The notes beneath the pieces are model-generated. The model was not told where the DNA came from. It did no database searches and saw nothing but the letters and a program-made list of their open reading frames with translations. Position numbers and translations under genes: made by a program. A stretch of 64,000 nt of DNA from an uncultured Sporolactobacillaceae bacterium (GTDB lineage: Bacteria; Bacillota; Bacilli; Bacillales; Sporolactobacillaceae). Location: NCBI GenBank assembly GCA_963829575.1, contig CAWHJF010000021.1:160767-224766 (forward strand), written 5' to 3'. Positions 1 to 64,000 of this stretch are shown piece after piece (position 1 is the first letter of the stretch; each line of letters starts with the position of its first letter).

Positions 1-197
1 TGAAAAAAGGACGAAAACCACCTCTCAAATCTCTTATTGACTGCTGAAAAGTAGCCGAACGGCACCCCAATTATGATCGCGACAATTAATGACAACAAAC
101 TAATCCACAAATGTTGTCTGACCGAAACGAGGTATGTATCAAAATTATGAGTGAAATAATGGACAATCTGCGCCCCTAACCCTAACTGACTATTCAA
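1..197 (-). CDS. ABC transporter permease (OpuB/OpuC-type osmoprotectant permease-like). Only the 5' part is present; the gene runs off the window start.
   Basis: My own minus-strand translation from TTG at 197 (GGAGA 5 nt upstream) gives LNSQLGLGAQIVHYFTHNFDTYLVSVRQHLWISLLSLIVAIIIGVPFGYF... This looks like the N-terminus and first TM helix of a binding-protein-dependent permease. It is absent from the ORF track because it is truncated by the window edge. Confidence 0.45.
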   Translation of the reverse strand, partial: MNSQLGLGAQIVHYFTHNFDTYLVSVRQHLWISLLSLIVAIIIGVPFGYFSAVNKRFERWFSSFF

Positions 198-448
198 GGT
201 AATCTCCTTTCTATTAATGTCGTATCCTGATTCCCTTCTTTCGGTTGTTTCAAACCTATTTCCTCTATTAAAATTAAGGACATCGTTTACAATCTATGTA
301 TAATCCGCAAAATAGTAGAAGAAATTTACTACGTGTTTATGGTCCGAGTATTAAAATAGATAATCTCATTCTTTCCTAACCTTAAAGGAAATTATCACAC
401 TTCCTATTCATTTTTCAAGTTAAACGCCCCATTTGGCGTTAATAATAG

Positions 449-481
449 AAAAAATCCGACCTTGTGAGGATCGGACTTTTA
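449..481 (-). terminator. Intrinsic terminator downstream of the TetR gene
   Basis: The minus strand reads GTCCGATCC-TCACA-AGGTCGGAT followed by TTTTTT. A second small hairpin (AACGCC..GGCGTT) lies at 422-440. Confidence 0.5.
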
Positions 482-543
482 GGTGAGTGACCGTCACTTT
501 GTTTTGCTAGGTCGACAAAATTCAGGAGGTGACAGGCACCCGC

Positions 544-1149
544 CTACACCATAACATTGCACAACTGTTCCAATATCTCTTCTGGTGCGTAGCCGCGTAC
601 TTCTCGTTGAAATAAATAGGCGTCACTTTTTAAAGCGGCAAGTAACAAGTCCGCTTTAAAGGTGCTGTTGGGTTGTGAAATCCCATGTGCCATCTCGTCA
701 AATAGAGTGACAAAATGATGGTGGAGTTCATGGTATAAAGGATTACGTGCGTATGGTTTTGAACCACTTCGTTGCTCAAACTCTTCGACGCCTTTTAATA
801 ACTGAGCCTTGCTTTCTCTAAACCGAATAAACAAATTTAAAATACCTCTTAGCCGCTCACGAGGTTGCTGGGTCTTATTTTCTTCTAAGTACATTTCTAT
901 TGCCTCAAAGCACATGACTACATTGTCTTTAATTAAATCTAGGCATAATTCCCCCTTATTTCGATAACGCCTATATAAGGTTCCTGGACCAATTTCCGCT
1001 ACTGTTGCAATTTGATTCATACTCACTTCTTCGACACCAAATTGTTCGAACAAGTCAGCCGCTGTCTCTAAAATCCGTTGTCGATTAAGAGCGGCATCAC
1101 GTCGTTCCGTCCGATTAAAATGAAGGTCTTCCTCTTTCATCCTGCTCAC
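544..1149 (-). CDS. TetR/AcrR family transcriptional regulator
   Basis: 201-aa ORF. The N-terminal HTH (RILETAADLFEQFGVEEVSMNQIATVAEIGPGTLYRRYRNKGEL) is typical of TetR_N. It is divergent from the 1258 gene. Confidence 0.9.
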   Translation of the reverse strand: MSRMKEEDLHFNRTERRDAALNRQRILETAADLFEQFGVEEVSMNQIATVAEIGPGTLYRRYRNKGELCLDLIKDNVVMCFEAIEMYLEENKTQQPRERLRGILNLFIRFRESKAQLLKGVEEFEQRSGSKPYARNPLYHELHHHFVTLFDEMAHGISQPNSTFKADLLLAALKSDAYLFQREVRGYAPEEILEQLCNVMV

Positions 1150-1174
1150 CCCTGAGTTTCAAATAACCTATTTA

Positions 1175-1204
1175 TTGACAAGCGGAGATATCTCCGTTTA
1201 GAAT
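1175..1204 (+). promoter_or_regulatory. Sigma-A-like promoter of the isochorismatase-family gene with an embedded palindromic operator (probable TetR site)
   Basis: TTGACA (1175-1180), 18-nt spacer, TAGAAT (1199-1204). The spacer contains the perfect 14-bp palindrome CGGAGATATCTCCG (1183-1196). A second inverted repeat, GAATAAG..CTTATTC, follows. Confidence 0.6.
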
Positions 1205-1257
1205 AAGCGATAGAGTTCTCCACTTATTCTAACCAAACGAAAAGAGGTTTACAACAC

Positions 1258-1827
1258 ATGTCCAATCAAACACTAAAATCTGCTCTACTTGTCATGGATC
1301 TTCAAAACGGCATTGTCTCCCGTTTTGCTGAAAATGAAGATGCAATTGTTCCTTTTCAAAAAGCGATCGCAAGCGCCCGCGCACACAACATTCCGGTTAT
1401 TTATGTACGTGTTGGGTTTAGTGAGGGCTACCCTGAAGTCAGTCCAAAGAATAAAGGATTTTCTGCCATTGCAGAACATGGCGGAATGACCCTAAACGAC
1501 GCCTCCACACAAATTCATGAATCAGTTAAACCACAACAGGGCGAACCAATTGTAACTAAATACCGCATCAGCGCGTTTGCCGGAAGTACACTTGAAGTCA
1601 TTCTTCGCGCCCAACAAATTGACACGCTCATTATAAGTGGTATTTCAACAAGTGGTGTGGTACTTTCAACCGTGCGTGAAGCGGCCGACAAAGATTTCCA
1701 ACTCACCGTTTTAAGCGACGCGTGTCTCGACTCCGATCCTGACGTCCATCGCGTTTTAACTGAGAAAGTCTTTCCTCGCCAGGCCGAGGTCCTTACAGTC
1801 GACGCTTGGTCTGAGACTTTAAATTAA
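1258..1827 (+). CDS. Isochorismatase-family cysteine hydrolase
   Basis: 189-aa ORF. It begins LLVMDLQNG, contains ISGISTSGVV, and ends with the ...DACLDSD region typical of isochorismatase/nicotinamidase-like hydrolases. An RBS lies upstream. Confidence 0.85.
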   Translation: MSNQTLKSALLVMDLQNGIVSRFAENEDAIVPFQKAIASARAHNIPVIYVRVGFSEGYPEVSPKNKGFSAIAEHGGMTLNDASTQIHESVKPQQGEPIVTKYRISAFAGSTLEVILRAQQIDTLIISGISTSGVVLSTVREAADKDFQLTVLSDACLDSDPDVHRVLTEKVFPRQAEVLTVDAWSETLN

Positions 1828-1850
1828 TCAAAAGAAGCTGACCAAGAAAT

Positions 1851-1940
1851 AAGAGTCAGACCCCTCGCCACACCCTATTTTTTAAAAATGGGGTGTGGTG
1901 CGTTGGCGAGGGTGTCAGACGATCCTGAGTCAGACTCTTA
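1851..1940 (+). terminator. Long compound hairpin between the hydrolase and MFS genes (terminator or structured element)
   Basis: CCCTCGCCACACCC (1861-) pairs with GGGGTGTGG..GGCGAGGG. The outer arms AAGAGTCAGA / TCAGACTCTT and a repeated GTCAGAC motif surround it. Confidence 0.45.
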
Positions 1941-1995
1941 AACATTTTTATTTAAAGTCTACGTCTCCAGGTGAACACAGAAAGAAGGCGCTCTA

Positions 1996-3393
1996 ATGGC
2001 AAACGCTCTTAGCCAGAATTCTTTTAATCAAAAATTAATCGCCCCGATGATTTTAGGATCCATTCTGAATCCAATTAACTCGTCAATTATCTCCGTTGCT
2101 TTAATTCCTATTGGGCAAGTCTTTGGTGCGCCCCCCTCGCAAACGGCCTGGTTGATCTCAGCCCTTTATCTTGCAACAGCCATTGGCCAGCCGGTCGTTG
2201 GAAAATTAATCGACGTTTTCGGACCGCGGCGTTTGTTTCTAATGGCAACTACACTCGTTGGTCTCTCTAGTCTGATCGCGATCTTTGCGCCCAACTTATG
2301 GTGGCTCGTAATAGCAAGGGTCCTTCTGGGCTTTGGAACCTGTGCCGGTTATCCGTCATCGATGTATCTCATTCGAAGTGAAGCAGAACGAACCGGCGTG
2401 GAGAGTCCGACGAGTATTCTGACCACGCTCGCGATCTCCAACCAAACCATTGCTGTCATTGGGCCTACATTGGGAGGCTTACTGATTGAATTTGGCGGTT
2501 GGCAAAGCACCTTTGTTGTGAATCTCCCTTTATCTATTGCTTGTTTTGCACTGGGTTTTGTTCGCTTTCCAAAGCCCAAGCCCAATTCTTCGGATGACAA
2601 AAGAACCCTCGCCTCCATTGATTGGTTTGGGATCTTATTTTTTGCAGTGGCGCTGATCTCCGGCCTTCTTTTCTTAATGAATCCGAGTCTGACGCACCTT
2701 TACTTACTCTTTATTGGAATACTTATGGGAGTGGCTTTTACCGTTTTCGAGTTGAAGGTACAGGATCCTTTTATCGATGTTCGAGTGCTAGGCGGTAATG
2801 CCCCTTTGTTAATGACTTACGCGCGCAGTGTGATTACCGCAACGATTTCTTATAGCATGCTTTACGGCTATTCGCAGTGGTTAGAAAAAGGCCGGGGCTT
2901 ATCCCCGTCCCACGCAGGTTTGCTCCTTTTACCTATGTTTCTCACGGCGATTGTCGTCTCTCGTTCCACAGGAAAAAGTCCGGCAATCTGGCTTAAGTTG
3001 ATGGTCGGCAGTTTATTTCAATGTGTTGCTCTTATACTCTTGCTTTTTACAACTCAAACGAGTCCGCTCGTTTTTCTCATTGGAATAGTCTTATTGCTTG
3101 GCGTTCCTCAAGGTTTACTCAATTTAGCCAATCAAAACGCCGTGTATTATCAGGCGGTTCCCGATCAAATCGGAGCTTCTGCAGGCTTATTACGCACCTT
3201 CATGTACTTGGGCGCCTTGATCTCTTCCTCAGCTAATGGCCTCTTGTTAAAAACAAATGCCATGACCGTTGGGATGCATCAAATTGCGATTTTCACGATT
3301 AGCATCAGCATGCTTTTGATCCTCCTGACAGTGTTTGACCGATCATTAAAGCGGGTTGGAGAAAACGCTCAAGCCAAAATCCTTCAACGATAA
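1996..3393 (+). CDS. MFS transporter (14-TM drug:H+ antiporter-like, DHA2/EmrB type)
   Basis: 465-aa, highly hydrophobic ORF with the MFS motif GKLIDVFGPRR after TM2. It is co-oriented with the hydrolase gene under the TetR-controlled region. Confidence 0.85.
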   Translation: MANALSQNSFNQKLIAPMILGSILNPINSSIISVALIPIGQVFGAPPSQTAWLISALYLATAIGQPVVGKLIDVFGPRRLFLMATTLVGLSSLIAIFAPNLWWLVIARVLLGFGTCAGYPSSMYLIRSEAERTGVESPTSILTTLAISNQTIAVIGPTLGGLLIEFGGWQSTFVVNLPLSIACFALGFVRFPKPKPNSSDDKRTLASIDWFGILFFAVALISGLLFLMNPSLTHLYLLFIGILMGVAFTVFELKVQDPFIDVRVLGGNAPLLMTYARSVITATISYSMLYGYSQWLEKGRGLSPSHAGLLLLPMFLTAIVVSRSTGKSPAIWLKLMVGSLFQCVALILLLFTTQTSPLVFLIGIVLLLGVPQGLLNLANQNAVYYQAVPDQIGASAGLLRTFMYLGALISSSANGLLLKTNAMTVGMHQIAIFTISISMLLILLTVFDRSLKRVGENAQAKILQR

Positions 3394-3404
3394 AATTGGG
3401 AAAA

Positions 3405-3442
3405 GTTCAAGAATCGCGATTTGTGGTTCTTGGGCTTTTTTT
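3405..3442 (+). terminator. Intrinsic terminator of the MFS gene
   Basis: The hairpin GTTCAAGAA..TTCTTGGGC is followed by TTTTTTT. Confidence 0.6.
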
Positions 3443-3510
3443 GTCGGTGCAGATGGGTGAGTGGGTGTTATGACAAGTCAAAAGACACAGAAGGATGAGG
3501 AAGAACAACT

Positions 3511-4972
3511 CTTCGTCTCCCTTTTATAACAATAACGGAACCTCGTGTCCCTTTTTTGAATTTGTGTACTCGACGTTCCGCTAACAGCTCGTTGGGTACG
3601 CTCACGGCGAGGTTACGTCCACCACGATTCGTTATTTCTTCAATTGGATCCAATATTCATAGATAAGTTGGCAAATTGAGGATCGGCGTGTCCCTTTTTT
3701 TCTGAAAACGCCCCTATTTATAACAATAACGGAACCTCGTCTCCCTTTTATGAATTTGTGTACTCGACATTCCGCTAATAGCTCGGTGTGTACGCTCACG
3801 GCGAGATTACGTCCACCACGATTCGTTATTTCTTCAAATGGATGCAATATTTATAGATAAGTTGGCAAATTGAGGATCGGCGTGTCCCTTTTTTTCTGAA
3901 AACGCTCCTATTTATAACAATAACGGAACCTCGTGTCCCTTTTATGAATTTGTGTACACGACGTTCCGCTAATAGCTCGTTGTGTACGCTCAGGGCGAGA
4001 TTACGTCCACCACGATTCGTTATTTCTTCAAATGGATGCAATATTTATAGATAAGTTGGCAAATTGAGGATCGGCGTGTTCCTTTTTTTCTGAAAACGCC
4101 CATATTTATAACAATAACGGAACCTCGTGTCCCTTTTATGAACTTGTGTACTCGACATTCCGCTACCAGCTCGTTGGGTACGCTCAGGGCGAGATTACGT
4201 CTACCACGATTCGTTATTTCTTCAAATGGATGCAATATTTATAGATAAGTTGGCAAATTGAGGATCGGCGTGTTCCTTTTTTTCTGAAAACGCCCATATT
4301 TATAACAATAACGGAACCTCGTGTCCCTTTTATGAACTTGTGTACTCGACATTCCGCTAACAGCTCGTTGGGTACGCTCACGGCGAGATTACGTCCACCA
4401 CGATTCGTTATTTCTTCAAATGGATGCAATATTTATAGATAAGTTGGCAAATTGAGGATCGGCGTGTTCCTTTTTTTCTGAAAACGCCCATATTTATAAC
4501 AATAACGGAACCTCGTGTCCCTTTTATGAACTTGTGTACTCGACATTCCGCTACCAGCTCGTTGGGTACGCTCAGGGCGAGATTACGTCTACCACGATTC
4601 GTTATTTCTTCAAATGGATGCAATATTTATAGATAAGTTGGCAAATTGAGGATCGGCGTGTCCCTTTTTTTCTGAAAACGCCCCTATTTATAACAATAAC
4701 GGAACCTCGTGTCCCTTTTATGAACTTGTGTACTCGACATTCCGCTACCAGCTCGTTGTGTACGCTCAGGGCGAGATTACGTCCACCACGATTCGTTATT
4801 TCTTCAAATGGATGCAATATTCATAGATAAGTTGGCAAATTGAGGATCGGCGTGTCCCTTTTTTCTAAAAACGCCCCTATTTATAACAATAACGGAACCT
4901 CGTGTCCCTTTTATGAACTTGTGTACTCGACATTCCGCTACCAGCTCGTAAGGCGCTCACTCGGGCGTTACA
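3511..4972. repeat. Tandem array A1: about 7.5 head-to-tail units of exactly 194 bp, non-coding
   Basis: The ORF-track starts 3653, 3847, 4041, 4235, 4429, 4623 and 4817 are spaced by exactly 194. Unit 4021-4214 is identical to unit 4409-4602. Units differ only by scattered substitutions, with no indels. The last unit decays at 4950-4972. Confidence 0.95.
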
Positions 4973-5403
4973 ACGCCATCTTTAAACCGAAAAAAAACCC
5001 TTCTAAATTCAAAGGGCGGTTGTTTCTTACGCCTCAATACGATCTGTAATATCCCGACCACCCCCAATTTGTTGAAGGAGAGTGTTCCTGCTTCATCACG
5101 AATCATTTCAACCGTCGTTTCATACCAGCGAAATAATCCGTTTTTATGTCGAACACGTCCAATGAATCTCACTGTAGCTTGATCGATGAATACCGCATTC
5201 CGTGTTTCTAATAATCTTATATTATCATCTGGATGATTTAAGGAGACGGACGGTTTTCCAATGACTTCTTCAGGCGTGTAGCCAAGTAGGGTTTCTACTG
5301 ATGGCGAAACATATGCGAAGACCCCATCTGGTGAAACCGAGAGATGGTTATCAAAGAAATACTGGAATACACCAGGATGTTCAAGAAATTTCTTTTGCAG
5401 CAT
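4957..5403 (-). CDS. Stand-alone PAS-domain protein; the 3' end is probably frameshifted
   Basis: The 148-aa ORF has a PAS fold signature (SPSVETLLGYTPEEVIGKP...HPDD...RHKNGLFRWYE). After the C5 run at 5061-5065, an alternative frame reads GGRDITDRIEA-stop (stop at 5027-5029), which is the usual PAS C-terminal boundary. The annotated tail instead runs into the repeat array. Confidence 0.65.
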   Translation of the reverse strand: MLQKKFLEHPGVFQYFFDNHLSVSPDGVFAYVSPSVETLLGYTPEEVIGKPSVSLNHPDDNIRLLETRNAVFIDQATVRFIGRVRHKNGLFRWYETTVEMIRDEAGTLSFNKLGVVGILQIVLRRKKQPPFEFRRVFFRFKDGVVTPE

Positions 5404-5890
5404 ATTTCTTTAACCACCTTAAAAAAATACTCCGATTCACCTTACATTTAAATTTTTATATTAGAGCCCCTACTACTAAAGCAACGGAAATATCTTTGTC
5501 TATTTAACCACTGAAACAAATGCCGTCTTGATTAATTTTTAGGGTGTTCAGATCATTTTTATAATCCCGTTATGTATGTCCATTACATTTTTTCATATTC
5601 ATCGTAGTATATAATAACTCAAAGGTAAGGCGGCATAACCTTTGGGTTTATAGTAAGGACGTATGGCGACATTGTTGACCCCTGATTAGCGTTACGGGTA
5701 CGATTTTCTTTTACTAGACAGCCACCCCTCTGTTCAGTTTAGACCATTCTTTATCTCCTTTTGAATGAGGCACCTTAGCCGTCTAGGGTGCCTAAATTTG
5801 TTTGAATTACTGATCCAATCAAGCACCATTTTTGTAATCCGCCTCCCTTTTTTGTAAGATGATCTTAACGCTTAATTGGGAGGGTTAAAC

Positions 5891-6208
5891 ATGGAAAAAT
5901 TAAAATCAATGGAACAGTATCATACAATTATTCAACAAGAAAATGTGCTTCTTATGTTTTCAGCAGATTGGTGCCCGGATTGCCGCTTTATTGAACCTGC
6001 CTTGCCTGAGCTTGAAGCCGAGAATAACCAATGGACGCTTTATTACGTAGATCGCGATCAATTTATTGATCTTTGTGCGGATTTGAATGTGTTTGGAATT
6101 CCGAGCTTCTTGGCGTTTAACAAAGGGTCCGAACTTGGACGTTTGGTAAGCAAAGATCGTAAAACCAAAGACGAAATTCAAGCTTTTATTGATTCACTCG
6201 TTGCTTAA
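5891..6208 (+). CDS. Thioredoxin-family protein (WCPDC active site)
   Basis: The ORF has the FSADWCPDCRF motif. GGGAGG lies 6 nt upstream of ATG 5891, so the track start at 5876 is less likely. The hairpin GCCGTC..GACGGC plus a T-run follows. Confidence 0.85.
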   Translation: MEKLKSMEQYHTIIQQENVLLMFSADWCPDCRFIEPALPELEAENNQWTLYYVDRDQFIDLCADLNVFGIPSFLAFNKGSELGRLVSKDRKTKDEIQAFIDSLVA

Positions 6209-6250
6209 GCCGTCTTACTTGGACGGCAAATTTTTCGTAATAGGAATAGG

Positions 6251-6285
6251 AAAAGACCGGCTCAATGCCCGGTCTTTGGTTTTTA
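6251..6285. terminator. Bidirectional terminator between the thioredoxin and GH18 genes
   Basis: AAGACCGG-CTCAATGC-CCGGTCTT is flanked by an A-run and a T-run. Confidence 0.6.
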
Positions 6286-6294
6286 TTCGATTTA

Positions 6295-8145
6295 CTACTT
6301 AATATTTAACATTTGACCAATATGGATTACGTTCGATCGTAATCCATTCTCTTTTTTAATGGTCGAAACGGACGTATGAAATCTTTTGGCAACTCTTGAC
6401 AAACAATCTCCACGGACTACTTTGTAATGAACGCTTTTTGCAGAACGATTTGCTGTAGATTGCGACGCTGTCTTAATCGTTATTGGTGTTGGAGTGTCTA
6501 TTCTTATTTTTAACGTCTGCCCGATTCGAATGAGACTCGAATGCAGGTGATTCTCTCTTTGAAGTTGAGAAACTGAAATGTGGTGCGATTTTGCAATTTT
6601 CGACAAACAATCCCCGCGTTTCACTTTGTATCCTAAATCGTTCACTGTCGTCTTAGGTGTCACATTGATGGATGAAGAGACTTTGATTGGGGACAGCGTG
6701 GATTTCGCTTGTGACGGGTGTGACACGGTCACCGTTTGTGTTTTCAAGGTCTTAATTTTTAAGACTTGGCCAATCCGAATCAAACTGGAATGTAACGCAT
6801 TTTCTTTTTTGATTTGAATCGTCGAGGTGTGATAGGTCTTTGCAAGTTTTGATAGACAATCCCCGCGCTTTACCTTATAAGAAATAGTCTTCGTGACTTT
6901 AATCGTCTTCGTGCCCTTCTTTGGTGCTTGAACTGGCTCGGCTTTTACTGGTTGAGTAGGGGTTGGGGTTGATTTTGGTGCAACGGGTGGTGAAACAGAT
7001 TGAGTTGGATTCTGAGTATCACTCGAAACACTCGTAGCCGTTCCATCTAATACCCTTCGGAAATAATTCCAGGTTGAAGGCTCTTCATGATTTAAACTCC
7101 AACTTCCGGTTCCTTTAAGGTTATATTTGTTCACTAACTCAATTTTTTCGCTCATCGTTTTCTGATCATCGTACCACAGTACATAGTTACCTGGCGTGAG
7201 CGTTAGGGCCCCTGCTTGACTCGTTGCATCTGTGGGTTTGATCGTAAACGTCGCTTTTTCAGTGTGTTGGGTTGGATCATAGACAACCGTCCCATTATAC
7301 TGCTTCACATAGTCCTCGACGTTTCGTTGAGAGATCGAGATGCCATAGACATTGGTGCCATTCGAAGTTGGACCATCTGTTTTCCAAAGGCGACCATAGA
7401 ACGGCAATCCAAGTACGAGCTTTTCTGGTGAAACGCCTTGGTTAAGCGCATATTGGATGGATTTCTCTACCCATGGTAAACCTGCTACCGGTCCAGGCGT
7501 TGGATCGCCAATCCAATTCTCATCATAGGCCATAATCATGAGGTAATCGGCATAGTTGGATAGCGCCTTATAGTTATATTCCCCTTGCCAGCCGTTTTTC
7601 CAGTTTCCGGGGTTCGCTGCGACGGCGACGGAAATCTCTTTATCTGGCATTCTACTGCGAAGCTGCTTAATAAAATCCGTAAGATCCGCTTGATTGTTTT
7701 CTGTCAGACCCTCAATATCTACATCGATTCCATCCAAATTCAACGTCTTCACTTGATTGGCAATCTCTTGTGCTAAAGCTTGTCTATTTTTCAAGCCCGC
7801 TTTTCCAATCGTTGGGTCCCAGTTGTTGCTCAAGTATGGCGTGACACTTAAGCCTTCCTTGTGCATCTCATCCACAAAGGCTTTACTGTATTTATCGGTC
7901 ACTTTTAAATGCCCATCATTTCCAACTTCAAAATAATCGGGTGACACAGCATTCAACGACCCTTTAGTGGTTGCGACTTCTGAAGCATAATCACCAAAAA
8001 ATAGATAAGACATATTAAATTTTTTTGTGGGTGCTGTTGGTGTTGCAGCATCTGCAAGATGGGCACCACCAATCAGGGAAGACACCACGATCGAAACTGA
8101 TAAAATGGAACCCGCAAAAAAGTTTAATGGTTTTTGAGTTTTCAT
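6295..8145 (-). CDS. Secreted glycoside hydrolase family 18 (chitinase/peptidoglycan hydrolase-like) with three C-terminal LysM domains
   Basis: 616 aa. It has a signal peptide (..GGAHLADAATP), the GH18 catalytic motif LDGIDVDIEGL, a Pro/Thr linker, and then three copies of YKVKRGDCLSKxAK...IRIGQxLKI (LysM). Confidence 0.9.
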   Translation of the reverse strand: MKTQKPLNFFAGSILSVSIVVSSLIGGAHLADAATPTAPTKKFNMSYLFFGDYASEVATTKGSLNAVSPDYFEVGNDGHLKVTDKYSKAFVDEMHKEGLSVTPYLSNNWDPTIGKAGLKNRQALAQEIANQVKTLNLDGIDVDIEGLTENNQADLTDFIKQLRSRMPDKEISVAVAANPGNWKNGWQGEYNYKALSNYADYLMIMAYDENWIGDPTPGPVAGLPWVEKSIQYALNQGVSPEKLVLGLPFYGRLWKTDGPTSNGTNVYGISISQRNVEDYVKQYNGTVVYDPTQHTEKATFTIKPTDATSQAGALTLTPGNYVLWYDDQKTMSEKIELVNKYNLKGTGSWSLNHEEPSTWNYFRRVLDGTATSVSSDTQNPTQSVSPPVAPKSTPTPTQPVKAEPVQAPKKGTKTIKVTKTISYKVKRGDCLSKLAKTYHTSTIQIKKENALHSSLIRIGQVLKIKTLKTQTVTVSHPSQAKSTLSPIKVSSSINVTPKTTVNDLGYKVKRGDCLSKIAKSHHISVSQLQRENHLHSSLIRIGQTLKIRIDTPTPITIKTASQSTANRSAKSVHYKVVRGDCLSRVAKRFHTSVSTIKKENGLRSNVIHIGQMLNIK

Positions 8146-8596
8146 ATCGCACTTCTTTCTTTGATGTAATAGTTTTGTAACATGATTTAATTATAAAGTT
8201 ACGAAAAATGAATAACTACCTTATAAAAATTGGTAATTTGGCAGAGTACTAGATTGAGCGCTTCTTTTGTAAAGCCATACTTCTTTTTCATGAGCGGTTT
8301 GAGTGCCTTCTTTCAATGCTAAACCATCATTGAGGTGAATACATTGTAAAGATGAGGGTTCGTAATGAATGGTGGATTGACTTGCGTGGATTCTGATATT
8401 TATGGGCGGAGATTCGCGACTTTAATGGTGGGATTCAATTAAAATGCGCGTGGATTCGTTCATTATGAGCGGGAATTCGATTAAATCCACCCTTTATTCG
8501 ATTAGACAACTTCGGTATTCGTTCATAGCACCTACCCATGACTCGGTGTGAAACTCAGGGATACGAACGCCAGTTTATAGCTAGGAGGTTTTATTT

Positions 8597-10015
8597 TTGG
8601 ACATTTATGTGGTTCAATCTGGAGATTCATTGTGGAAAATAGCGAATTCATATGGGATGTCGGTGCAGGAGCTTGTCACGGTCAACGGGGTGTCTGATCC
8701 TAATCAACTTGTTGTGGGGCAGGCGCTTGTAATTCCAAAAGATCGTTTCCTCACCTATACAGTGAAGTCCGGTGATACATTGTGGGGAATTGCGAAGAAG
8801 TTTGGAGTATCCGTTTCAACGATCGTATCGCTTAACCAAATCACAAATTCCAACCAAATTAACGTTGGTCAAGACTTACAGATTCCGACCGATTTCTACA
8901 CGGTTAAAGCAGGCGATTCACTCTACGCAATTTCAAGGAAATTAAGCATTCCAATTAAAGACCTCATTAGCCTGAATCAAATCTCAAATCCGTCGCAAAT
9001 TCATATTGGGCAGCGCCTAATCTTACCTGGTAAGACGAAACCACTCGTCGAAGTCAACGGTTATACGGCGCGGGTAGGCCAATCTGAGATTCAAGAGATT
9101 CAGAGTATTGGTAATTCGTTAACCTACTTGAGCCCTTTCAGCTATCACGTACAAGACGACGGGACATTATTGCCTCTCTCAGACAGCGATTTACTGACAG
9201 TCGCGCGCACCGAGCATGTCGCCCCACTTCTCGTCATCACAAATTTTAAAAACGGCCATTTTGATTCTGATTTAGCGCACACAATTCTGAATGACCAAAC
9301 GTTACAAGAACAACTTCTTAAGTCGGTCAAGCAAACATTACAAGCAAAAAAGCAGTTTGGCCTCAATATTGACTTTGAATACGTCTATCCAGAAGATCGA
9401 GAACCATATAATGCGTTTTTACGAAAAGTCGTTAGTGAACTCCATCCTCTTGGCTATTCCGTTTCAACGGCGATTGCTCCAAAAGCCAAAAAAGATCAAG
9501 TGGGTTTGTTATATGAGGCGCATGATTACGCGGCCCACGGTCAAATTGTCGATTTTGTTGTCATCATGACGTATGAATGGGGATATTCTGGCGGTGCGCC
9601 AATGGCGGTTTCCCCTTTAAAGAACGTCAAACAAGTGATCGACTATGCCCTCACAGAAATTCCTGCCCATAAAATCCTTATGGGCGTTCCATTATACGGG
9701 TACGATTGGAAACTTCCATATATAAAAGGTGGTCAACTCGCACAAACTTTGAGTCCACTACGTGCAGTTGAGCGAGCCGCTCAATACAAAGTCAACATTC
9801 AATACGACGAACCTTCTGAATCGCCTTATTATAACTATACCGATGCAAATGGGACTGAGCATGTCGTTTGGTTTGAAGATGCCCGCAGCGTGAACGCCAA
9901 ATATGATCTAGTCAAACAATATAATCTTAGAGGTGTGAGTTATTGGGTGCTTGGCAATCCATTCCCCCAGAATTGGTATGTCTTGAACGATCACTTTCGA
10001 ATTCAGAAATTCTAA
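8597..10015 (+). CDS. LysM x3 - GH18 protein, similar to SleL/YaaH-type spore cortex N-acetylglucosaminidases
   Basis: 472 aa with a TTG start 8 nt after AGGAGG. It has three N-terminal LysM repeats (VQSGDSLWKIA.., VKSGDTLWGIA.., VKAGDSLYAIS..) and a GH18 domain with GLNIDFEYV. There is no signal peptide, as in spore enzymes made in the mother cell. Confidence 0.8.
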   Translation: MDIYVVQSGDSLWKIANSYGMSVQELVTVNGVSDPNQLVVGQALVIPKDRFLTYTVKSGDTLWGIAKKFGVSVSTIVSLNQITNSNQINVGQDLQIPTDFYTVKAGDSLYAISRKLSIPIKDLISLNQISNPSQIHIGQRLILPGKTKPLVEVNGYTARVGQSEIQEIQSIGNSLTYLSPFSYHVQDDGTLLPLSDSDLLTVARTEHVAPLLVITNFKNGHFDSDLAHTILNDQTLQEQLLKSVKQTLQAKKQFGLNIDFEYVYPEDREPYNAFLRKVVSELHPLGYSVSTAIAPKAKKDQVGLLYEAHDYAAHGQIVDFVVIMTYEWGYSGGAPMAVSPLKNVKQVIDYALTEIPAHKILMGVPLYGYDWKLPYIKGGQLAQTLSPLRAVERAAQYKVNIQYDEPSESPYYNYTDANGTEHVVWFEDARSVNAKYDLVKQYNLRGVSYWVLGNPFPQNWYVLNDHFRIQKF

Positions 10016-10254
10016 TTCTAATAAGTTCACTTCATGCCCACGTGAAAATTTGGGATCGCACCTTACCCGATCTACAGAAAGTTCTAATTGATAAATACGT
10101 TATAAGCTAAGTCAACCTCCTATGACTTGGCTTTTATCTTTTATTAATTCCTTGCTTTATAAAAAATGATGGGGCTCGTCCACGAATTGGAAATCACCCA
10201 CATAGCGTATCTTATAAAATGTAACTGTGCGTCCAAAAGGGAACGCTTTATACG

Positions 10255-11235
10255 ATGCTCCAGGCGATTCCCTTTCTAGTACTAATAAGGACTGGAGGCT
10301 CTCAAACATTGATTTATGAAGTGAAACCTGGAGATGCATTATGGAAAATTGCCCATGAGTATGAGACCACGGTAGAAGATCTAAAATTATACAACGGTTT
10401 ACAATCCGATCTCATCTTAGTTGGTCAAAAATTAAAGGTCCCTTTTAGTTATACTGTTGTAGCTGGTGATAGCTTGTGGAAACTGTCCAATACTTATCAC
10501 ACAACCGTTCAATCCATAAAAGATGCAAATGGTCTCAAGTCCAATGTGCTTTACATTGGGCAAAAACTTAGAATTCCGCCTAAGAAATTAAGCATGCAAG
10601 GTGAATTTGTTCTCATGACGAGAGATGATTTTAAAGAGTGGATATTGAACCACAAATTCATGAGAAATGTGACGTTTTTTCAAGAACATCATACCTATGA
10701 CCCCTCTTACGACAACTTCAATGGGTCTAATTATTTTAGTTTACTAGAGGGTATGAAGCGTTATCATGTCCAGACAATGGGCTGGAACGACATTAGTCAG
10801 AACATTACTACATTCCCAGATGGTATGTTGGCTGTTTGCCGGACTTTTAACAATCCGCCGCAAGGTTCTTTTGGATTATTGAACAAATCGGTCACACCCG
10901 CTATCGAAGCCACGGCGTTAGCCATTGAAAATGTTGGGGATTTTGATTCTGGACATGACCAAATGACAGAAACACAGAAAGATACTATCGTCACCGTTGC
11001 GGCCCTCCTCTGTCTCAAATTTGGTCTTGAACCTTCTGTGAACAGTATTACGTACCATCATTGGTGGGATATCCATACAGGTGAGCTTGTGTTCGATAAT
11101 AGTGAAGGTCATGCGGTGAAAACATGCCCCGGCACCAATTTCTTTGGTGGAAATACCACGACCATTGCTAAGACTCATTTCTATCCACTTGTTAAAAGTA
11201 AAATGCAAGAGATTTCAGCTACCCTCTCATTTTAA
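10255..11235 (+). CDS. LysM x2 - N-acetylmuramoyl-L-alanine amidase (amidase_2/PGRP-type)
   Basis: 326 aa. Two LysM repeats are followed by an amidase_2-like core (FFQEHHTYDPS...ITYHHWWD...CPG). An alternative TTG start at 10309 has a better RBS (GGAGG). Confidence 0.75.
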   Translation: MLQAIPFLVLIRTGGSQTLIYEVKPGDALWKIAHEYETTVEDLKLYNGLQSDLILVGQKLKVPFSYTVVAGDSLWKLSNTYHTTVQSIKDANGLKSNVLYIGQKLRIPPKKLSMQGEFVLMTRDDFKEWILNHKFMRNVTFFQEHHTYDPSYDNFNGSNYFSLLEGMKRYHVQTMGWNDISQNITTFPDGMLAVCRTFNNPPQGSFGLLNKSVTPAIEATALAIENVGDFDSGHDQMTETQKDTIVTVAALLCLKFGLEPSVNSITYHHWWDIHTGELVFDNSEGHAVKTCPGTNFFGGNTTTIAKTHFYPLVKSKMQEISATLSF

Positions 11236-11363
11236 ACCATTCAGGAGCTATGTTTTGCTCCTCATTTTGTCTGAATAGCGAACTCAAGACGGCGTACCCG
11301 TCTTTTTGGTAGACTTACACTATGATCCTTTTTAAGTTTCCAAAAAATGAGGAGGTATTATTA

Positions 11364-11915
11364 ATGAAACACGCTCTTGTTGTGGGCGGTACCGGAATGT
11401 TATCAGATGTTTCACTTTGGTTATCGAACCATGACGTCCATGTTTCGGTCATCGGCAGAGACCCGATCAAAATGAGAACGCTACTTTCAAAGTCAAATCA
11501 CCCTTCGCACATCACGCCGCTTTATGTCGATTATCGAGACACCCAAGCGTTAATTCACAACGTTCAAAATCAAATCAAAATCCACGGACCCGTTGATTTA
11601 TTGGTTACATGGATCCATAAAGATGGGGCTCATACTCTTACCTTGCTTATCCAAGAAATCAACTCAAAAGCACGCGAATGGGATTTTTTCCACGTTTTAG
11701 GTAGCCAAACTAACTTAAGTCAAACAAAGACGGCTCTCAATCTTGGAGAACGCAGTCACTATCATCAGATAAAATTGGGGTTTGTTTTAATTGATAATCA
11801 ACAATCTAGATGGCTAACCCACGAGGAAATCTCTAATGGGGTTATTCATGCGATTAAGAATAAGGTGAAGCGTTTCACTGTGGGTGTCCTTGAACCATGG
11901 GAGTTGCGTCCTTGA
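11364..11915 (+). CDS. Short-chain dehydrogenase-like protein (Rossmann VVGGTGMLS motif)
   Basis: ATG 11364 is preceded by GAGGAGG. A glycine-rich N-terminal nucleotide-binding motif is present. No closer family could be recognised. Confidence 0.55.
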   Translation: MKHALVVGGTGMLSDVSLWLSNHDVHVSVIGRDPIKMRTLLSKSNHPSHITPLYVDYRDTQALIHNVQNQIKIHGPVDLLVTWIHKDGAHTLTLLIQEINSKAREWDFFHVLGSQTNLSQTKTALNLGERSHYHQIKLGFVLIDNQQSRWLTHEEISNGVIHAIKNKVKRFTVGVLEPWELRP

Positions 11916-12021
11916 TTTAAGGGTCATCTGAAGAATATTCAATCGACTGCAATTCACAATGCTAAATAACGGGAGCAGAGAATATACTGTATTAGAACAC
12001 ATCGCAAAGGAAGGTGTTGGG

Positions 12022-13030
12022 ATGGGAACACACATTGTGCAGCCAGGTGAAAGCTTAGGGACAATTGCCCAAACCTATAATACGACCGTACAGACTTTAG
12101 TTCACACCAATCATATCCGCCCCTCTAATTCCCTCTTACCGGGGACACTTCTGACGATTCCGGAGCAGTTCCTCAACGTACATAATGAAGACCTTCCATT
12201 AAATCTCTCAAGACCACGAACGGATCCCATTACACATGTCATGATTCATTTTAATTCGAATGCCGCTCACAACCCTCGTGATCCCTACCATCTACAGGAC
12301 ATTCAAAACCGCTCGATCACTAATGGAGTCTCTACCCATTACAGGATTGGACGAAATGGTGACGTCTTTCAATTAGTTGATGAAACGCGCGTGGCCAATC
12401 AAACAAGTAAAGGCTCCCTGCCTGGTTTCCCTGAGTACACGAACCGAATAAACGACGTTTCAATCGGGATCGAGTTAATGGCGATTGGAACTCGTGATGA
12501 AATGCTCAAGTTTATGTCTGGGCAAACCTATGATGCCATTCCCCCTGACAAGGTCGGTTACACAAATGCTCAATACCGGTCTTTAAACCAACTATTGAAT
12601 ACCCTCTTTCAACGACATCCAACGATTGTAAGGGATCGGCGTCATGTTGTCGGATACGATGGAATATGCCCCAACCAGAAGAACGGATCCGGGTAAGCTC
12701 TTTGATTGGTCTCAATTGAAAGCCATCGGTCAATCGGTCCATACCGTTCAAAATGGAGAGACGCTATGGGAGATTGCCCAAAAGTACGGTACGACCATGG
12801 ATGAGTTAGCCAATTGGAACCAACTCAATTCAAACAGTTATCTATATATTGGGCAAAGACTCTTAATTCCAATAGTTCATACTAAAGGCACGCTCTATGT
12901 TGTGCAAGCAGGAGATTCCCTGTGGGGCATTGCCCATACCTTTGATGTCAGTGTCGAAGCCTTAGCCGAAGCGAACCATCTAAGCCCTGGTGCCCTTTTG
13001 CAAATTGGGCATAAATTGATTATCCCTTGA
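12022..13030 (+). pseudogene. LysM - amidase_2 - LysM x2 cell-wall amidase, split by a +1 frameshift near 12662
   Basis: ORF 11959..12696 ends ..RRHVVGYDGICPNQKNGSG*. ORF 12644..13030 in the next frame continues EYAPTRRTDPGKLFDW, which is the conserved amidase_2 motif. One extra G in the GG at 12662-12663 explains the break. Confidence 0.8.
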
Positions 13031-13036
13031 AGCAAG

Positions 13037-13083
13037 GGGACGGATCCACTGCTTCCTCAAAAAGGAAGCAGTGGATCCGTCCC
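13037..13083. terminator. Perfect 21-bp inverted repeat (hairpin) after the amidase gene
   Basis: GGGACGGATCCACTGCTTCCT - CAAAA - AGGAAGCAGTGGATCCGTCCC. No clean T-run follows. A second hairpin, ACGTGACGG..CCGTCACGT, lies at 13093-13120. Confidence 0.5.
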
Positions 13084-13364
13084 TGTGCTTATTTAATCAA
13101 CAAACGTGACGGTCTAGGCCGTCACGTTCTAAAAATAATTATCTTTGGCTGTTGATTTTATCTTTCTTTTTTGTACCTTCTTCTCGGTTCATGCCGTTTG
13201 GCGTCTCGACATTATCACTCGAATATCGATCTGCGTATGCGAGTGCTTCGATATCGTCTTCACTGTACGTTTGGACTTGACGATCCATTGGCGTGACCCC
13301 CTAGAGTTTTTATAAGATGGTACATCCCTAAGTTGGCTTTAACGCGGGCCATTTATTCATACAG

Positions 13365-13742
13365 TCAGGATTTCTCTTTATAAAAAGCAAGGTCTATAAA
13401 GGCAACGCCAATTGCAATTCCTAATGCAGTACCAAAAAAACTATACCATGGTTCATGGCTTTTAACAGTGAGGTTCAAAATGAGCCCTAAAACACTTAAC
13501 ACTAGAAAAGTTCGAATGAATCTCACCAATCGAGAGCGGAACTCTTTTTTATCCATCTTAAATAGACGTAGCATCACTATTATGATTAAGTAAAGGCCAT
13601 AAGCAAGAAGAAAGATCACATAACCGCCAACAAAAGGATAGGCGAATGGTGGATCAATATTTCGATATGTTATATAAAGCGTAATTGCCGTACTAACCAA
13701 AACAATACTAAGTAATATGTTATTGAATTTTTTCATGTTCAA
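13365..13742 (-). CDS. Small integral membrane protein (4 predicted TM segments), unknown function
   Basis: 125-aa hydrophobic ORF. No recognisable family motif. Confidence 0.55.
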   Translation of the reverse strand: MNMKKFNNILLSIVLVSTAITLYITYRNIDPPFAYPFVGGYVIFLLAYGLYLIIIVMLRLFKMDKKEFRSRLVRFIRTFLVLSVLGLILNLTVKSHEPWYSFFGTALGIAIGVAFIDLAFYKEKS

Positions 13743-13883
13743 CCCTCAATTCCCATTCGTCTTACTCCCATTTCCTAGAATGAGCAAGTTCTTCCTGTTT
13801 CATGTAAGCGTTTGAGGGTGATTAGATTTGTATAGTTGTGTCTCCGATCATTTTAAAATCCATAAGCGGCACTTTCATTTAAC

Positions 13884-15008
13884 TTATCGTGACGGTTTCT
13901 TACCCCAAAATTGGTATAAATCGGTTCGGATCCGACCATTGTACAGCTTGCGTTTCTTGGTTGCTTTTTTGCCATAATGATTCTCAAATTGTTCATCCGC
14001 TGTGAGTACATAAATGGACCATGTCTCATAAGGCTTAAGCGCCTTTCCCATTTCCTTATAAAGTCGGTACACGTCCTCTTCCTCACCAATCCTTTGGCCA
14101 TACGGAGGATTCGAGATTAAGACGCCGTTTTCCTTTTTCGTTGTAAAATCGGTCACTTGCATTTGTTTAAATGTGATCAACTCACCAAACCCAGCTTCCT
14201 GAGCATTATTCATGGAGAGGTCGACCATGCGATGGTCAATATCGGAACCTTGAATATCAAGCGGTTGGTCGTAGTTGGCTCGGTCTTCGACTTCCATTCG
14301 AGCCTCTTCCCAGAATTCTTTTCCAATCCATCCCCATTGTTCAGAAATAAAGTCACGATTAAACCCTGGGGCAATGTTCTGACCGATCATCGCCGCCTCA
14401 ATTGGAATCGTTCCAGATCCACAAAACGGGTCAGCAAACGGTCGGTCCGGTGTCCATTTGGTTAAATAGATCATGGCCGCCGCGAGCGTTTCTTTAAGCG
14501 GTGCTTCCCCATGTAGATAACGATACCCTCTTTTATGTAATCCAGCTCCAGATGTATCAATGGTCAGGGTCGCTACATCTTTTAAAAGCGCAACTTCAAT
14601 TTTGTAGAGCGCGCCATCCTCATCGAACCAATCCTGGTGATAGGTTTCCTTCATTTTTTCAACAATGGCTTTTTTAACAATGGCCTGACAATCCGGCACA
14701 CTATACAAGCCTGATTTGATTGACTTTCCGTTTACTGGAAACTCCGCATCCTTTGGCAGCCAATCTGTCCATGGCAATGCCTTTGTTTTTTCAAAAAGCT
14801 CATCAAAACTGGTTGCTTTAAATTCCCCAATTTTCAATTTAATTCGATCTGCAGTTCGGAGCCAAAGGTTGGCCCGACAAAGATCTAGTGGCGTGGCTTC
14901 AAAGGTGACTCGGCCATTTTCAACTTTCAAATTGGTATACCCTAATGCCTTCAGTTCATCTGCACAAATGGCTTCAAGTCCCATCGCTGTCGTCGCGATT
15001 AATTCCAT
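13884..15008 (-). CDS. ypsC: THUMP-domain class I SAM-dependent RNA methyltransferase (YpsC/RlmL-like)
   Basis: 374 aa. It has the N-terminal THUMP region, the methyltransferase motifs DPFCGSGTIPIEAA and NPPYG, and sits next to rnpB and gpsB as in B. subtilis. Confidence 0.85.
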   Translation of the reverse strand: MELIATTAMGLEAICADELKALGYTNLKVENGRVTFEATPLDLCRANLWLRTADRIKLKIGEFKATSFDELFEKTKALPWTDWLPKDAEFPVNGKSIKSGLYSVPDCQAIVKKAIVEKMKETYHQDWFDEDGALYKIEVALLKDVATLTIDTSGAGLHKRGYRYLHGEAPLKETLAAAMIYLTKWTPDRPFADPFCGSGTIPIEAAMIGQNIAPGFNRDFISEQWGWIGKEFWEEARMEVEDRANYDQPLDIQGSDIDHRMVDLSMNNAQEAGFGELITFKQMQVTDFTTKKENGVLISNPPYGQRIGEEEDVYRLYKEMGKALKPYETWSIYVLTADEQFENHYGKKATKKRKLYNGRIRTDLYQFWGKKPSR

Positions 15009-15420
15009 ACAAAATTCTCCTCTTCATAAAACGATTTGCTTTAACAGTTGTCAACGTTTGATCCAACTTCATATATGTAAATAAGATCGATTCAAAGCAG
15101 TCCCTTAGTATTATAGACATGCAAGCTGTGAAAAATAAAGAGAAACACAAAATATATGTCACGTCGCAAAAAATAGGGTCACAGTGGTGCGTTATTTGCT
15201 TCTGTAAGGTGGTGCCACAAACTTTATGGCCACGACGATACGCTAACCCCATGATTCCACCTTAGAACGGGTAGGTTGAGGCGCAATAGCGGATCCTCAT
15301 GAACACAAACTTGGTCCGATCGGTGTTTTTGCCCTTTTAACGAATCTTCGAGGACACGTTTTAAAATTAGGTACACTGTGATGCGTTATGGCCTATGGTC
15401 CGCCCATCCTACCCCGTCTC

Positions 15421-15454
15421 AAAAACAGCAAAAACCCCCAACAACGGTCGGGGG
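15421..15454 (-). terminator. Intrinsic terminator of rnpB
   Basis: The minus strand reads CCCCCGA-CCGTTG-TTGGGGG followed by TTTTTGCTGTTTTT. Confidence 0.7.
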
Positions 15455-15481
15455 CTTAAACATCCTCTTAAAATAAGAGCA

Positions 15482-15884
15482 GTGTTATTTGTGTTCTGTA
15501 AGCCATGTTCTGTACCTAGTACTGCAAACGGGCTGCCCCTCGTACGTTGGTGGCGATCATCTATCTACAGACACATCTGTCTCCCCTTCGTTGAATTCCC
15601 TCCAGGAAGTTCCTCTACCAAATTTGAGTTTCTCGCTCGTGGGGTTTACCTCGTTCCACTTCTCCTGTTTCCAGAAGAACTCCGTCACTGTGGCACTTTC
15701 AAGGGTATTAGACCATATCCCATAAGGACTTAGGTGATTCCCCTGCCGTTACCTGAATCGTCAGGCTACCCTAGCTTATTTTTTCGCTAGGCACGAACAC
15801 TACGATCATCTCAGATCGTGCGAGCATGGACTTTCCTCTATGCCTTCAAAGAGACACAGCGATCACCCAAACACAAATAACACG
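15482..15884 (-). ncRNA. rnpB: RNase P RNA, bacterial type B
   Basis: The reverse complement reads GTGTTATTTGTG...GAGGAAAGTCCATGCTCGCAC...GTGCCTAGCGAA...GAAAGTGCCACAGTGACG...GTAAACCCC...GGCTTACAGAACACAAATAACAC. This contains the universally conserved RNase P blocks and a P1 stem formed by the two ends. It lies between ypsC and gpsB as in B. subtilis. Confidence 0.93.
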
Positions 15885-15956
15885 CGACATTTATTAATTA
15901 TAAAATAAAAACTAGTACAAAACAAGTACTAGTTTTTGGTAAATCAACTATTAAAC

Positions 15957-16262
15957 TCAATCATTTAAGCGACTGCCAAATACATGTTTTTCTAAATTCG
16001 AAAGACGTTTTAAGATGTCGTAATTGGTTTGCCCTTGTGTTACGGAAGCACGTCTTGGCTCAGTTGGTTGTTGATTTAATTCTTGTTTCAAACGCTGATT
16101 TTCCTGTTGTAAACGGCTAATTTCAGCTTGCATGGTTTCATAATCTTTAATAATGACGTCCAAAAACTTATCCACTTCTTCAGGAGAATAGCCGCGTAAT
16201 CCTGATTTGAACTCTTTTTCTAAAATATCCTTCGTTGTCAGTTGTGCCAATTCTTTATTCAT
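15957..16262 (-). CDS. gpsB: Cell-cycle/division protein GpsB (DivIVA-domain)
   Basis: The sequence [32 protein letters not shown]...[18 protein letters not shown] closely matches the B. subtilis GpsB sequence as I recall it. ATG 16262 lies 6 nt after GAGGTG. Confidence 0.9.
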
Positions 16263-16334
16263 TCTCATCACCTCAAGCAATTGGTACTGAACCTATGCTT
16301 TATTCTTCCAAACAACGCTCCAAAAGTCAATCCA

Positions 16335-16898
16335 TTAATTCCAATATTCCGGGTTAGAATTTCGAATTTCTTCCTCTGCCGCTTCAAGATCATACCGATT
16401 CATGTAAAAAATCGGGTACCCATCTTGGGCATGGCGGGTTCTTGCAGGTTTTAAATAAAAATCAGGTGTCCCTTGTTTTTCTTCATCGTACAAAACAAAT
16501 AGGCCATCTGTCTTTGTCACTATAAACTCATTTTTTAACCGAAGCTGGCTTGGGTTTTCATAGGGGCGTTTCGTGATGCTGTCGACAAAATCGGCTTGCG
16601 CAAGAATATCCTGATAGATCGCTTGAACCCCTTCAGGCCAACGTGTCTCTTGATCGAGAAAGGGCGTTAAAATCCCGAGTTGAATGTCCGAATACTCTTC
16701 ACGAAGCTCCAAAATCACCTGGGCCGCCCAAAGTTCCACACCGGGTTGCCCGCTGATAATAAACCAGGTTGTTCCTTCTTCTATAAAGGTCATCAATTTC
16801 TTACGCAGAGCATATTTGATGACCTCAACACCCGGATGTTTGTCTGAGAAGAGGCCAAGTTCATGTGGCTTATATCCCGTAATGGCTAATGCATTCAT
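16335..16898 (-). CDS. ypsA: YpsA (DUF1273, SLOG-family) protein
   Basis: The protein contains LAITGYKPHELG...ISGQPGVELWAAQ...DGYPIFY, as in B. subtilis YpsA. The ATG at 16898 is preferred over the GTG at 16925. Confidence 0.85.
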   Translation of the reverse strand: MNALAITGYKPHELGLFSDKHPGVEVIKYALRKKLMTFIEEGTTWFIISGQPGVELWAAQVILELREEYSDIQLGILTPFLDQETRWPEGVQAIYQDILAQADFVDSITKRPYENPSQLRLKNEFIVTKTDGLFVLYDEEKQGTPDFYLKPARTRHAQDGYPIFYMNRYDLEAAEEEIRNSNPEYWN

Positions 16899-17069
16899 CC
16901 CTCTCAACCTCTCTAAAAAGTTCACTCAAAGCGTAGTAAAAGAACTTATAGGTCTGTTTTTATGTAAATCTCGAGCAAAAAAATAGCGCGCCATCTTTTT
17001 TACTTTAGTTGATCAACAATGAAGACGCGCTATGATTCGTTTAATCAACGGTTCCTCTAAAAAGTTCTA

Positions 17070-17147
17070 TTAAATGGTTTGCATGACAACAAAGACAGCA
17101 CTGATCATAATAATAATAAAAAATAACACTAATAACCACTTGCTCAT
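17070..17147 (-). CDS. Candidate 25-aa hydrophobic peptide (MSKWLLVLFFIIIMISAVFVVMQTI)
   Basis: Found by my own reading. ATG at 17147, with AGGAG about 13 nt upstream (a long spacing). A long hairpin plus T-run lies downstream at about 16981-17035. It is too short for the ORF track. Confidence 0.3.
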   Translation of the reverse strand: MSKWLLVLFFIIIMISAVFVVMQTI

Positions 17148-17331
17148 GATGTCGTTTAAACACTCCTAAATCAAAATCAAGCTTATTTCCATTGTACAAG
17201 AGAACACCGTTCGACAAAAGTGGACTTTTTCACCATTTTGAGCACTGCCAAATCGACGAAAAAGATCGAATTATCGAATAATTAGTCTTTTTTTGCGCTT
17301 GCCCAGGAAATAAAATAGTCAAATTCCCCCG

Positions 17332-18654
17332 TTATGGCGCGGAAATTTTGGTTTCCAAACGCGTGCGTCGATGAATGATTTCATCATGCAATTCATGCCC
17401 ATCTAGACTCGTTTTTTCAAAAAGGGAATAGGCTTTTTGTGTATAAAAGAGTGCTTTTTCATAATCGGATTCGCGATGTTCGTAATGCTTGGCTACTTCA
17501 ATACAAGCTGACAAATGATCCTCTGATAATTTGAGAAAATAGGACGTTGCTTTGGTGTAATCATGAAGCTTTTTATAAGAAATGGCTACTTGCTCCATTA
17601 TCTTGTTCGAGATCGAACCCTTCGTAGCCCCTTTCTTCTCTAAAAGTGGTTCAAGGCTTAGAATGGCTTCCTTATGAAATCCAAGACTCACTAACCACCG
17701 ACCACACTCATAACGTTCTTCTAATGTGGCTTGGGCCAATTCACCGTGTAACAGACGGGTTAAATGAATATACAATGTCACCAGACTTTTAATATCTTCT
17801 GCATTATGTTCAAAGACGCCATTAACAAGCGAGGCTTTCGGCGCTTTTAAAAATTGAAAATATAAAAATGGTGCCATATGGCCAGGCACATCCATCTCTC
17901 GCGTCAAGCCTAAAAGGTGTTCTTCAACCAAGGACAACCGTACCGATTCAAGTCTATGTTTCCATAAACGCCGCGAAGCGTGAAGCAAATCAAAATGTCC
18001 ATATTCCGGCAACTTAGGAACGCGATCGCGTACAAATTGAACCCTCGTTTTAACGCGTGGCCAGTCAAACGCTTTGCCATTAAACGTCACCAGATTCGAT
18101 AAATCCCGATTATCTGACAAAAAATAATAATAAAATGCCGCCTCATGCCCCGGACCAGGTAGAAAATATTGGGTGACTTCAAATTGCTTCCCAACCACTT
18201 TCCCTGTTCCCAACAAGAAAATCATATGCCCTGCCCCAGCGCCTAGTCCGGTTGTTTCGGTATCAAAGAACAACAAGTCTTCAGGTTCAAGCGAACGGGC
18301 GGAAAGGGGATGGTCTTGGAAGTTCGTCTCCCAAAGGGCCGCTGCCTCGTAAAGATCCGCAAAGCGATAGTGGCCGTGTCGCTCCTCCAGAGGGTAGACG
18401 ATCTTCTTTTGGAGCAGCGCCTGATCATCCAACGAGCGGATTTCGGCCCCTAAATCGGTTGCCGCAACTTGAAGTGCCTGGTTAAGGACTGATTCCGACT
18501 CATTTGTTGCCATCTTTTTACATGTTCCAGAAACCGCCCCACTCTCGTCGGACGCCTTCTGTTCCTTTAATTCTAATGAAGCCTTTCGACCACTCATGTC
18601 CTTTTCGTGCGTGAGATGCTTTTTATAGCGCTCAAGCTGCTTTTTAAGAGACAT
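17332..18654 (-). CDS. mrfB: RNase H-like 3'-5' exonuclease with TPR-like C-terminal region (YprB/MrfB)
   Basis: The exonuclease motif LLFFDTETTGL is present, and the gene lies immediately downstream of and overlapping the DUF1998 helicase, as for B. subtilis yprA-yprB. The ATG at 18654 has an AAAGGA RBS. Confidence 0.8.
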   Translation of the reverse strand: MSLKKQLERYKKHLTHEKDMSGRKASLELKEQKASDESGAVSGTCKKMATNESESVLNQALQVAATDLGAEIRSLDDQALLQKKIVYPLEERHGHYRFADLYEAAALWETNFQDHPLSARSLEPEDLLFFDTETTGLGAGAGHMIFLLGTGKVVGKQFEVTQYFLPGPGHEAAFYYYFLSDNRDLSNLVTFNGKAFDWPRVKTRVQFVRDRVPKLPEYGHFDLLHASRRLWKHRLESVRLSLVEEHLLGLTREMDVPGHMAPFLYFQFLKAPKASLVNGVFEHNAEDIKSLVTLYIHLTRLLHGELAQATLEERYECGRWLVSLGFHKEAILSLEPLLEKKGATKGSISNKIMEQVAISYKKLHDYTKATSYFLKLSEDHLSACIEVAKHYEHRESDYEKALFYTQKAYSLFEKTSLDGHELHDEIIHRRTRLETKISAP

Positions 18655-20929
18655 AAGACAGAACATCCTTTAATCGTTGAAGAAGCTCTACCACAACCCG
18701 TTTGTTGTTAAGGGTAGTGGGTCCTTCATTCATCCCGACACAAGATGGACAACCGGCTTCACATGGGCAACGTTCTAATACCCCTTCAACCGATTCCAAT
18801 AAATGAAACAGTTGGTCATAGAGCTTTTCACTAAGCCCTATGCCACCTGGATAGCGGTCATACAAAAAAAGCGACGGCTTTTCATTATGGTTGGCCTTAA
18901 TTTTGGGAACCACTTCAAGGTCAATAGGATCGCACATGACAAAAAGCGGAGCCGTGTGACGTAAGACCTCCGCCATCCCCACCAAAGCCCGTTCGAAGGG
19001 CTCTCGTCCATATTCTTCTAACCAGGACGGATCAAAACTAATCCAGGCAGAAGTGGTGTGCATTTCTTCTTCTGGTAGATGAATCGGTCCCCAACCGATG
19101 TTGTCATGGGTTTCAAAACGAATTTTTTTAAACAGAGTCGCTTTGGCTCGTACAGTGACTTCACCATAGGCCCGTTCAATCCCGGCTCCTAACTGTTCAA
19201 GCTTGTCTTCTTCTAATACATCCAGCTGAACCGCTAAATTGGCATCTGTGTAGTAATTGATGTCGACCTGACGAACAAAAGCTTTCTTTTCTTCCCAATC
19301 AAGCGTTTCAACTTGATATTGTTCCCCCTGATGCATGTAGATCGCTTCTTCATGCAGGAGTGTCATCGCACTGAACCGATCCATCTCCCCGAGCACTTTC
19401 ACATGCGCTTGTTCGGTTTGATCGATGATGACGACATTCTCTTGAGTAGCGGAACGCAGGCTTATATTCGTTGCTGGAAACGCATCGTTCATCCAATACC
19501 ATTTGCCACCTTGAAGGTGGAGAACATCTTGATCGCTCAAATACGTGCAAATGTCCACCACTTCCACTCCATCAAAGGTGTCTTCTTCAGAAAATGGCAA
19601 CTCATACGCCGCACATTTAATGTGGTCAACCAGAATGATCAGGTTGTTTGGATTAATCCGGGCTGATTCTGGGCTACGTTCAAAAAAATAGTCCGGATTT
19701 TGGATAATGTATTGATCAAGTGGATTGGAGGTTGCAACGAGCACAATCACAGCCTCGTCTTTCCTCCGTCCTGCTCGTCCGGCTTGTTGCCATGTGCTCG
19801 CCACGGAACCAGGGTAGCCTGTCATAATACAAGCTTGAAGTTGGCCGATGTCCACACCCAGTTCTAGAGCATTGGTACTGACCACACCTTGAATTTCCCC
19901 ATTACGCAGGCCTTTTTCAATTTCTCGTCGCTCAGACGGCAGGTACCCTCCTCGATAAGCCCGAATGTTGGCCCGATTGACCCGACCGACATTCATCGTC
20001 TGTAGGTAGTTTAAAAGAAGTTCCACACGCGTCCGACTTCTTGCAAACACAATAGTTTGAACGTCATTCTTCAAAAAGCGTTGGGCAAGTTTTCTTACTT
20101 CGAGCGTTGCGCTCCTGCGTATGTTCATGACTGGATTGACCACTGGTGGATTATAAAAGATAAAATGCTTCTTAACCGCTGGTGCACCATTTTGATCAAT
20201 GAGAGTCATGGATCGACCGGTAAGTGCTTCGGCGTGGTCCTTTGGATTCGCAATCGTTGCCGATGTACAAATAAAAATAGGATTCGATCCGTAATAGTTA
20301 CAAATCCGTTTCAAACGTCTTAAAACATTGGCGACGTGCGAACCAAACACGCCACGATACGTGTGCAATTCATCAATGACGATGTAATGCAAATTCTCAA
20401 ATAGCGATACCCACTTTGTATGATGAGGCAAAATTCCTGAATGCAACATATCTGGATTCGTCATAACGATATGACCCGCGACACGAATTTTTTGCCGAAT
20501 CGCGCTCGCGGTATCCCCATCATACGTATAGCTGTTAAGTTGTACGCCCATTTCCTCAATCATCTCGTTCATTTCACTTTTTTGATCTTGGGCAAGTGCT
20601 TTTGTCGGAAAAAGGTAAAGAGCTCGGCGTGTTGGGTCTTGGAGAATGGTTTGCAACACAGGTAGATTATAGCAAAGGGTTTTCCCAGAGGCGGTTGGCG
20701 TTACGGCCACTACATCGCTGCCTTTGGTGGCCAGATCAAAGGCTTGGCACTGATGCGAATAAAGGGACGGCACGCCTCTTTTGGTAAGGGCGTCCACAAG
20801 CCGTTGGTCCATTTGAATAGGGAACGGGACATTCTTTGCCTTTTGCTCCGGAATTGTTTTCCAATACGCGACATTTGGGTCCAATTTCAGGGTTTGTAGT
20901 AGATCTGCCATTGACTCTCTTGCTTTCAT
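18644..20929 (-). CDS. mrfA: DEAD/DEAH-box helicase with C-terminal DUF1998 Cys cluster (YprA/MrfA)
   Basis: Walker A (TPTASGKTLCY), DEAH-type box (VIDELH), motif VI (QQAGRAGRR), and a C-terminal CPCEAGCPSC zinc cluster are present. The conserved partner yprB lies downstream. Confidence 0.88.
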   Translation of the reverse strand: MKARESMADLLQTLKLDPNVAYWKTIPEQKAKNVPFPIQMDQRLVDALTKRGVPSLYSHQCQAFDLATKGSDVVAVTPTASGKTLCYNLPVLQTILQDPTRRALYLFPTKALAQDQKSEMNEMIEEMGVQLNSYTYDGDTASAIRQKIRVAGHIVMTNPDMLHSGILPHHTKWVSLFENLHYIVIDELHTYRGVFGSHVANVLRRLKRICNYYGSNPIFICTSATIANPKDHAEALTGRSMTLIDQNGAPAVKKHFIFYNPPVVNPVMNIRRSATLEVRKLAQRFLKNDVQTIVFARSRTRVELLLNYLQTMNVGRVNRANIRAYRGGYLPSERREIEKGLRNGEIQGVVSTNALELGVDIGQLQACIMTGYPGSVASTWQQAGRAGRRKDEAVIVLVATSNPLDQYIIQNPDYFFERSPESARINPNNLIILVDHIKCAAYELPFSEEDTFDGVEVVDICTYLSDQDVLHLQGGKWYWMNDAFPATNISLRSATQENVVIIDQTEQAHVKVLGEMDRFSAMTLLHEEAIYMHQGEQYQVETLDWEEKKAFVRQVDINYYTDANLAVQLDVLEEDKLEQLGAGIERAYGEVTVRAKATLFKKIRFETHDNIGWGPIHLPEEEMHTTSAWISFDPSWLEEYGREPFERALVGMAEVLRHTAPLFVMCDPIDLEVVPKIKANHNEKPSLFLYDRYPGGIGLSEKLYDQLFHLLESVEGVLERCPCEAGCPSCVGMNEGPTTLNNKRVVVELLQRLKDVLSYVS

Positions 20930-21122
20930 AGTAATCATCCTTCTTACTTCGTTCGTGTCCGAAAATCGATTATCTTCATCATAGCGAATATCTGTTCGAA
21001 TAGGAAGCGAAAACCCTCTATTTTTAAGATGAAAAAATAGGAAAAATTAAAAGACAGATCTTAGATCAAAAGCGATCTAAGATCCATCCCTGTAAACAAA
21101 TGGATAGCTTTACATTCTATGA

Positions 21123-21510
21123 TCAAGAAACAAGTGGAAGGGAAATCGTAAAGGTCGTCCCTTTATTCACTTCACTCTCAATCTTGTTGCTTTCATAATG
21201 AAACGCCATCGTCTGATAAAAGGTATCGAGGTGTAATTCTATATCTTTAGAATTTGCCTCAACCATAAGAAGGACAATGACTTCTTGAATCATTTGAATC
21301 CAATTATACCGTTAAAGTTGGTTGGAATGTGGTTTCGCTAAAGTTAGAAGATCGCTTGAAATTGGCTCGACCCTTGATCGTTCATCTTCACTCACATTGT
21401 AATCCATCTCTATTCCCTTGGTTTTATAAGTAAATGGAAAAACCCTTTCATGGCTGTTCGCGAAGTGCGTAATTCATGGACAATACGCGCCGCACATTCA
21501 CATTTTCCAG
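21123..21510 (-). pseudogene. Decayed histidine kinase remnant
   Basis: Minus-strand fragments in different frames read ..IVHELRTSRTAMKGFF.. (H-box) and ..IQMIQEVIVLLMVEANSKDIELHLDTF..NKIESEVNKGTTFTISLPLVS*. The ATP-binding core is missing. A terminator hairpin GATCTTAGATC..GATCTAAGATC lies at 21061-21088. Confidence 0.5.
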
Positions 21511-21527
21511 AGTGAATTAGGAGACGC

Positions 21528-23625
21528 TCATTTTCCTTTCAGACTACTTTTAATAACTGTCCAGTTGGTCGTTGGTCGTTGACAGACGTGATGTTCACAT
21601 AGAAAGTAAGTGGTGTTTCCATCCATCAGAGCAAAGTCGCGAGTAAACGACGCCAACTCTTCAAGTGTCGCTTTTTTCCCAACAAGGCTTAACACTTCAG
21701 GGTGAAACGCGGCGTTCCATTTTTTAAAAGAAGACTCTGGGAATCCCTCTTTGAAATCGATTTGATCTTCAGGCTCTAAAACCACCAATTCTTTTGTTCC
21801 GCCCTTCGCCAATAGATAAGACATGAGTAAAAAGGTATGACCGATCGGATAACGATTGGCATCGGCACCGAATCGGTTGAACATCTTGTCCACGTACATC
21901 TCAAGATCAAGGTCGCCGGTACGTCGTGCGAGCTTCAATAGTGTGAAAGACGCCACGCTGTTTCCCGATGGAATCGCCCCATCATAAATGTCTTTCGGAC
22001 GGGTAAACAACTCGTCTGTTTCTCGGCTCAGAAAGAACCCAAAATTTTCATGATCCCAAAACGTTCGGATCATATCGTCCGCCCACGTTTTCATCTTATT
22101 GAGATAAGTGCCCTCGAAAGTAGCTTCATAAAGGGCGTCACAGGCCCACAACATAAACGCATAATCATCTAAGTAACCCTCATAACGCACGTCACCCTCG
22201 CGATAACGGGCCATCCAGCGTCCATCTTGGAGGAGCATTTTTTCCAAAAACTCGAATGCTTTTGTGGCGGCATTCAGGTATTTGAAGTCTCCAAAAGCTT
22301 GATACGCCTTTGCAAGGGCTGTGATCATTAATCCATTCCAAGAGGTGAGGATCTTATCATCTTTATGTGGGTGGATGCGCGTTTCACGATGGTTAAAAAG
22401 TGCCTCACGACTTGAGGACAATCGTGACTTTAGTTCGTTTATTTCCATATCAAACTCCGATGCCGCCTCTTCTAGAGATGAGCTAATCAAGTGCGGAATG
22501 GACGCCCCCTCAAAGTTCCCCTGTCTTGTGATATTATATAGATTGCAGAAGAACGCACCTTCCTCATCCCCCAGCACATCCACGATCTCGTCCGGATTCC
22601 AGACATAAAACTTGCCTTCAACGCCTTCGGAATCGGCATCCTCCGCTGAATAAAAACCACCTTCTGGATCGGTCAATTTGTGCGTCACATACTGATAGAT
22701 TCCATCCACAATGTCTCGATAAAGTGGTTTTTGTGTGACCTGATAGGCTTCAGAGTAAGCGATCATCAACATCGCTTGGTCGTACAACATCTTCTCGAAA
22801 TGGGGAACCAACCACTCCCGATCCACCGAGTATCGAGCAAAACCACCACCCAGGTGATCCCATATTCCGCCACTCGCCATCCCATCCAAGGTTTTTTCAA
22901 CCAGTTTGAGGGCACGCGGTTCCTTATGTAAACGATGGATCCTAAGTAAATACATGAGTTGGTGAGGCGAGGGAAATTTAGGCTCTTGGCCAAACCCGCC
23001 ATAGACAGGGTCAAACGTATTTTTAAAATGTTCATAGGTCTTAGTGAGGATATTAGGTGCAATAGCCTCCGCCTCTTCTCCTGCTTTCTGCAAAGCCTCC
23101 ACAATCTGTTCACTTGCCTGAACGATCTGCGTCTGGTCTTCTTTGTATTGGGCGGATAATGATCTTAACACATCCATAAAACCAGGCTGTCCGTAGCGAC
23201 TTTCTTTCGGGAAATACATCCCCGCATAAAACGGTTTTTTATCGGGTGTTAGAAACACACTAAGCGGCCAACCACCATGTCCCGTTAACCCCTGACAGAC
23301 TGTCATATAGACCGAATCTAAATCCGGCCGTTCCTCGCGATCCACCTTAACTGAAACAAAATGCGCATTTAATAATTTTGCAACCTCTTCATCTTCAAAT
23401 GATTCGTGGGCCATTACATGGCACCAATGGCATGTGGACCAATGTCACCTCTAGGAATATCCGATGGATACAAACACTGGCTTGCCCTCCCGTTTGGCCT
23501 TCTGAAAGGCTTCAGGGCCCCATGCATACCAATCAACTGGGTTATGTGCATGTTGGAGTAAATAAGGCGATTTCTCATTGATTAAGCCTATTTGTATACC
23601 TCGGATCTTTTTTGTCTTTTACCAT
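21528..23625 (-). pseudogene. yyaL: YyaL-like thioredoxin-domain protein (DUF255 plus six-hairpin domain), interrupted near its 5' end
   Basis: ORF 21528..23414 begins at ..MAHESFEDEEVAKLLN.., which is internal to the family. Upstream in frame is [23 protein letters not shown], an 18-nt insert with TAG and TGA at 23436-23453. Further upstream the ATG at 23625 ([14 protein letters not shown]) is out of frame by 1 nt with [19 protein letters not shown]. Confidence 0.8.
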
Positions 23626-23783
23626 TTTAACACGTCCTTTTTCTGATTTTCCTTAGTAAAGATCTCCCTTTTTATGAGCGGCTCCATCAAGCCAGTTTAA
23701 TTTTTGGAGAAGCTTTACATTTTTATTTATCATAACATTAAAAAAGTGACGACACTTGGTCGTCACTTCTAATTTAACCATTA
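23413..23783. repeat. Direct repeat copy 1 (yyaL 5' end, its upstream region, and a terminator)
   Basis: Aligns by eye over its whole length with 25442-25795. It shares the 18-nt insert, the ...TTTTAACACGTCC.. block, GGCTCCATCAAGCCAGT, and the GTCGTCACTTCTAAT end. Confidence 0.85.
23741..23767 (-). terminator. Terminator of the 119-aa gene (inside repeat copy 1)
   Basis: AGTGACGAC-ACTTG-GTCGTCACT, with a T-run on the minus strand. Confidence 0.65.
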
Positions 23784-23793
23784 AAACAGATTT

Positions 23794-24123
23794 TTAGTTT
23801 AAGATATCAATTTCAATGCTTCTGAATCTTATATTGTCTTTTTTCTCCAACTCAATTAAATATTTCCCAAATTCAATTATAGTTGGATTTGAAATGTCAT
23901 CTAAATTTATAACTCTGTCTACATGAATCCATATTGACCTTGAATCCTCGAGAATAATTATTCCATTATACTCTGATTCAATTGATATTGATGCTATTAC
24001 AATTATTCCATCATAAGTTAAGAGAACATTATTATCATCTATTCTATAACCTGTATTTTTGGAAATATAATTCCCACCAGCCATTTCATCATATAAAATA
24101 AACGTCAAATCAACTTTTTCCAT
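23794..24123 (-). CDS. Hypothetical protein (109 aa from ATG 24123), AT-rich cassette gene
   Basis: The ORF has GGGGG 4 nt upstream of ATG 24123. No recognisable motif. It is divergent from the Abi gene. Confidence 0.5.
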   Translation of the reverse strand: MEKVDLTFILYDEMAGGNYISKNTGYRIDDNNVLLTYDGIIVIASISIESEYNGIIILEDSRSIWIHVDRVINLDDISNPTIIEFGKYLIELEKKDNIRFRSIEIDILN

Positions 24124-24352
24124 AGAACCCCCACGAATTAAATTAATTACCATACGTCTATATATTTTCTTAGAAGAATTAAAATAAAAGTGGAAATCTT
24201 ACCCAACGAACAAATTCATTTTTGGCTTTCTGGTCTCGTCTCTGTTTGAACGGCAAATTTGTTAAATAGGAGACGGAATGTAAAAACCTACTATTGATCT
24301 CGTATAGACAAACATCGTGGACGATTGCCACCATACTTCCTTTCGATTATAC

Positions 24353-24440
24353 TTGACTGATTATTAATACACCTTTAAAATATAGCTAACAGAACCCACC
24401 ACGCCTCTTTACAATGCGGACCACGGTGGGTCATTTTTTT
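24353..24440 (+). promoter_or_regulatory. Element E1: sigma-A-like promoter plus a short hairpin/T-run leader upstream of abi
   Basis: TTGACT (24353-24358), 17 nt, TAAAAT (24376-24381). Then ACCCACC...GGTGGGT followed by CATTTTTTT (24394-24440). A homologous copy lies at 26340-26424. Confidence 0.55.
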
Positions 24441-24460
24441 ATTTAAGGGGTTTATTTCTA

Positions 24461-25398
24461 ATGGACATTAGTAAAAATTTTAAAGAAATAAAAAATCCCA
24501 CTACCTTTAGTGAACAAATTGAACTGAACTCTATAAAAGCCGAAATTTAAAAATTGATGATATAGACTTTGCAGAAAACACCTTGAAGAGAATTAATTAT
24601 TATCGATTGCGAGGTTACACTTTAACTCTGATGGATCCTCAGAATAATGAGATCTTTGTAGACGGTAGCACATTTAATCAATTAATTTCGTTATATGAAT
24701 TTGATCGAAGACTTAGACAGTTATTTATGGCGTTCTTGGAAAGGATAGAAATTGCATTCCGTACACATATTACATACCATCTATCTCACTCATATGGTTC
24801 TTTGGGGTATACAAATAAAGAGGTCTTTATTAATGAAGATTTACACGAGGGCTTTCTCCTTGAGCTAGAAAAAGCCTTATTAAAAGGGAAAAATAGTGAA
24901 TCATTTGTAAAGCACTACTATGAGAATTATAACGGGGAATTTCCAATTTGGGTTGCTATTGAGGTTGCTTCATTTGGTACCATATCTAAATTATATAAAA
25001 ACCTAATACCTGAAATTAAGCAGGTCATCGGAAAAAACTATTATAATATCCCCTACTCTTATATTGAGAGTTGGTTGCAAACTCTATCAAACGTAAGAAA
25101 TGTTTGTGCTCATTATGGTAGATTATATAATAAAAATTTAACTTTTAAACCTCGTCTATTTAAAGAAGAAAGAAAAAACATAAATAATAATAAATTGTTT
25201 GCCGCAATCTATATTGCAATAAGACTGTTGACTAAGGTTGAAGGTAATAGATTTATTACTGATTTAGAGGCACTCATTCTCGAATATGAAAACCATGTTG
25301 ATTTTACATATATTGGACTACCCTTTGAATGGAAAGAACTCTTACTAATTATTAATTCTAGGAAACAAAGTAAAAATTCATCTTTTAACCTGAAATGA
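24461..25398 (+). pseudogene. Abi_2 (AbiD/AbiF-like) abortive-infection protein, disrupted by a 5-nt tandem duplication
   Basis: The main ORF has the Abi_2 hallmarks INYYRLRGY, SFGTISKLY and SNVRNVCAHYGRLYN. The N-terminus (MDISKNFKEIKNPTTFSEQIEL) is in another frame. GAACTGAACT at 24521-24530 is a duplicated GAACT, and removing one copy restores EQIELYKSRNLKIDD. Confidence 0.8.
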
Positions 25399-25441
25399 AA
25401 TGACAAACTTTAACTTAAAGATAAGACTACTATTCTACTCT

Positions 25442-25795
25442 ATTACATGACACGAATGACATGTGGACCAATGTCACCTCTAGGAATAGCCGTTGGAAAC
25501 AAACACTGGCTTGCCCTCCCGCTTCGCCTTTTGAAAGGCTTCTGGGCCCCACGCATACCAATCCACTGGGTTATGTGCATGTTGGAGTAAATAAGGTGAC
25601 TTCTATACCTCGGATTCTTTTTGTCTTTAAACATTTTAACACGTCCTTTGTTGGCTTTTTCTTAAGTTTTGATCCCCTTTTTTGGACGGCTCCATCAAGC
25701 CAGTGAAATTTTGGGGAAGCTTTACTTTTTATTTATTATAACAATAAAAACGTGACACTTGTCTTTAACTCGTCGTCACTTCTAATATAACCGTT
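25442..25795. repeat. Direct repeat copy 2 (orphan yyaL 5' fragment plus upstream region)
   Basis: The minus strand reads [60 protein letters not shown], after which homology stops. It has the same 18-nt insert (25465-25482) and lacks about 20 nt of the NRLINEK region. Confidence 0.85.
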
Positions 25796-25867
25796 ATTAT
25801 GTAGTTTGATTTTTCGATTTCTTTGATGATACCCTTCAAAATAATTAGTCATTTCGGCCCTTTCTAA

Positions 25868-26116
25868 TTAATTCATTTTTTCTAAATTATTTTTCATTGT
25901 ATCAAACAAGTCATCTATACTAAGCCCAGTTTTTGTACGAATTTTAAATAGTGTTGGTATAGACGGAAGTTCCAGTCCATTTTCTATCTTGCGTAGTTCT
26001 TCGACATCGATATCTATCAGAGCCGCAAATTCTTCTTCTGTCATGTCAATTTCCCCCCTTCTCTTTTCTCTTAAAACTTCTCCAAGTACAACTCTTATTC
26101 GTTCATCTTCGTTCAA
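25868..26116 (-). CDS. XRE-family helix-turn-helix protein
   Basis: The 82-aa protein has an HTH_XRE-like core (MTEEEFAALIDIDVEELRKIENGLELPSIPTLFKI). Confidence 0.7.
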   Translation of the reverse strand: MNEDERIRVVLGEVLREKRRGEIDMTEEEFAALIDIDVEELRKIENGLELPSIPTLFKIRTKTGLSIDDLFDTMKNNLEKMN

Positions 26117-26339
26117 ATTTATTCCTCCTTCAACATCAGCAATATTTTGTGGTGATTACATTGCGTTCATGAAGACAAAACTAAGGTTAAGGTTATGAAT
26201 ATGTCGATACTAAAGAGCCAATGCTTCAATGGATGTTTGAAAAAGATTGAAAGGCTATAAGTCAATTAGGTTATCTAATAAAGGATGGGACACAAACCAT
26301 TATAAAACTTTGTGTGCAAATAGAATTATTTTAAACTTC

Positions 26340-26424
26340 GTGACTGCTTATTAATATTTCTTTAAAATATATTAAACACCTCCCACGTCACTTCACAATG
26401 TGGACAACTATGGGTCATTTTTTG
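26340..26424 (+). promoter_or_regulatory. Element E2: orphan copy of the E1 promoter/leader with no plus-strand gene downstream
   Basis: GTGACT (26340-26345), 17 nt, TAAAAT (26363-26368). Then ..CCCACG..ACAATGTGGAC..TGGGTCATTTTTT. It is collinear with E1. Confidence 0.5.
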
Positions 26425-26489
26425 TAAATCATATGAGTTTAAATTATAGTTTGAAATGAATTAAGGATAAGGATAAGAATCAGACTCAA

Positions 26490-26880
26490 TTAGCTCTTAC
26501 TGAGGGATAATTCGAGGTTGTTTAAATCCAAAATAAAACCGCTCTTTAAAAGTATGTCTAAACCTAGTAATCCGCTATGTTCATTAGGCAAAATGGATAC
26601 ATCAATCTCAACGTTGCTTATTTTAAAATCCCCAATTTCTATGGAATCCATTTTCTTCGAATAAAAATGGACGTTTCCACCAATCCCATAAGCCTCATAA
26701 ACTGTGTCTCCATTCTCGTAGGAGACACCAATCTCCGACAAAAAATCTGGATTAATCACGGTGTGAGAAGATCCTGTATCAATGACAACGTTATTTGATC
26801 TCCATAGATTTCCCTCGAAAAGTAACATTTAATGTGGTGGTTATAAGTTGTCCATTATATTCAATTTCCGCGAATATACC
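26490..26880 (-). pseudogene. Retropepsin-like (clan AA) aspartic protease, frameshifted
   Basis: ORF 26490..26828 carries the VVIDTGSSHTVI active-site motif and GLLGLDIL. The expected N-terminal strand (AEIEYNGQLITTTLNVTFRGKSMEIK) lies in a different frame at 26810-26880 and is itself out of frame with the upstream ORF. Confidence 0.6.
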
Positions 26881-27115
26881 CCACTCTCATTAAAGGATCT
26901 TTTCTAATGTGGATAATTAATTCTTCATTAATTGTATGATAGATAATTCCATCTGGACCCGATTTAAAAAATTCTTGATTGGCTTCTTCATTCGTCAACG
27001 GCTTATTAATCGCTACATCATCCACAATTTTCAAATCTCCATCTTGATGAAAATCTAGAATGGAAACGAGAACAAATTGATTTGGAAATTTTTCTCTAAC
27101 CTCTTGCCATTTCAT
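26861..27115 (-). CDS. Small protein (84 aa), possibly DUF5678-like; may originally have been fused or coupled to the protease
   Basis: The ORF is MKWQEVREKFPNQFVLVSILD... The family assignment is from memory only. Confidence 0.4.
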   Translation of the reverse strand: MKWQEVREKFPNQFVLVSILDFHQDGDLKIVDDVAINKPLTNEEANQEFFKSGPDGIIYHTINEELIIHIRKDPLMRVGYIRGN

Positions 27116-27392
27116 CTAGATCACCCTTTCTTTCTCAAAATTATAAGATATTTTCGAAAAGGAGTCCATTAATAAAAATCTTAACGTGAGGCGTGTTATT
27201 AAGTTGAATCTATTAAACAAGATCATAATGATCTTCAACCTCTGCAAGCATATAAACCGGTTTTATTTGATCAAGCTCTTCTCGTGCGTCATTTCAAAAG
27301 TCAGTTGACACCCCTTGCGCATGATTGGCTCTATAGCCATCGACAATGCATCAAGCATCTCCACTCTCATATCCTGATTGGCAAAATTTAGC

Positions 27393-28373
27393 TTAGCGAC
27401 ATTCCACCATGTCATCTTCCAACAAAGAAAACAGCCTATCAAACTTTTCGATTTGATAGGCGTTTCTATGCGTTTTTTTATCTTCGCTAAATTCTCGAAA
27501 AAGCTTATTGGTTTTCTCTTGCACATCCTTACCAGTAATTGTTAAGTACGCAACGAAGATAACAATTATGAGTGTTAAAATAACACTTACTTTCTCAGTT
27601 CCATATCCTAATCCGCCAGCACTGCGATCCTTCCCAAACCAATCTGCAAATGATGCTCCTAATGGACGCGTTAAAATATAGGCAATCCAAAATGTTGCAA
27701 TTCCGTTTGCTTTGATTAGCCCAAAGCACAATCCTGGTATCGCAAATAAACAAGTAAACATGATCCCAGAGGCTAAAAATCCCATATGGAAGGTTTCAGC
27801 AGTTAAATCTCCTAATGCTGTTCCCATAGCAAATGTTGCTAGAACGGTTGCCCAATAAAAGAGTTCCCGACGTTTGGTATTGATGCTATGAATAGATAAT
27901 GTTTTCTCGGTTTTATACCACAACCGAAAAATAACAAGTAAAGCGACAAAAAAGGCAGAAGCAGATAACCAATATGGAATAAGAAGCACCACATGGGCGA
28001 CATCCGCAGCCATTGTTCCAAAAATACTGACCATACAAACCATTAACCAATAAACCCAGGGTATATAACGATTTACTTTAAATTGTAGGATTAAAGCAAC
28101 AATAAAACCTAATGTACCTAGTATTACAGCAAGATATTGATTAACATGAAACACGAGATAATCGGATGTCGCTTCCCCCATTGCCGTTGACAAAAGTTTA
28201 ATGATCCAGAAATAAATGGTGATTTCGGGGACTTTTGTAAGTAATTGTTTGGTGTTTTCAACTGAAACGCGATTATTCAAAATGATCTTTTCCTTCCTTA
28301 AAAGGTTATAAATGACCTCTAACAATTCTTTTTCTTTAATTTCCCTGACTGATAAGTAAATGTTCATACGCAA
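27393..28373 (-). CDS. Polytopic membrane protein resembling the COG4705 family (internal duplication)
   Basis: KVPEITIYFWIIKLLSTAMGEATSDYL is repeated as RELFYWATVLATFAMGTALGDLTAETF. An alternative TTG start at 28280 follows AAGGAAGGA. Confidence 0.6.
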   Translation of the reverse strand: MRMNIYLSVREIKEKELLEVIYNLLRKEKIILNNRVSVENTKQLLTKVPEITIYFWIIKLLSTAMGEATSDYLVFHVNQYLAVILGTLGFIVALILQFKVNRYIPWVYWLMVCMVSIFGTMAADVAHVVLLIPYWLSASAFFVALLVIFRLWYKTEKTLSIHSINTKRRELFYWATVLATFAMGTALGDLTAETFHMGFLASGIMFTCLFAIPGLCFGLIKANGIATFWIAYILTRPLGASFADWFGKDRSAGGLGYGTEKVSVILTLIIVIFVAYLTITGKDVQEKTNKLFREFSEDKKTHRNAYQIEKFDRLFSLLEDDMVECR

Positions 28374-28546
28374 TAGTATTAAGTTATCATTATCTAAATA
28401 GACGATGCTAGCCCAAAAAAAGTTTAAAGGAATCTTTTTTTATTTATTAGCAAATCTTTCGGAAGGTTATTGATTCTCTTGAATTTGCTACCCATCAAGA
28501 TAAGTCTAAAGGGTACCTCATTCCTTTTTTTCTTTACTATCCTCAA

Positions 28547-29692
28547 CTAGATCTGATTAATTAATTGATTCCATTCCTTGGAAGACATCATATCTAAATT
28601 CCAGATTCCCACGCCAGCCATGCGATATTTTTCGACTAGATCAAAATAGATTTGGAGAGAACGATCATTTGTCAGCCATACTTTATATCGTTTTCCATTT
28701 TTATTATAAGTTACATCGTAAGTGGCTTGTTTAGGGTCCCATGTTTCAGGACGATTCGTTTGTTTCAATAGCTTGCTCACATATTGATTTGCTAAAGCCA
28801 TGCTCGTAATCGTATTGCCACTTTGATCGACTTCCCAGATTCTTGTATATGAGGGTAATCCAATGATAAGTTTTTGAGGGGAGACACCTGTTTCAATGAG
28901 GTGTTTGACATTTCCCTCTAACCAATTAAGAGAAGTAACAGGCCCGGGTGAAGAGTCAGTGGACCAATGTTGGTCATAGCCCATAAAAACAATGTAGTCG
29001 CTATATTTGCTAAGTTGTCGATTGAAAGGAATAAGTGTTGAAGAACGATCCAGTGGTTCAGGCTGTATATCAATTGATAAAGTGATATGATTTGGAATGA
29101 TTGACTTAGATAGACTCATGACAAATTGACTGAACGCCTTACGATCGTTTAATGGAATTTGTTCTATGTCTAAATTTAATCCGTCTAAATGGTTCTGTTG
29201 AGCCCTAGTTTTAATTTCTCGAATGACTTGTTTCCAAACTTTTGAGTTCTTTAAGAATTGATGAGTTGAAGTATCTGATTGGTTCCCCAACGTAACCCTT
29301 CCCCAAACCTTTTTACCTTCTTTTTGCAGACTTGAAATAAAAGTAGGAGAACAATTAAGATGTAGATTGTAGGAACTGTTTATAGTTGCAAATAAAGGGG
29401 AAACGATTTTAAGCTTATCGTAACTTGCAAGCTGATGGTTGTTTCCGACCATCCATCCTAATGTCACCAGTTTTGAAGGAGCAATTTCTGATGGGTTCTT
29501 AGTCGTAGGTTTAGATCGATTTGCTAAATGAGATGGATCAGCTGTTTTTAAAGCCCAACTCCCATTCATACTATTAGGGTGCTGTATAAAAATAATTAAA
29601 GTTGGAATTCCAATGACCGCTATAGCGATAAGAATGATAAAAATAACCATTCGCCGAAAAAAACGTTGAATATATGATGAAAGATTGTCCAT
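28547..29692 (-). CDS. Membrane-anchored GH18-family glycosyl hydrolase (YdhD/YaaH-like)
   Basis: 381 aa with an N-terminal TM helix and a GH18 motif LDGLNLDIEQI. Confidence 0.8.
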   Translation of the reverse strand: MDNLSSYIQRFFRRMVIFIILIAIAVIGIPTLIIFIQHPNSMNGSWALKTADPSHLANRSKPTTKNPSEIAPSKLVTLGWMVGNNHQLASYDKLKIVSPLFATINSSYNLHLNCSPTFISSLQKEGKKVWGRVTLGNQSDTSTHQFLKNSKVWKQVIREIKTRAQQNHLDGLNLDIEQIPLNDRKAFSQFVMSLSKSIIPNHITLSIDIQPEPLDRSSTLIPFNRQLSKYSDYIVFMGYDQHWSTDSSPGPVTSLNWLEGNVKHLIETGVSPQKLIIGLPSYTRIWEVDQSGNTITSMALANQYVSKLLKQTNRPETWDPKQATYDVTYNKNGKRYKVWLTNDRSLQIYFDLVEKYRMAGVGIWNLDMMSSKEWNQLINQI

Positions 29693-29975
29693 TCCTTCAC
29701 TTCCTGTAGTAATTTATTATTAATTAATATATATGAGAGGAACTACAGAATAGTAGTTAAACTCTATCAAAAAATTTAATCCTTTATAAGTTTAATTCTA
29801 CTTTTAGTCATTACATATTAATTATGCTAATTTGATAGTTTAACAAAAAAAGGGATGCTAATCACTGAACAAAAAGCATACCCAAATTTTATTAATGCCG
29901 CTCATTTAATTATTCTCTTCACAAAATGAAACACTAATTGGTTGTTCAAAGTCTGTTTATGAATTTAATATGTCA

Positions 29976-30713
29976 TTATCTCGCTGTAGAAACACGTTGA
30001 CGTAATCGTTTTATTCCCTGTTCCTTCGTTTTCAACTCAACATTATCATTTAAAGAGACTAAATGGTCGTCTCCATATTTTCGTTGTAAGGCCCAACTAA
30101 TTAGTTGATCCGCAATGACTGTATTTTTTGGTAATAAGGGACCATGCATATAAGTCCCTATAAAATGCCCCTCTTGATAGCCTTCCGTCTGATCAACTTC
30201 ATTATTACCCCATCCATGATTGACCTTCCCTAACGGTTTCCCATTATGGAAAGTTTGACCAGCATGGTTTTCAAAGCCTAAAATATTTCCGAAGTCTTCT
30301 GAGTTAACTAAAATATCTCCAACTAATCGTTTATTCTTGGCTTTTGTATAATAATCAAAAAGTCCGATCCCCTTCATTTTAATTCCATCTTTTGTCTCAT
30401 AATAATGTCCCAAGAGTTGATAGCCGCCACAAATCGCTAAACAAACCACACGATCTTGAATGGCCGCTTTTATATTTTTTGAAAGAGAATGCTCAAAATA
30501 TTGACTTATTAATTGTTGTTCGCGGTCTCCCCCACCTCCGATATACAACAAATCGGCATCACCTAAAGAAGCTTGCTCCAATTGTGTAACCTCTTTTACT
30601 TTCATCTCAATTCCACGCCACTTACTTCTTTTTTCTAATACTTGAATATTTCCACGATCTCCATATAAATTTAGATGTTTTGGAAAAAAGTTATATACAA
30701 TGAGTTCTTTCAT
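29976..30713 (-). CDS. gatD: GatD-type glutamine amidotransferase (CobB/CobQ-like), partner of MurT
   Basis: The nucleophile motif LAICGGYQLLG and the C-terminal YMHGPLLPKN are present. There is a 4-nt overlap with the upstream murT-like gene. Confidence 0.8.
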   Translation of the reverse strand: MKELIVYNFFPKHLNLYGDRGNIQVLEKRSKWRGIEMKVKEVTQLEQASLGDADLLYIGGGGDREQQLISQYFEHSLSKNIKAAIQDRVVCLAICGGYQLLGHYYETKDGIKMKGIGLFDYYTKAKNKRLVGDILVNSEDFGNILGFENHAGQTFHNGKPLGKVNHGWGNNEVDQTEGYQEGHFIGTYMHGPLLPKNTVIADQLISWALQRKYGDDHLVSLNDNVELKTKEQGIKRLRQRVSTAR

Positions 30714-32032
30714 ACGGGTTGTACCTTTCTATTTAGGTCTTGTTTGGCAACATCTAGTCCTGTATAAGTCGGTAAAATATAGGTTTGAATCGGGTGCGCG
30801 AGAGCATAAGTGATCGCGTCATGTATGCTTGGAATTTCCTTAACTTTGAACGTCTCCAGTTCCGCATATTTAAGTCGAAGGACAAGTTCACTCGAACGAG
30901 TTCCTGCACAGATAATCGTTTCGATTTCGAGTCGGTTTAACGCTTCAAAATCAACATCCCATATCCAGGAAATATCCTCGCCATCGGCTATATTATCATT
31001 TAAAATAAGCAAAAGCTGTTTAGGATCGGAATCCCCCACTAGGTCATTAATTATGACATTTGTCCCTGAAGGGTTTTTGTTTAGATTTAAAGTGTAAGGA
31101 ACACCTTGGTGATAAAAGGTTTCCATCCGACCATTTTTAATGGAAAATTGGTCTAAAGCTTTCTGTATGCGATTGTAATTCATACCTGACTCATAAGCGG
31201 TTGAAATAGCCGCTAAAACATTATATATGTTAAAGCTCCCTTTTAATGGAGTTGCATAAGGAAGCCCTCCTATTTGAAAACTTAGGTTTGGACTAGTTCT
31301 GGCTTCAGTCACCTCATAATCAGGTTGTTTTCTTGTAAAACCACAATGACATTTATAATTGCCTAATTGGCCATAGTGCATATAAAGGTAGGTCATCTCA
31401 TCTCCGCAATTTGGACAATGAACCGATTCTCCTTGAGCAAAATTACTAAAATTAAGCGCACCGCTTTTCACACCGAAATACGTGTTTTCTTTCTGTAAAG
31501 AATCAAACTGCATCACAAGCGGGTCATCGGTATTTAAAATAAGTTCCGTTTTGATTGGTTTAATGGCGTTCATCATGTTTTTTATTAGAACATCTATTTC
31601 CCCGTAACGGTCTAATTGATCACGAAAAAAATTAAGAATCACAATTCGATCTGGATGAATATTATTGATGACTTGTGGTAGACTTCCTTCGTCAACTTCC
31701 AGCACAGCATAATCTGAATTCACCCTTCCTAGATAATTTGCTGCTTTAATAAGAGAAGCTGTAATACCTGTTAACATATTTGCACCTTCACTATTATGAA
31801 CAACTGATTGATTAGCTTGTTTCATCATATTCACAAGTAAATTAGTCGTGGTTGTCTTCCCATTTGTACCCGTCACAAAGAGGATGTTCTTTACGTCTAT
31901 TTTCATCATTTTCAATATCCTTGGGGTTAGTTTTAAAGCAACAGAACCTGAAATTGTAGTTCCTCTTCGACCTCCTAAACGACTAAGTAGGTAGACTGCT
32001 TTTGAGATTAAAATGGTCAATACTAAACGCAT
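30710..32032 (-). CDS. murT: MurT-type Mur ligase family protein (lipid II isoglutaminyl synthase subunit-like)
   Basis: It has the P-loop VTGTNGKTTT, the Cys4 ribbon CPNCGDEM...KCHCG typical of MurT, and a C-terminal DUF1727-like region. The ATG at 32032 has a GAGG RBS. The longer track ORF adds a low-complexity extension. Confidence 0.8.
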   Translation of the reverse strand: MRLVLTILISKAVYLLSRLGGRRGTTISGSVALKLTPRILKMMKIDVKNILFVTGTNGKTTTTNLLVNMMKQANQSVVHNSEGANMLTGITASLIKAANYLGRVNSDYAVLEVDEGSLPQVINNIHPDRIVILNFFRDQLDRYGEIDVLIKNMMNAIKPIKTELILNTDDPLVMQFDSLQKENTYFGVKSGALNFSNFAQGESVHCPNCGDEMTYLYMHYGQLGNYKCHCGFTRKQPDYEVTEARTSPNLSFQIGGLPYATPLKGSFNIYNVLAAISTAYESGMNYNRIQKALDQFSIKNGRMETFYHQGVPYTLNLNKNPSGTNVIINDLVGDSDPKQLLLILNDNIADGEDISWIWDVDFEALNRLEIETIICAGTRSSELVLRLKYAELETFKVKEIPSIHDAITYALAHPIQTYILPTYTGLDVAKQDLNRKVQPV

Positions 32033-32456
32033 ATTTCTTCGCCTCAATTCCTTAGTTCTTTGATGTTCGTCACTTTTCGCACTAGAGGAATCGTAAAGAT
32101 AAGATTTTCTTGGACTAGTATTAGTTGACGAAATTCTAGTATTAAAATTGACTGCTTGTTTTTCATAATTTTTAATCAAGTACCAAAAAACTAAGGTATT
32201 CTAATTTTTCATACACTAATAGTTTATCGATAAAAAATTATTAAAGTATAAATAACAAATTAAAAATTGATGAGAAATAAATTAAAAAACGCTCATTTAT
32301 ATATTCCTCAAATAGAACTAATCAAGAAACTTAGAATCAATTGGTTCTATTTGGTATTATTTTCAGTAAACGTACAATTATTAAAGGGAAATAATAACAC
32401 ATACATATATTTAAACCGCCCCAATATAGGACGGCTCTATGATCTAATTGATCCAA

Positions 32457-35111
32457 TTAAATTCCTCTTAAATCCTCTGTGACTTGTTTCTGAGAATAAG
32501 AGATCGACCTTGTTACTCCGATTACTGTGGAGAGAACCGCAAAAATGAGTAAGAGAGCGAGATACCCCCAAGGAATAAATAGCGTTTCAGGTGGTGGGTC
32601 AAATACGCCTTTAAGCATCTTAACTAGTAATTCTGTGACCCCAAACCCAAGTATCAAACCTATGACCCCTCCTGGTAGAAGGACCATGAAGCCCTCACTC
32701 CACAAAAACGATCCTAACTGATTGCGTTTTGCCCCAAGCGCAGTTAATAATGCAAACGTACGCCTTCTCTCATTAAATCCAAGAGCCAGAATCAAACCAG
32801 CTGTTCCAGCGACGAACAAAACCGAAAAGATCAATTCAAGTCGTGTGAGTCCATGAAGGTTAAACGCTGTAAGTCCCGAACTAATTATACTTTGGGCGGT
32901 ATTAAGATCCGTGACTTTTGCCCCTGGAATGGATGCAAGAACTTTTGAAACTTGTTTAGCGACTATTCCAGGATCTTTATTGGTTTTAATTAGTACCGTT
33001 TCGTGTGCACTCGTCCCCGTCATTTTACTAATATAAGAATCATTAGCTAAAAGAAAGGAATCACGAGGTGCTGTAGGAAATTCACGCACAACCCCTATAA
33101 AACGAAAAGGAATAACATGGTATTTATGGTCTTTTCCACTTTGTAAACGTAACCGAATCCGATCCCCTTTTTGAAGTCGGTAATCCTTTACAGTCTCCTC
33201 GGAAACCAAAACACCATCTGGAGTATTTGCTAAAAGATTCAGGGTTTTTGGTGCGTTCCCATTCTGGAAAAACGCGTTGGACATACTTGTTACTTTTGAA
33301 ATGGACTTAGGATTAATGCCATACATATCCTGTAGATCATTTCCTACAAAGGCATAGCGGTGTTGCATCGCTTCTGCCTTCACTACCCCTGGTACTTGCT
33401 GAATATTACTTAACTTAGTAGCCACTGGTGCATGTGTGGAACTTGTAACCGTCACATCGGCACCATTCGTCAGTGCCGCATCAACATGCGATTGGACATT
33501 ATAGGTTAGGTTAAATATGGAAGTTGAAACGGCAAATGAAATGGCAAGCGCAGTTAAAATAATGCCTCTTATGATCAACACACGTTGACGACTAAATGTA
33601 GCTGCCACAATGGAAGATAAGTTCTTAGAAAACGGTTTAACCAGACCTGATAAAAGTGACGTTGAGCCAAATAATCTAAATAATAGACGCATGAAAAGTA
33701 ACGATCCACCTACCCATAAGAAGAATGGGGCGATAAATGCGGTATAATCAACAGAAGTTTGGGGAACTCCCTCCGGCGCCATCACAATTTGGTAACCTGT
33801 ACTCGCAGACTTCCAAAAAAAGAGTCCGGCAATGACAAGAAAAATCACATCTAAATAAAGCTTTTGCCATAGTGGTTTTGTTACTCGGCCTAAGGGCTTC
33901 TGACTGGAAACGGTCGCATTCCTCATTTCCCGCCAAGCTGGTACAATCACCGCTGAAAGAGAAAGTATTAATCCGATTACAGCAGAAATAATCATCCAAA
34001 AGAATAGCGTTGCCCCATAGATAAGATGGGTCGTTGAGATAAGGCTTGATAGCACCCAACTTAATATAAACCCTAAACCAATTCCTCCGATTCCTATAAT
34101 TAGAGCTTCTCCAACTTGGAGAGTAAGAATTTGTTTTAATGAAGCCCCCCTTACTCGAAGCAGCCCTTGATTCATTCGGTGACGTTCACGACCGGAATTT
34201 ACTACTGCTAAAGTAAGCAAAATAGCCAAAAACGCTCCAGGTAAACCTAAGAAAAGAAAGAGCACATTCGCATATAAAGCATCCGCACGAACGCCTTCTA
34301 AACGAGCAGCGAGATTGTTTCCAATAATTCCAGAACCTGCAATGCGTGCCTCCACATTATTAGCCAACTGATTAACTTGGGTATAGGCTTTGTTAGGGCT
34401 AGAGGTCAGAGGGTGATTGATTTTGACATGCAATTGCGTATGAACCGTATCAGGCTTAGCAGATTTTTGTGGATCAAAAACCTGATGCCAAAGTGATGTC
34501 GGTAAAATCATGACATTATCTGGAGGGGCTTGTAACGTTGCGTTTGATGGTGAACCCACCTTTTGGAAAAGTGAATCAGCATTCGGTAAAGCCACTACAC
34601 CTTCTACTTTTACATCAACTGGAGTTAATCCTACTCGCTTAATGGACACGGTATCGCCAACAGAAACGTGGAGGTTGGCTGCAGTTTGTTGGGCAATCAG
34701 TACCCCTTGTTGTTTCCCAACGAGAGATTGAATCTGCCCATGGAAAAGCCTGTGATAATTGTCATCGACGCCGAGAACTTTACCTGATGCGGTGACCTGA
34801 GTAGTCGAGCCAGTCGTCGCCTGAAATCCACTGACATCAGCGAAGCCTACCGTTGAAAGGGCTTTGTAACCCGTCTCTTTCTTTACAGCTCGTACCACTT
34901 GATCCGCTTTTGACGGATCCGTGAGTAAGATTTGCCAGTCAACTGGAACATCTTTGACGGCTTTTTGGGTCATACCGGCGTCACTACTTACAATAAAACT
35001 GCCTAGTGAAGCAATCAGTGCTACGGTTAAAGAAACGCCTAAAATTGCACCAAGTAAGCGGCCATTTAAACTGATGAGTAACCCTTTCAACCAAATTAGC
35101 CAAGTCTTCAT
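32457..35111 (-). CDS. ABC transporter permease with two FtsX-type domains (MacB-like, 884 aa)
   Basis: Two 4-TM FtsX-like modules are separated by large extracytoplasmic domains. The gene is translationally coupled to two ATPase genes. Confidence 0.8.
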   Translation of the reverse strand: MKTWLIWLKGLLISLNGRLLGAILGVSLTVALIASLGSFIVSSDAGMTQKAVKDVPVDWQILLTDPSKADQVVRAVKKETGYKALSTVGFADVSGFQATTGSTTQVTASGKVLGVDDNYHRLFHGQIQSLVGKQQGVLIAQQTAANLHVSVGDTVSIKRVGLTPVDVKVEGVVALPNADSLFQKVGSPSNATLQAPPDNVMILPTSLWHQVFDPQKSAKPDTVHTQLHVKINHPLTSSPNKAYTQVNQLANNVEARIAGSGIIGNNLAARLEGVRADALYANVLFLFLGLPGAFLAILLTLAVVNSGRERHRMNQGLLRVRGASLKQILTLQVGEALIIGIGGIGLGFILSWVLSSLISTTHLIYGATLFFWMIISAVIGLILSLSAVIVPAWREMRNATVSSQKPLGRVTKPLWQKLYLDVIFLVIAGLFFWKSASTGYQIVMAPEGVPQTSVDYTAFIAPFFLWVGGSLLFMRLLFRLFGSTSLLSGLVKPFSKNLSSIVAATFSRQRVLIIRGIILTALAISFAVSTSIFNLTYNVQSHVDAALTNGADVTVTSSTHAPVATKLSNIQQVPGVVKAEAMQHRYAFVGNDLQDMYGINPKSISKVTSMSNAFFQNGNAPKTLNLLANTPDGVLVSEETVKDYRLQKGDRIRLRLQSGKDHKYHVIPFRFIGVVREFPTAPRDSFLLANDSYISKMTGTSAHETVLIKTNKDPGIVAKQVSKVLASIPGAKVTDLNTAQSIISSGLTAFNLHGLTRLELIFSVLFVAGTAGLILALGFNERRRTFALLTALGAKRNQLGSFLWSEGFMVLLPGGVIGLILGFGVTELLVKMLKGVFDPPPETLFIPWGYLALLLIFAVLSTVIGVTRSISYSQKQVTEDLRGI

Positions 35112-35824
35112 TGAGACGTCACCTCCAATCTCCCTTGTTTAATGGTCCATACCTGATCCAACTGTTTGACAACTTCATTGTCATGGGTGGCAATTACTAA
35201 GGCCATCCCCTCTTCTTCCGAGGTTTCAAGTAAGACTTTCATAAGATGTCGGGCAGTGTGATGATCTAATTGTCCAGATGGTTCATCCGCAAGAATAACC
35301 TTAGGCTTACAGACTAACGCCCTAGCTGCCGCCACACGTTGTGCCTGGCCGCCTGACAATTCTTCAGGTAGTTTATCTTTTAAATGGTCGATTTCCAGTT
35401 TCCTTAATTCATTCAAGGCAAGGTTTTCCGTTATCGCTTTTGGCTGATTCATTATTAAGAGAGGTAAGGCCACGTTCTCTATAACCGATAACGATGGAAT
35501 AAGGCTGGGCATCTGAAAAATATAGCTGATCCCCATTGGGCGAATTGGATGAATGTTGTGATTCTCAAAATAACTAAAATCAACGTGACCTTTTGATGGC
35601 TTTTCGAGCTTCCCTAAAACCTGTAAAAGCGTCGATTTCCCACTACCGGATTGCCCAACAAGGGCAATCCGATCCCCGGTTTTAATCTCACACGAAGCTG
35701 ATTCCAGGGCAACAACTTCTATTCCTCCTGCCTCATAAGTCCGGCTCACTTGTTCAGTTTTAATTAAAGTTATTTGGTTGATACCTTGCATGGTTCCTTC
35801 TGTCTTCATTACCTTTTGGCTCAT
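35108..35824 (-). CDS. ABC transporter ATP-binding protein
   Basis: Walker A (GQSGSGKST), signature (LSGGQAQR) and Walker B (ILADEP) are present. Both ends have ATGA-type overlaps. Confidence 0.9.
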   Translation of the reverse strand: MSQKVMKTEGTMQGINQITLIKTEQVSRTYEAGGIEVVALESASCEIKTGDRIALVGQSGSGKSTLLQVLGKLEKPSKGHVDFSYFENHNIHPIRPMGISYIFQMPSLIPSLSVIENVALPLLIMNQPKAITENLALNELRKLEIDHLKDKLPEELSGGQAQRVAAARALVCKPKVILADEPSGQLDHHTARHLMKVLLETSEEEGMALVIATHDNEVVKQLDQVWTIKQGRLEVTSQ

Positions 35825-36492
35825 TCAAGAACGCTCCCATCGTACAAACGGATAATCCGATCACATTGTGCTGCTAAGGTTTCACTATGTGTCGCCACAA
35901 TTGTCGCGTTTCCTGCTTTTCGTCGTTCCTCTAAAAGATTGATGATGATTTTTTCCGTTTCTTGGTCGACTTCACCTGTTGGTTCATCAGCAATGAGTAA
36001 TTTGGGAGACGTCGATAAAGCAATTGCAAGGCCCGCACGTGCAGCTTCCCCACCTGATAAGTGCTTTGGGTAAGCTTTTTTACGATGGAGAAGTCCTACC
36101 CTTTTCAATAACTCATCCAGACTTTGGTTTCCTTTTGACTTAGCGAGACTCATTTGAAGTTGGATGTTCGCCTCAACCGTTAAATGTTGAAACAAGTTTC
36201 CATTCTGCAACAAAACGCCGATTTCCGCTGATCTCATGCGTGCTCTCTGTGCTTCTGAGCGCCTTGTTAAACGCTTGCCATCTAACTCCACATACCCGCC
36301 ATCCGGTTCATCAATTCCAACTAAGCAAGACAGTAACGTGGATTTTCCACTCCCTGAAGGTCCCATGATAGAAAGGAATTCCCCTTCCTTGAGGAAAAAA
36401 CTGACCCCTCTAAGCGCCATGATTTCTTCTTCAGGAGTATGATAGAATCGATAAAGCTCATTGGCTTTTAAGAAATCCATTACTAATTCCAC
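35821..36492 (-). CDS. ABC transporter ATP-binding protein (second ATPase)
   Basis: Walker A (GPSGSGKST), signature (LSGGEAAR) and Walker B (LIADEP) are present. The start is either GTG 36492 or ATG 36480. Confidence 0.9.
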   Translation of the reverse strand: MELVMDFLKANELYRFYHTPEEEIMALRGVSFFLKEGEFLSIMGPSGSGKSTLLSCLVGIDEPDGGYVELDGKRLTRRSEAQRARMRSAEIGVLLQNGNLFQHLTVEANIQLQMSLAKSKGNQSLDELLKRVGLLHRKKAYPKHLSGGEAARAGLAIALSTSPKLLIADEPTGEVDQETEKIIINLLEERRKAGNATIVATHSETLAAQCDRIIRLYDGSVLE

Positions 36493-37121
36493 CCAAAGCT
36501 ATCTGACATCTTCTTCCATTGATCCACGTTGTCTGCACCATATGGCGCCCATAATTTCAGGACTTCAAGTTTATTATTGTTTTGATAGAGATAGGCGCTA
36601 TCCTCTAATCGAACTTGTTTTCCTGTTACCGAATTCGGATCCGAGTTTGAGCTATAAACCACTCGAATCGCTTTTCCAGAAGGAAGTTGGACTTCGGTGA
36701 CACTTTTCACCTTGACCGCTCGTTCCTGTTTCTGTAATTGAGGAATCCAATTTGTCTTCACCAAATCCGCTGAAAGATTGGATGAAAACGGGGTTAAGGA
36801 CGTGACACTAACACCATCTAATTTACTAACAAATTGGACCATGTTGCCTTTTGTTGAACGCGCCCAACCTTCTGGAACGACTAAATGATAGCCATTCTGA
36901 CTGGATTTATAGGAAATAAAAGCTTGTGAATCTGGAATATCTCCTACCGGATGTGTTTCCGGAACCACTGGTTTTTCTTTGGTTGACGAACTTTGATTCG
37001 TTGATGACGACGGGGTAGAAGGATTTGATTGGGTAGTAGTTGGCGTAGACGCACTGCCGCAAGCGACAAGTGATGCCGTTAATACAATTGAACAAGTCGT
37101 TAAAGCAATCTTATTTATCAT
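36483..37121 (-). CDS. Lipoprotein (lipobox LVACGS) with a Ser/Thr/Pro-rich linker; first gene of the ABC operon
   Basis: The signal peptide MINKIALTTCSIVLTASLVAC-G is followed by a low-complexity linker and then a roughly 150-aa globular domain of unknown family. Confidence 0.75.
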   Translation of the reverse strand: MINKIALTTCSIVLTASLVACGSASTPTTTQSNPSTPSSSTNQSSSTKEKPVVPETHPVGDIPDSQAFISYKSSQNGYHLVVPEGWARSTKGNMVQFVSKLDGVSVTSLTPFSSNLSADLVKTNWIPQLQKQERAVKVKSVTEVQLPSGKAIRVVYSSNSDPNSVTGKQVRLEDSAYLYQNNNKLEVLKLWAPYGADNVDQWKKMSDSFGWN

Positions 37122-37329
37122 GGTACATCCTCCTAGAATAGTAACTTTTGTTACGAATTAAACTTAAAAGTAACGGTTTTAACCGTTGGACAGGTTCATC
37201 TTACCTATTAAGTCTGAGAATGTAATCAAATAATAATGAGAGCTTGATGAGAAAATTCCAATAGACTTTTCATTTGTTTTTATAAGAAAGGTGTAAAATA
37301 AGAGAAAGAAAATTAAATGAGGTGTTAGT

Positions 37330-38025
37330 GTGGAACAATTAAAACTACTTCTAGCGGAAGATGAAGAACATGTTGCCACCTTTATTGAATTAGAATTAGT
37401 TCATGAAGGTTATGATGTAACAGTCGTTCATGATGGAAAACAGGCCTATATATCCTTTGATGAGAAGGTGTTCGATCTTATTTTACTCGACTGGATGCTT
37501 CCTCATTTAGATGGCTTAGAAGTCTGTCGACGGATTAGAAAAAGAAGTGACGTTCCTATCATCATCCTAACAGCTCGGGATTATTTAGGAGATAAAATTG
37601 CCGGACTTGATACTGGAGCAGATGATTATATCACCAAGCCTTTTGAAATTGAAGAATTACTTGCAAGGATACGAGCGGTCACACGTCGACAAAAAAGCCC
37701 CCTCCCACAACAAGAAGAACAATTACAAATTGTAGACTTAGAAATGAATTTACTAAGCCGAGTGGTAAATCGGGGTCAAGATGTCATTGACTTAACCCCT
37801 AGAGAATTTGACCTCCTCTATTTCCTATTAAAAAACCAGGGGATCGTTTTAAGCCGAGACAGTCTTCTCTCCAAGGTGTGGGGGTATGACTTTGATGGGG
37901 GAACGAATATTGTTGATGTGTATATTCGTTATTTGAGAAACAAGCTTGATCGAGATTATCAGGTTAAGTTGATTCATACCATACGGGGTGTTGGCTATGT
38001 CTTGAGACCGGAGACAGAGGTGTAA
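37330..38025 (+). CDS. OmpR/PhoB-family response regulator
   Basis: The receiver domain (LLLAEDEE...DLILLDWMLP) and winged-helix output (TPREFDLLYFLLKN...IHTIRGVGYVL) are present. GTG start follows GAGGTG. Confidence 0.9.
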   Translation: MEQLKLLLAEDEEHVATFIELELVHEGYDVTVVHDGKQAYISFDEKVFDLILLDWMLPHLDGLEVCRRIRKRSDVPIIILTARDYLGDKIAGLDTGADDYITKPFEIEELLARIRAVTRRQKSPLPQQEEQLQIVDLEMNLLSRVVNRGQDVIDLTPREFDLLYFLLKNQGIVLSRDSLLSKVWGYDFDGGTNIVDVYIRYLRNKLDRDYQVKLIHTIRGVGYVLRPETEV

Positions 38026-39452
38026 TGACTATTTGGAGGCGTTTCATAGAAGTCGTTAGTTTTAAGAAAGTTAGAAATACTCTTATGGCTCATTTCACCT
38101 TCTGGTATGTCATCCATCTATTTATAACCATGTTCATAATTGGGATGATCATCCTTGTGGCAGCTAGCTATTTTTTAATCAATAATATTAAAAAAGATAC
38201 ACGCGTCCTAGAACAGCAACTCCTCGATGCCTCACAAGAACAACAGGTGGATTGGACGGAGGCAATCGATAATCTTCTCTATCCTAACTACAGTAATTAT
38301 TATGTGAAAGTTACAGATTCTAAAGGTAAGATGATTACAAGTTCACATGGGTGGGATCAAATATCTAATACCGATTACGACCAAATTAACAAAGCATGGC
38401 TCCTTTCATTGTTGTTTAACCACGGAAAAGGCGTATACTTCACCCGTTCCGCCCCTTGGGTAGAAAAAAATGGGAGCATCGGACACATTACCATCTACGC
38501 ACAACTTAACCCTATTTGGGATTTTTTACGATTCTTAATTGAAATTTTACTTACCGCAACCTTAATTGGCGTCCTGTTAGGCTCCATGTTTATTTTTTTC
38601 CGTACAAGAAGAAATTTGGAGCCCTTAAAGAACATTACGGACACAGTTAAGGATATTCAACAAGTGTCAGATTTCAAAAAACGGGTTCCCATACCTGATG
38701 GACCGAATGAATTAACCACCTTAGCCAATGCCTTTAATCGATTACTTCAAAAAATTGAAGGGCAAATAGAAAAGGAGCGTATGTTCGCATCAAATGCATC
38801 GCATGAATTACGGACGCCAATTACCGCCTTTAAAGGCCATCTTAACCTTTTAAAGCGTTGGGGAAAAAAAGATCCAAAGGTACTGGATCAATCCATCCAT
38901 GCTCTTGAGAGTGAAGGAAACCGAATGCAACGGTTAATCGATCAATTACTCAGACTCGCGCAAAGTGATTCCCCTTATATTGAGACGCGTCCAATCCTTT
39001 TAAATCAAGTCATCAAACAAGCCAACCAAGAATTATTAGAAAACCTAAAACCTTTACAAGTCATTCAGGTAAAGCGTGATGAAAATATTGAAATCGTTGG
39101 AAACTCAGACCAAATTAGACAAATCGCCATTATTTTCATCGAAAATGCGATTAAATTCACAGATAAGACAGGGGAAATTGAACTATCCATTTACGGAGAA
39201 GAAAACTGGGGCGTTTTTGAGATCCATGATTCTGGTATAGGTATACAAGAAGAAGATCTTCCTCATATCTTTGAGCGCTTCTATCGAATAGATAAAGCGC
39301 GTTCAAGACAAACAGGTGGAACAGGACTCGGACTTTCCATTGCAAAAGAAATGATTGATCAACACAAAGGTCACATTGAGGTTCAAAGTGCGTTTGGAGA
39401 AGGAACGACCTTTAAAGTTATGCTTCCCAAAGTAAATATGCCCAACTCCTAA
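38025..39452 (+). CDS. Sensor histidine kinase (2 TM, HAMP, HisKA, HATPase)
   Basis: H-box (SHELRTPITAFKGH), N box (NAIKFT) and G boxes (DSGIGI, GGTGLGLSIAKE) are present. There is a 1-nt overlap with the regulator gene. Confidence 0.9.
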   Translation: MTIWRRFIEVVSFKKVRNTLMAHFTFWYVIHLFITMFIIGMIILVAASYFLINNIKKDTRVLEQQLLDASQEQQVDWTEAIDNLLYPNYSNYYVKVTDSKGKMITSSHGWDQISNTDYDQINKAWLLSLLFNHGKGVYFTRSAPWVEKNGSIGHITIYAQLNPIWDFLRFLIEILLTATLIGVLLGSMFIFFRTRRNLEPLKNITDTVKDIQQVSDFKKRVPIPDGPNELTTLANAFNRLLQKIEGQIEKERMFASNASHELRTPITAFKGHLNLLKRWGKKDPKVLDQSIHALESEGNRMQRLIDQLLRLAQSDSPYIETRPILLNQVIKQANQELLENLKPLQVIQVKRDENIEIVGNSDQIRQIAIIFIENAIKFTDKTGEIELSIYGEENWGVFEIHDSGIGIQEEDLPHIFERFYRIDKARSRQTGGTGLGLSIAKEMIDQHKGHIEVQSAFGEGTTFKVMLPKVNMPNS

Positions 39453-39567
39453 GTTGAGTCTGGGCTTTTTAATATCCTTTTATTCACTATATTCACAGGG
39501 GGAAATTCAATTTTAAATAAAAGTAAAATATAAAACACCTGTAAATAAATATTAATTGGAGTATTAC

Positions 39568-39813
39568 TTAAAGTGACACCAATGACAAATACTCCAAATA
39601 ACCAACGTTAGCTATACCCAATAGATACGAAAACAAGCTTGTTTCCACGTTTCGCTTTTTCGAATGCTTCGTCTCCCACGGATACCAGTCCACTGAATTA
39701 TGAGCGTGCTGTAATAAATAAGGAGATTTTTCTTCGATTAGTCTATTGGGTACATTTTTATTAGTTGGCAAAGAACGTTGTTTCGTTTGAGTTCTTTTCA
39801 GTTTAAAGTCCAC
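39568..39813 (-). pseudogene. Third, more diverged orphan copy of the yyaL 5' end
   Basis: The minus strand reads [46 protein letters not shown], then (after a G-run frameshift) [25 protein letters not shown] 17-nt gap follows, then AGT ATT TGT CAT TGG TGT CAC (S-ICHWCH), after which homology ends. Confidence 0.8.
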
Positions 39814-39856
39814 CCAAAAAAGGCTATGTTCAGCAGTTGTTCAAGGTACTCATCAC

Positions 39857-40897
39857 CTATACTTCAGGAAGCAAGACAACCTTGCCTAGTTTTCCTGCTT
39901 TTTTAAAATAAATTTGAGCTTCCCTCGCTTTTTCTAAGGGAAAAGTACGATCGATTACTGGTTTGATTTTCCCTTCAGAAATAGCGTGAAGCATACGTTT
40001 AAACTCTTCCCTTGTGCCCAATACAGAGCCATAAAGAGTAATATGCTTTAAGTACAATGTTCTAAAATCAAGCTCTGTCTTCTGTCCGCCAGCAGATCCA
40101 GATGTGCAAAATTTCCCACCTCTCTTCAGTACCTGAAGGGAAGTTGAGAACAAAGCATCTCCTACAACATCTAATACCGAGTCAATCGGACCTTCATTCA
40201 CTTCTATTATTTCTTCAGCAAGTTTATTTGATTTATAAGACAATACATGGGTTGCTCCCAATTCCTTCATTTTTTCTTCCAAACCTAAGTCACCTACAAT
40301 AGCGATGACCTTAGCACCAAATACTTTTGAGGCAATTTGTACATTTAATGATCCAACACCACCATTTGCCCCAGTTACCATAACAGTCTCCCCAGGTTGA
40401 ACTTGAATTTGTTCTACCATATGCCATGCTGTTAAACCACTAACAGAAAAAACAGCACTTTCTATATAGTCGGACAGAGGCATATCAAAACAAAGGTGAG
40501 CTGGCCACACTACATATTCCGCATATCCACCATCATATTCTGAACCAATGAAGGACATATCTTCTGAAATATGTTCAAAACCAACATCTCCACTTGATGT
40601 AAATGGGAAAAGGACAACATTTTTTCCAATCATGGATTTAGCCACAGATTCCCCAACCTTTACGACGCTTCCTGTTATATCAGAGCCGGGTGTACGAGGA
40701 AATTGAACTCCTTCTGGTCGCCATCCAGACTTGGAACCAGTGCCATAAGCTCCTTCCCTCATCCAGATTTCTGTATTATTTATTGCACAAGCCTTTACTT
40801 TGATTAGCACTTCATTTTCTTTAGGTTCTGGTATAGCTTTTGTAACGATTTCTAATTTATCTACATCACCGTATCCCGTCACTTGGACAGCTTTCAT
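39857..40897 (-). CDS. Zinc-type alcohol dehydrogenase/quinone oxidoreductase (MDR superfamily)
   Basis: 346 aa with a GroES-like N-terminus and the Rossmann motif VTGANGGVGS. Confidence 0.85.
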   Translation of the reverse strand: MKAVQVTGYGDVDKLEIVTKAIPEPKENEVLIKVKACAINNTEIWMREGAYGTGSKSGWRPEGVQFPRTPGSDITGSVVKVGESVAKSMIGKNVVLFPFTSSGDVGFEHISEDMSFIGSEYDGGYAEYVVWPAHLCFDMPLSDYIESAVFSVSGLTAWHMVEQIQVQPGETVMVTGANGGVGSLNVQIASKVFGAKVIAIVGDLGLEEKMKELGATHVLSYKSNKLAEEIIEVNEGPIDSVLDVVGDALFSTSLQVLKRGGKFCTSGSAGGQKTELDFRTLYLKHITLYGSVLGTREEFKRMLHAISEGKIKPVIDRTFPLEKAREAQIYFKKAGKLGKVVLLPEV

Positions 40898-41306
40898 AAG
40901 TTGATCGCCTCTCTTTTTTTGGATCGTTAAGTGTTTAGTATTATATGTGTGCTCTTAGTTTCGTCAAAATAACTTCCCAGTTAAATGAAAAATTTCATGA
41001 CCTCACAGATCTTTAGATATAAATCATAACAAAAAATAATGAATTTGACATGGAAAGAGGGAAACGACATGTATCTATATACAGCTTAGTTAAGTCATAC
41101 TCGTTGAAAATGGTTTCTGCGCATTATAAATTAAATACATTGTAAAATTTACATTAAATAGGAACATTGTTGTTCTTGGTTCCATGCCCTTGATTTTGTT
41201 AGATCGCTCTTTTGATTCTTGTCCTCAGTTACAGCTAATCCTATTAGAAAAAAGTCTACCTTTTCTTATGTTAAGGTGGAGTCCACTCTTATGTAAAAGT
41301 CACCTT

Positions 41307-41864
41307 TTATTTCACTATTTTTACGATAATTAAACGAGCGACCGATGTGGATACCATATAAAACAAAAAAGAATAAATAAATTTCCAATCATATAATTTA
41401 TAATAGCCAATCCAAACAAACATGGGTTCTGCTGCAAAAGCAAGAAAACATGCCGTAATCAAATTTGAAATTAAGAAGATTCTCAGCGAAGATAAAGAAA
41501 AGAATTGGTAACCAATCATGAAGACAATCGGTACTAAAATGGAGTCTGCAGTTAGTAATGGAGGAACAATTGGAATCATCTTTATTGGATAACTCCACCA
41601 AGATAAATTTGTCCCAATATCATCAAGAATAACAGCCATAATATTAATCATACACCCATAAAAGGCAATCTCATAGGCTCTACTTTTATCGAGAACCTTC
41701 CACCATATGAATAATGGAATAATGGTTAAGCCAACAAGGAGCCACCATTCCCAGGTTAAAAAAGTTGCATGGAGCCACTGACTTACATCAAGTCTATGTA
41801 ATTCCGCCCTCACTTGTTGCGCTTTTAGAAAGGTTTTTGTGACATGGTTCGTGTTGATTAGCAT
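41307..41864 (-). CDS. Polytopic membrane protein (possibly CBO0543-like), unknown function
   Basis: 185-aa hydrophobic, Trp-rich ORF. The family name is recalled from memory only. Confidence 0.5.
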   Translation of the reverse strand: MLINTNHVTKTFLKAQQVRAELHRLDVSQWLHATFLTWEWWLLVGLTIIPLFIWWKVLDKSRAYEIAFYGCMINIMAVILDDIGTNLSWWSYPIKMIPIVPPLLTADSILVPIVFMIGYQFFSLSSLRIFLISNLITACFLAFAAEPMFVWIGYYKLYDWKFIYSFLFYMVSTSVARLIIVKIVK

Positions 41865-41952
41865 CTCTCATCCATTCCTTATGGTTTTCGTTAGATTTCA
41901 AAAGGATTTGCTCAATCACAGGTTAGATCCACTTCATAAGAATCAATCTCTG

Positions 41953-42417
41953 TTATGACCTCTTAATCTTCGCAACGCCTAAGGCAAAGTGATTGAAAAG
42001 GACATTTTCTACAAATTCAGTTTGCGCCTCTTCACAGTCAATTATTAAAATGACCTCAGAATGTTTCCCTTTCATTAGCTTTTTTCTTTTCTTATAGATT
42101 TTCTCAATGAAAAGTCTAATTACGAAACCTAAGGCAAAGCCAACAATAGCACCAATTATTCCCCAATAAATAGGTCCCCATGATAATTCAAATCCAATAC
42201 TTGCTCCAATGACAGAAAGGGCAGTTCCAAGCACCATACCTATATCGATTAAAGAGGTCCCATCCGAACGATGATGCGTATCGAATAGTTTCCGGTCTTC
42301 CTTTCGATTATCTAATGGAATAGCAAATATGTTGTCTTGAGAAAATCCCTTTTTCTCTATCGCCATTTCCAAAAAGATATGATTTTCAAATGTGGAAAAT
42401 AGTTGCATATAAGTCAC
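41953..42417 (-). CDS. Hypothetical membrane protein (154 aa)
   Basis: The ORF has two central TM helices. ATGA overlap with the upstream small gene suggests an operon. Confidence 0.5.
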   Translation of the reverse strand: MTYMQLFSTFENHIFLEMAIEKKGFSQDNIFAIPLDNRKEDRKLFDTHHRSDGTSLIDIGMVLGTALSVIGASIGFELSWGPIYWGIIGAIVGFALGFVIRLFIEKIYKKRKKLMKGKHSEVILIIDCEEAQTEFVENVLFNHFALGVAKIKRS

Positions 42418-42735
42418 TCTACTTTCTGCCCCTTTAAGATCTGAAAGCTTGGTTCTTGATAGTTTTCTATCAAAAAACTTCTCTGTACCTTTTCATAGAG
42501 TTTATTATTTTCGACAGTATTTACAAAAGAATCAAAAATTGAAAACCCGTATAATGATGGAAAAAATAATAACCACTCGGGCTTTAAAACGGACGTTGCT
42601 TGTTGGATTTCTCCTAAAAATAGCAAACTCACCACTTCTAGTGTGTGTGAATAGTAAAAAAATATGACAGACCAAATAATAACAAAAAAAAGCAGTAACA
42701 ATCCTATGAATATAGAGTTGTCCTAGGCCAGGCAT
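42414..42735 (-). pseudogene. Small membrane protein (PGLGQLY N-terminal motif), split at a T8/A8 homopolymer
   Basis: ORF 42532..42735 (MPGLGQLYIHRIVTAFF..) and ORF 42414..42701 (..FFVIIWSVIFFYYSH..) join into one roughly 106-aa ORF if the A8 run at 42683-42690 is shortened by 1 nt. Confidence 0.6.
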
Positions 42736-42889
42736 TAAAACTTAATTACTTGCGATTAATAGCAGAATTTTGTTGATTTCCCTCAAAAAAATACCCAATA
42801 ATGACTGAACTGTCATTATTGGGTATTAAAGAAATTAAACAGGAAAAAATATGCATTTTAACTTTATGGAGCCGATGACGATGCACCGA

Positions 42890-43833
42890 TCATTTAACTT
42901 TGATCACTATTTTCCCTTTGGCATGATGTGTTTCACTTAATGCATGTGCTTCTTGTAACTCTTCTGCTGAAAAGTCAAATACATGTCCCACTTGTGGCTT
43001 GATAATTTCTTTCTCAAGTAAGTCGCCTATTTCACTTAACTGTTTACCATTTGGCGTTAACCAATAGGAGCTTGCCGTTACTTGATGCTTTTCTGCCAAT
43101 TCTGGATCGGGTTGTCCGGCAATCGTGACCAGTCTGCCACCAGGTTTTAGTACTTGGAAGCTTTTATTTAAGATGTCACCGCCCATTGTATCAATGACCA
43201 CATCATAATCACTTAATTCTTCTTCAAATTGTTGTGTGCGGTAATTAATAAATTGATCTGCACCTAGCTCTTTAACATAAGCTTCATTTTTATCACTTGC
43301 TGTTGTCGCGACATAGGCACCCAAATGTTTCGCCATTTGAATAGCTAAACTTCCTACACCACCCGCTCCAGCATGAATAAGGACTTTATCTCCTTGCTTG
43401 ACTTTTGTGTGATCCACTAGACATTGCCAAGCGGTTAAACCTGCTAATGGAATAGAGGCTGCTTCTTCAAAGTCAGGTTACTTGGTTTTTTCGCAAGCAA
43501 TTCCTCTTCCACAGCCACAAATTCCGCATAAGTCCCTTCAGCGGTAGTTGCCGGTCGTGCAAAAATTTCATCCCCGACTTGAAAATTCTTTACTTCACTT
43601 CCGACCTCCACGATCTTGCCCGCAACATCCCAGCCAAGGATAATTGGGAATGACCAATCCAGCATCTGCTTCAAGTAACCCGCACGAAGCTTCCAATCAA
43701 TCGGATTAATGGAGGTTGCATAAACCTCAACAAGGACTTGGTTTGCTTTAATTTTGGGTTTCGGTTGTTCCTGTTCTACTAACACATCTTTATTACCATA
43801 TTCATTGATGACAACTGCACGCATGACTAGCAC
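42890..43833 (-). pseudogene. NADPH:quinone oxidoreductase (MDR family), split by a 1-nt deletion
   Basis: ORF 43444..43833 ends ..KKPSNLTLKKQPLFH*. The next frame reads FEEAASIPLAGLTAWQCLVDHTKVKQGDKVLIHAGAGGVG and continues into ORF 42890..43417. The break is at the A3 run 43469-43471. Confidence 0.8.
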
Positions 43834-44169
43834 TCCCTTTTACTTTTGCGAAATATATTTGCACGTTCTATTATTAGTATCTTACTAATAAGTCATTCCT
43901 TCTCTTCAGTGCATGAGAAAAGTCATACTTATAATTCTTCATTTATCTATCAATTTGAGACAAATTATATTTTAGCTTCTAATAGCTTGTAATCCAAATC
44001 ATCTGCTTATGAGTTGTAAATTATGAAGCAAATATCCGTCTCTTTGATAAAAGAAATTTATTTTCCAACGAACTTTTTCTGCTTTCTCATTTCGAATCAA
44101 GTGTTCACCTTTACTAAAATGTAACTATTTATCATGTTTTGAAGCGATGATGAAAATTATTAGAAGGTT

Positions 44170-44345
44170 ATTTATAAACATGGCACCCATGACCTGTGCG
44201 TTAGTATATCCAACAGATACGAAACCGGGCTCGTTTTCAAGTTTTCGCTTTTTCAAAAGCTTCCTCTCCGTAAGGAAACCCTTCCACAGGGTTATATGTG
44301 TGTTGGCGTATGTAAGATGACTTCTCAGCGTTTAAAATTAGTTGG
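44170..44345 (-). pseudogene. Fourth, strongly decayed yyaL 5' fragment
   Basis: The minus strand reads ..[30 protein letters not shown], then (shifted) ENEPGFVSVGYTNAQVMGAM. It is recognisably the [31 protein letters not shown] segment. Confidence 0.6.
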
Positions 44346-44806
44346 CATTGGATCACCTTCTTTATTTTTAATCAATTCCATTGTTATGTTTACCTTAAAA
44401 AAGAAAAACACTAATAAATCAGCTCCACGATTTAAACAAAAATACTAATGGATGGTACATGTTTTTTCATCGTTGGATTGGGAGGAATCCAACGGTATTC
44501 CTTTTATTCTCGATCTTTTTAAAGTCGTTGCCAAGTCTCTTCAATTTAAATCAACACCCTATTTTTCAATTATCTTCCATAAATGTCAATAGGATCTGGA
44601 TTTTTCGTACATAACCTTCTGCCTTTTTGGTCATATTAAGTATCGAAAGGCGCAAGTGCATTAGACAGTCGGATCTTAAAGGGAGATGGTTGCGTTGAAC
44701 AAGTCACTTGAAAAAGTCACTGGTCACCAATAAAACCATAAACTTCTAGAAAGAAGGGTCTCTGAAAGATACTAACCGAACGTCCACAGAAGCTTAACCC
44801 TTTCAT

Positions 44807-44839
44807 GGGGTTCTATCCTTGCGATAGAGCCCCTTTTTT
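44807..44839 (+). terminator. Strong orphan intrinsic terminator on the plus strand
   Basis: GGGGTTCTATC-CTTGC-GATAGAGCCCC followed by TTTTTT. No annotated plus-strand gene lies upstream. Confidence 0.6.
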
Positions 44840-44942
44840 ATGATCTTTATTTAACTGGTCAAAATTGAAATCCTGCTGAACGCATGCCCTTTTATATATT
44901 TATAATTGAATAGTATAGAAAAAGAAGAAGCGGGAATGAGAT

Positions 44943-46118
44943 TTAATGCTCTTCCCCTGCTTCTTTTTTTACTTTGTTCCATATAATCTTAAAGATTGTT
45001 TTATCCTCATTCGACTGTACTGAAATTACAGCATCATGTTTTTCTACAATCTGTTTTACAACGGCCAAACCTAGGCCTGTACCTAAATTCTTTGTTGTTA
45101 CAAATGGTTCAAATATATTTTCCACTAAATGTGCAGGTATCATTTTACCATTATTTGAAATTTCAACTTCAACCTTATCCTTTACTGCTTTTAATTCAAT
45201 TTCAATCTTTCGGTTTTCATTTTGTTCTGTAAGTTCCTCTACTGCGTTATTTAGAATGTTTAATAAAATTTGTTTAATTTGTTCTTCTACGGCATAAATA
45301 TAACATTCTTCTTGAATCGATGACCGCACTTCAATTTTTTCATCCACAAAACGCGGATACATAAACTCCACCATCATTGTTGCGACCTTCGAAAGATCAA
45401 ATCTCTTCATTTCATCATCTAAACCTTTTGTTTTCGATAAAAATAAAAATCTAGATACCTTATCTTGTAAACTTATCATTTCTTGATCAAGTACACTAAA
45501 ATAAAAATTACTTTCCTGATCATCTTTATACTTTTCCTCAAGTAAAGAAATAAACCCTTTAATAGATGTTAAGGGATTTCTAAATTCATGAGCAAAGCTT
45601 GCGGCAATTTGCCCTAAAATTGTTAATCGATCATGATGCATTTCCTTAATAAATTTGCTCTTTTCTGATATGATAGAATCCTTTAAATTTGTATACTCTT
45701 TTACTGCATAGTAAACGTAAGAATCAAACATTTGATTGACAACCATAATTGCTAACAGCTTGTCCTCTTCAACCAAATCATCTGATTCCACAATAATCCC
45801 AATAACAATCGAACAACCAATATTAATATTTTGCACAAATTCACTAATATTTATATTGGCTTCTATTCTTTCTCTAGCAATTTTCTTTGTTAATTCAATA
45901 ATCGGTGCAACCTCTTTGGTTTCCATGTACATATCTATTAAATGGATCGTGCGTTTCCCATTTTCTATTATTTCATCATAAAATGGATCTTGTTTAGATA
46001 TCTTTGCCGTTTCTAACCATTTATCTAATATTTTTTCTTCTACCTTTTTCAAAAACATTGAAAACAGATTGACAAATGACTTATTAAAATTTATATCAAT
46101 GATCAAAGGAATCACCAT
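44943..46118 (-). CDS. Cytoplasmic sensor histidine kinase (sporulation-kinase-like H-box)
   Basis: H-box (ASFAHEFRNPLTSIKGF), N box (LNILNNAVE) and G box (GTGLGLAVVKQIVE) are present, with no TM segments. The probable start is ATG 46058 (MFLKKVEEKIL). Confidence 0.8.
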   Translation of the reverse strand: MVIPLIIDINFNKSFVNLFSMFLKKVEEKILDKWLETAKISKQDPFYDEIIENGKRTIHLIDMYMETKEVAPIIELTKKIARERIEANINISEFVQNINIGCSIVIGIIVESDDLVEEDKLLAIMVVNQMFDSYVYYAVKEYTNLKDSIISEKSKFIKEMHHDRLTILGQIAASFAHEFRNPLTSIKGFISLLEEKYKDDQESNFYFSVLDQEMISLQDKVSRFLFLSKTKGLDDEMKRFDLSKVATMMVEFMYPRFVDEKIEVRSSIQEECYIYAVEEQIKQILLNILNNAVEELTEQNENRKIEIELKAVKDKVEVEISNNGKMIPAHLVENIFEPFVTTKNLGTGLGLAVVKQIVEKHDAVISVQSNEDKTIFKIIWNKVKKEAGEEH

Positions 46119-46810
46119 CTTTCCAAAACTATATTATCACAATTTCAATGACCTCTTAATGTTTTTTTGTAATAGTAAAAATTTATATAACTAATTAAGA
46201 CTTTCAAACCGTTGAACGGCTTTTTATTTTCACTAAATTCACATGATAAGATCCTTATTAAATTTAACAACCACTAAGAAAACAAAAGCCGACACATATT
46301 CTCCCGTTTTTGTTTAGTATAGAATTGTATAGAAAAGGCGGTTGCCCCCACCCTCAAGCCTATGTATAGAAAAATGTTATTATTTTTGAAGCTGTGAAGC
46401 TTACAAGACCTATTACAATTAAAACTTAATGAAACTAAATAAATTCAAATGAATTCATTAGAAATCGTTCATCTACTATAGCTCGATCAAAAAAAGAGCT
46501 CAAATGAATGAACTCTTATGCGGGTGTTTTATTATTTCAAGTAGCGAGACGCACTTGACATGAGTTGTGAGTTCTTCGCAGACACATTGATATAATGGTG
46601 TTTGCCTTTATTGTATATCTAACAATCGTGCCCAATTGTAGAAGTTATCCATAATCAATACTTTTGTACGGGAGAATAAAGGTGTACACAGATTCTTTCA
46701 TTGCACGCCACCTAAACTAAAAAATGGACGATACCTTTGCTTTAGACTTGTCCCTAAAAGCATCAAAACGCTTTTGATCACCCACAATGGCTGCTGTACC
46801 CATTTCAGAT

Positions 46811-46847
46811 CAAAAAAAATCCCCCCTCTTTCAATTAGTGGGGAGAT
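46811..46847 (-). terminator. Terminator downstream of the larE-like gene
   Basis: The minus strand reads ATCTCCCC-loop-GGGGGGAT followed by TTTTTTT. Confidence 0.55.
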
Positions 46848-46880
46848 CAGCTCATGTAAGTTAAAATAAAAGTGTAACAA

Positions 46881-47714
46881 CTAGAACGAGTTCTCTGGCA
46901 AGTGATTCATACTTCCTGATTTAAAACCGTTTAAATCTAAAGTGACATACTTATACCCTAATTTTTGAAGGGTCTTTGTAATGTCTTCGTGATTTTCTAA
47001 AACCACAGACAGATCTTTTGGCTCAACTTCAATTCGTGCAATCTCTCCGTGAGTCCGGACACGATATTGTCTGATTCCCAATGCCTTTAAGTAAGCTTCT
47101 GATTGTTCAACTTTAGTTAATTTTTCCCGAGTAATTTCTTCTCCATAAGCAATTCGAGAGGATAAACAAGCGAAGGATGGTTTATTCCATGTTGGCAAAT
47201 CCAAGGATTTTGAAAGTTCACGAATCTCTTCTTTAAATAATTTCGCCTCTTGCAAGGGGCCTCTTACTCCAGCTTCCTTTGCAGCTTTAATACCTGGGCG
47301 AAAATCACTCGAATCATCTGCGATTAATCCGTAAACCACATTCTTAAATCCTACCTCTTTCATAATAGGAAGAACTTCTTCGAATAACCCTTTCTTGCAG
47401 AAATAGCAACGACTCGTATTATTTTGCGTATACCCTGGAATGGCAAGCTCTGATGTTTCAATGACTCTATGCGACGCTCCAATAAGAGCAGCCAGGTCCT
47501 TGGCCTCTTTTAACTCACTGGACGGATAGCTTTCAGAGTCAGCCGTTACCGCTAGCACATTTTCAGAGCCTAGCACATCGAGTGCTACTTTTAATAAAAA
47601 AGTACTATCTACCCCACCTGAAAAGGCAACCACAACGTTACCCATGTCTTGAAGAATCTTTTCTAATTGCCGATATTTTTCTTGAAGCATAAGGTCCCTC
47701 CTTTCATCATTCAT
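46881..47714 (-). CDS. larE: PP-loop ATP-utilising enzyme of the LarE (sacrificial sulfur transferase) family
   Basis: It has the PP-loop VAFSGGVDSTFLL and the conserved Cys region SFACLSSRI. 277 aa. No larA/B/C genes are nearby. Confidence 0.65.
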   Translation of the reverse strand: MNDERRDLMLQEKYRQLEKILQDMGNVVVAFSGGVDSTFLLKVALDVLGSENVLAVTADSESYPSSELKEAKDLAALIGASHRVIETSELAIPGYTQNNTSRCYFCKKGLFEEVLPIMKEVGFKNVVYGLIADDSSDFRPGIKAAKEAGVRGPLQEAKLFKEEIRELSKSLDLPTWNKPSFACLSSRIAYGEEITREKLTKVEQSEAYLKALGIRQYRVRTHGEIARIEVEPKDLSVVLENHEDITKTLQKLGYKYVTLDLNGFKSGSMNHLPENSF

Positions 47715-47735
47715 TCAGACTACTATTCCGTCAGT

Positions 47736-48608
47736 TTAGAATGGCATGTTTTCGAATGGGGTTGAGTAATCAGGAATCTGACTTAAGAGTTCTTCGGCTT
47801 CAACATCTGTCATCTCTCCAAAACGCAACACGGCATCCACAATTTTCGGGAATAAATGAACGTCTCCAGCACTTGCAAAAGCAGAAATACTGTCATGTGA
47901 TAAAACAAAATGCACACAAGCATCGATAATTTTCTGTTGATCGAACGGCTCATACCAAGTCGCATATTTTTTGTGTTGATTTTCTTTCCAAGGACCTTTT
48001 GCAATCGCCTTGATCACGCGAAGTGCCACATCCTGTTTTTTGGTCTCTGCAGCCAATGCATCAAAATCCTCTTTGAATTCAGGAATGGAATATAAGTAAT
48101 AATTAAAAGGTGTTAAAACAGCATCAAATGCATAACGCTTTAATGCTTCCAAATGAGTGGCTGGAGCAAGATGACCGTGTCCAGTGATCCCAATCGCATC
48201 GACTAACCCTTCTTCTTTGGCTTCTATGGCAGCTTCCAAAGCCCCACCTTTTTTTGTACACTTATCTAAATCTTCAAGATTACAAACAGCATGGAGCTGA
48301 ATCAAATCAAGTTTCTCAACCTGTAAACGTTTTAAAGAATTAAGAATTTCGGCTTTCGCTTTCTCTTTTGAGCGTTCCCCCGTTTTAGTCGCCAAAAAAA
48401 TTTGATCTCTAACTTTTGGCATCCATGGTCCCATTCTAAGTTCTGCTTCTCCGTAACTTGCGGCCGTATCAAAATGGTTCACTCCGTTTTTCAAGGCAAG
48501 TGAAATGGATTCATCCGCTTCTTCTTGTGTGACCGCTCCCAATGATGCAGCACCAAACATAACAGCCGAACTCATATAACCCAAACGGCCCAAACGACGT
48601 TTTAACAT
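47736..48608 (-). CDS. Aldo/keto reductase
   Basis: The 290-aa ORF has [15 protein letters not shown] and LIQLHAV motifs. Confidence 0.85.
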
Positions 48609-48988
48609 ACGATCGCTCCCTTTTTAAATGAATTAAACCTTCTTGCTATTATTATGAATATTACGATACCTTGAGTATACATTAATTGATCGCGCTTTTA
48701 AAATATAAGCTTAGGGTGTTAAGAACCTCTAGACTATTTAGCGGGTCACCAATGGAAAATGTTCGTTTTAGTTTGGTCTTAGCTTATCGTAATTAAAAGA
48801 TAGGATACATAAAAAAGAGACATGAACGATTCCCGCACTTAAAATAATAGGATGCGTTCGCTTTTCCACTTAGAAAATCTTCATTGATAGGAGCTTCGTT
48901 CTTGACTAAGGGCATACATTTAGGATTATGATTATATTTAAGTAGGTTTTAAAAGTTTTAAAATAATTGTTAAAAAGGAGATCTGAAT

Positions 48989-49840
48989 ATGAAATCATTA
49001 ACCGATACTTATAAGTTGTCCAATGGTGTGGAAATCCCATGCATTGGCTTTGGTACATGGCAGACGCCCAATGGTGATGTCGCAGTTTCTTCGGTACTCA
49101 GTGCCCTTCAAGCGGGCTATCGCCATATCGACACAGCTCAAGGGTACGGCAATGAGGAAAGTGTGGGAGATGCTGTAAAGAAAAGCGGAATGGATCGCAA
49201 AGAGATTTTCATTACTTCGAAGCTAACCAATAGTGAACACGGTTATCAAAAGACTCTTGATGCCTTTGAAGTAACGATGAAAAAGCTAGATATGGATTAC
49301 ATAGATCTATTCCTCATCCACTGGCCAAATCCGATTGCGTTCCGCGATCATTGGCAAGAAGCGAACGCAGAGACATGGAGGGCTTTTGAGGAATTGTACA
49401 ACGCGGGGCGCATCCGCAGCATCGGCATTAGTAATTTCCACGCGCATCATATCGAAGAATTAATGAAAACCGCGACAATTGCTCCAATGGTGAACCAAAT
49501 CAGGTTGTGCCCTGGGGACACGCAGGACGAAGTCGTCGATTACAGCCGTTCCCGTAATATGCTGCTAGAAGCGTACAGTCCGCTTGGTGTTGGTAAAATA
49601 TTTGAAGTGCCGGAAATGAGGGCGTTAGCTGAGAAATACGGGAAATCCATCGCGCAGATTTGCATACGGTGGAGTTTACAACGTGGTTACCTACCCCTGC
49701 CGAAGTCGGTCACACCTGCCCGCATTAAGGAGAATGCAGAAGTGTTCGATTTTGAGTTGTCAACGGAGGACGTGCAGCTGATCGCCGATCTAAAAGGCGT
49801 CGTCGGCTATTCAGCCGACCCAGATCAAACAACATTCTAA
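48989..49840 (+). CDS. Aldo/keto reductase (2,5-diketo-D-gluconate reductase/YvgN-like)
   Basis: LSNGVEIPCIGFGTWQ, GYRHIDTAQGYGNE, DLFLIHWP and IGISNF are present. 283 aa. Confidence 0.9.
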   Translation: MKSLTDTYKLSNGVEIPCIGFGTWQTPNGDVAVSSVLSALQAGYRHIDTAQGYGNEESVGDAVKKSGMDRKEIFITSKLTNSEHGYQKTLDAFEVTMKKLDMDYIDLFLIHWPNPIAFRDHWQEANAETWRAFEELYNAGRIRSIGISNFHAHHIEELMKTATIAPMVNQIRLCPGDTQDEVVDYSRSRNMLLEAYSPLGVGKIFEVPEMRALAEKYGKSIAQICIRWSLQRGYLPLPKSVTPARIKENAEVFDFELSTEDVQLIADLKGVVGYSADPDQTTF

Positions 49841-49863
49841 TTGATCTTAACGTTTATGAAAAT

Positions 49864-49897
49864 AACCAAGAGGGCCTATTCCTCTTGGTTATTTTTG
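49864..49897. terminator. Bidirectional terminator between the AKR gene and arsC
   Basis: AACCAAGAGG-GCCTATT-CCTCTTGGTT is flanked by an A-run and a T-run. Confidence 0.7.
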
Positions 49898-49899
49898 TT

Positions 49900-50319
49900 T
49901 TATTTTCCTGTTTCCGCGAAACGCTTGATTCGTTCACCGATTTCATCACGTACACTTTGAAAAACAGCCCATTTTTCTTCTTCAGACCCTTCTGCTTTGG
50001 CTGGGTCAGTAAATCCCCAATGATCCCGTTTCACATGTGGCGGTGTCATCGGACATTTATCCGCAGCATCTCCACATAAAGTTACCACAAAAGTGGCGTT
50101 ATTCAAGATCTCTGGATCAATAATTTCCGATTTTTGATTGGAAATATCAATACTAACTTCCTGCATGGCTTTTACGGCCTTAGGATTTAGGCCATGCGCC
50201 TCAATACCTGCACTTTTAACGTCCCATTCCTCACCGAGTAACTTTTTCCCCCACCCCTCAGCCATTTGGCTTCGGCATGAATTACCTGTACATAGAAAAT
50301 AAATCGTTTTTTTAGTCAT
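49900..50319 (-). CDS. arsC: Arsenate reductase, thioredoxin-coupled LMW-PTPase type
   Basis: [20 protein letters not shown], with C82/C89 equivalents ([11 protein letters not shown]). It is very close to the staphylococcal pI258 ArsC as I recall it. Confidence 0.92.
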
Positions 50320-50346
50320 GAACTCTTTCTCCTTTAATATGGTGGT

Positions 50347-51642
50347 TTAGGCAAATAATAGCCTGATATAGAGACCTAATAAGGTAAAGAATAAAATAGG
50401 AATGGTTAAAACAATCCCTGTTTTAAAATAAGTTCCCCATGAAATCGTGACCCCTTTTTGCTTGAGGACATGGAGCCATAATAGCGTCGCAAGTGATCCG
50501 ATTGGCGTGATCTTTGGTCCTAAGTCTGAACCAATAACGTTTGCAAAAATTAAGCCTTCTTTCACAGCGTGACTCGCCGTCGTACCATGAATCGCTAAAG
50601 CATCAATCATCACCGTTGGCATGTTGTTCATAATCGATGACAAAATGGCTGCCACAAACCCCATAACCATTGTTCCGGCAAACAACCCTTGGTTCGCACT
50701 CGCTTGGATTAAATGCCCAAGTACCGACGTTAAACCAACATTTCTTAATCCATAAACGACGACGTACATGCCAATTGAGAAAAAGACAATGGCCCAAGGT
50801 GCGCCTTTTAGCACGGTTTTCGTATGAACAGCTGGGCTTCTTCTAGCCATTAGCAGGAAGAAAACAGCTACAATAAGCGCAATAATTGAAACAGGGATAT
50901 GAACAAATTGACTAATAAAATAGCCCAATAGTAAGACCGCTAAGACAATCCAGGAAAGACGAAACATTTTGATGTCCTTAATAGCTTGAGCAGGTTCTTT
51001 TAAATTATTTAAATCATAGTGCTTCGGAATGTTTCGTTTAAAGTAAAGGTATAAAACCAAAATACTGCCAACAATTGAAAACAAGTCAGGTAGTATCATT
51101 TTTGACACATATTGAACAAACCCAATCCCAAAGTAATCTGCCGAAACAATATTAACTAGGTTACTGACGACGAGTGGTAGAGAGGTCGTATCCGCAATAA
51201 AACCGCTCGCAATGATAAACGGAAAAATCATTTTCTCTTCAAATTTGAGGTTCCTCACCATGGCTAGAACGATTGGTGTTAGAATTAGAGCTGCTCCATC
51301 ATTCGCAAAGAACGCGGCGACAATCGCACCTAGTATCGTCACATAGATGTACATTCTAACCCCGTTCCCTTTTGCTGCTTTTGCCATGTGCAGTGCTGCC
51401 CATTCAAAAAATCCTATCTCATCTAGTATGAGTGAAATCATGATAATGGCAATAAACGTAAAGGTGGCATCCCAAACAATTTTAGTCACTTCAATGACAT
51501 CATGGAAATGAACAACTCCAACCAAAAGAGCGAGCACCGCTCCGCCACACGCTGACCAGCCAATTGATAGGTTCTTTGGTTGCCAAATCACCAAAACTAA
51601 CGTTAAAACAAAAATGACGATGGCTAAACTCATAGTGATCAC
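50347..51642 (-). CDS. arsB: Arsenite efflux pump, ArsB type
   Basis: 431-aa polytopic protein, collinear with pI258 ArsB (..[18 protein letters not shown].., ..[23 protein letters not shown]..). Confidence 0.92.
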
Positions 51643-51653
51643 TTCATATCCCC

Positions 51654-52004
51654 CTAATCACAACATTTAATTCGAAGACCCTTGGCTTCTAACTCAATTA
51701 ATTTTTCTCGTTGGTCTGGAAGATGCTGCAAAAGGGTTTGAATCATTAAGTAAGCCTCATGTTCCGTATTTAAAGAATAAAAGATCCATTGACCACTTCT
51801 TTTTTCCTTAACTAGGCCAACATCGCGCAATTTTCTTAAATGCTGGCTAATAGCGGGTTGACTCATATTAAAGATCTCAACAAATTCACACACACAACAC
51901 TCATTATTTGGATTCATTAAAGCAACCATAGACAGCCTTGTTTTATCACCTAGTAATTTTAATATGTGAGTTGTTTTGTCTAGATCAAGAACCGTTTTAT
52001 CCAT
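51654..52004 (-). CDS. arsR: ArsR-family metalloregulator
   Basis: It has the CCVCEF metal site followed by the HTH ([19 protein letters not shown]). ATG 52004 lies 6 nt after AAGGAGG. Confidence 0.9.
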
Positions 52005-52155
52005 AAATGACCTCCTTAAGAACAATATAATTATATGCTTATATTATAACAAAGAATATTAATGTCAATGGTAAGTTTTCGTCATTCAAAATCCCCACCC
52101 GAATGAATGCGATCCACACTTCCGAAAGAAGCAATAGAACCGTCCCCACGCTTCT

Positions 52156-52194
52156 ATATGACAAATGTCATATTCACTCCCTGACAATTATGTC
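52156..52194. promoter_or_regulatory. Candidate DesR operator in the des promoter region
   Basis: A perfect palindrome ATATGACA-AA-TGTCATAT (52156-52173) is followed by a related half-palindrome TGACAATTATGTC (52182-52194), about 70-110 nt upstream of des. Confidence 0.5.
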
Positions 52195-52264
52195 TATTCT
52201 TAAGCATTGGATTTCTTTAGTATTGAGGTAAGAAGAAAAAGAGCCAAATTATTAGGAGGCAGAC

Positions 52265-53317
52265 ATGAGTAAACAACAAATTAAGGTACTAAGAAAAAGT
52301 GTCTCACCTTACGCGACCCCAACTACAAAATTAAGTATTCAACAACTCTTAAATACACTGATACCGTTTTTGGGCCTATGGTTTCTCGCTTATGAAAGCT
52401 TAAACGTGTCCGTTTGGTTAACGATCGCGCTTGCGGTTTGTGCGTCAGGTTTTGTCATTCGCATATTCATTATCTTTCATGACTGTGCCCATTTAGCTTT
52501 CTTCAAGAATAATAAATTAAATCGAATAGTGGGAACACTAACTGGCATCATCACCTTATTTCCTTACGAACTATGGAAATACGAACATTCGATCCACCAC
52601 GCGACAAGCAGTAACTTAGATAAAAGAGGAACTGGTGATGTCTGGGTTATGACGGTCCAAGAATATATTGAGGCCAATTTTTGGAAACGCCTCACCTACC
52701 GTTTATACCGCAACCCGTTTATTCTCTTTGGTTTAGGACCTATTTTTCTCTACATTGTTAAGAATCGTTTTAATCGAAGAGGCGCACGTCGAAAAGAGCG
52801 GATCAATACTTACTTGACGAATGTGGCCATTTTAGCCCTGTACACTTTATTAATATGGGCAGTTGGTTGGGAAGCCTTTTTAATCATACAAGTTCCAATT
52901 CTAATGATTGCAGGTTCACTTGGTATTTGGTTGTTTTACGTCCAACATCAATTTGAAGATTCCTACTATGAAAATGAAGAAGAATGGGATTTTGTGAAAG
53001 CCGCTGTAGATGGAAGTTCTTATTATAAGCTACCTGCTATTTTACAATGGGTTACAGGAAGTATTGGCTACCATCATGTCCACCATTTAATTCCAAGGGT
53101 TCCGAATTACAATCTCAAGTTGGCTCATGATGCGACTCCAGACTTACAACATGTGACTACTATTACTCTTAAAACAAGTTTACAATCACTCCACTTCAGG
53201 TTATATGATGAAACCAATAAAACCTTTGTGAATTTCAAGTCCATCAAGCCTCTCTTGGCTCAACCAAAAAAGGAGCTCACTGTCCGTTCATTCAAAGTGG
53301 ATCCTGTCAAAGAGTAA
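52265..53317 (+). CDS. des: Membrane fatty-acid (acyl-lipid delta5-type) desaturase
   Basis: Three His boxes (HDCAH, HSIHH, HHVHH) are present. 350 aa. desK-desR follow, as in B. subtilis. Confidence 0.9.
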   Translation: MSKQQIKVLRKSVSPYATPTTKLSIQQLLNTLIPFLGLWFLAYESLNVSVWLTIALAVCASGFVIRIFIIFHDCAHLAFFKNNKLNRIVGTLTGIITLFPYELWKYEHSIHHATSSNLDKRGTGDVWVMTVQEYIEANFWKRLTYRLYRNPFILFGLGPIFLYIVKNRFNRRGARRKERINTYLTNVAILALYTLLIWAVGWEAFLIIQVPILMIAGSLGIWLFYVQHQFEDSYYENEEEWDFVKAAVDGSSYYKLPAILQWVTGSIGYHHVHHLIPRVPNYNLKLAHDATPDLQHVTTITLKTSLQSLHFRLYDETNKTFVNFKSIKPLLAQPKKELTVRSFKVDPVKE

Positions 53318-53423
53318 TACAAAACGCCCTTCAAACGAGTCACTTGAAGGGTTTCTTTATGAGACTAGTGGGAATTATGACCATAAGCGTATAATAAGGC
53401 TAGAATAAAAAAAGGAGACTTCT

Positions 53424-54560
53424 ATGAGAAATTGGTTTCATATCATACCAAAGAACACCTGGCTAAACATTTACGTTTGGATCATTTTTTGTCTACTCCC
53501 CTTTTATTTTATTATGAGATCCTTGTCGATCCTTGATATTAGTTTTGGGGTCCTTCTCATCCTTTTGTTTTATATCGCCAACCGACTATCTTTTAATTCA
53601 AAAACTGGATTTGTCTATTTATGGGTGAGTATTCAAATCGTCATCAATCTATTCATGACCCTTTATTTTAGTTACGTCTATTTCGGCTTATTTTTAGCTT
53701 TCCTTATAGGTAAAATTGAACGTAGAGGTGGCTTTCTTTCTCTTTATATCGTTCATCTCGTAACGACCATCGCAGCCGTTACTGTGGGGTTTTTCACCGA
53801 AACCAATCTCTTTACCGGCCAGTTACCTTTTGTCATAATTAGTGTCATCGGCATTATTCTTTTACCTTTCAATATGTATAACCGCGACAAACAGGTCAAG
53901 CTTGAGGGTCAACTTGAACATGCCAATAAAAAACTCTCCCAACTCATTATAATGGAAGAACGTCAACGAATTGCACGAGATTTGCACGATACGCTTGGAC
54001 AAAAACTTTCATTAATCGGATTAAAAAGTGATTTAGCGAAGAAGTTAATCGATGTCAAACCTGAATCGGCAAAAATTGAATTAAGTGATATCAATCATAC
54101 GGCAAGGATGGCTTTAAAAGAAGTGCGTGAAATGGTAGCCGATATGAGAGCCATAAAATTAAACGACGAAATAGGTAAAATTAAACAGATTTTGGGTGTT
54201 GCCAATATTGACGTCGTAATCGAAGGTCCGACGGATTTAAAAAACACGCCTCCTTTTGTTGAAAATGTTTTGACCATGTGTCTAAAAGAAGCGGTTACCA
54301 ACATTGTGAAACATAGTCAAGCCACCTTATGCCATATCAAAATCTTGGAATCGGATAATGAAATTAAAATTCAGATTCAAGATAATGGGGTAGGTTTAAC
54401 AAAGGAAAATAAAACCCATAATGGCCATGGCATTATCGGAATGAAAGAACGCTTAGAATTTGTTAATGGTACCTTAGAAATGAAGTCTTTAGATGGAACC
54501 CTATTGATCATACAAATCCCGAATGTCATTCAGTATACAAAGAAAGGAAATTCGCTATGA
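53424..54560 (+). CDS. desK: Thermosensor histidine kinase DesK
   Basis: It has 5 TM segments and is collinear with B. subtilis DesK (EERQRIARDLHDTLGQKLSLIGLKSDLA, CLKEAVTNIVKHSQA, GHGIIGMKERLEF). Confidence 0.9.
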   Translation: MRNWFHIIPKNTWLNIYVWIIFCLLPFYFIMRSLSILDISFGVLLILLFYIANRLSFNSKTGFVYLWVSIQIVINLFMTLYFSYVYFGLFLAFLIGKIERRGGFLSLYIVHLVTTIAAVTVGFFTETNLFTGQLPFVIISVIGIILLPFNMYNRDKQVKLEGQLEHANKKLSQLIIMEERQRIARDLHDTLGQKLSLIGLKSDLAKKLIDVKPESAKIELSDINHTARMALKEVREMVADMRAIKLNDEIGKIKQILGVANIDVVIEGPTDLKNTPPFVENVLTMCLKEAVTNIVKHSQATLCHIKILESDNEIKIQIQDNGVGLTKENKTHNGHGIIGMKERLEFVNGTLEMKSLDGTLLIIQIPNVIQYTKKGNSL

Positions 54561-55159
54561 TTCGTATTGTCATCGCCGAGGATCAACGTCTGTTACTCGG
54601 AGCGTTAAGCTCCCTTCTCAACTTAGAAGAGGACATGGAGGTGGTCGGTAAGGCCCATAACGGTGAAGAAGCCTTAAATCTAATTAACAGTTGTCAACCC
54701 GATGTATGTATTATGGATATTGAAATGCCCTTAATGAGCGGATTAGATGTCGCAGAAACATTAAAAGGTTCAACGTGTAAGTTTATTATTTTAACTACGT
54801 TTGCAAGACCGGGTTACTTTGAACGGGCCCGCGAAGCGGGCGTAAGTGGTTACCTCTTAAAGGATAGTCCAAGTGAAGACCTTGCCCGTTCGATCCGAAC
54901 TATTATGGAAGGTCGACGCGTCTATGCCCCAGAACTTATTGATATGGCCTACGAACAGTCTGAAAGTCCATTAACGAAACGCGAAGAGGAAGTGATTAAA
55001 CTTATTGCGAATGGAAAAAGCACCAAAGAGATCGCGGGCGAACTTTTTATCACCAACGGTACGGTACGTAATTATATTTCAGTGATCCTCGATAAATTAA
55101 ATGTGACGAACCGAATTGAAGCCGTTACACGTTTTAGGGAAAAGGGTTGGTTTAAATAG
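54557..55159 (+). CDS. desR: NarL/LuxR-family response regulator DesR
   Basis: Receiver domain (IVIAEDQ..DVCIMDIEMP) plus LuxR HTH (LTKREEEVIKLIANGKSTKEIAGELFITNGTVRNY). There is a 4-nt overlap with desK. Confidence 0.9.
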   Translation: MIRIVIAEDQRLLLGALSSLLNLEEDMEVVGKAHNGEEALNLINSCQPDVCIMDIEMPLMSGLDVAETLKGSTCKFIILTTFARPGYFERAREAGVSGYLLKDSPSEDLARSIRTIMEGRRVYAPELIDMAYEQSESPLTKREEEVIKLIANGKSTKEIAGELFITNGTVRNYISVILDKLNVTNRIEAVTRFREKGWFK

Positions 55160-55215
55160 ATGAGGATCATTTGATCTCCATAACTTTGGGGAAAAATGAT
55201 CCTCATCCCTTTTCC
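55159..55215 (+). terminator. Terminator of des-desKR
   Basis: A 13-bp stem GATGAGGATCATT / AATGATCCTCATC with a long loop is followed by CCTTTTCC. Confidence 0.5.
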
Positions 55216-55310
55216 GTTCTAAGCTCATTCAAAGATTAACTTCTAGATCGTGAATGGTCTCACATAGTATGAAATAAAGTGACGTGATCATTGAATGAGG
55301 AGGTTTTTTT

Positions 55311-55532
55311 ATGAATCATCATGGTAAATGGAAACAGCCCCACTCTATTCCTAAAGTCCCTTTGCCATCTAACAACACCCATAATTGGACGCCTCCAACA
55401 CATCCAGCCTTGTCATTTCAGCCACCCAACCTCCCACAATTCAGTCCTAAAGAAGCCCTAAAATCAGGAACTTTATGGAAACCCCTATATGACCCGTATT
55501 TTACTCCTCGTGATCGTGAAAAAAGCGGCGCC
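55311..55532 (+). CDS. cotJA: CotJA-like spore coat-associated protein. The stop codon is missing and the ORF reads on into the gad remnant.
   Basis: FQPPNLPQFSPKEALKSGTLWKPLYDPY is the conserved CotJA core. No cotJB or cotJC follows. Confidence 0.6.
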
Positions 55533-56151
55533 ATGGCTCGGTCATTTCACCACGCATCGGAGGAACCATTAGATGAAAATTTGCAGATCTCGCCTCCATC
55601 AACTGTCCATAGAGACACGGCTTTACCACCTATGATTTTGCCTGACCAAGGGCAGTCCTCTGAAAAGGCTTACGAAACCGTACATCGTGACTTGGCATTA
55701 GACGGCAATCCCCTACTTAATCTTGCCACATTCGTCACAACTTGGATGGATCCTTATGCGGATCGTTTATATGCCGAATCCTACAACAAGAACTTAATAG
55801 ACAAAAGAGCCTTTTGAAATCTTCACACACGGCTCGCATCTTCCTGTTGTGACATGGAAATTAAAAGACGCGTATACCTCCAATTGGACACTTAAAGACT
55901 TAGCTCGACAGCTATGGACCTTTGGCTGGCAAGTGCCCGCATATCCTCTTCCGGAAAAAATGGAAGACATTATGATCATGCGCGTTGTTGTTCGTCATGG
56001 ATTTTCCATGGATCTGGCTCACTATTTTATGAAAAATCTCAAACAGGCTCTCGACTATTTGGATTCTTTGGATGCACCATTACCTCGAGATCCAAAAAAA
56101 GACATAGGTTTTCATCATGAAGCAAAAGGTCCAACCCATCCAAGTATCTAG
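55533..56151 (+). pseudogene. Glutamate decarboxylase remnant (N-terminal about 95 aa and C-terminal about 100 aa; PLP core deleted)
   Basis: ..HRDLALDGNPLLNLATFVTTWMDPYADRLYAESYNKNLIDK.. stops at 55817. ORF 55849..56151 reads ..LARQLWTFGWQVPAYPLPEKMEDIMIMRVVVRHGFSMDLA.., which is the typical Gad C-terminus. Confidence 0.7.
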
Positions 56152-56296
56152 TGACTATAGAAAAGTCAATTATTCAGGAGTGCTATATAGTAAAACGCAC
56201 CTTTTGAAAAGGACTTTTTACACAACGAGTTGGCATTCCTTTTTTAAAAAAAGAGGCCTTATTGAAGTGGACCCCTTAGATCGCTTGACTTCTCTT

Positions 56297-58258
56297 TCAT
56301 CTTGATCGCTTTTCATGTTGGATCATCTGGAGACTTTCGTACAATTCTTGGATTTCTTCATTAACCCCGGGATACCCCACAATCGTAGGAATCGTTAAGT
56401 TGGATTTAGGTTGATCGATCCCTTCATACAGGGTTTCAAAAACCGATTGAACGTCTTTAATTTGTTGGTCGTTTTTTGGAGCAGCCCATCTAGTGCTTGA
56501 GGTTGCTCCAATTAAGGAACCTAATCTTTGCATGGCAATGACCGATGACCAATAGGAATCCACCCATCGGGATTTTCGAATCTCATTGAGTGCACCGTCG
56601 TACGTATTCCTTAGCACAACGAGCATATTAAGGAGTTGTGTTCTTTTTTTGACTATTGACGTTTCACTTATACTCTCTTCGCGCATGAGGTCCTGAAGTA
56701 ATTCACCAGAAAATTTTATAACAAGCTTCATGACCATTGGCAGTCTAGTTGAAGCGGACTTGTGCCAAAGAAATAATCCAGCTAATAGTGCAACGGCTGT
56801 CCCTAGTATCGTATCCACAAGTCTGGCCCCTATTAAGGTTGGGATTGGTAAACGGAGACCGCTAAAGTGCGTAATAATCAGGGCCATTGGTGTGATAAAG
56901 GTAACTGCCACTGTGTAATTTCTGACGATAAACAATTCAATGATAAATTGCAAGGTCATAACCACTAGCACTAATTCCCAAGCATTCACATGAAGCGATA
57001 GGATCAATCCGCCAATTAAAATTCCTACCGCTGTCCCAACAGACCGTTGCAACGTTCGATTCACGATCGCCCAAACCGTTGCCCCTTGTAATGCTGAAGC
57101 GCAGGCAAGAGTCACCCAATAAGGACGCTCATTTCCAAAAAAAATCGATAAAAGTGATGCAACTAGAACCGCGATTCCGATCCTAAGCGCTCCAGGAAGC
57201 ACAGCAGATGGATTAGAAAAAGAACTTCTGAACACCCGCCACACACTTTGGTCTGAGGACCGGATCAGTAAAGGTGAAATTGGAATTTTATTATTGAGAA
57301 TGTGAGAGGCTATGAGCACTTCATCTTTTAAATGAATAAGAATTGGATCCAGATCCGCAAACGTATCGAGCTTTTTGGGAATAGCCGCCTCTGACTGCTT
57401 GAGTGCTCGTGCCACCTCTTGGACTGCATCAACCAGTACCTGATTGATCGGATCCTTTGATTGGACTTCTGCTTCAATGACGGCCAGAAAAAGATCATTG
57501 GCTTTTTCAACGAGGTTCAGTAAATAAGCAGACTTGTTGGTTTTGGGATCTTTTTTAGAGGCCCCTTTAAGTAAAGGCTTTTCCGCCAATTTTAATGATA
57601 AAAGTAAGTTGTGCTTTTCTTGGTCGCTCTCTGCCGTTCCAATCGATGCCATGAAACGAGCTAGATCTTGATAGACCTCGATGACGAGTGAAGTTTCTTG
57701 ATTATAAGCGTTCCATAACCACCCACACATGGCAATGAGCCAAGCCATGACACCACCAACCAGTGCCATCCCCATTCTAAACGGGATGAGCGATGGATCA
57801 AATGGAATAATGGTGCCGACCGCGCACACTAGTATAAAAAAGTAACTGCCTGGTGGTGGCATTTTAAAAGCATTGCTAAAATAGGTAGACAATGTACTGA
57901 CACTCACAAAGGCGAGTGTCATCATGAGGGGCGAAGCCGACGTGGCAAGTCCCACTCCAAATGAGAGCACCATCCCAATGAGGACAAAAAACAATTTCCT
58001 TGCTCGTTCGGCGTAGGTCTCATTATGTACATAGAGGGCGGTAAACCCTCCCATGCTCGCAAGCAACGCCCATTCCATATGGTTAAATAAGGCCCCAATC
58101 ATAAATGGTATCCCTATAGTAATGGACGCACTGATGGCTTTACCCCAAGGGGCTCTTGGTCCTCTATTCCAGTGAAACGCCCCTTTAAAACCTAAGGGAC
58201 TTGGTGGATTAGGGATGGGCGAGCGTTTATACCCCTCATTATTACTCAATGGTGACAC
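56297..58258 (-). CDS. FUSC-family (fusaric-acid-resistance/aromatic acid exporter-like) integral membrane protein
   Basis: 653 aa. Two polytopic membrane halves are separated by a long cytoplasmic helical region, the usual FUSC/YccS architecture. Confidence 0.7.
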   Translation of the reverse strand: MSPLSNNEGYKRSPIPNPPSPLGFKGAFHWNRGPRAPWGKAISASITIGIPFMIGALFNHMEWALLASMGGFTALYVHNETYAERARKLFFVLIGMVLSFGVGLATSASPLMMTLAFVSVSTLSTYFSNAFKMPPPGSYFFILVCAVGTIIPFDPSLIPFRMGMALVGGVMAWLIAMCGWLWNAYNQETSLVIEVYQDLARFMASIGTAESDQEKHNLLLSLKLAEKPLLKGASKKDPKTNKSAYLLNLVEKANDLFLAVIEAEVQSKDPINQVLVDAVQEVARALKQSEAAIPKKLDTFADLDPILIHLKDEVLIASHILNNKIPISPLLIRSSDQSVWRVFRSSFSNPSAVLPGALRIGIAVLVASLLSIFFGNERPYWVTLACASALQGATVWAIVNRTLQRSVGTAVGILIGGLILSLHVNAWELVLVVMTLQFIIELFIVRNYTVAVTFITPMALIITHFSGLRLPIPTLIGARLVDTILGTAVALLAGLFLWHKSASTRLPMVMKLVIKFSGELLQDLMREESISETSIVKKRTQLLNMLVVLRNTYDGALNEIRKSRWVDSYWSSVIAMQRLGSLIGATSSTRWAAPKNDQQIKDVQSVFETLYEGIDQPKSNLTIPTIVGYPGVNEEIQELYESLQMIQHEKRSR

Positions 58259-58413
58259 CTTCTTCTATGATGATCTTTAAAATTACTAAACGGGTTAAAA
58301 AGGAACCACCGTGATCATGTGACCACAGTGGATAGTTTGATGCTATTATAATAGAGCTATTCAAAGTCGAAATGGTTTCAATAACTCGTAAATGCTACGT
58401 GTGTTCATATTTT

Positions 58414-59026
58414 ATAATTGTGGACTCGACAATCCGCAATTAGCTTGTTTAATGCTCTCGCTCGGGTGTTGCGTCCACCACGATCCGCTATTCCCTTCAA
58501 ATCGATCTCAATTATTAGGAAAAATGCCAATTAGCGGATCCAGATGTCCCTTCTCTTTCGCAAACTAGTCTGATCAGGACGATAAAGGATCCTCGTGGCC
58601 CCTTTTCTAATTTGTGGACTCGACAATCCTCTATTTGCTTGTGCCACGCTCTCACTCGGGTGTTACGTCCACCACGATCCGCTATTCCCTTCAAATCGAT
58701 CTCAATTATTAGGAAAAATGCCAATTAGCGGATCCAGATGTCCCTTTTCTTTCGCAAACCAGTCTGATCAGGACGATAAAGGATCCTCGTGGCCCCTTTT
58801 TTAATTTGTGGACTCGACAATCCTCTATTTGCTTGTGCCACGCTTTCGCTCGGGTGTTGCGTCCACCACGATCCGCTATTCCCTTCAAATCGATCTCGAT
58901 TATTAGGAAAAATGCCAATTAGCGGATCCAGATGTCCCTTTTCTTTCGCAAACCAGTCTGATCAGGACGATAAAGGATCCTCGTGGCCCCTTTTTTAATT
59001 TGTGGACTCGACAATCCTCTATTTGT
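58414..59026. repeat. Tandem array A2: about 3.2 units of exactly 194 bp, related to array A1
   Basis: GTGGACTCGAC recurs at 58420, 58614, 58808 and 59002 (a spacing of 194 each). The array begins and ends in the same block. It shares ordered conserved blocks with A1. Confidence 0.95.
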
Positions 59027-59171
59027 TCGATTCAGGGACGCTAACCTCATTCCTTGCTCTACCGTTTGAAACAGCCCCTATACATTCTACAGGAAATTCA
59101 GTTCGTCATTGATGCTGAGCCGTAACAGCTACTTTTAAGGTATTAACTGTAAAAAATGATGGATAAGTGTT

Positions 59172-60527
59172 TTAGATAATGTTAATTTTTTGCCCTGGGA
59201 AAATATAGGGAGAAGATAGGTTGTTGGCTTTCATCAATTTTTTAGTATTGGTGTCATTCAAGAGGGCAATATCCCATAAGGTATCCCCTTTTTTCACCGT
59301 ATACGAAAGTGTTTTCGGAGCTTTGACCGACGCCATTTTCACTTGGCTGTCTGTTGATGGTACACGTGTTTGACTTGTTTTTAGCTTTTGACCCGGGTAA
59401 ATGATATAAGATGTCAGATGATTAAGAGACATCAAATTGGATAAAGAAACGCCTTCTGTATGCGCAATCGCGGATAGCGTGTCCCCTTTTTTCACCGTAT
59501 AAGTTGTCGTCGTAGCGGTTGTTTGGGTTGACAATATGGTTGCCGGTGCAGATGGGGCTGAACTCTTTTGGGCGACTGGTGTTGGTTTGGCCGATGACGT
59601 TGAATTTCTAAGTGATAACGAGTGACCCGGGAAAATTAAATCACTTCCCAGTTGATTAAGCGATTTTAATTGAGCAACAGTCAGGTTAAATTTCTGACCT
59701 ATTTTTGACAACGTATCACCAGAAACAACCGTGTATGTAGATGGTGATACGTTTTGTGTTGGGACGGGCTGGACGGCTGCTTTAGAAGTCGAACTCTTAG
59801 TGGTTTGAGTTGTCGTTACCGTTTGAAGACGAACCTTTATTTGTTCACCCGGAAAAATGATGTCCGCGGTCAATTTATTTATCGTTTTGAGCTCAGCCAC
59901 TGAAATGCCATATTTTTGACTAATTAACCAAAGCGAATCACCCGATTGAACCGTATGAACGGCCGAACTCGACACATTGGAGGATGGATTGGAAGTCGTT
60001 GTGGGTGTGGCATTTGGAATCGGTGTGACCTGAGTTGTTGGATTTGCAGATTGGACGATTTGCTCAAGAGAGATCGGTGTATTTAGGACTCGTCTTGCTG
60101 TCACATAACGCGACGTCCAATAAGAGCTGTTCATATTGGTGATTTTAACACCTGAGAGAATGGCATTTAGCATTTGGTTGTTCCCTATATAAATCCCCAC
60201 ATGATCAATAACGCCATTAAAACTCGTATCAAAGAAGACAAGATCCCCAACTTGTAAGTCGGCTTTTTGAACTGCAGTCCCGACTTTTGCTTGATCAGCT
60301 GCTACTCTTGGAAGAATTATGCCATTTTGCTTAAAAACAGTCGCAGTAAAAGAAGAGCAGTCAAATTCGTTAAGGTTCCCGACCAAGGCACCATAGACAT
60401 ACGGCTTACCTATGTATTGTTCTCCCGTTTGAACAATATCGGTCGAACTTGCAGCCAACGCGCTAGAATGGGCTGTTAAAACGATTCCCCCTGCCAGAAC
60501 AATCGGCGCAATAGCAAATTTCTTCAT
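59172..60527 (-). CDS. NlpC/P60 peptidoglycan endopeptidase with four C-terminal LysM domains
   Basis: It has a signal peptide, the catalytic region FDCSSFTATVF...VIDHVGIYIG, and then four LysM repeats (VQSGDSLWLIS, VVSGDTLSKIG, VKKGDTLSAIA, VKKGDTLWDIA). ATG 60527 follows GGGAGG. Confidence 0.88.
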   Translation of the reverse strand: MKKFAIAPIVLAGGIVLTAHSSALAASSTDIVQTGEQYIGKPYVYGALVGNLNEFDCSSFTATVFKQNGIILPRVAADQAKVGTAVQKADLQVGDLVFFDTSFNGVIDHVGIYIGNNQMLNAILSGVKITNMNSSYWTSRYVTARRVLNTPISLEQIVQSANPTTQVTPIPNATPTTTSNPSSNVSSSAVHTVQSGDSLWLISQKYGISVAELKTINKLTADIIFPGEQIKVRLQTVTTTQTTKSSTSKAAVQPVPTQNVSPSTYTVVSGDTLSKIGQKFNLTVAQLKSLNQLGSDLIFPGHSLSLRNSTSSAKPTPVAQKSSAPSAPATILSTQTTATTTTYTVKKGDTLSAIAHTEGVSLSNLMSLNHLTSYIIYPGQKLKTSQTRVPSTDSQVKMASVKAPKTLSYTVKKGDTLWDIALLNDTNTKKLMKANNLSSPYIFPGQKINII

Positions 60528-60736
60528 TAGGATGAAACCTCCCTTTTTTACAAGCAACAGAATGTTCAGTAGTAGAGTGCTAGAATTGTAGAAAGGACAG
60601 ACTAAGACTTATAAGAAATTTACCATATTTTGCAGAATAAAGGGAGTTTTTTAATGAAAATGTCAAAACTTAATAAAGAACGTTTCGATTTTTCATTAAA
60701 TAAAAAGAAGCCCAGTTAATCACATATTAATCCGGA

Positions 60737-61354
60737 TTAACTGGGCTTTATATAGGCCAATGCTTTTCGATAATCCGCGTCTGTGTCGACATCAAAAAAG
60801 AGCTTTGGATCCTCACCTCTAATAAAATGGCCTCTATGTCTATTATTAATAAAGACGCTTCTCGCTCCCTGATCGCCATTTAATTGGAGCAAGTGAGAAA
60901 AGAAATGCTGTGAAAAAATAGCTGGCGGACATGGATGGTCATTAAACAAAGAAGCCACAAACTCTGCGTCGCCTTTTTCAAACTCATCGATTAAACGATT
61001 CATCCACTCTAACGTGACAAAAGGCTGATCGGCAAGTACAATCATGACGGCCCGGGCACCATCACAGACGGCTTGCTCCACCCCTATTTTGATCGATTCG
61101 GACTGACCTTTTGCTGAATGGGCAACACTCAGTATATGATCACAGTCAATTTGGGAAGTGACCCATTTAGATCTACCTTCCATTGGACACAGAACATAGA
61201 TCGACTCTAACCGGGATTGACACGCGGCCGCCAAGGCTTTCTTTCCCAATGCCTCTTCTTCTAATGGGAGAAAGAGTTTATTCCGATCCTCTCCCATTCG
61301 TCGACTATTGCCTGCAGCAAGATAAAGCCCTATGATTCCTTTATTCTTGATAAT
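60737..61354 (-). CDS. MobA/MocA-like nucleotidyltransferase (molybdenum cofactor cytidylyltransferase-like)
   Basis: The track ORF starts at MGEDRNKLFLPL. In-frame homology (GIIGLYLAAGNSRRMGED, the NTP-binding loop) extends upstream to the stop of the preceding gene, with only ATT/ATC/ATA available as start codons. Confidence 0.65.
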   Translation of the reverse strand: MIKNKGIIGLYLAAGNSRRMGEDRNKLFLPLEEEALGKKALAAACQSRLESIYVLCPMEGRSKWVTSQIDCDHILSVAHSAKGQSESIKIGVEQAVCDGARAVMIVLADQPFVTLEWMNRLIDEFEKGDAEFVASLFNDHPCPPAIFSQHFFSHLLQLNGDQGARSVFINNRHRGHFIRGEDPKLFFDVDTDADYRKALAYIKPS

Positions 61355-61357
61355 GCC

Positions 61358-61831
61358 TCACCCCTGCTTCTTATCCTGATTGAGAACGGCATGAACCGCC
61401 TCTTTAATTTCCTGATAACTAGTACAGCGGCAAATGTTCGACTCGAGCCAATTTTGAATATCTGCTTCAGTGGCATCTGGACGTGACGTAACTAAAGCAT
61501 GGGCATTTATGATAAATCCTGAAGTGCAATACCCGCACTGAAAACCCCAGTTTTCAACAAACGCCTTCTGGATTGGGACACCATTCAACCCTTCAATGGA
61601 AGTGATGTCATAATCGGTTGCTTCAATCGCAAGCATGAGACAAGACTTCATGGGCTCGCCGTCGACTAAGACCGTACAAGCGCCGCAGTCACCATTCAAA
61701 CAACCAGGTTTAGCCCCGGTGAGATCAAGCTCCGTTCGCAAAACATCCAACAGTGTTTGAACAGGTCTGGCCAACACGACATGTTTCTCTTGGTTCACAT
61801 TTAAGGTCATAGCATATTTATAAACGGCCAA
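61358..61831 (-). CDS. [2Fe-2S]-binding small subunit of a molybdenum hydroxylase (CoxS/XdhC-type)
   Basis: Both cluster motifs are present: CLNGDCGACTV and CGYCTSG...CRCTSY. Confidence 0.9.
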   Translation of the reverse strand: MAVYKYAMTLNVNQEKHVVLARPVQTLLDVLRTELDLTGAKPGCLNGDCGACTVLVDGEPMKSCLMLAIEATDYDITSIEGLNGVPIQKAFVENWGFQCGYCTSGFIINAHALVTSRPDATEADIQNWLESNICRCTSYQEIKEAVHAVLNQDKKQG

Positions 61832-62665
61832 TTATAGTCCCTCCCAAGCTGAAAAACACTCAAACACGAGCTGTTTTAATTTAAATAGTCGATACTCCGA
61901 CGATCCTTCAATATCCGTTAAAATATCTTGAGGTAAAGCGCGTCGAGCCTCCAACCAACGTTCTTCCAAACTTTTAGATGGATCATTTAATAGGGGTTCA
62001 AGTTGAAACGCACGAAACGGGTAAGGGGTTAGACCACTGATTGCAAGTCGAATCGCCCCTTCTATTTTAAGGGCCGCAAGCGTCACAAGTGGATAGCCAA
62101 CATTCCCTTGTTTCCTCACTTTTTTACTATAGAAAGGCAGCGAGGTAATCGATTTATCTAGAATAAATTGAACGAGACATTCACTAGTCTCAAGTTTCAT
62201 CTCCTTTTTAAAAACATGATGAATCGACGCCCTTCTTAATCCGGTTGGACCAGCTAATACGAGCTCGCAATCAGATAATAAAAAAGGTAGCACCGCCTCA
62301 CGGTAAAAAATTGCCCCGCAAACATTTCCCCCAATGGTGATTTTATTTCGTGCAGTGCGGTCGGCCACTTCATTCGCTGTGACACTTAGTAATGGGAACA
62401 GGTCTGATTCGATGCAACGAGTCAACGTCTGGGATGCACCAATGACGAGGTGGTGATGCTTTCTATCTAAAATCTGTGTTTCAGGGATGTGCTTAAGATC
62501 AATCACGGCATCTGTGTATACTTGTTTAATCCGACCCAAAGTGATGATTTCGGTTCCACCTGAATAATACATTGGTTGTTTTCCCTTGTTGCGCAAAGAA
62601 TCATGTAGTTGAACCGCTTCCTGCAACGAATTGGGTTTATAATAATCAAAATCAAATGGAATCAT
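61832..62665 (-). CDS. FAD-binding medium subunit of a molybdenum hydroxylase (CoxM/XdhB-type)
   Basis: It has an FAD_binding_5-like N-terminus (YYKPNSLQEAVQL...YYSGGTEI). ATG 62665 overlaps the TGA of the large-subunit gene (ATGA). Confidence 0.85.
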   Translation of the reverse strand: MIPFDFDYYKPNSLQEAVQLHDSLRNKGKQPMYYSGGTEIITLGRIKQVYTDAVIDLKHIPETQILDRKHHHLVIGASQTLTRCIESDLFPLLSVTANEVADRTARNKITIGGNVCGAIFYREAVLPFLLSDCELVLAGPTGLRRASIHHVFKKEMKLETSECLVQFILDKSITSLPFYSKKVRKQGNVGYPLVTLAALKIEGAIRLAISGLTPYPFRAFQLEPLLNDPSKSLEERWLEARRALPQDILTDIEGSSEYRLFKLKQLVFECFSAWEGL

Positions 62666-64000
62666 TTGGAATCCCTCATTCGTATTCGCCATATGGATTC
62701 AGGAACAAGTGGAAGATGAGTCAGTTCAACTTGAGCGGCTAATGAGAGAGCATTTGCTAAAGCAGCTGGCATTCCAATTACGCCATGTTCGCCAATTCCT
62801 CTTGCCCCAAAAGCCGACTCTTCATCTGGGGTCTCTTCAAACTCAACTGAATAGTCCGGTTGTTCTCCATATCGAAAGAGTCGGTAAGTTCGAAGTTGTG
62901 GATTAAGGACGAGTCCTTGACTATTGTAGATAAACCCTTCTGAACTCGCGAAACTTAACCCCATCGACATTCCGCCCATGACTTGTGCGAGTGCCCCTTT
63001 ATAATTTAATACTTTACCTGCATCGATCACTGTCGCGGCCTTAAGTAGCTTATAACTTCCATCACGAAGGTCTAATTCGACTTCCACAGCTTGTGCACCG
63101 ACTGTCCACTGTGGACCTGGGGTTCCTTTTCCAGTTTCTTTTTCTAACGTCGTTAAATGTTTTAATATGTAGTTCCCGCGACCAATGACCTGCCCACCGA
63201 TGGCATTTCCATTTGGAAACGTGTAGCCATACGCAATGTCCTTGATGGGGACAGATAAGGTTGGATGACCTTTTACAAAAATATGCCCTGATTCAAGTTC
63301 AAGATCACTTTTTTCGACTCTTAACACAAATTGAGCGATCTCAAACAACTGATCAATGGCGTCATCGGCTGCTTTAAGTACCGCCCTTCCAGCCATATGT
63401 GTGGCTTCACTGGCTACCGTTTTCCAATGCTCAGGGCTTAAATCAGTCACAACTTCCATATGGACATGAACCTGACTTGTATCCATTTTTAACCGTTCAG
63501 CTAACATTTGGGCAAGTACCGTTTTGGTCCCCGTTCCAATCTCAACGACCCCACAATTCAAATTCACAGTTCCATCTTGATTAAAAAGGATGACCGCACC
63601 TGATGGCGCATTCGTCTCGATATTGGAGGTTTTCCAAAAACAACCTAATCCTTTAGCCCTTACGGTGTAGGCATTGACCTGTTTGATTTGCCCATCTTGA
63701 TCCCAGCGAATCATCTCTCTTAACCGTTGCATACATTTCTGGAAATTCCCAATGTTGCTTCTGGTAAGTAGTGCTTCAGTAGGTGTGGTTTGACCGGGAT
63801 GAATGGCATTCTTAACTCTTAACTCCAAAGGATCAAGATTCAATTTCTTGGCGAGTTGGTCCATCGCTCGTTCAACGGCAAAGGTCAATTCGGTGTGACT
63901 AAAGCCTCGAAAAGCCGTGGCATACGTATGGTTAGTGTACATGCAAAAGGAATCACACCAGACATTAGGCACAAAATAAGGGCCCGTGCAATCAATAGCG
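62662..64000 (-). CDS. Molybdopterin-binding large subunit (CoxL/XdhA-type). Only the C-terminal part is present; the 5' end lies beyond the window.
   Basis: The frame is open to the window edge. It carries aldehyde-oxidase/xanthine-dehydrogenase C-terminal motifs (FGARGIGEHGVIGMPAALANA). Confidence 0.85.
   Translation of the reverse strand, partial: AIDCTGPYFVPNVWCDSFCMYTNHTYATAFRGFSHTELTFAVERAMDQLAKKLNLDPLELRVKNAIHPGQTTPTEALLTRSNIGNFQKCMQRLREMIRWDQDGQIKQVNAYTVRAKGLGCFWKTSNIETNAPSGAVILFNQDGTVNLNCGVVEIGTGTKTVLAQMLAERLKMDTSQVHVHMEVVTDLSPEHWKTVASEATHMAGRAVLKAADDAIDQLFEIAQFVLRVEKSDLELESGHIFVKGHPTLSVPIKDIAYGYTFPNGNAIGGQVIGRGNYILKHLTTLEKETGKGTPGPQWTVGAQAVEVELDLRDGSYKLLKAATVIDAGKVLNYKGALAQVMGGMSMGLSFASSEGFIYNSQGLVLNPQLRTYRLFRYGEQPDYSVEFEETPDEESAFGARGIGEHGVIGMPAALANALSLAAQVELTHLPLVPESIWRIRMRDSK

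Follow-up and report, generated by a model that had tools for sequence, protein, structure and literature searches.

A 194-bp tandem repeat unit with four regularly spaced copies of a 21-nt motif in an uncultured Sporolactobacillaceae bacterium, a candidate recognition module

REP sequences are GC-rich imperfect palindromes of 20-40 nt with a 5' GTAG/GTGG head, which occur in hundreds of copies and are associated with RAYT. BOX elements are organised as boxA-boxB(n)-boxC, and STAR elements consist of a short GC-rich direct motif that recurs about every 55 bp. To our knowledge only few of the species-specific extragenic repeats (REP/BIME, BOX, STAR, NIME) have a defined partner or role, and almost none have been described in the Sporolactobacillaceae branch of Bacillales. 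In BIME-2 elements, REPs of opposite orientation follow one another at regular distances within units repeated in tandem, and they are bound by gyrase, IHF and Pol I (PMC2817692). BOX and STAR are modular intergenic repeats of Firmicutes in which the number of internal modules in tandem varies (PMC3049150, PMC3532100). The 64-kb stretch of DNA analysed here, referred to as the window, carries two tandem arrays (A1 and A2) and one solo copy of a 194-bp unit, the architecture of which is closest to BIME-2, yet the unit is no member of that family. The positions of all features are given in Table 1.

Table 1. Positions of the arrays, the solo copy, their motif sites and neighbouring hairpins in the window.
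Feature	Coordinates	Strand	Basis and remarks
Array A1	3505..4991	.	7.4 units; Tandem Repeats Finder, nhmmer (envelope) and alignment
One A1 unit core, four sites	4113..4276	.	Motif positions; b4 4113 forward, b1 4147 reverse, b2 4198 reverse, b3 4256 forward
Second hairpin with T run, other side of A1	~3407-3445		Read from the sequence; not listed by the scan
Terminator-like hairpin of the PAS-domain gene	4997..5017	-	Terminator scan; abuts the high-coordinate edge of A1
Solo diverged copy, 1.2 units (b4-b1-b2-b3-b4)	15156..15396	-	nhmmer, alignment and five-site score
Solo motif sites, all five	15176..15390	- (solo copy)	Motif positions and architecture score
Solo b4a, b3, b4b	15370-15390, 15227-15247, 15176-15196	-	Motif positions
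Solo b1, b2	15336-15356, 15285-15305	+	Motif positions
Terminator-like hairpin near A2	58306..58331	-	Terminator scan; 11 pairs and T run
Array A2	58380..59052	.	3.2 units; Tandem Repeats Finder, nhmmer (envelope) and sequence
Motif b4 in A2, example GATAAAGGATCCTCGTGGCCC	58581..58601	+	Further copies at 58775 and 58969; degenerate copy at 58387
Motif b1 in A2, example, minus-strand reading AATAGAGGATTGTCGAGTCCA	58615..58635	-	34 bp after the start of b4
Other b1 copies in A2	58421, 58809, 59003	-	Motif positions
Motif b2 in A2, example AATAGCGGATCGTGGTGGACG	58666..58686	-	51 bp after b1; further copies at 58472 and 58860
Motif b3 in A2, example ATTAGCGGATCCAGATGTCCC	58724..58744	+	Further copies at 58530 and 58918

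Tandem Repeats Finder placed the core of A1 at 3519-4949 (period 194, 7.4 copies, 96% matches) and that of A2 at 58410-59025 (period 194, 3.2 copies, 95% matches, 0% indels). Together with the nhmmer envelopes this agrees with a preliminary description of the same DNA, which had proposed two 194-bp arrays of the same orientation that are clearly diverged and yet equal in unit length. The plus sense of the A2 unit corresponds to the plus strand of the window, and the consensus units of A1 and A2 align without gaps at 122 of 194 identical positions (63%), the units within each array being 95-96% alike. The conserved blocks in shared order that had been reported for both arrays were likewise recovered, each of them once per unit and in constant order and register, with 10-15 matches in the window compared with 0-0.12 expected from shuffled sequences. 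The conservation of these blocks is strong with regard to the contrast between motif and linker and to the exact spacing, but unremarkable in run length alone. The longest run identical between A1 and A2 comprises 13 nt, which by our estimate is ordinary at 63% identity.

The blocks represent four copies of one 21-nt motif with the consensus AATAGCGGATCGTCGTGTCCC, two of them in forward and two in reverse orientation. Each unit is composed of b4 forward, 13 nt, b1 reverse, 30 nt, b2 reverse, 37 nt, b3 forward and 30 nt up to the next unit, and the start-to-start spacing of 34/51/58/51 bp is identical in A1, A2 and the solo copy. In A2, b3 follows b2 by 58 bp and precedes the next b4 by 51 bp, and the block given earlier as ACGTCCACCACGAT falls at b2; in A1 the pattern of sites recurs every 194 bp starting at 3531. 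A1 comprises 30 sites, A2 13 and the solo copy five. Among 13 distinct motif copies G7, G17 and C20 are invariant, and T3, A4, C6, A9, C11 and G15 are strongly conserved. The reverse complement of b1 resembles b4 and that of b2 resembles b3, and with the unit model the units are also matched in reverse complement, with E values down to 1.4e-7. The dyad symmetry of the unit is imperfect, its outer tips being unequal (TGTAC in b1, GGGAC on the other strand in b4), and TG opens b1 at each of the three loci. At their ends the forward copies carry CCC and then a T run, the reverse copies ACA or ACG, a polarity which could mean a strand-specific (RNA) role. Isolated motif sites outside the three loci were not detected above chance (six matches above 10 bits, 1-11 in shuffled sequences). 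That the blocks are copies of one motif, and that a solo unit exists, had both been missed in the preliminary description.

A1 opens with a copy of b4 and closes in a partial unit from 4919 with a linker resembling the A2 consensus, and A2 is bordered by a degenerate motif copy on the left and a decayed partial unit on the right. The homogeneity of 95-96% within the arrays and the A2-like linker in the end unit of A1 point to concerted evolution with eroding edges. Furthermore, two Logan short-read contigs from a separate data set (L007 and L008), the flanking genes of which are identical to those of A2, end at the two edges of this array. This is the behaviour expected of a real repeat, and it illustrates that short-read assemblies are broken by the arrays.

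With a model to which only A1 and A2 contributed, nhmmer detected the solo copy at E = 5.6e-5. It lies in the spacer that separates the rnpB terminator from the ypsC promoter, is inverted relative to A1 and A2, and shares 47-50% identity with them without internal indels. All five of its motif sites are kept exactly at the array offsets, with spacings of 34/51/58/51 and a distance of 194 bp between its two b4 copies. Based on a weight matrix derived from array copies only, the locus scored 76.3 bits over the five sites at array offsets, the best background score being -13.5 bits among 121,772 positions, and a shift of any offset by 1-4 nt lowered its score by 11-61 bits. The family thus comprises three loci in both orientations in the 64 kb.

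Our comparison covers three independent sequences from one genome. Motif positions were 79, 65 and 64% identical in the pairwise comparisons and the corresponding non-motif positions 53, 35 and 32%, with chance at about 25% (Fisher p = 2.7e-4, 2.4e-5 and 1.1e-5, values that are partly circular since the motif boundaries were drawn post hoc). Between the solo copy and the arrays the linkers are 32-35% identical and the motif sites about 64-66%. Despite their near-random sequence the linkers have the same lengths in A1, A2 and the solo copy, in accordance with the earlier observation that the segments between the blocks vary (linker identity 32-53%) while their lengths are kept. The unchanged spacing and the far better conservation of motifs than of linkers argue that the unit is constrained and not the product of slippage alone; this view, already put forward in the preliminary description, is strengthened by the solo copy with its five sites at array offsets. 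Our results suggest that the 194-bp unit represents a new non-coding repeat, specific to its lineage and recognised by some factor, and is not mere debris of slippage.

All three loci are intergenic and situated just downstream of minus-strand genes, the flanking genes being MFS/PAS at A1, FUSC/NlpC-P60 at A2 and rnpB/ypsC at the solo copy. The minus-strand terminator near A2 lies approximately 50-75 bp past the low-coordinate end of the array (58380-58410) and 48 nt before the start of an ORF (58258) that encodes a 650-aa FUSC-family (FUSC_2) membrane protein. No terminator was found by the scan between the NlpC/P60-LysM gene, which ends at 59172, and A2. As had been stated before, no transposase, reverse transcriptase, cas or recombinase genes accompany the arrays, and no transposase or integrase gene was found in the entire 64-kb window. 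A candidate binding protein was not found among the neighbouring genes, a DNA-binding gene not being consistently present beside the three loci.

The search of relatives recommended in the preliminary description yielded no copy in approximately 100 kb of relatives' loci (Pullulanibacillus and others), which were analysed by nhmmer and a scan for the four-site architecture. In Pullulanibacillus sp. KACC 23026, P. pueri and a JGI relative the spacer between rnpB and ypsC that is orthologous to the solo locus lacks the element, and the FUSC homologues were too distant (48-53%) and non-syntenic for a comparison of synteny. A blastn search with A1, A2 and the solo copy gave no match in 72,556 plasmids or 50,697 phages. 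Scans for the exact pattern resulted in four single chance matches in unrelated phyla among 185,579 species genomes, two chance matches in viral contigs and 12 matches in JGI metagenomes, all of the latter in high-GC coding sequence and nine of the 12 in one conserved gene. Absence from these scans is weak evidence since an exact match of the A1/A2 type is needed and the solo copy itself would be missed. We propose that the family is specific to a Sporolactobacillaceae-like lineage, where it occupies intergenic positions directly behind transcription units of the minus strand, beyond their 3' ends. Two potential relatives were rejected: a 52/208-bp array of Pullulanibacillus (L021) is free of the motif and without blastn similarity to the 194-bp unit, and a 15-nt identity to b3 of A1 (L024), which falls within the coding sequence of a LacI-family gene, was taken as chance. 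B. subtilis may have a dispersed 190-bp element, for which a literature search gave no match.

Of the functions considered in the preliminary description, namely a structured RNA gene, a protein-binding or iteron-like module and a mobile satellite, the protein-binding module would fit best as judged from the sequence, because the conserved features are one motif in both orientations plus its spacing. We assign a probability of roughly 40% to the reading that the unit is a fixed-geometry four-site recognition module for some sequence-specific protein, amplified by unequal recombination. The protein would recognise the asymmetric 21-nt motif on duplex DNA, with two contact patches separated by roughly one turn of the helix. 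Because the spacing is constant and direct copies are 51 bp, or about five turns, from each other, several protomers may bind cooperatively, and an array would thus form a dense multi-site binding platform. Such arrays would grow, shrink and become homogenised through unequal recombination or gene conversion while their edges decay, and conceivable roles include titration, chromosome organisation or recognition by a transposase. We infer that the constraint reflects protein binding and acts on DNA rather than RNA, and cooperativity and role are to be read in the same way. Several points count against the protein-binding module. Neither a candidate binding protein nor a consistently adjacent DNA-binding gene was found, and isolated copies of the motif are no more frequent than by chance; the operator of a regulator would be expected elsewhere too. 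The polarity of the imperfect dyad, the folding of H1 (see below) on the minus strand of both arrays and the two double changes in the b4/b1 arms weigh in the same direction.

An RNA-based explanation is possible although we consider it rather doubtful. According to it the unit is a transcribed hairpin element or structured non-coding RNA that is read from the minus strand of the window, either as a long 3' extension of the upstream gene or as an RNA of its own, and whose hairpins would act by stabilising or terminating transcripts or as binding sites of an RNA-binding protein. Two hairpins can form, H1 from b4 with b1 (13-nt loop) and H2 from b2 with b3 (37-nt loop). On the minus strand H1 folds significantly better than shuffled sequences in A1 and A2 (z = -4.4 and -4.6); for H2 on the minus strand of the window z was -3.75 in A2 and -2.4 in the solo copy. 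Furthermore, the consensus structure is paired to 96.3% on the minus strand and to 83.4% on the plus strand and contains six pairs with double changes. The position just downstream of minus-strand genes would also suit a 3' extension, in particular at A2 with its terminator-free stretch on the gene side and strong minus-strand terminator behind the array. However, hairpin stability varies from locus to locus, H1 being unstable in the solo copy and H2 in A1, and the z-scores of the whole unit (-1.9 to +0.8) are not significant. The complementarity of the partner arms (13.2/21) hardly differs from that of non-partner forward/reverse copies (12.6/21; permutation 12/36), and wobble-type mismatches favour the minus sense of the unit in H1 but its plus sense in H2 of A1 and the solo copy. 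The two coordinated double changes of the b4/b1 arms and the minus-strand G-U pairs were thus rejected as proof of an RNA, since this covariation is not specific to partner arms or strand. The structured-RNA reading is weakened by these two results, the paired arms being no more complementary than unpaired copies and no strand being consistently favoured. The feature that is kept is the sequence, not the pairing. Due to the inverted solo copy there is moreover no sense of the unit common to all loci, and an exact loop length of 37 nt with free sequence would be atypical of RNA hairpins. A cmscan against Rfam 15, which had been recommended before, gave nothing at gathering score at the three loci; A2 had no match at E <= 10, and A1 and the solo region had only chance-level matches to unrelated families (E 0.05-8.6, far below gathering scores). 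The unit thus corresponds to no known Rfam family. A promoter scan found no site in or beside A1, and beside A2 one weak minus-strand site (9/12, 59185-59156), which is fewer than in shuffled sequences.

A MITE-like origin, in which the motifs are sites for a transposase encoded elsewhere, two per end (b1+b2 and b3+b4) as at ends of the Tn552, Tn7 and Mu type, and head-to-tail clusters were amplified locally, is unlikely in our view. Two direct 21-nt sites do face two inverted ones at fixed spacing, b1/b4 and b2/b3 being inverted copies of one motif in the manner of terminal inverted repeats. The TG at the start of b1, the presence of three loci in both orientations within 64 kb, the empty rnpB-ypsC spacer of three relatives and the lack of the family in the relatives' loci are also in line with mobility. 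In contrast, defined termini, target-site duplications and near-identical dispersed copies are absent from the window, the edges fade into degenerate copies and the outer tips of b1 and b4 differ. The loci are 37-52% diverged, in contrast to the near-identical copies of a recent burst, the solo copy, with its additional b4, is not a clean single element, blastn against plasmids and phages gave no match to known element ends, and the window is free of a cognate transposase. The mobile satellite proposed earlier would agree with the empty orthologous site in relatives, but the array edges are eroded and neither a target duplication nor a transposase was found. It seems even less probable that the unit is a neutral satellite, i.e. 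that a quasi-palindromic ancestor was duplicated to three places, expanded at two of them by slippage or unequal crossing-over, and left its conservation as residual ancestry. This would account for arrays that are homogeneous inside and decayed at the edges, for the ordinary length of the longest run shared by A1 and A2, and for the failure to find an expression signal, a partner gene or conservation across species. It conflicts with linkers near saturation (32-35%) in which none of the four spacer lengths changed, and with motif sites of the solo copy that are still about 64-66% identical to the arrays. Judging from general indel-to-substitution ratios, decay to such depth should have produced several indels. 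The degenerate b4 copy that borders A2 on the left does, as read from the sequence, apparently contain one. We regard it as scarcely credible that the arrays are a known type in disguise, even though the repeats are regularly spaced and the minus sense of A2 leads to a terminator and a gene as in toxI-terminator-toxN. Type III toxin-antitoxin systems possess direct RNA repeats of approximately 34-45 nt, a terminator and a gene for an endoribonuclease of the ToxN/AbiQ family. ToxI arrays resemble A2 as tandem non-coding arrays followed by a terminator and a gene, in the minus sense of A2 only; the period of 194 nt is five times longer, the gene downstream encodes the FUSC_2 membrane protein, not an RNase of the ToxN/AbiQ type, and A1 and the solo copy are not followed by such a gene. 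With respect to CRISPR, the segments between the motifs are identical in every unit, the motifs are both direct and inverted, and cas genes are absent. Integron attC sites were not seen by inspection for R''(RYYYAAC)/R'(GTTRRRY), the units are identical and no integrase gene (intI) is present.

Further candidates were rejected. An array of coding or small ORFs is incompatible with stops in all six frames of both consensus units, and no ORF is common to A1 and A2; the period of 194 is not a multiple of 3. Tandem sRNA genes were dismissed as the arrays have no promoter-like site inside and only weak 5-bp hairpins in A1, which are absent in A2. ARAGORN found no tRNA or tmRNA. A CsrA-type sponge of GGA loops was ruled out from the sequence: the H1 loop of A2 is GGGGCC, and GGA is therefore not conserved.

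The recognition module remains our preferred reading, and the family provides an unusually clean signature of constraint, consisting of one 21-nt motif, exact spacing and randomised linkers. This makes it a tractable probe, and the motif may be used as bait for the binding factor, with the three loci (30, 13 and five sites) as a natural dosage series. If the factor is a transposase, the family would be a new array-forming MITE-like family; should it be a host protein, the family would point to a new chromosomal element with an organising or titrating role. More tentatively, and with some doubt on our part, the unit may be the cis-element of an undescribed system, either a chromosomal nucleoprotein array, built by a sequence-specific protein on four phased 21-bp sites per unit, or a multi-hairpin RNA read by an RNA-binding protein, with the 34/51/58/51 geometry as its functional core. 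The array reading, if true, would add a novel type of binding platform or titration locus to those of Firmicute chromosomes.

The sopC centromere of F consists of twelve 43-bp repeats, and ends of the Mu, Tn7 and Tn552 type contain several transposase sites of 21-23 bp that are direct within an end and inverted between ends, spacing being important. With plasmid iterons and centromeres the unit would share identical protein-binding sites in fixed phase, a functional analogy to the proposed mechanism. In contrast to the unit, iterons and centromeres lie beside rep or par genes on plasmids, have short periods of about 22 or 43 bp and run in one orientation, whereas the unit forms two diverged chromosomal arrays and a solo copy with flanking genes of other kinds, no partner gene and no similarity to plasmids. 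The ends of Mu, Tn7 and Tn552 resemble it in their direct-then-inverted 21-nt sites, fixed spacing and the TG at the start of b1, but the unit differs by its lack of a transposase, defined termini and target duplication, by its unequal tips and by its old, diverged copies. BOX of Streptococcus pneumoniae and STAR of Staphylococcus aureus are likewise lineage-specific, modular and intergenic in Firmicutes; they differ in sequence, are reiterated directly only and have neither a four-site dyad nor a 194-bp period. The closest likeness is to the BIME-2/REP clusters of enterobacteria and Xanthomonas and the REPINs of Pseudomonas. These have no sequence similarity to the unit, the 21-nt motif of which lacks both the GC-rich palindrome and the 5' GTAG head (REP table, PMC2817692); they alternate strictly, whereas the unit runs forward-reverse-reverse-forward, and they differ from its 194-bp period, four sites, Firmicute host and window without a RAYT gene. 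In common with the unit, however, they are non-coding, extragenic composite units in tandem, in which short motifs are regularly spaced and point in opposite directions; they are found singly, as doublets or as arrays, lie close to the 3' ends of genes, bind proteins and can form hairpins in transcripts (PMC2817692).

The two tandem arrays A1 and A2, which the preliminary description had reported to share a period of 194 bp, were both recovered by Tandem Repeats Finder among a total of three tandem repeats in the window. Their consensus units align without a gap and are identical at 122 of 194 positions (63%), compared with 95-96% among the units within an array, which confirms that the arrays are clearly diverged at equal unit length. 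The conserved blocks listed in the preliminary description occur once per unit, in equal order and register in A1 and A2, and were absent outside the arrays at up to 2-3 mismatches (0-0.12 matches expected). Furthermore, a separate data set contains two Logan contigs, assembled from short reads, that carry identical flanking genes and break off at the two edges of A2, as would be expected at a genuine repeat.

Tandem repeats, the solo copy of the 194-bp unit and the adjacent RNA gene in the window
Feature	Position	Description	Neighbours
Array A1	3519-4949	period 194, 7.4 copies, 96% matches, no indels (Tandem Repeats Finder)	MFS transporter gene (+), PAS-domain gene (-); terminator-like hairpins on both sides
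Third tandem repeat	14655-14684	30 bp, two copies (Tandem Repeats Finder)	
Solo copy	15166-15400, minus strand	1.2 units, orientation opposite to the arrays	rnpB terminator, ypsC promoter
Class B RNase P RNA	15494-15874		
Array A2	58410-59025	period 194, 3.2 copies, 95% matches (Tandem Repeats Finder)	NlpC/P60-LysM gene (-), FUSC-family gene (-)

A model of the unit also matched the units in reverse complement (E down to 1.4e-7). The alignments explain this, as each of the four blocks is a copy of a single 21-nt motif with the consensus AATAGCGGATCGTCGTGTCCC, blocks 1 and 2 being reverse copies (b1, b2) and blocks 3 and 4 forward ones (b3, b4). Across 13 distinct copies the motif positions G7, G17 and C20 are invariant, and T3, A4, C6, A9, C11 and G15 are strongly conserved. 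An nhmmer search with a model built from array units only revealed one extra locus, the solo copy (E = 5.6e-5), which shares 47-50% identity with either array over 237 aligned positions without an internal gap. The start-to-start distances (b4-b1 34 bp, b1-b2 51, b2-b3 58 and b3-b4 51, adding up to 194) do not differ between the two arrays and the solo copy.

For an unbiased check of this architecture a weight matrix was derived from the eight array copies only. The solo locus scored 76.3 bits over five sites at the array offsets, against a background maximum of -13.5 at 121,772 positions, and shifting any single offset by 1-4 nt lost 11-61 bits. Identity at motif positions is 79% between A1 and A2 and 65% and 64% between the arrays and the solo copy, whereas non-motif positions reach 53%, 35% and 32%, respectively, against a chance level of about 25% (Fisher p = 2.7e-4, 2.4e-5 and 1.1e-5, a test somewhat inflated by motif boundaries that were set after inspection). 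The spacing result is independent of these boundaries. Given the low non-motif identity in gapless alignments, the four linkers (13, 30, 37 and 30 nt) are nearly randomised between solo copy and arrays at unchanged lengths. Outside the three loci, single motif sites were no more frequent in the window than expected by chance.

The window is part of the chromosome of a spore former from the Bacillales. Its YpsC is 80% identical to the counterpart in Pullulanibacillus sp. KACC 23026, with further matches in Pullulanibacillus, Tuberibacillus and Scopulibacillus. In strain KACC 23026 the rnpB-ypsC spacer consists of the terminator, 12 nt and the conserved ypsC promoter, so that, compared with this strain, about 280 bp upstream of the promoter region, including the solo copy, are specific to the lineage of the window. 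The orthologous spacers of P. pueri and one JGI relative also lack the solo copy. The ypsC promoter region itself (TTTATTTTTCA..GCATGTCTATAATACTAA) is conserved between window positions 15008-15140 and the KACC 23026 locus L024:9850-10000. In two close relatives, in which rnpB is not adjacent to ypsC, a 21-bp tandem repeat (AAAAAGCTAGAATG..., 2.6 copies) was detected 5' of ypsC (L025:4906-4959, L026:96-150).

No conserved ORF was detected in the unit. When 185,579 species genomes, viral contigs and JGI metagenomes were scanned for exact patterns, only chance or unrelated matches came up; these scans are so insensitive that they would miss the solo copy of this very genome. Plasmid and phage sequences yielded no blastn match to A1, A2 or the solo copy, and roughly 100 kb of sequence from relatives (L021-L031) contained no copy according to either nhmmer or a scan for the four-site architecture. 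A tandem array of strain KACC 23026 (CP119107.1, L021:14580-15486; 52 bp x 17.5, super-period 208 bp x 4.4), flanked by genes for a histidine kinase and an ECF sigma factor, carries two hairpins in each 52-bp unit, one of them with a visibly covarying stem; it was rejected as kin of the 194-bp unit, having neither the motif nor blastn similarity.

In the terminal partial unit of A1 (window 4919-4991) the linker CGCTCACTCGGGCGTTAC fits the A2 consensus at 16 of 18 positions and the A1 interior at 11 of 18, as read off the alignment. The A1 edge seems to keep an older state, a same-length interior variant having spread through A1 later. Taken together with the homogeneous interior and the eroded remnants of units in the A2 flanks, this is the pattern that unequal exchange produces in concerted evolution, the edges escaping homogenisation.

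Several other features of the window were observed. Between a strong terminator-like hairpin (58331-58306, minus strand) and the start of the downstream FUSC-family ORF there are only 48 nt (window 58258-58331), hardly enough for a promoter; the hairpin may act as a leader or attenuator, or translation may actually start further downstream. An abiF RNA motif (RF03085; 38.3 bits, gathering score 37) lies directly 5' of an Abi_2 (abortive-infection) gene (24395-25398), the usual pairing, in surroundings poor in GC (24-32 kb; about 0.34-0.35). A second low-GC stretch (40001-48000; 0.34-0.37), whose GC skew is strongly negative, may have been acquired; the genes examined in it are ordinary (histidine kinase, aldo-keto reductase, NAD-synthase-like PP-loop protein). 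Two short ORFs following a CotJA-like gene (55560-56151), neither with a Pfam match, look like the N- and C-terminal ends of a glutamate decarboxylase and may be what is left of a gene after a large internal deletion.

A conserved 21-nt motif in two orientations, at exact distances and with free linkers, is what an array of sites for a sequence-specific factor should look like. We therefore rank first, tentatively (probability about 0.4), that the unit is a protein-binding module of duplex DNA. A sequence-specific factor would assemble on several motif sites of a unit; assuming B-DNA geometry, the conserved motif positions would form two patches about 10 nt apart, and direct copies 51 bp apart would be separated by about five helical turns. 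Neutral decay of a satellite, ranked fourth, appears quite improbable. A MITE-like element with the motif as transposase site, ranked third, is unlikely; the reported lack of transposase, reverse transcriptase and cas genes next to the arrays holds for the entire 64-kb window, which has no integrase gene either. This reading overlaps with that of a protein-binding module, since a transposase would be one candidate for the proposed protein.

A transcribed hairpin or RNA element, ranked second, seems somewhat unlikely. The hairpins H1 (b4 with b1) and H2 (b2 with b3) can form, and on the window minus strand, which is the leading strand as GC skew is negative over the full plus strand, H1 of A1 and of A2 far exceeds shuffled sequences in stability (z = -4.4, -4.6), as does H2 of A2 (z = -3.75). 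The consensus fold is paired to 96% on the minus strand versus 83% on the plus strand, with double changes at six pairs. To this extent the earlier proposal of a structured RNA gene was supported; however, whole units fold no better than shuffles (z -1.9 to +0.8), and H1 of the solo copy and H2 of A1 are unstable. Partner arms match at 13.2/21 positions on average and non-partner forward/reverse copies at 12.6/21, the observed total being reached in 12 of 36 permutations of partners among loci. Mismatches in H1 that could form G-U pairs favour the unit-minus strand, but those in H2 of A1 and the solo copy favour unit-plus. Nor did any of the three loci match an Rfam family, even at E <= 10, beyond chance-level hits to unrelated families for A1 and the solo copy, or contain a tRNA-like gene, and no promoter-like site lies within A1 or A2, the sole nearby one being a weak 9/12 match beside A2 (59185-59156, minus strand). 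Because of the non-specific arm matching, mixed strand preference and unremarkable folding of whole units, the pairing potential in these three independent sequences appears to be a side effect of having one conserved sequence in both orientations.

Based on sequence comparison, the 194-bp repeat family is real, constrained and lineage-specific, with a putative function. It falls into the known class of repetitive extragenic elements; its four-site design and the solo copy had previously gone unnoticed. The closest described architecture is that of BIME-2, where REPs in opposite orientations recur at regular intervals within tandem units and are bound by gyrase, IHF and Pol I (PMC2817692). In contrast to BIME-2, the motif of the 194-bp unit is no GTAG-headed palindrome, its orientation pattern and period are different and its host is a Firmicute. 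By analogy, the putative module would work like the BIME-2 class without being a member of it.
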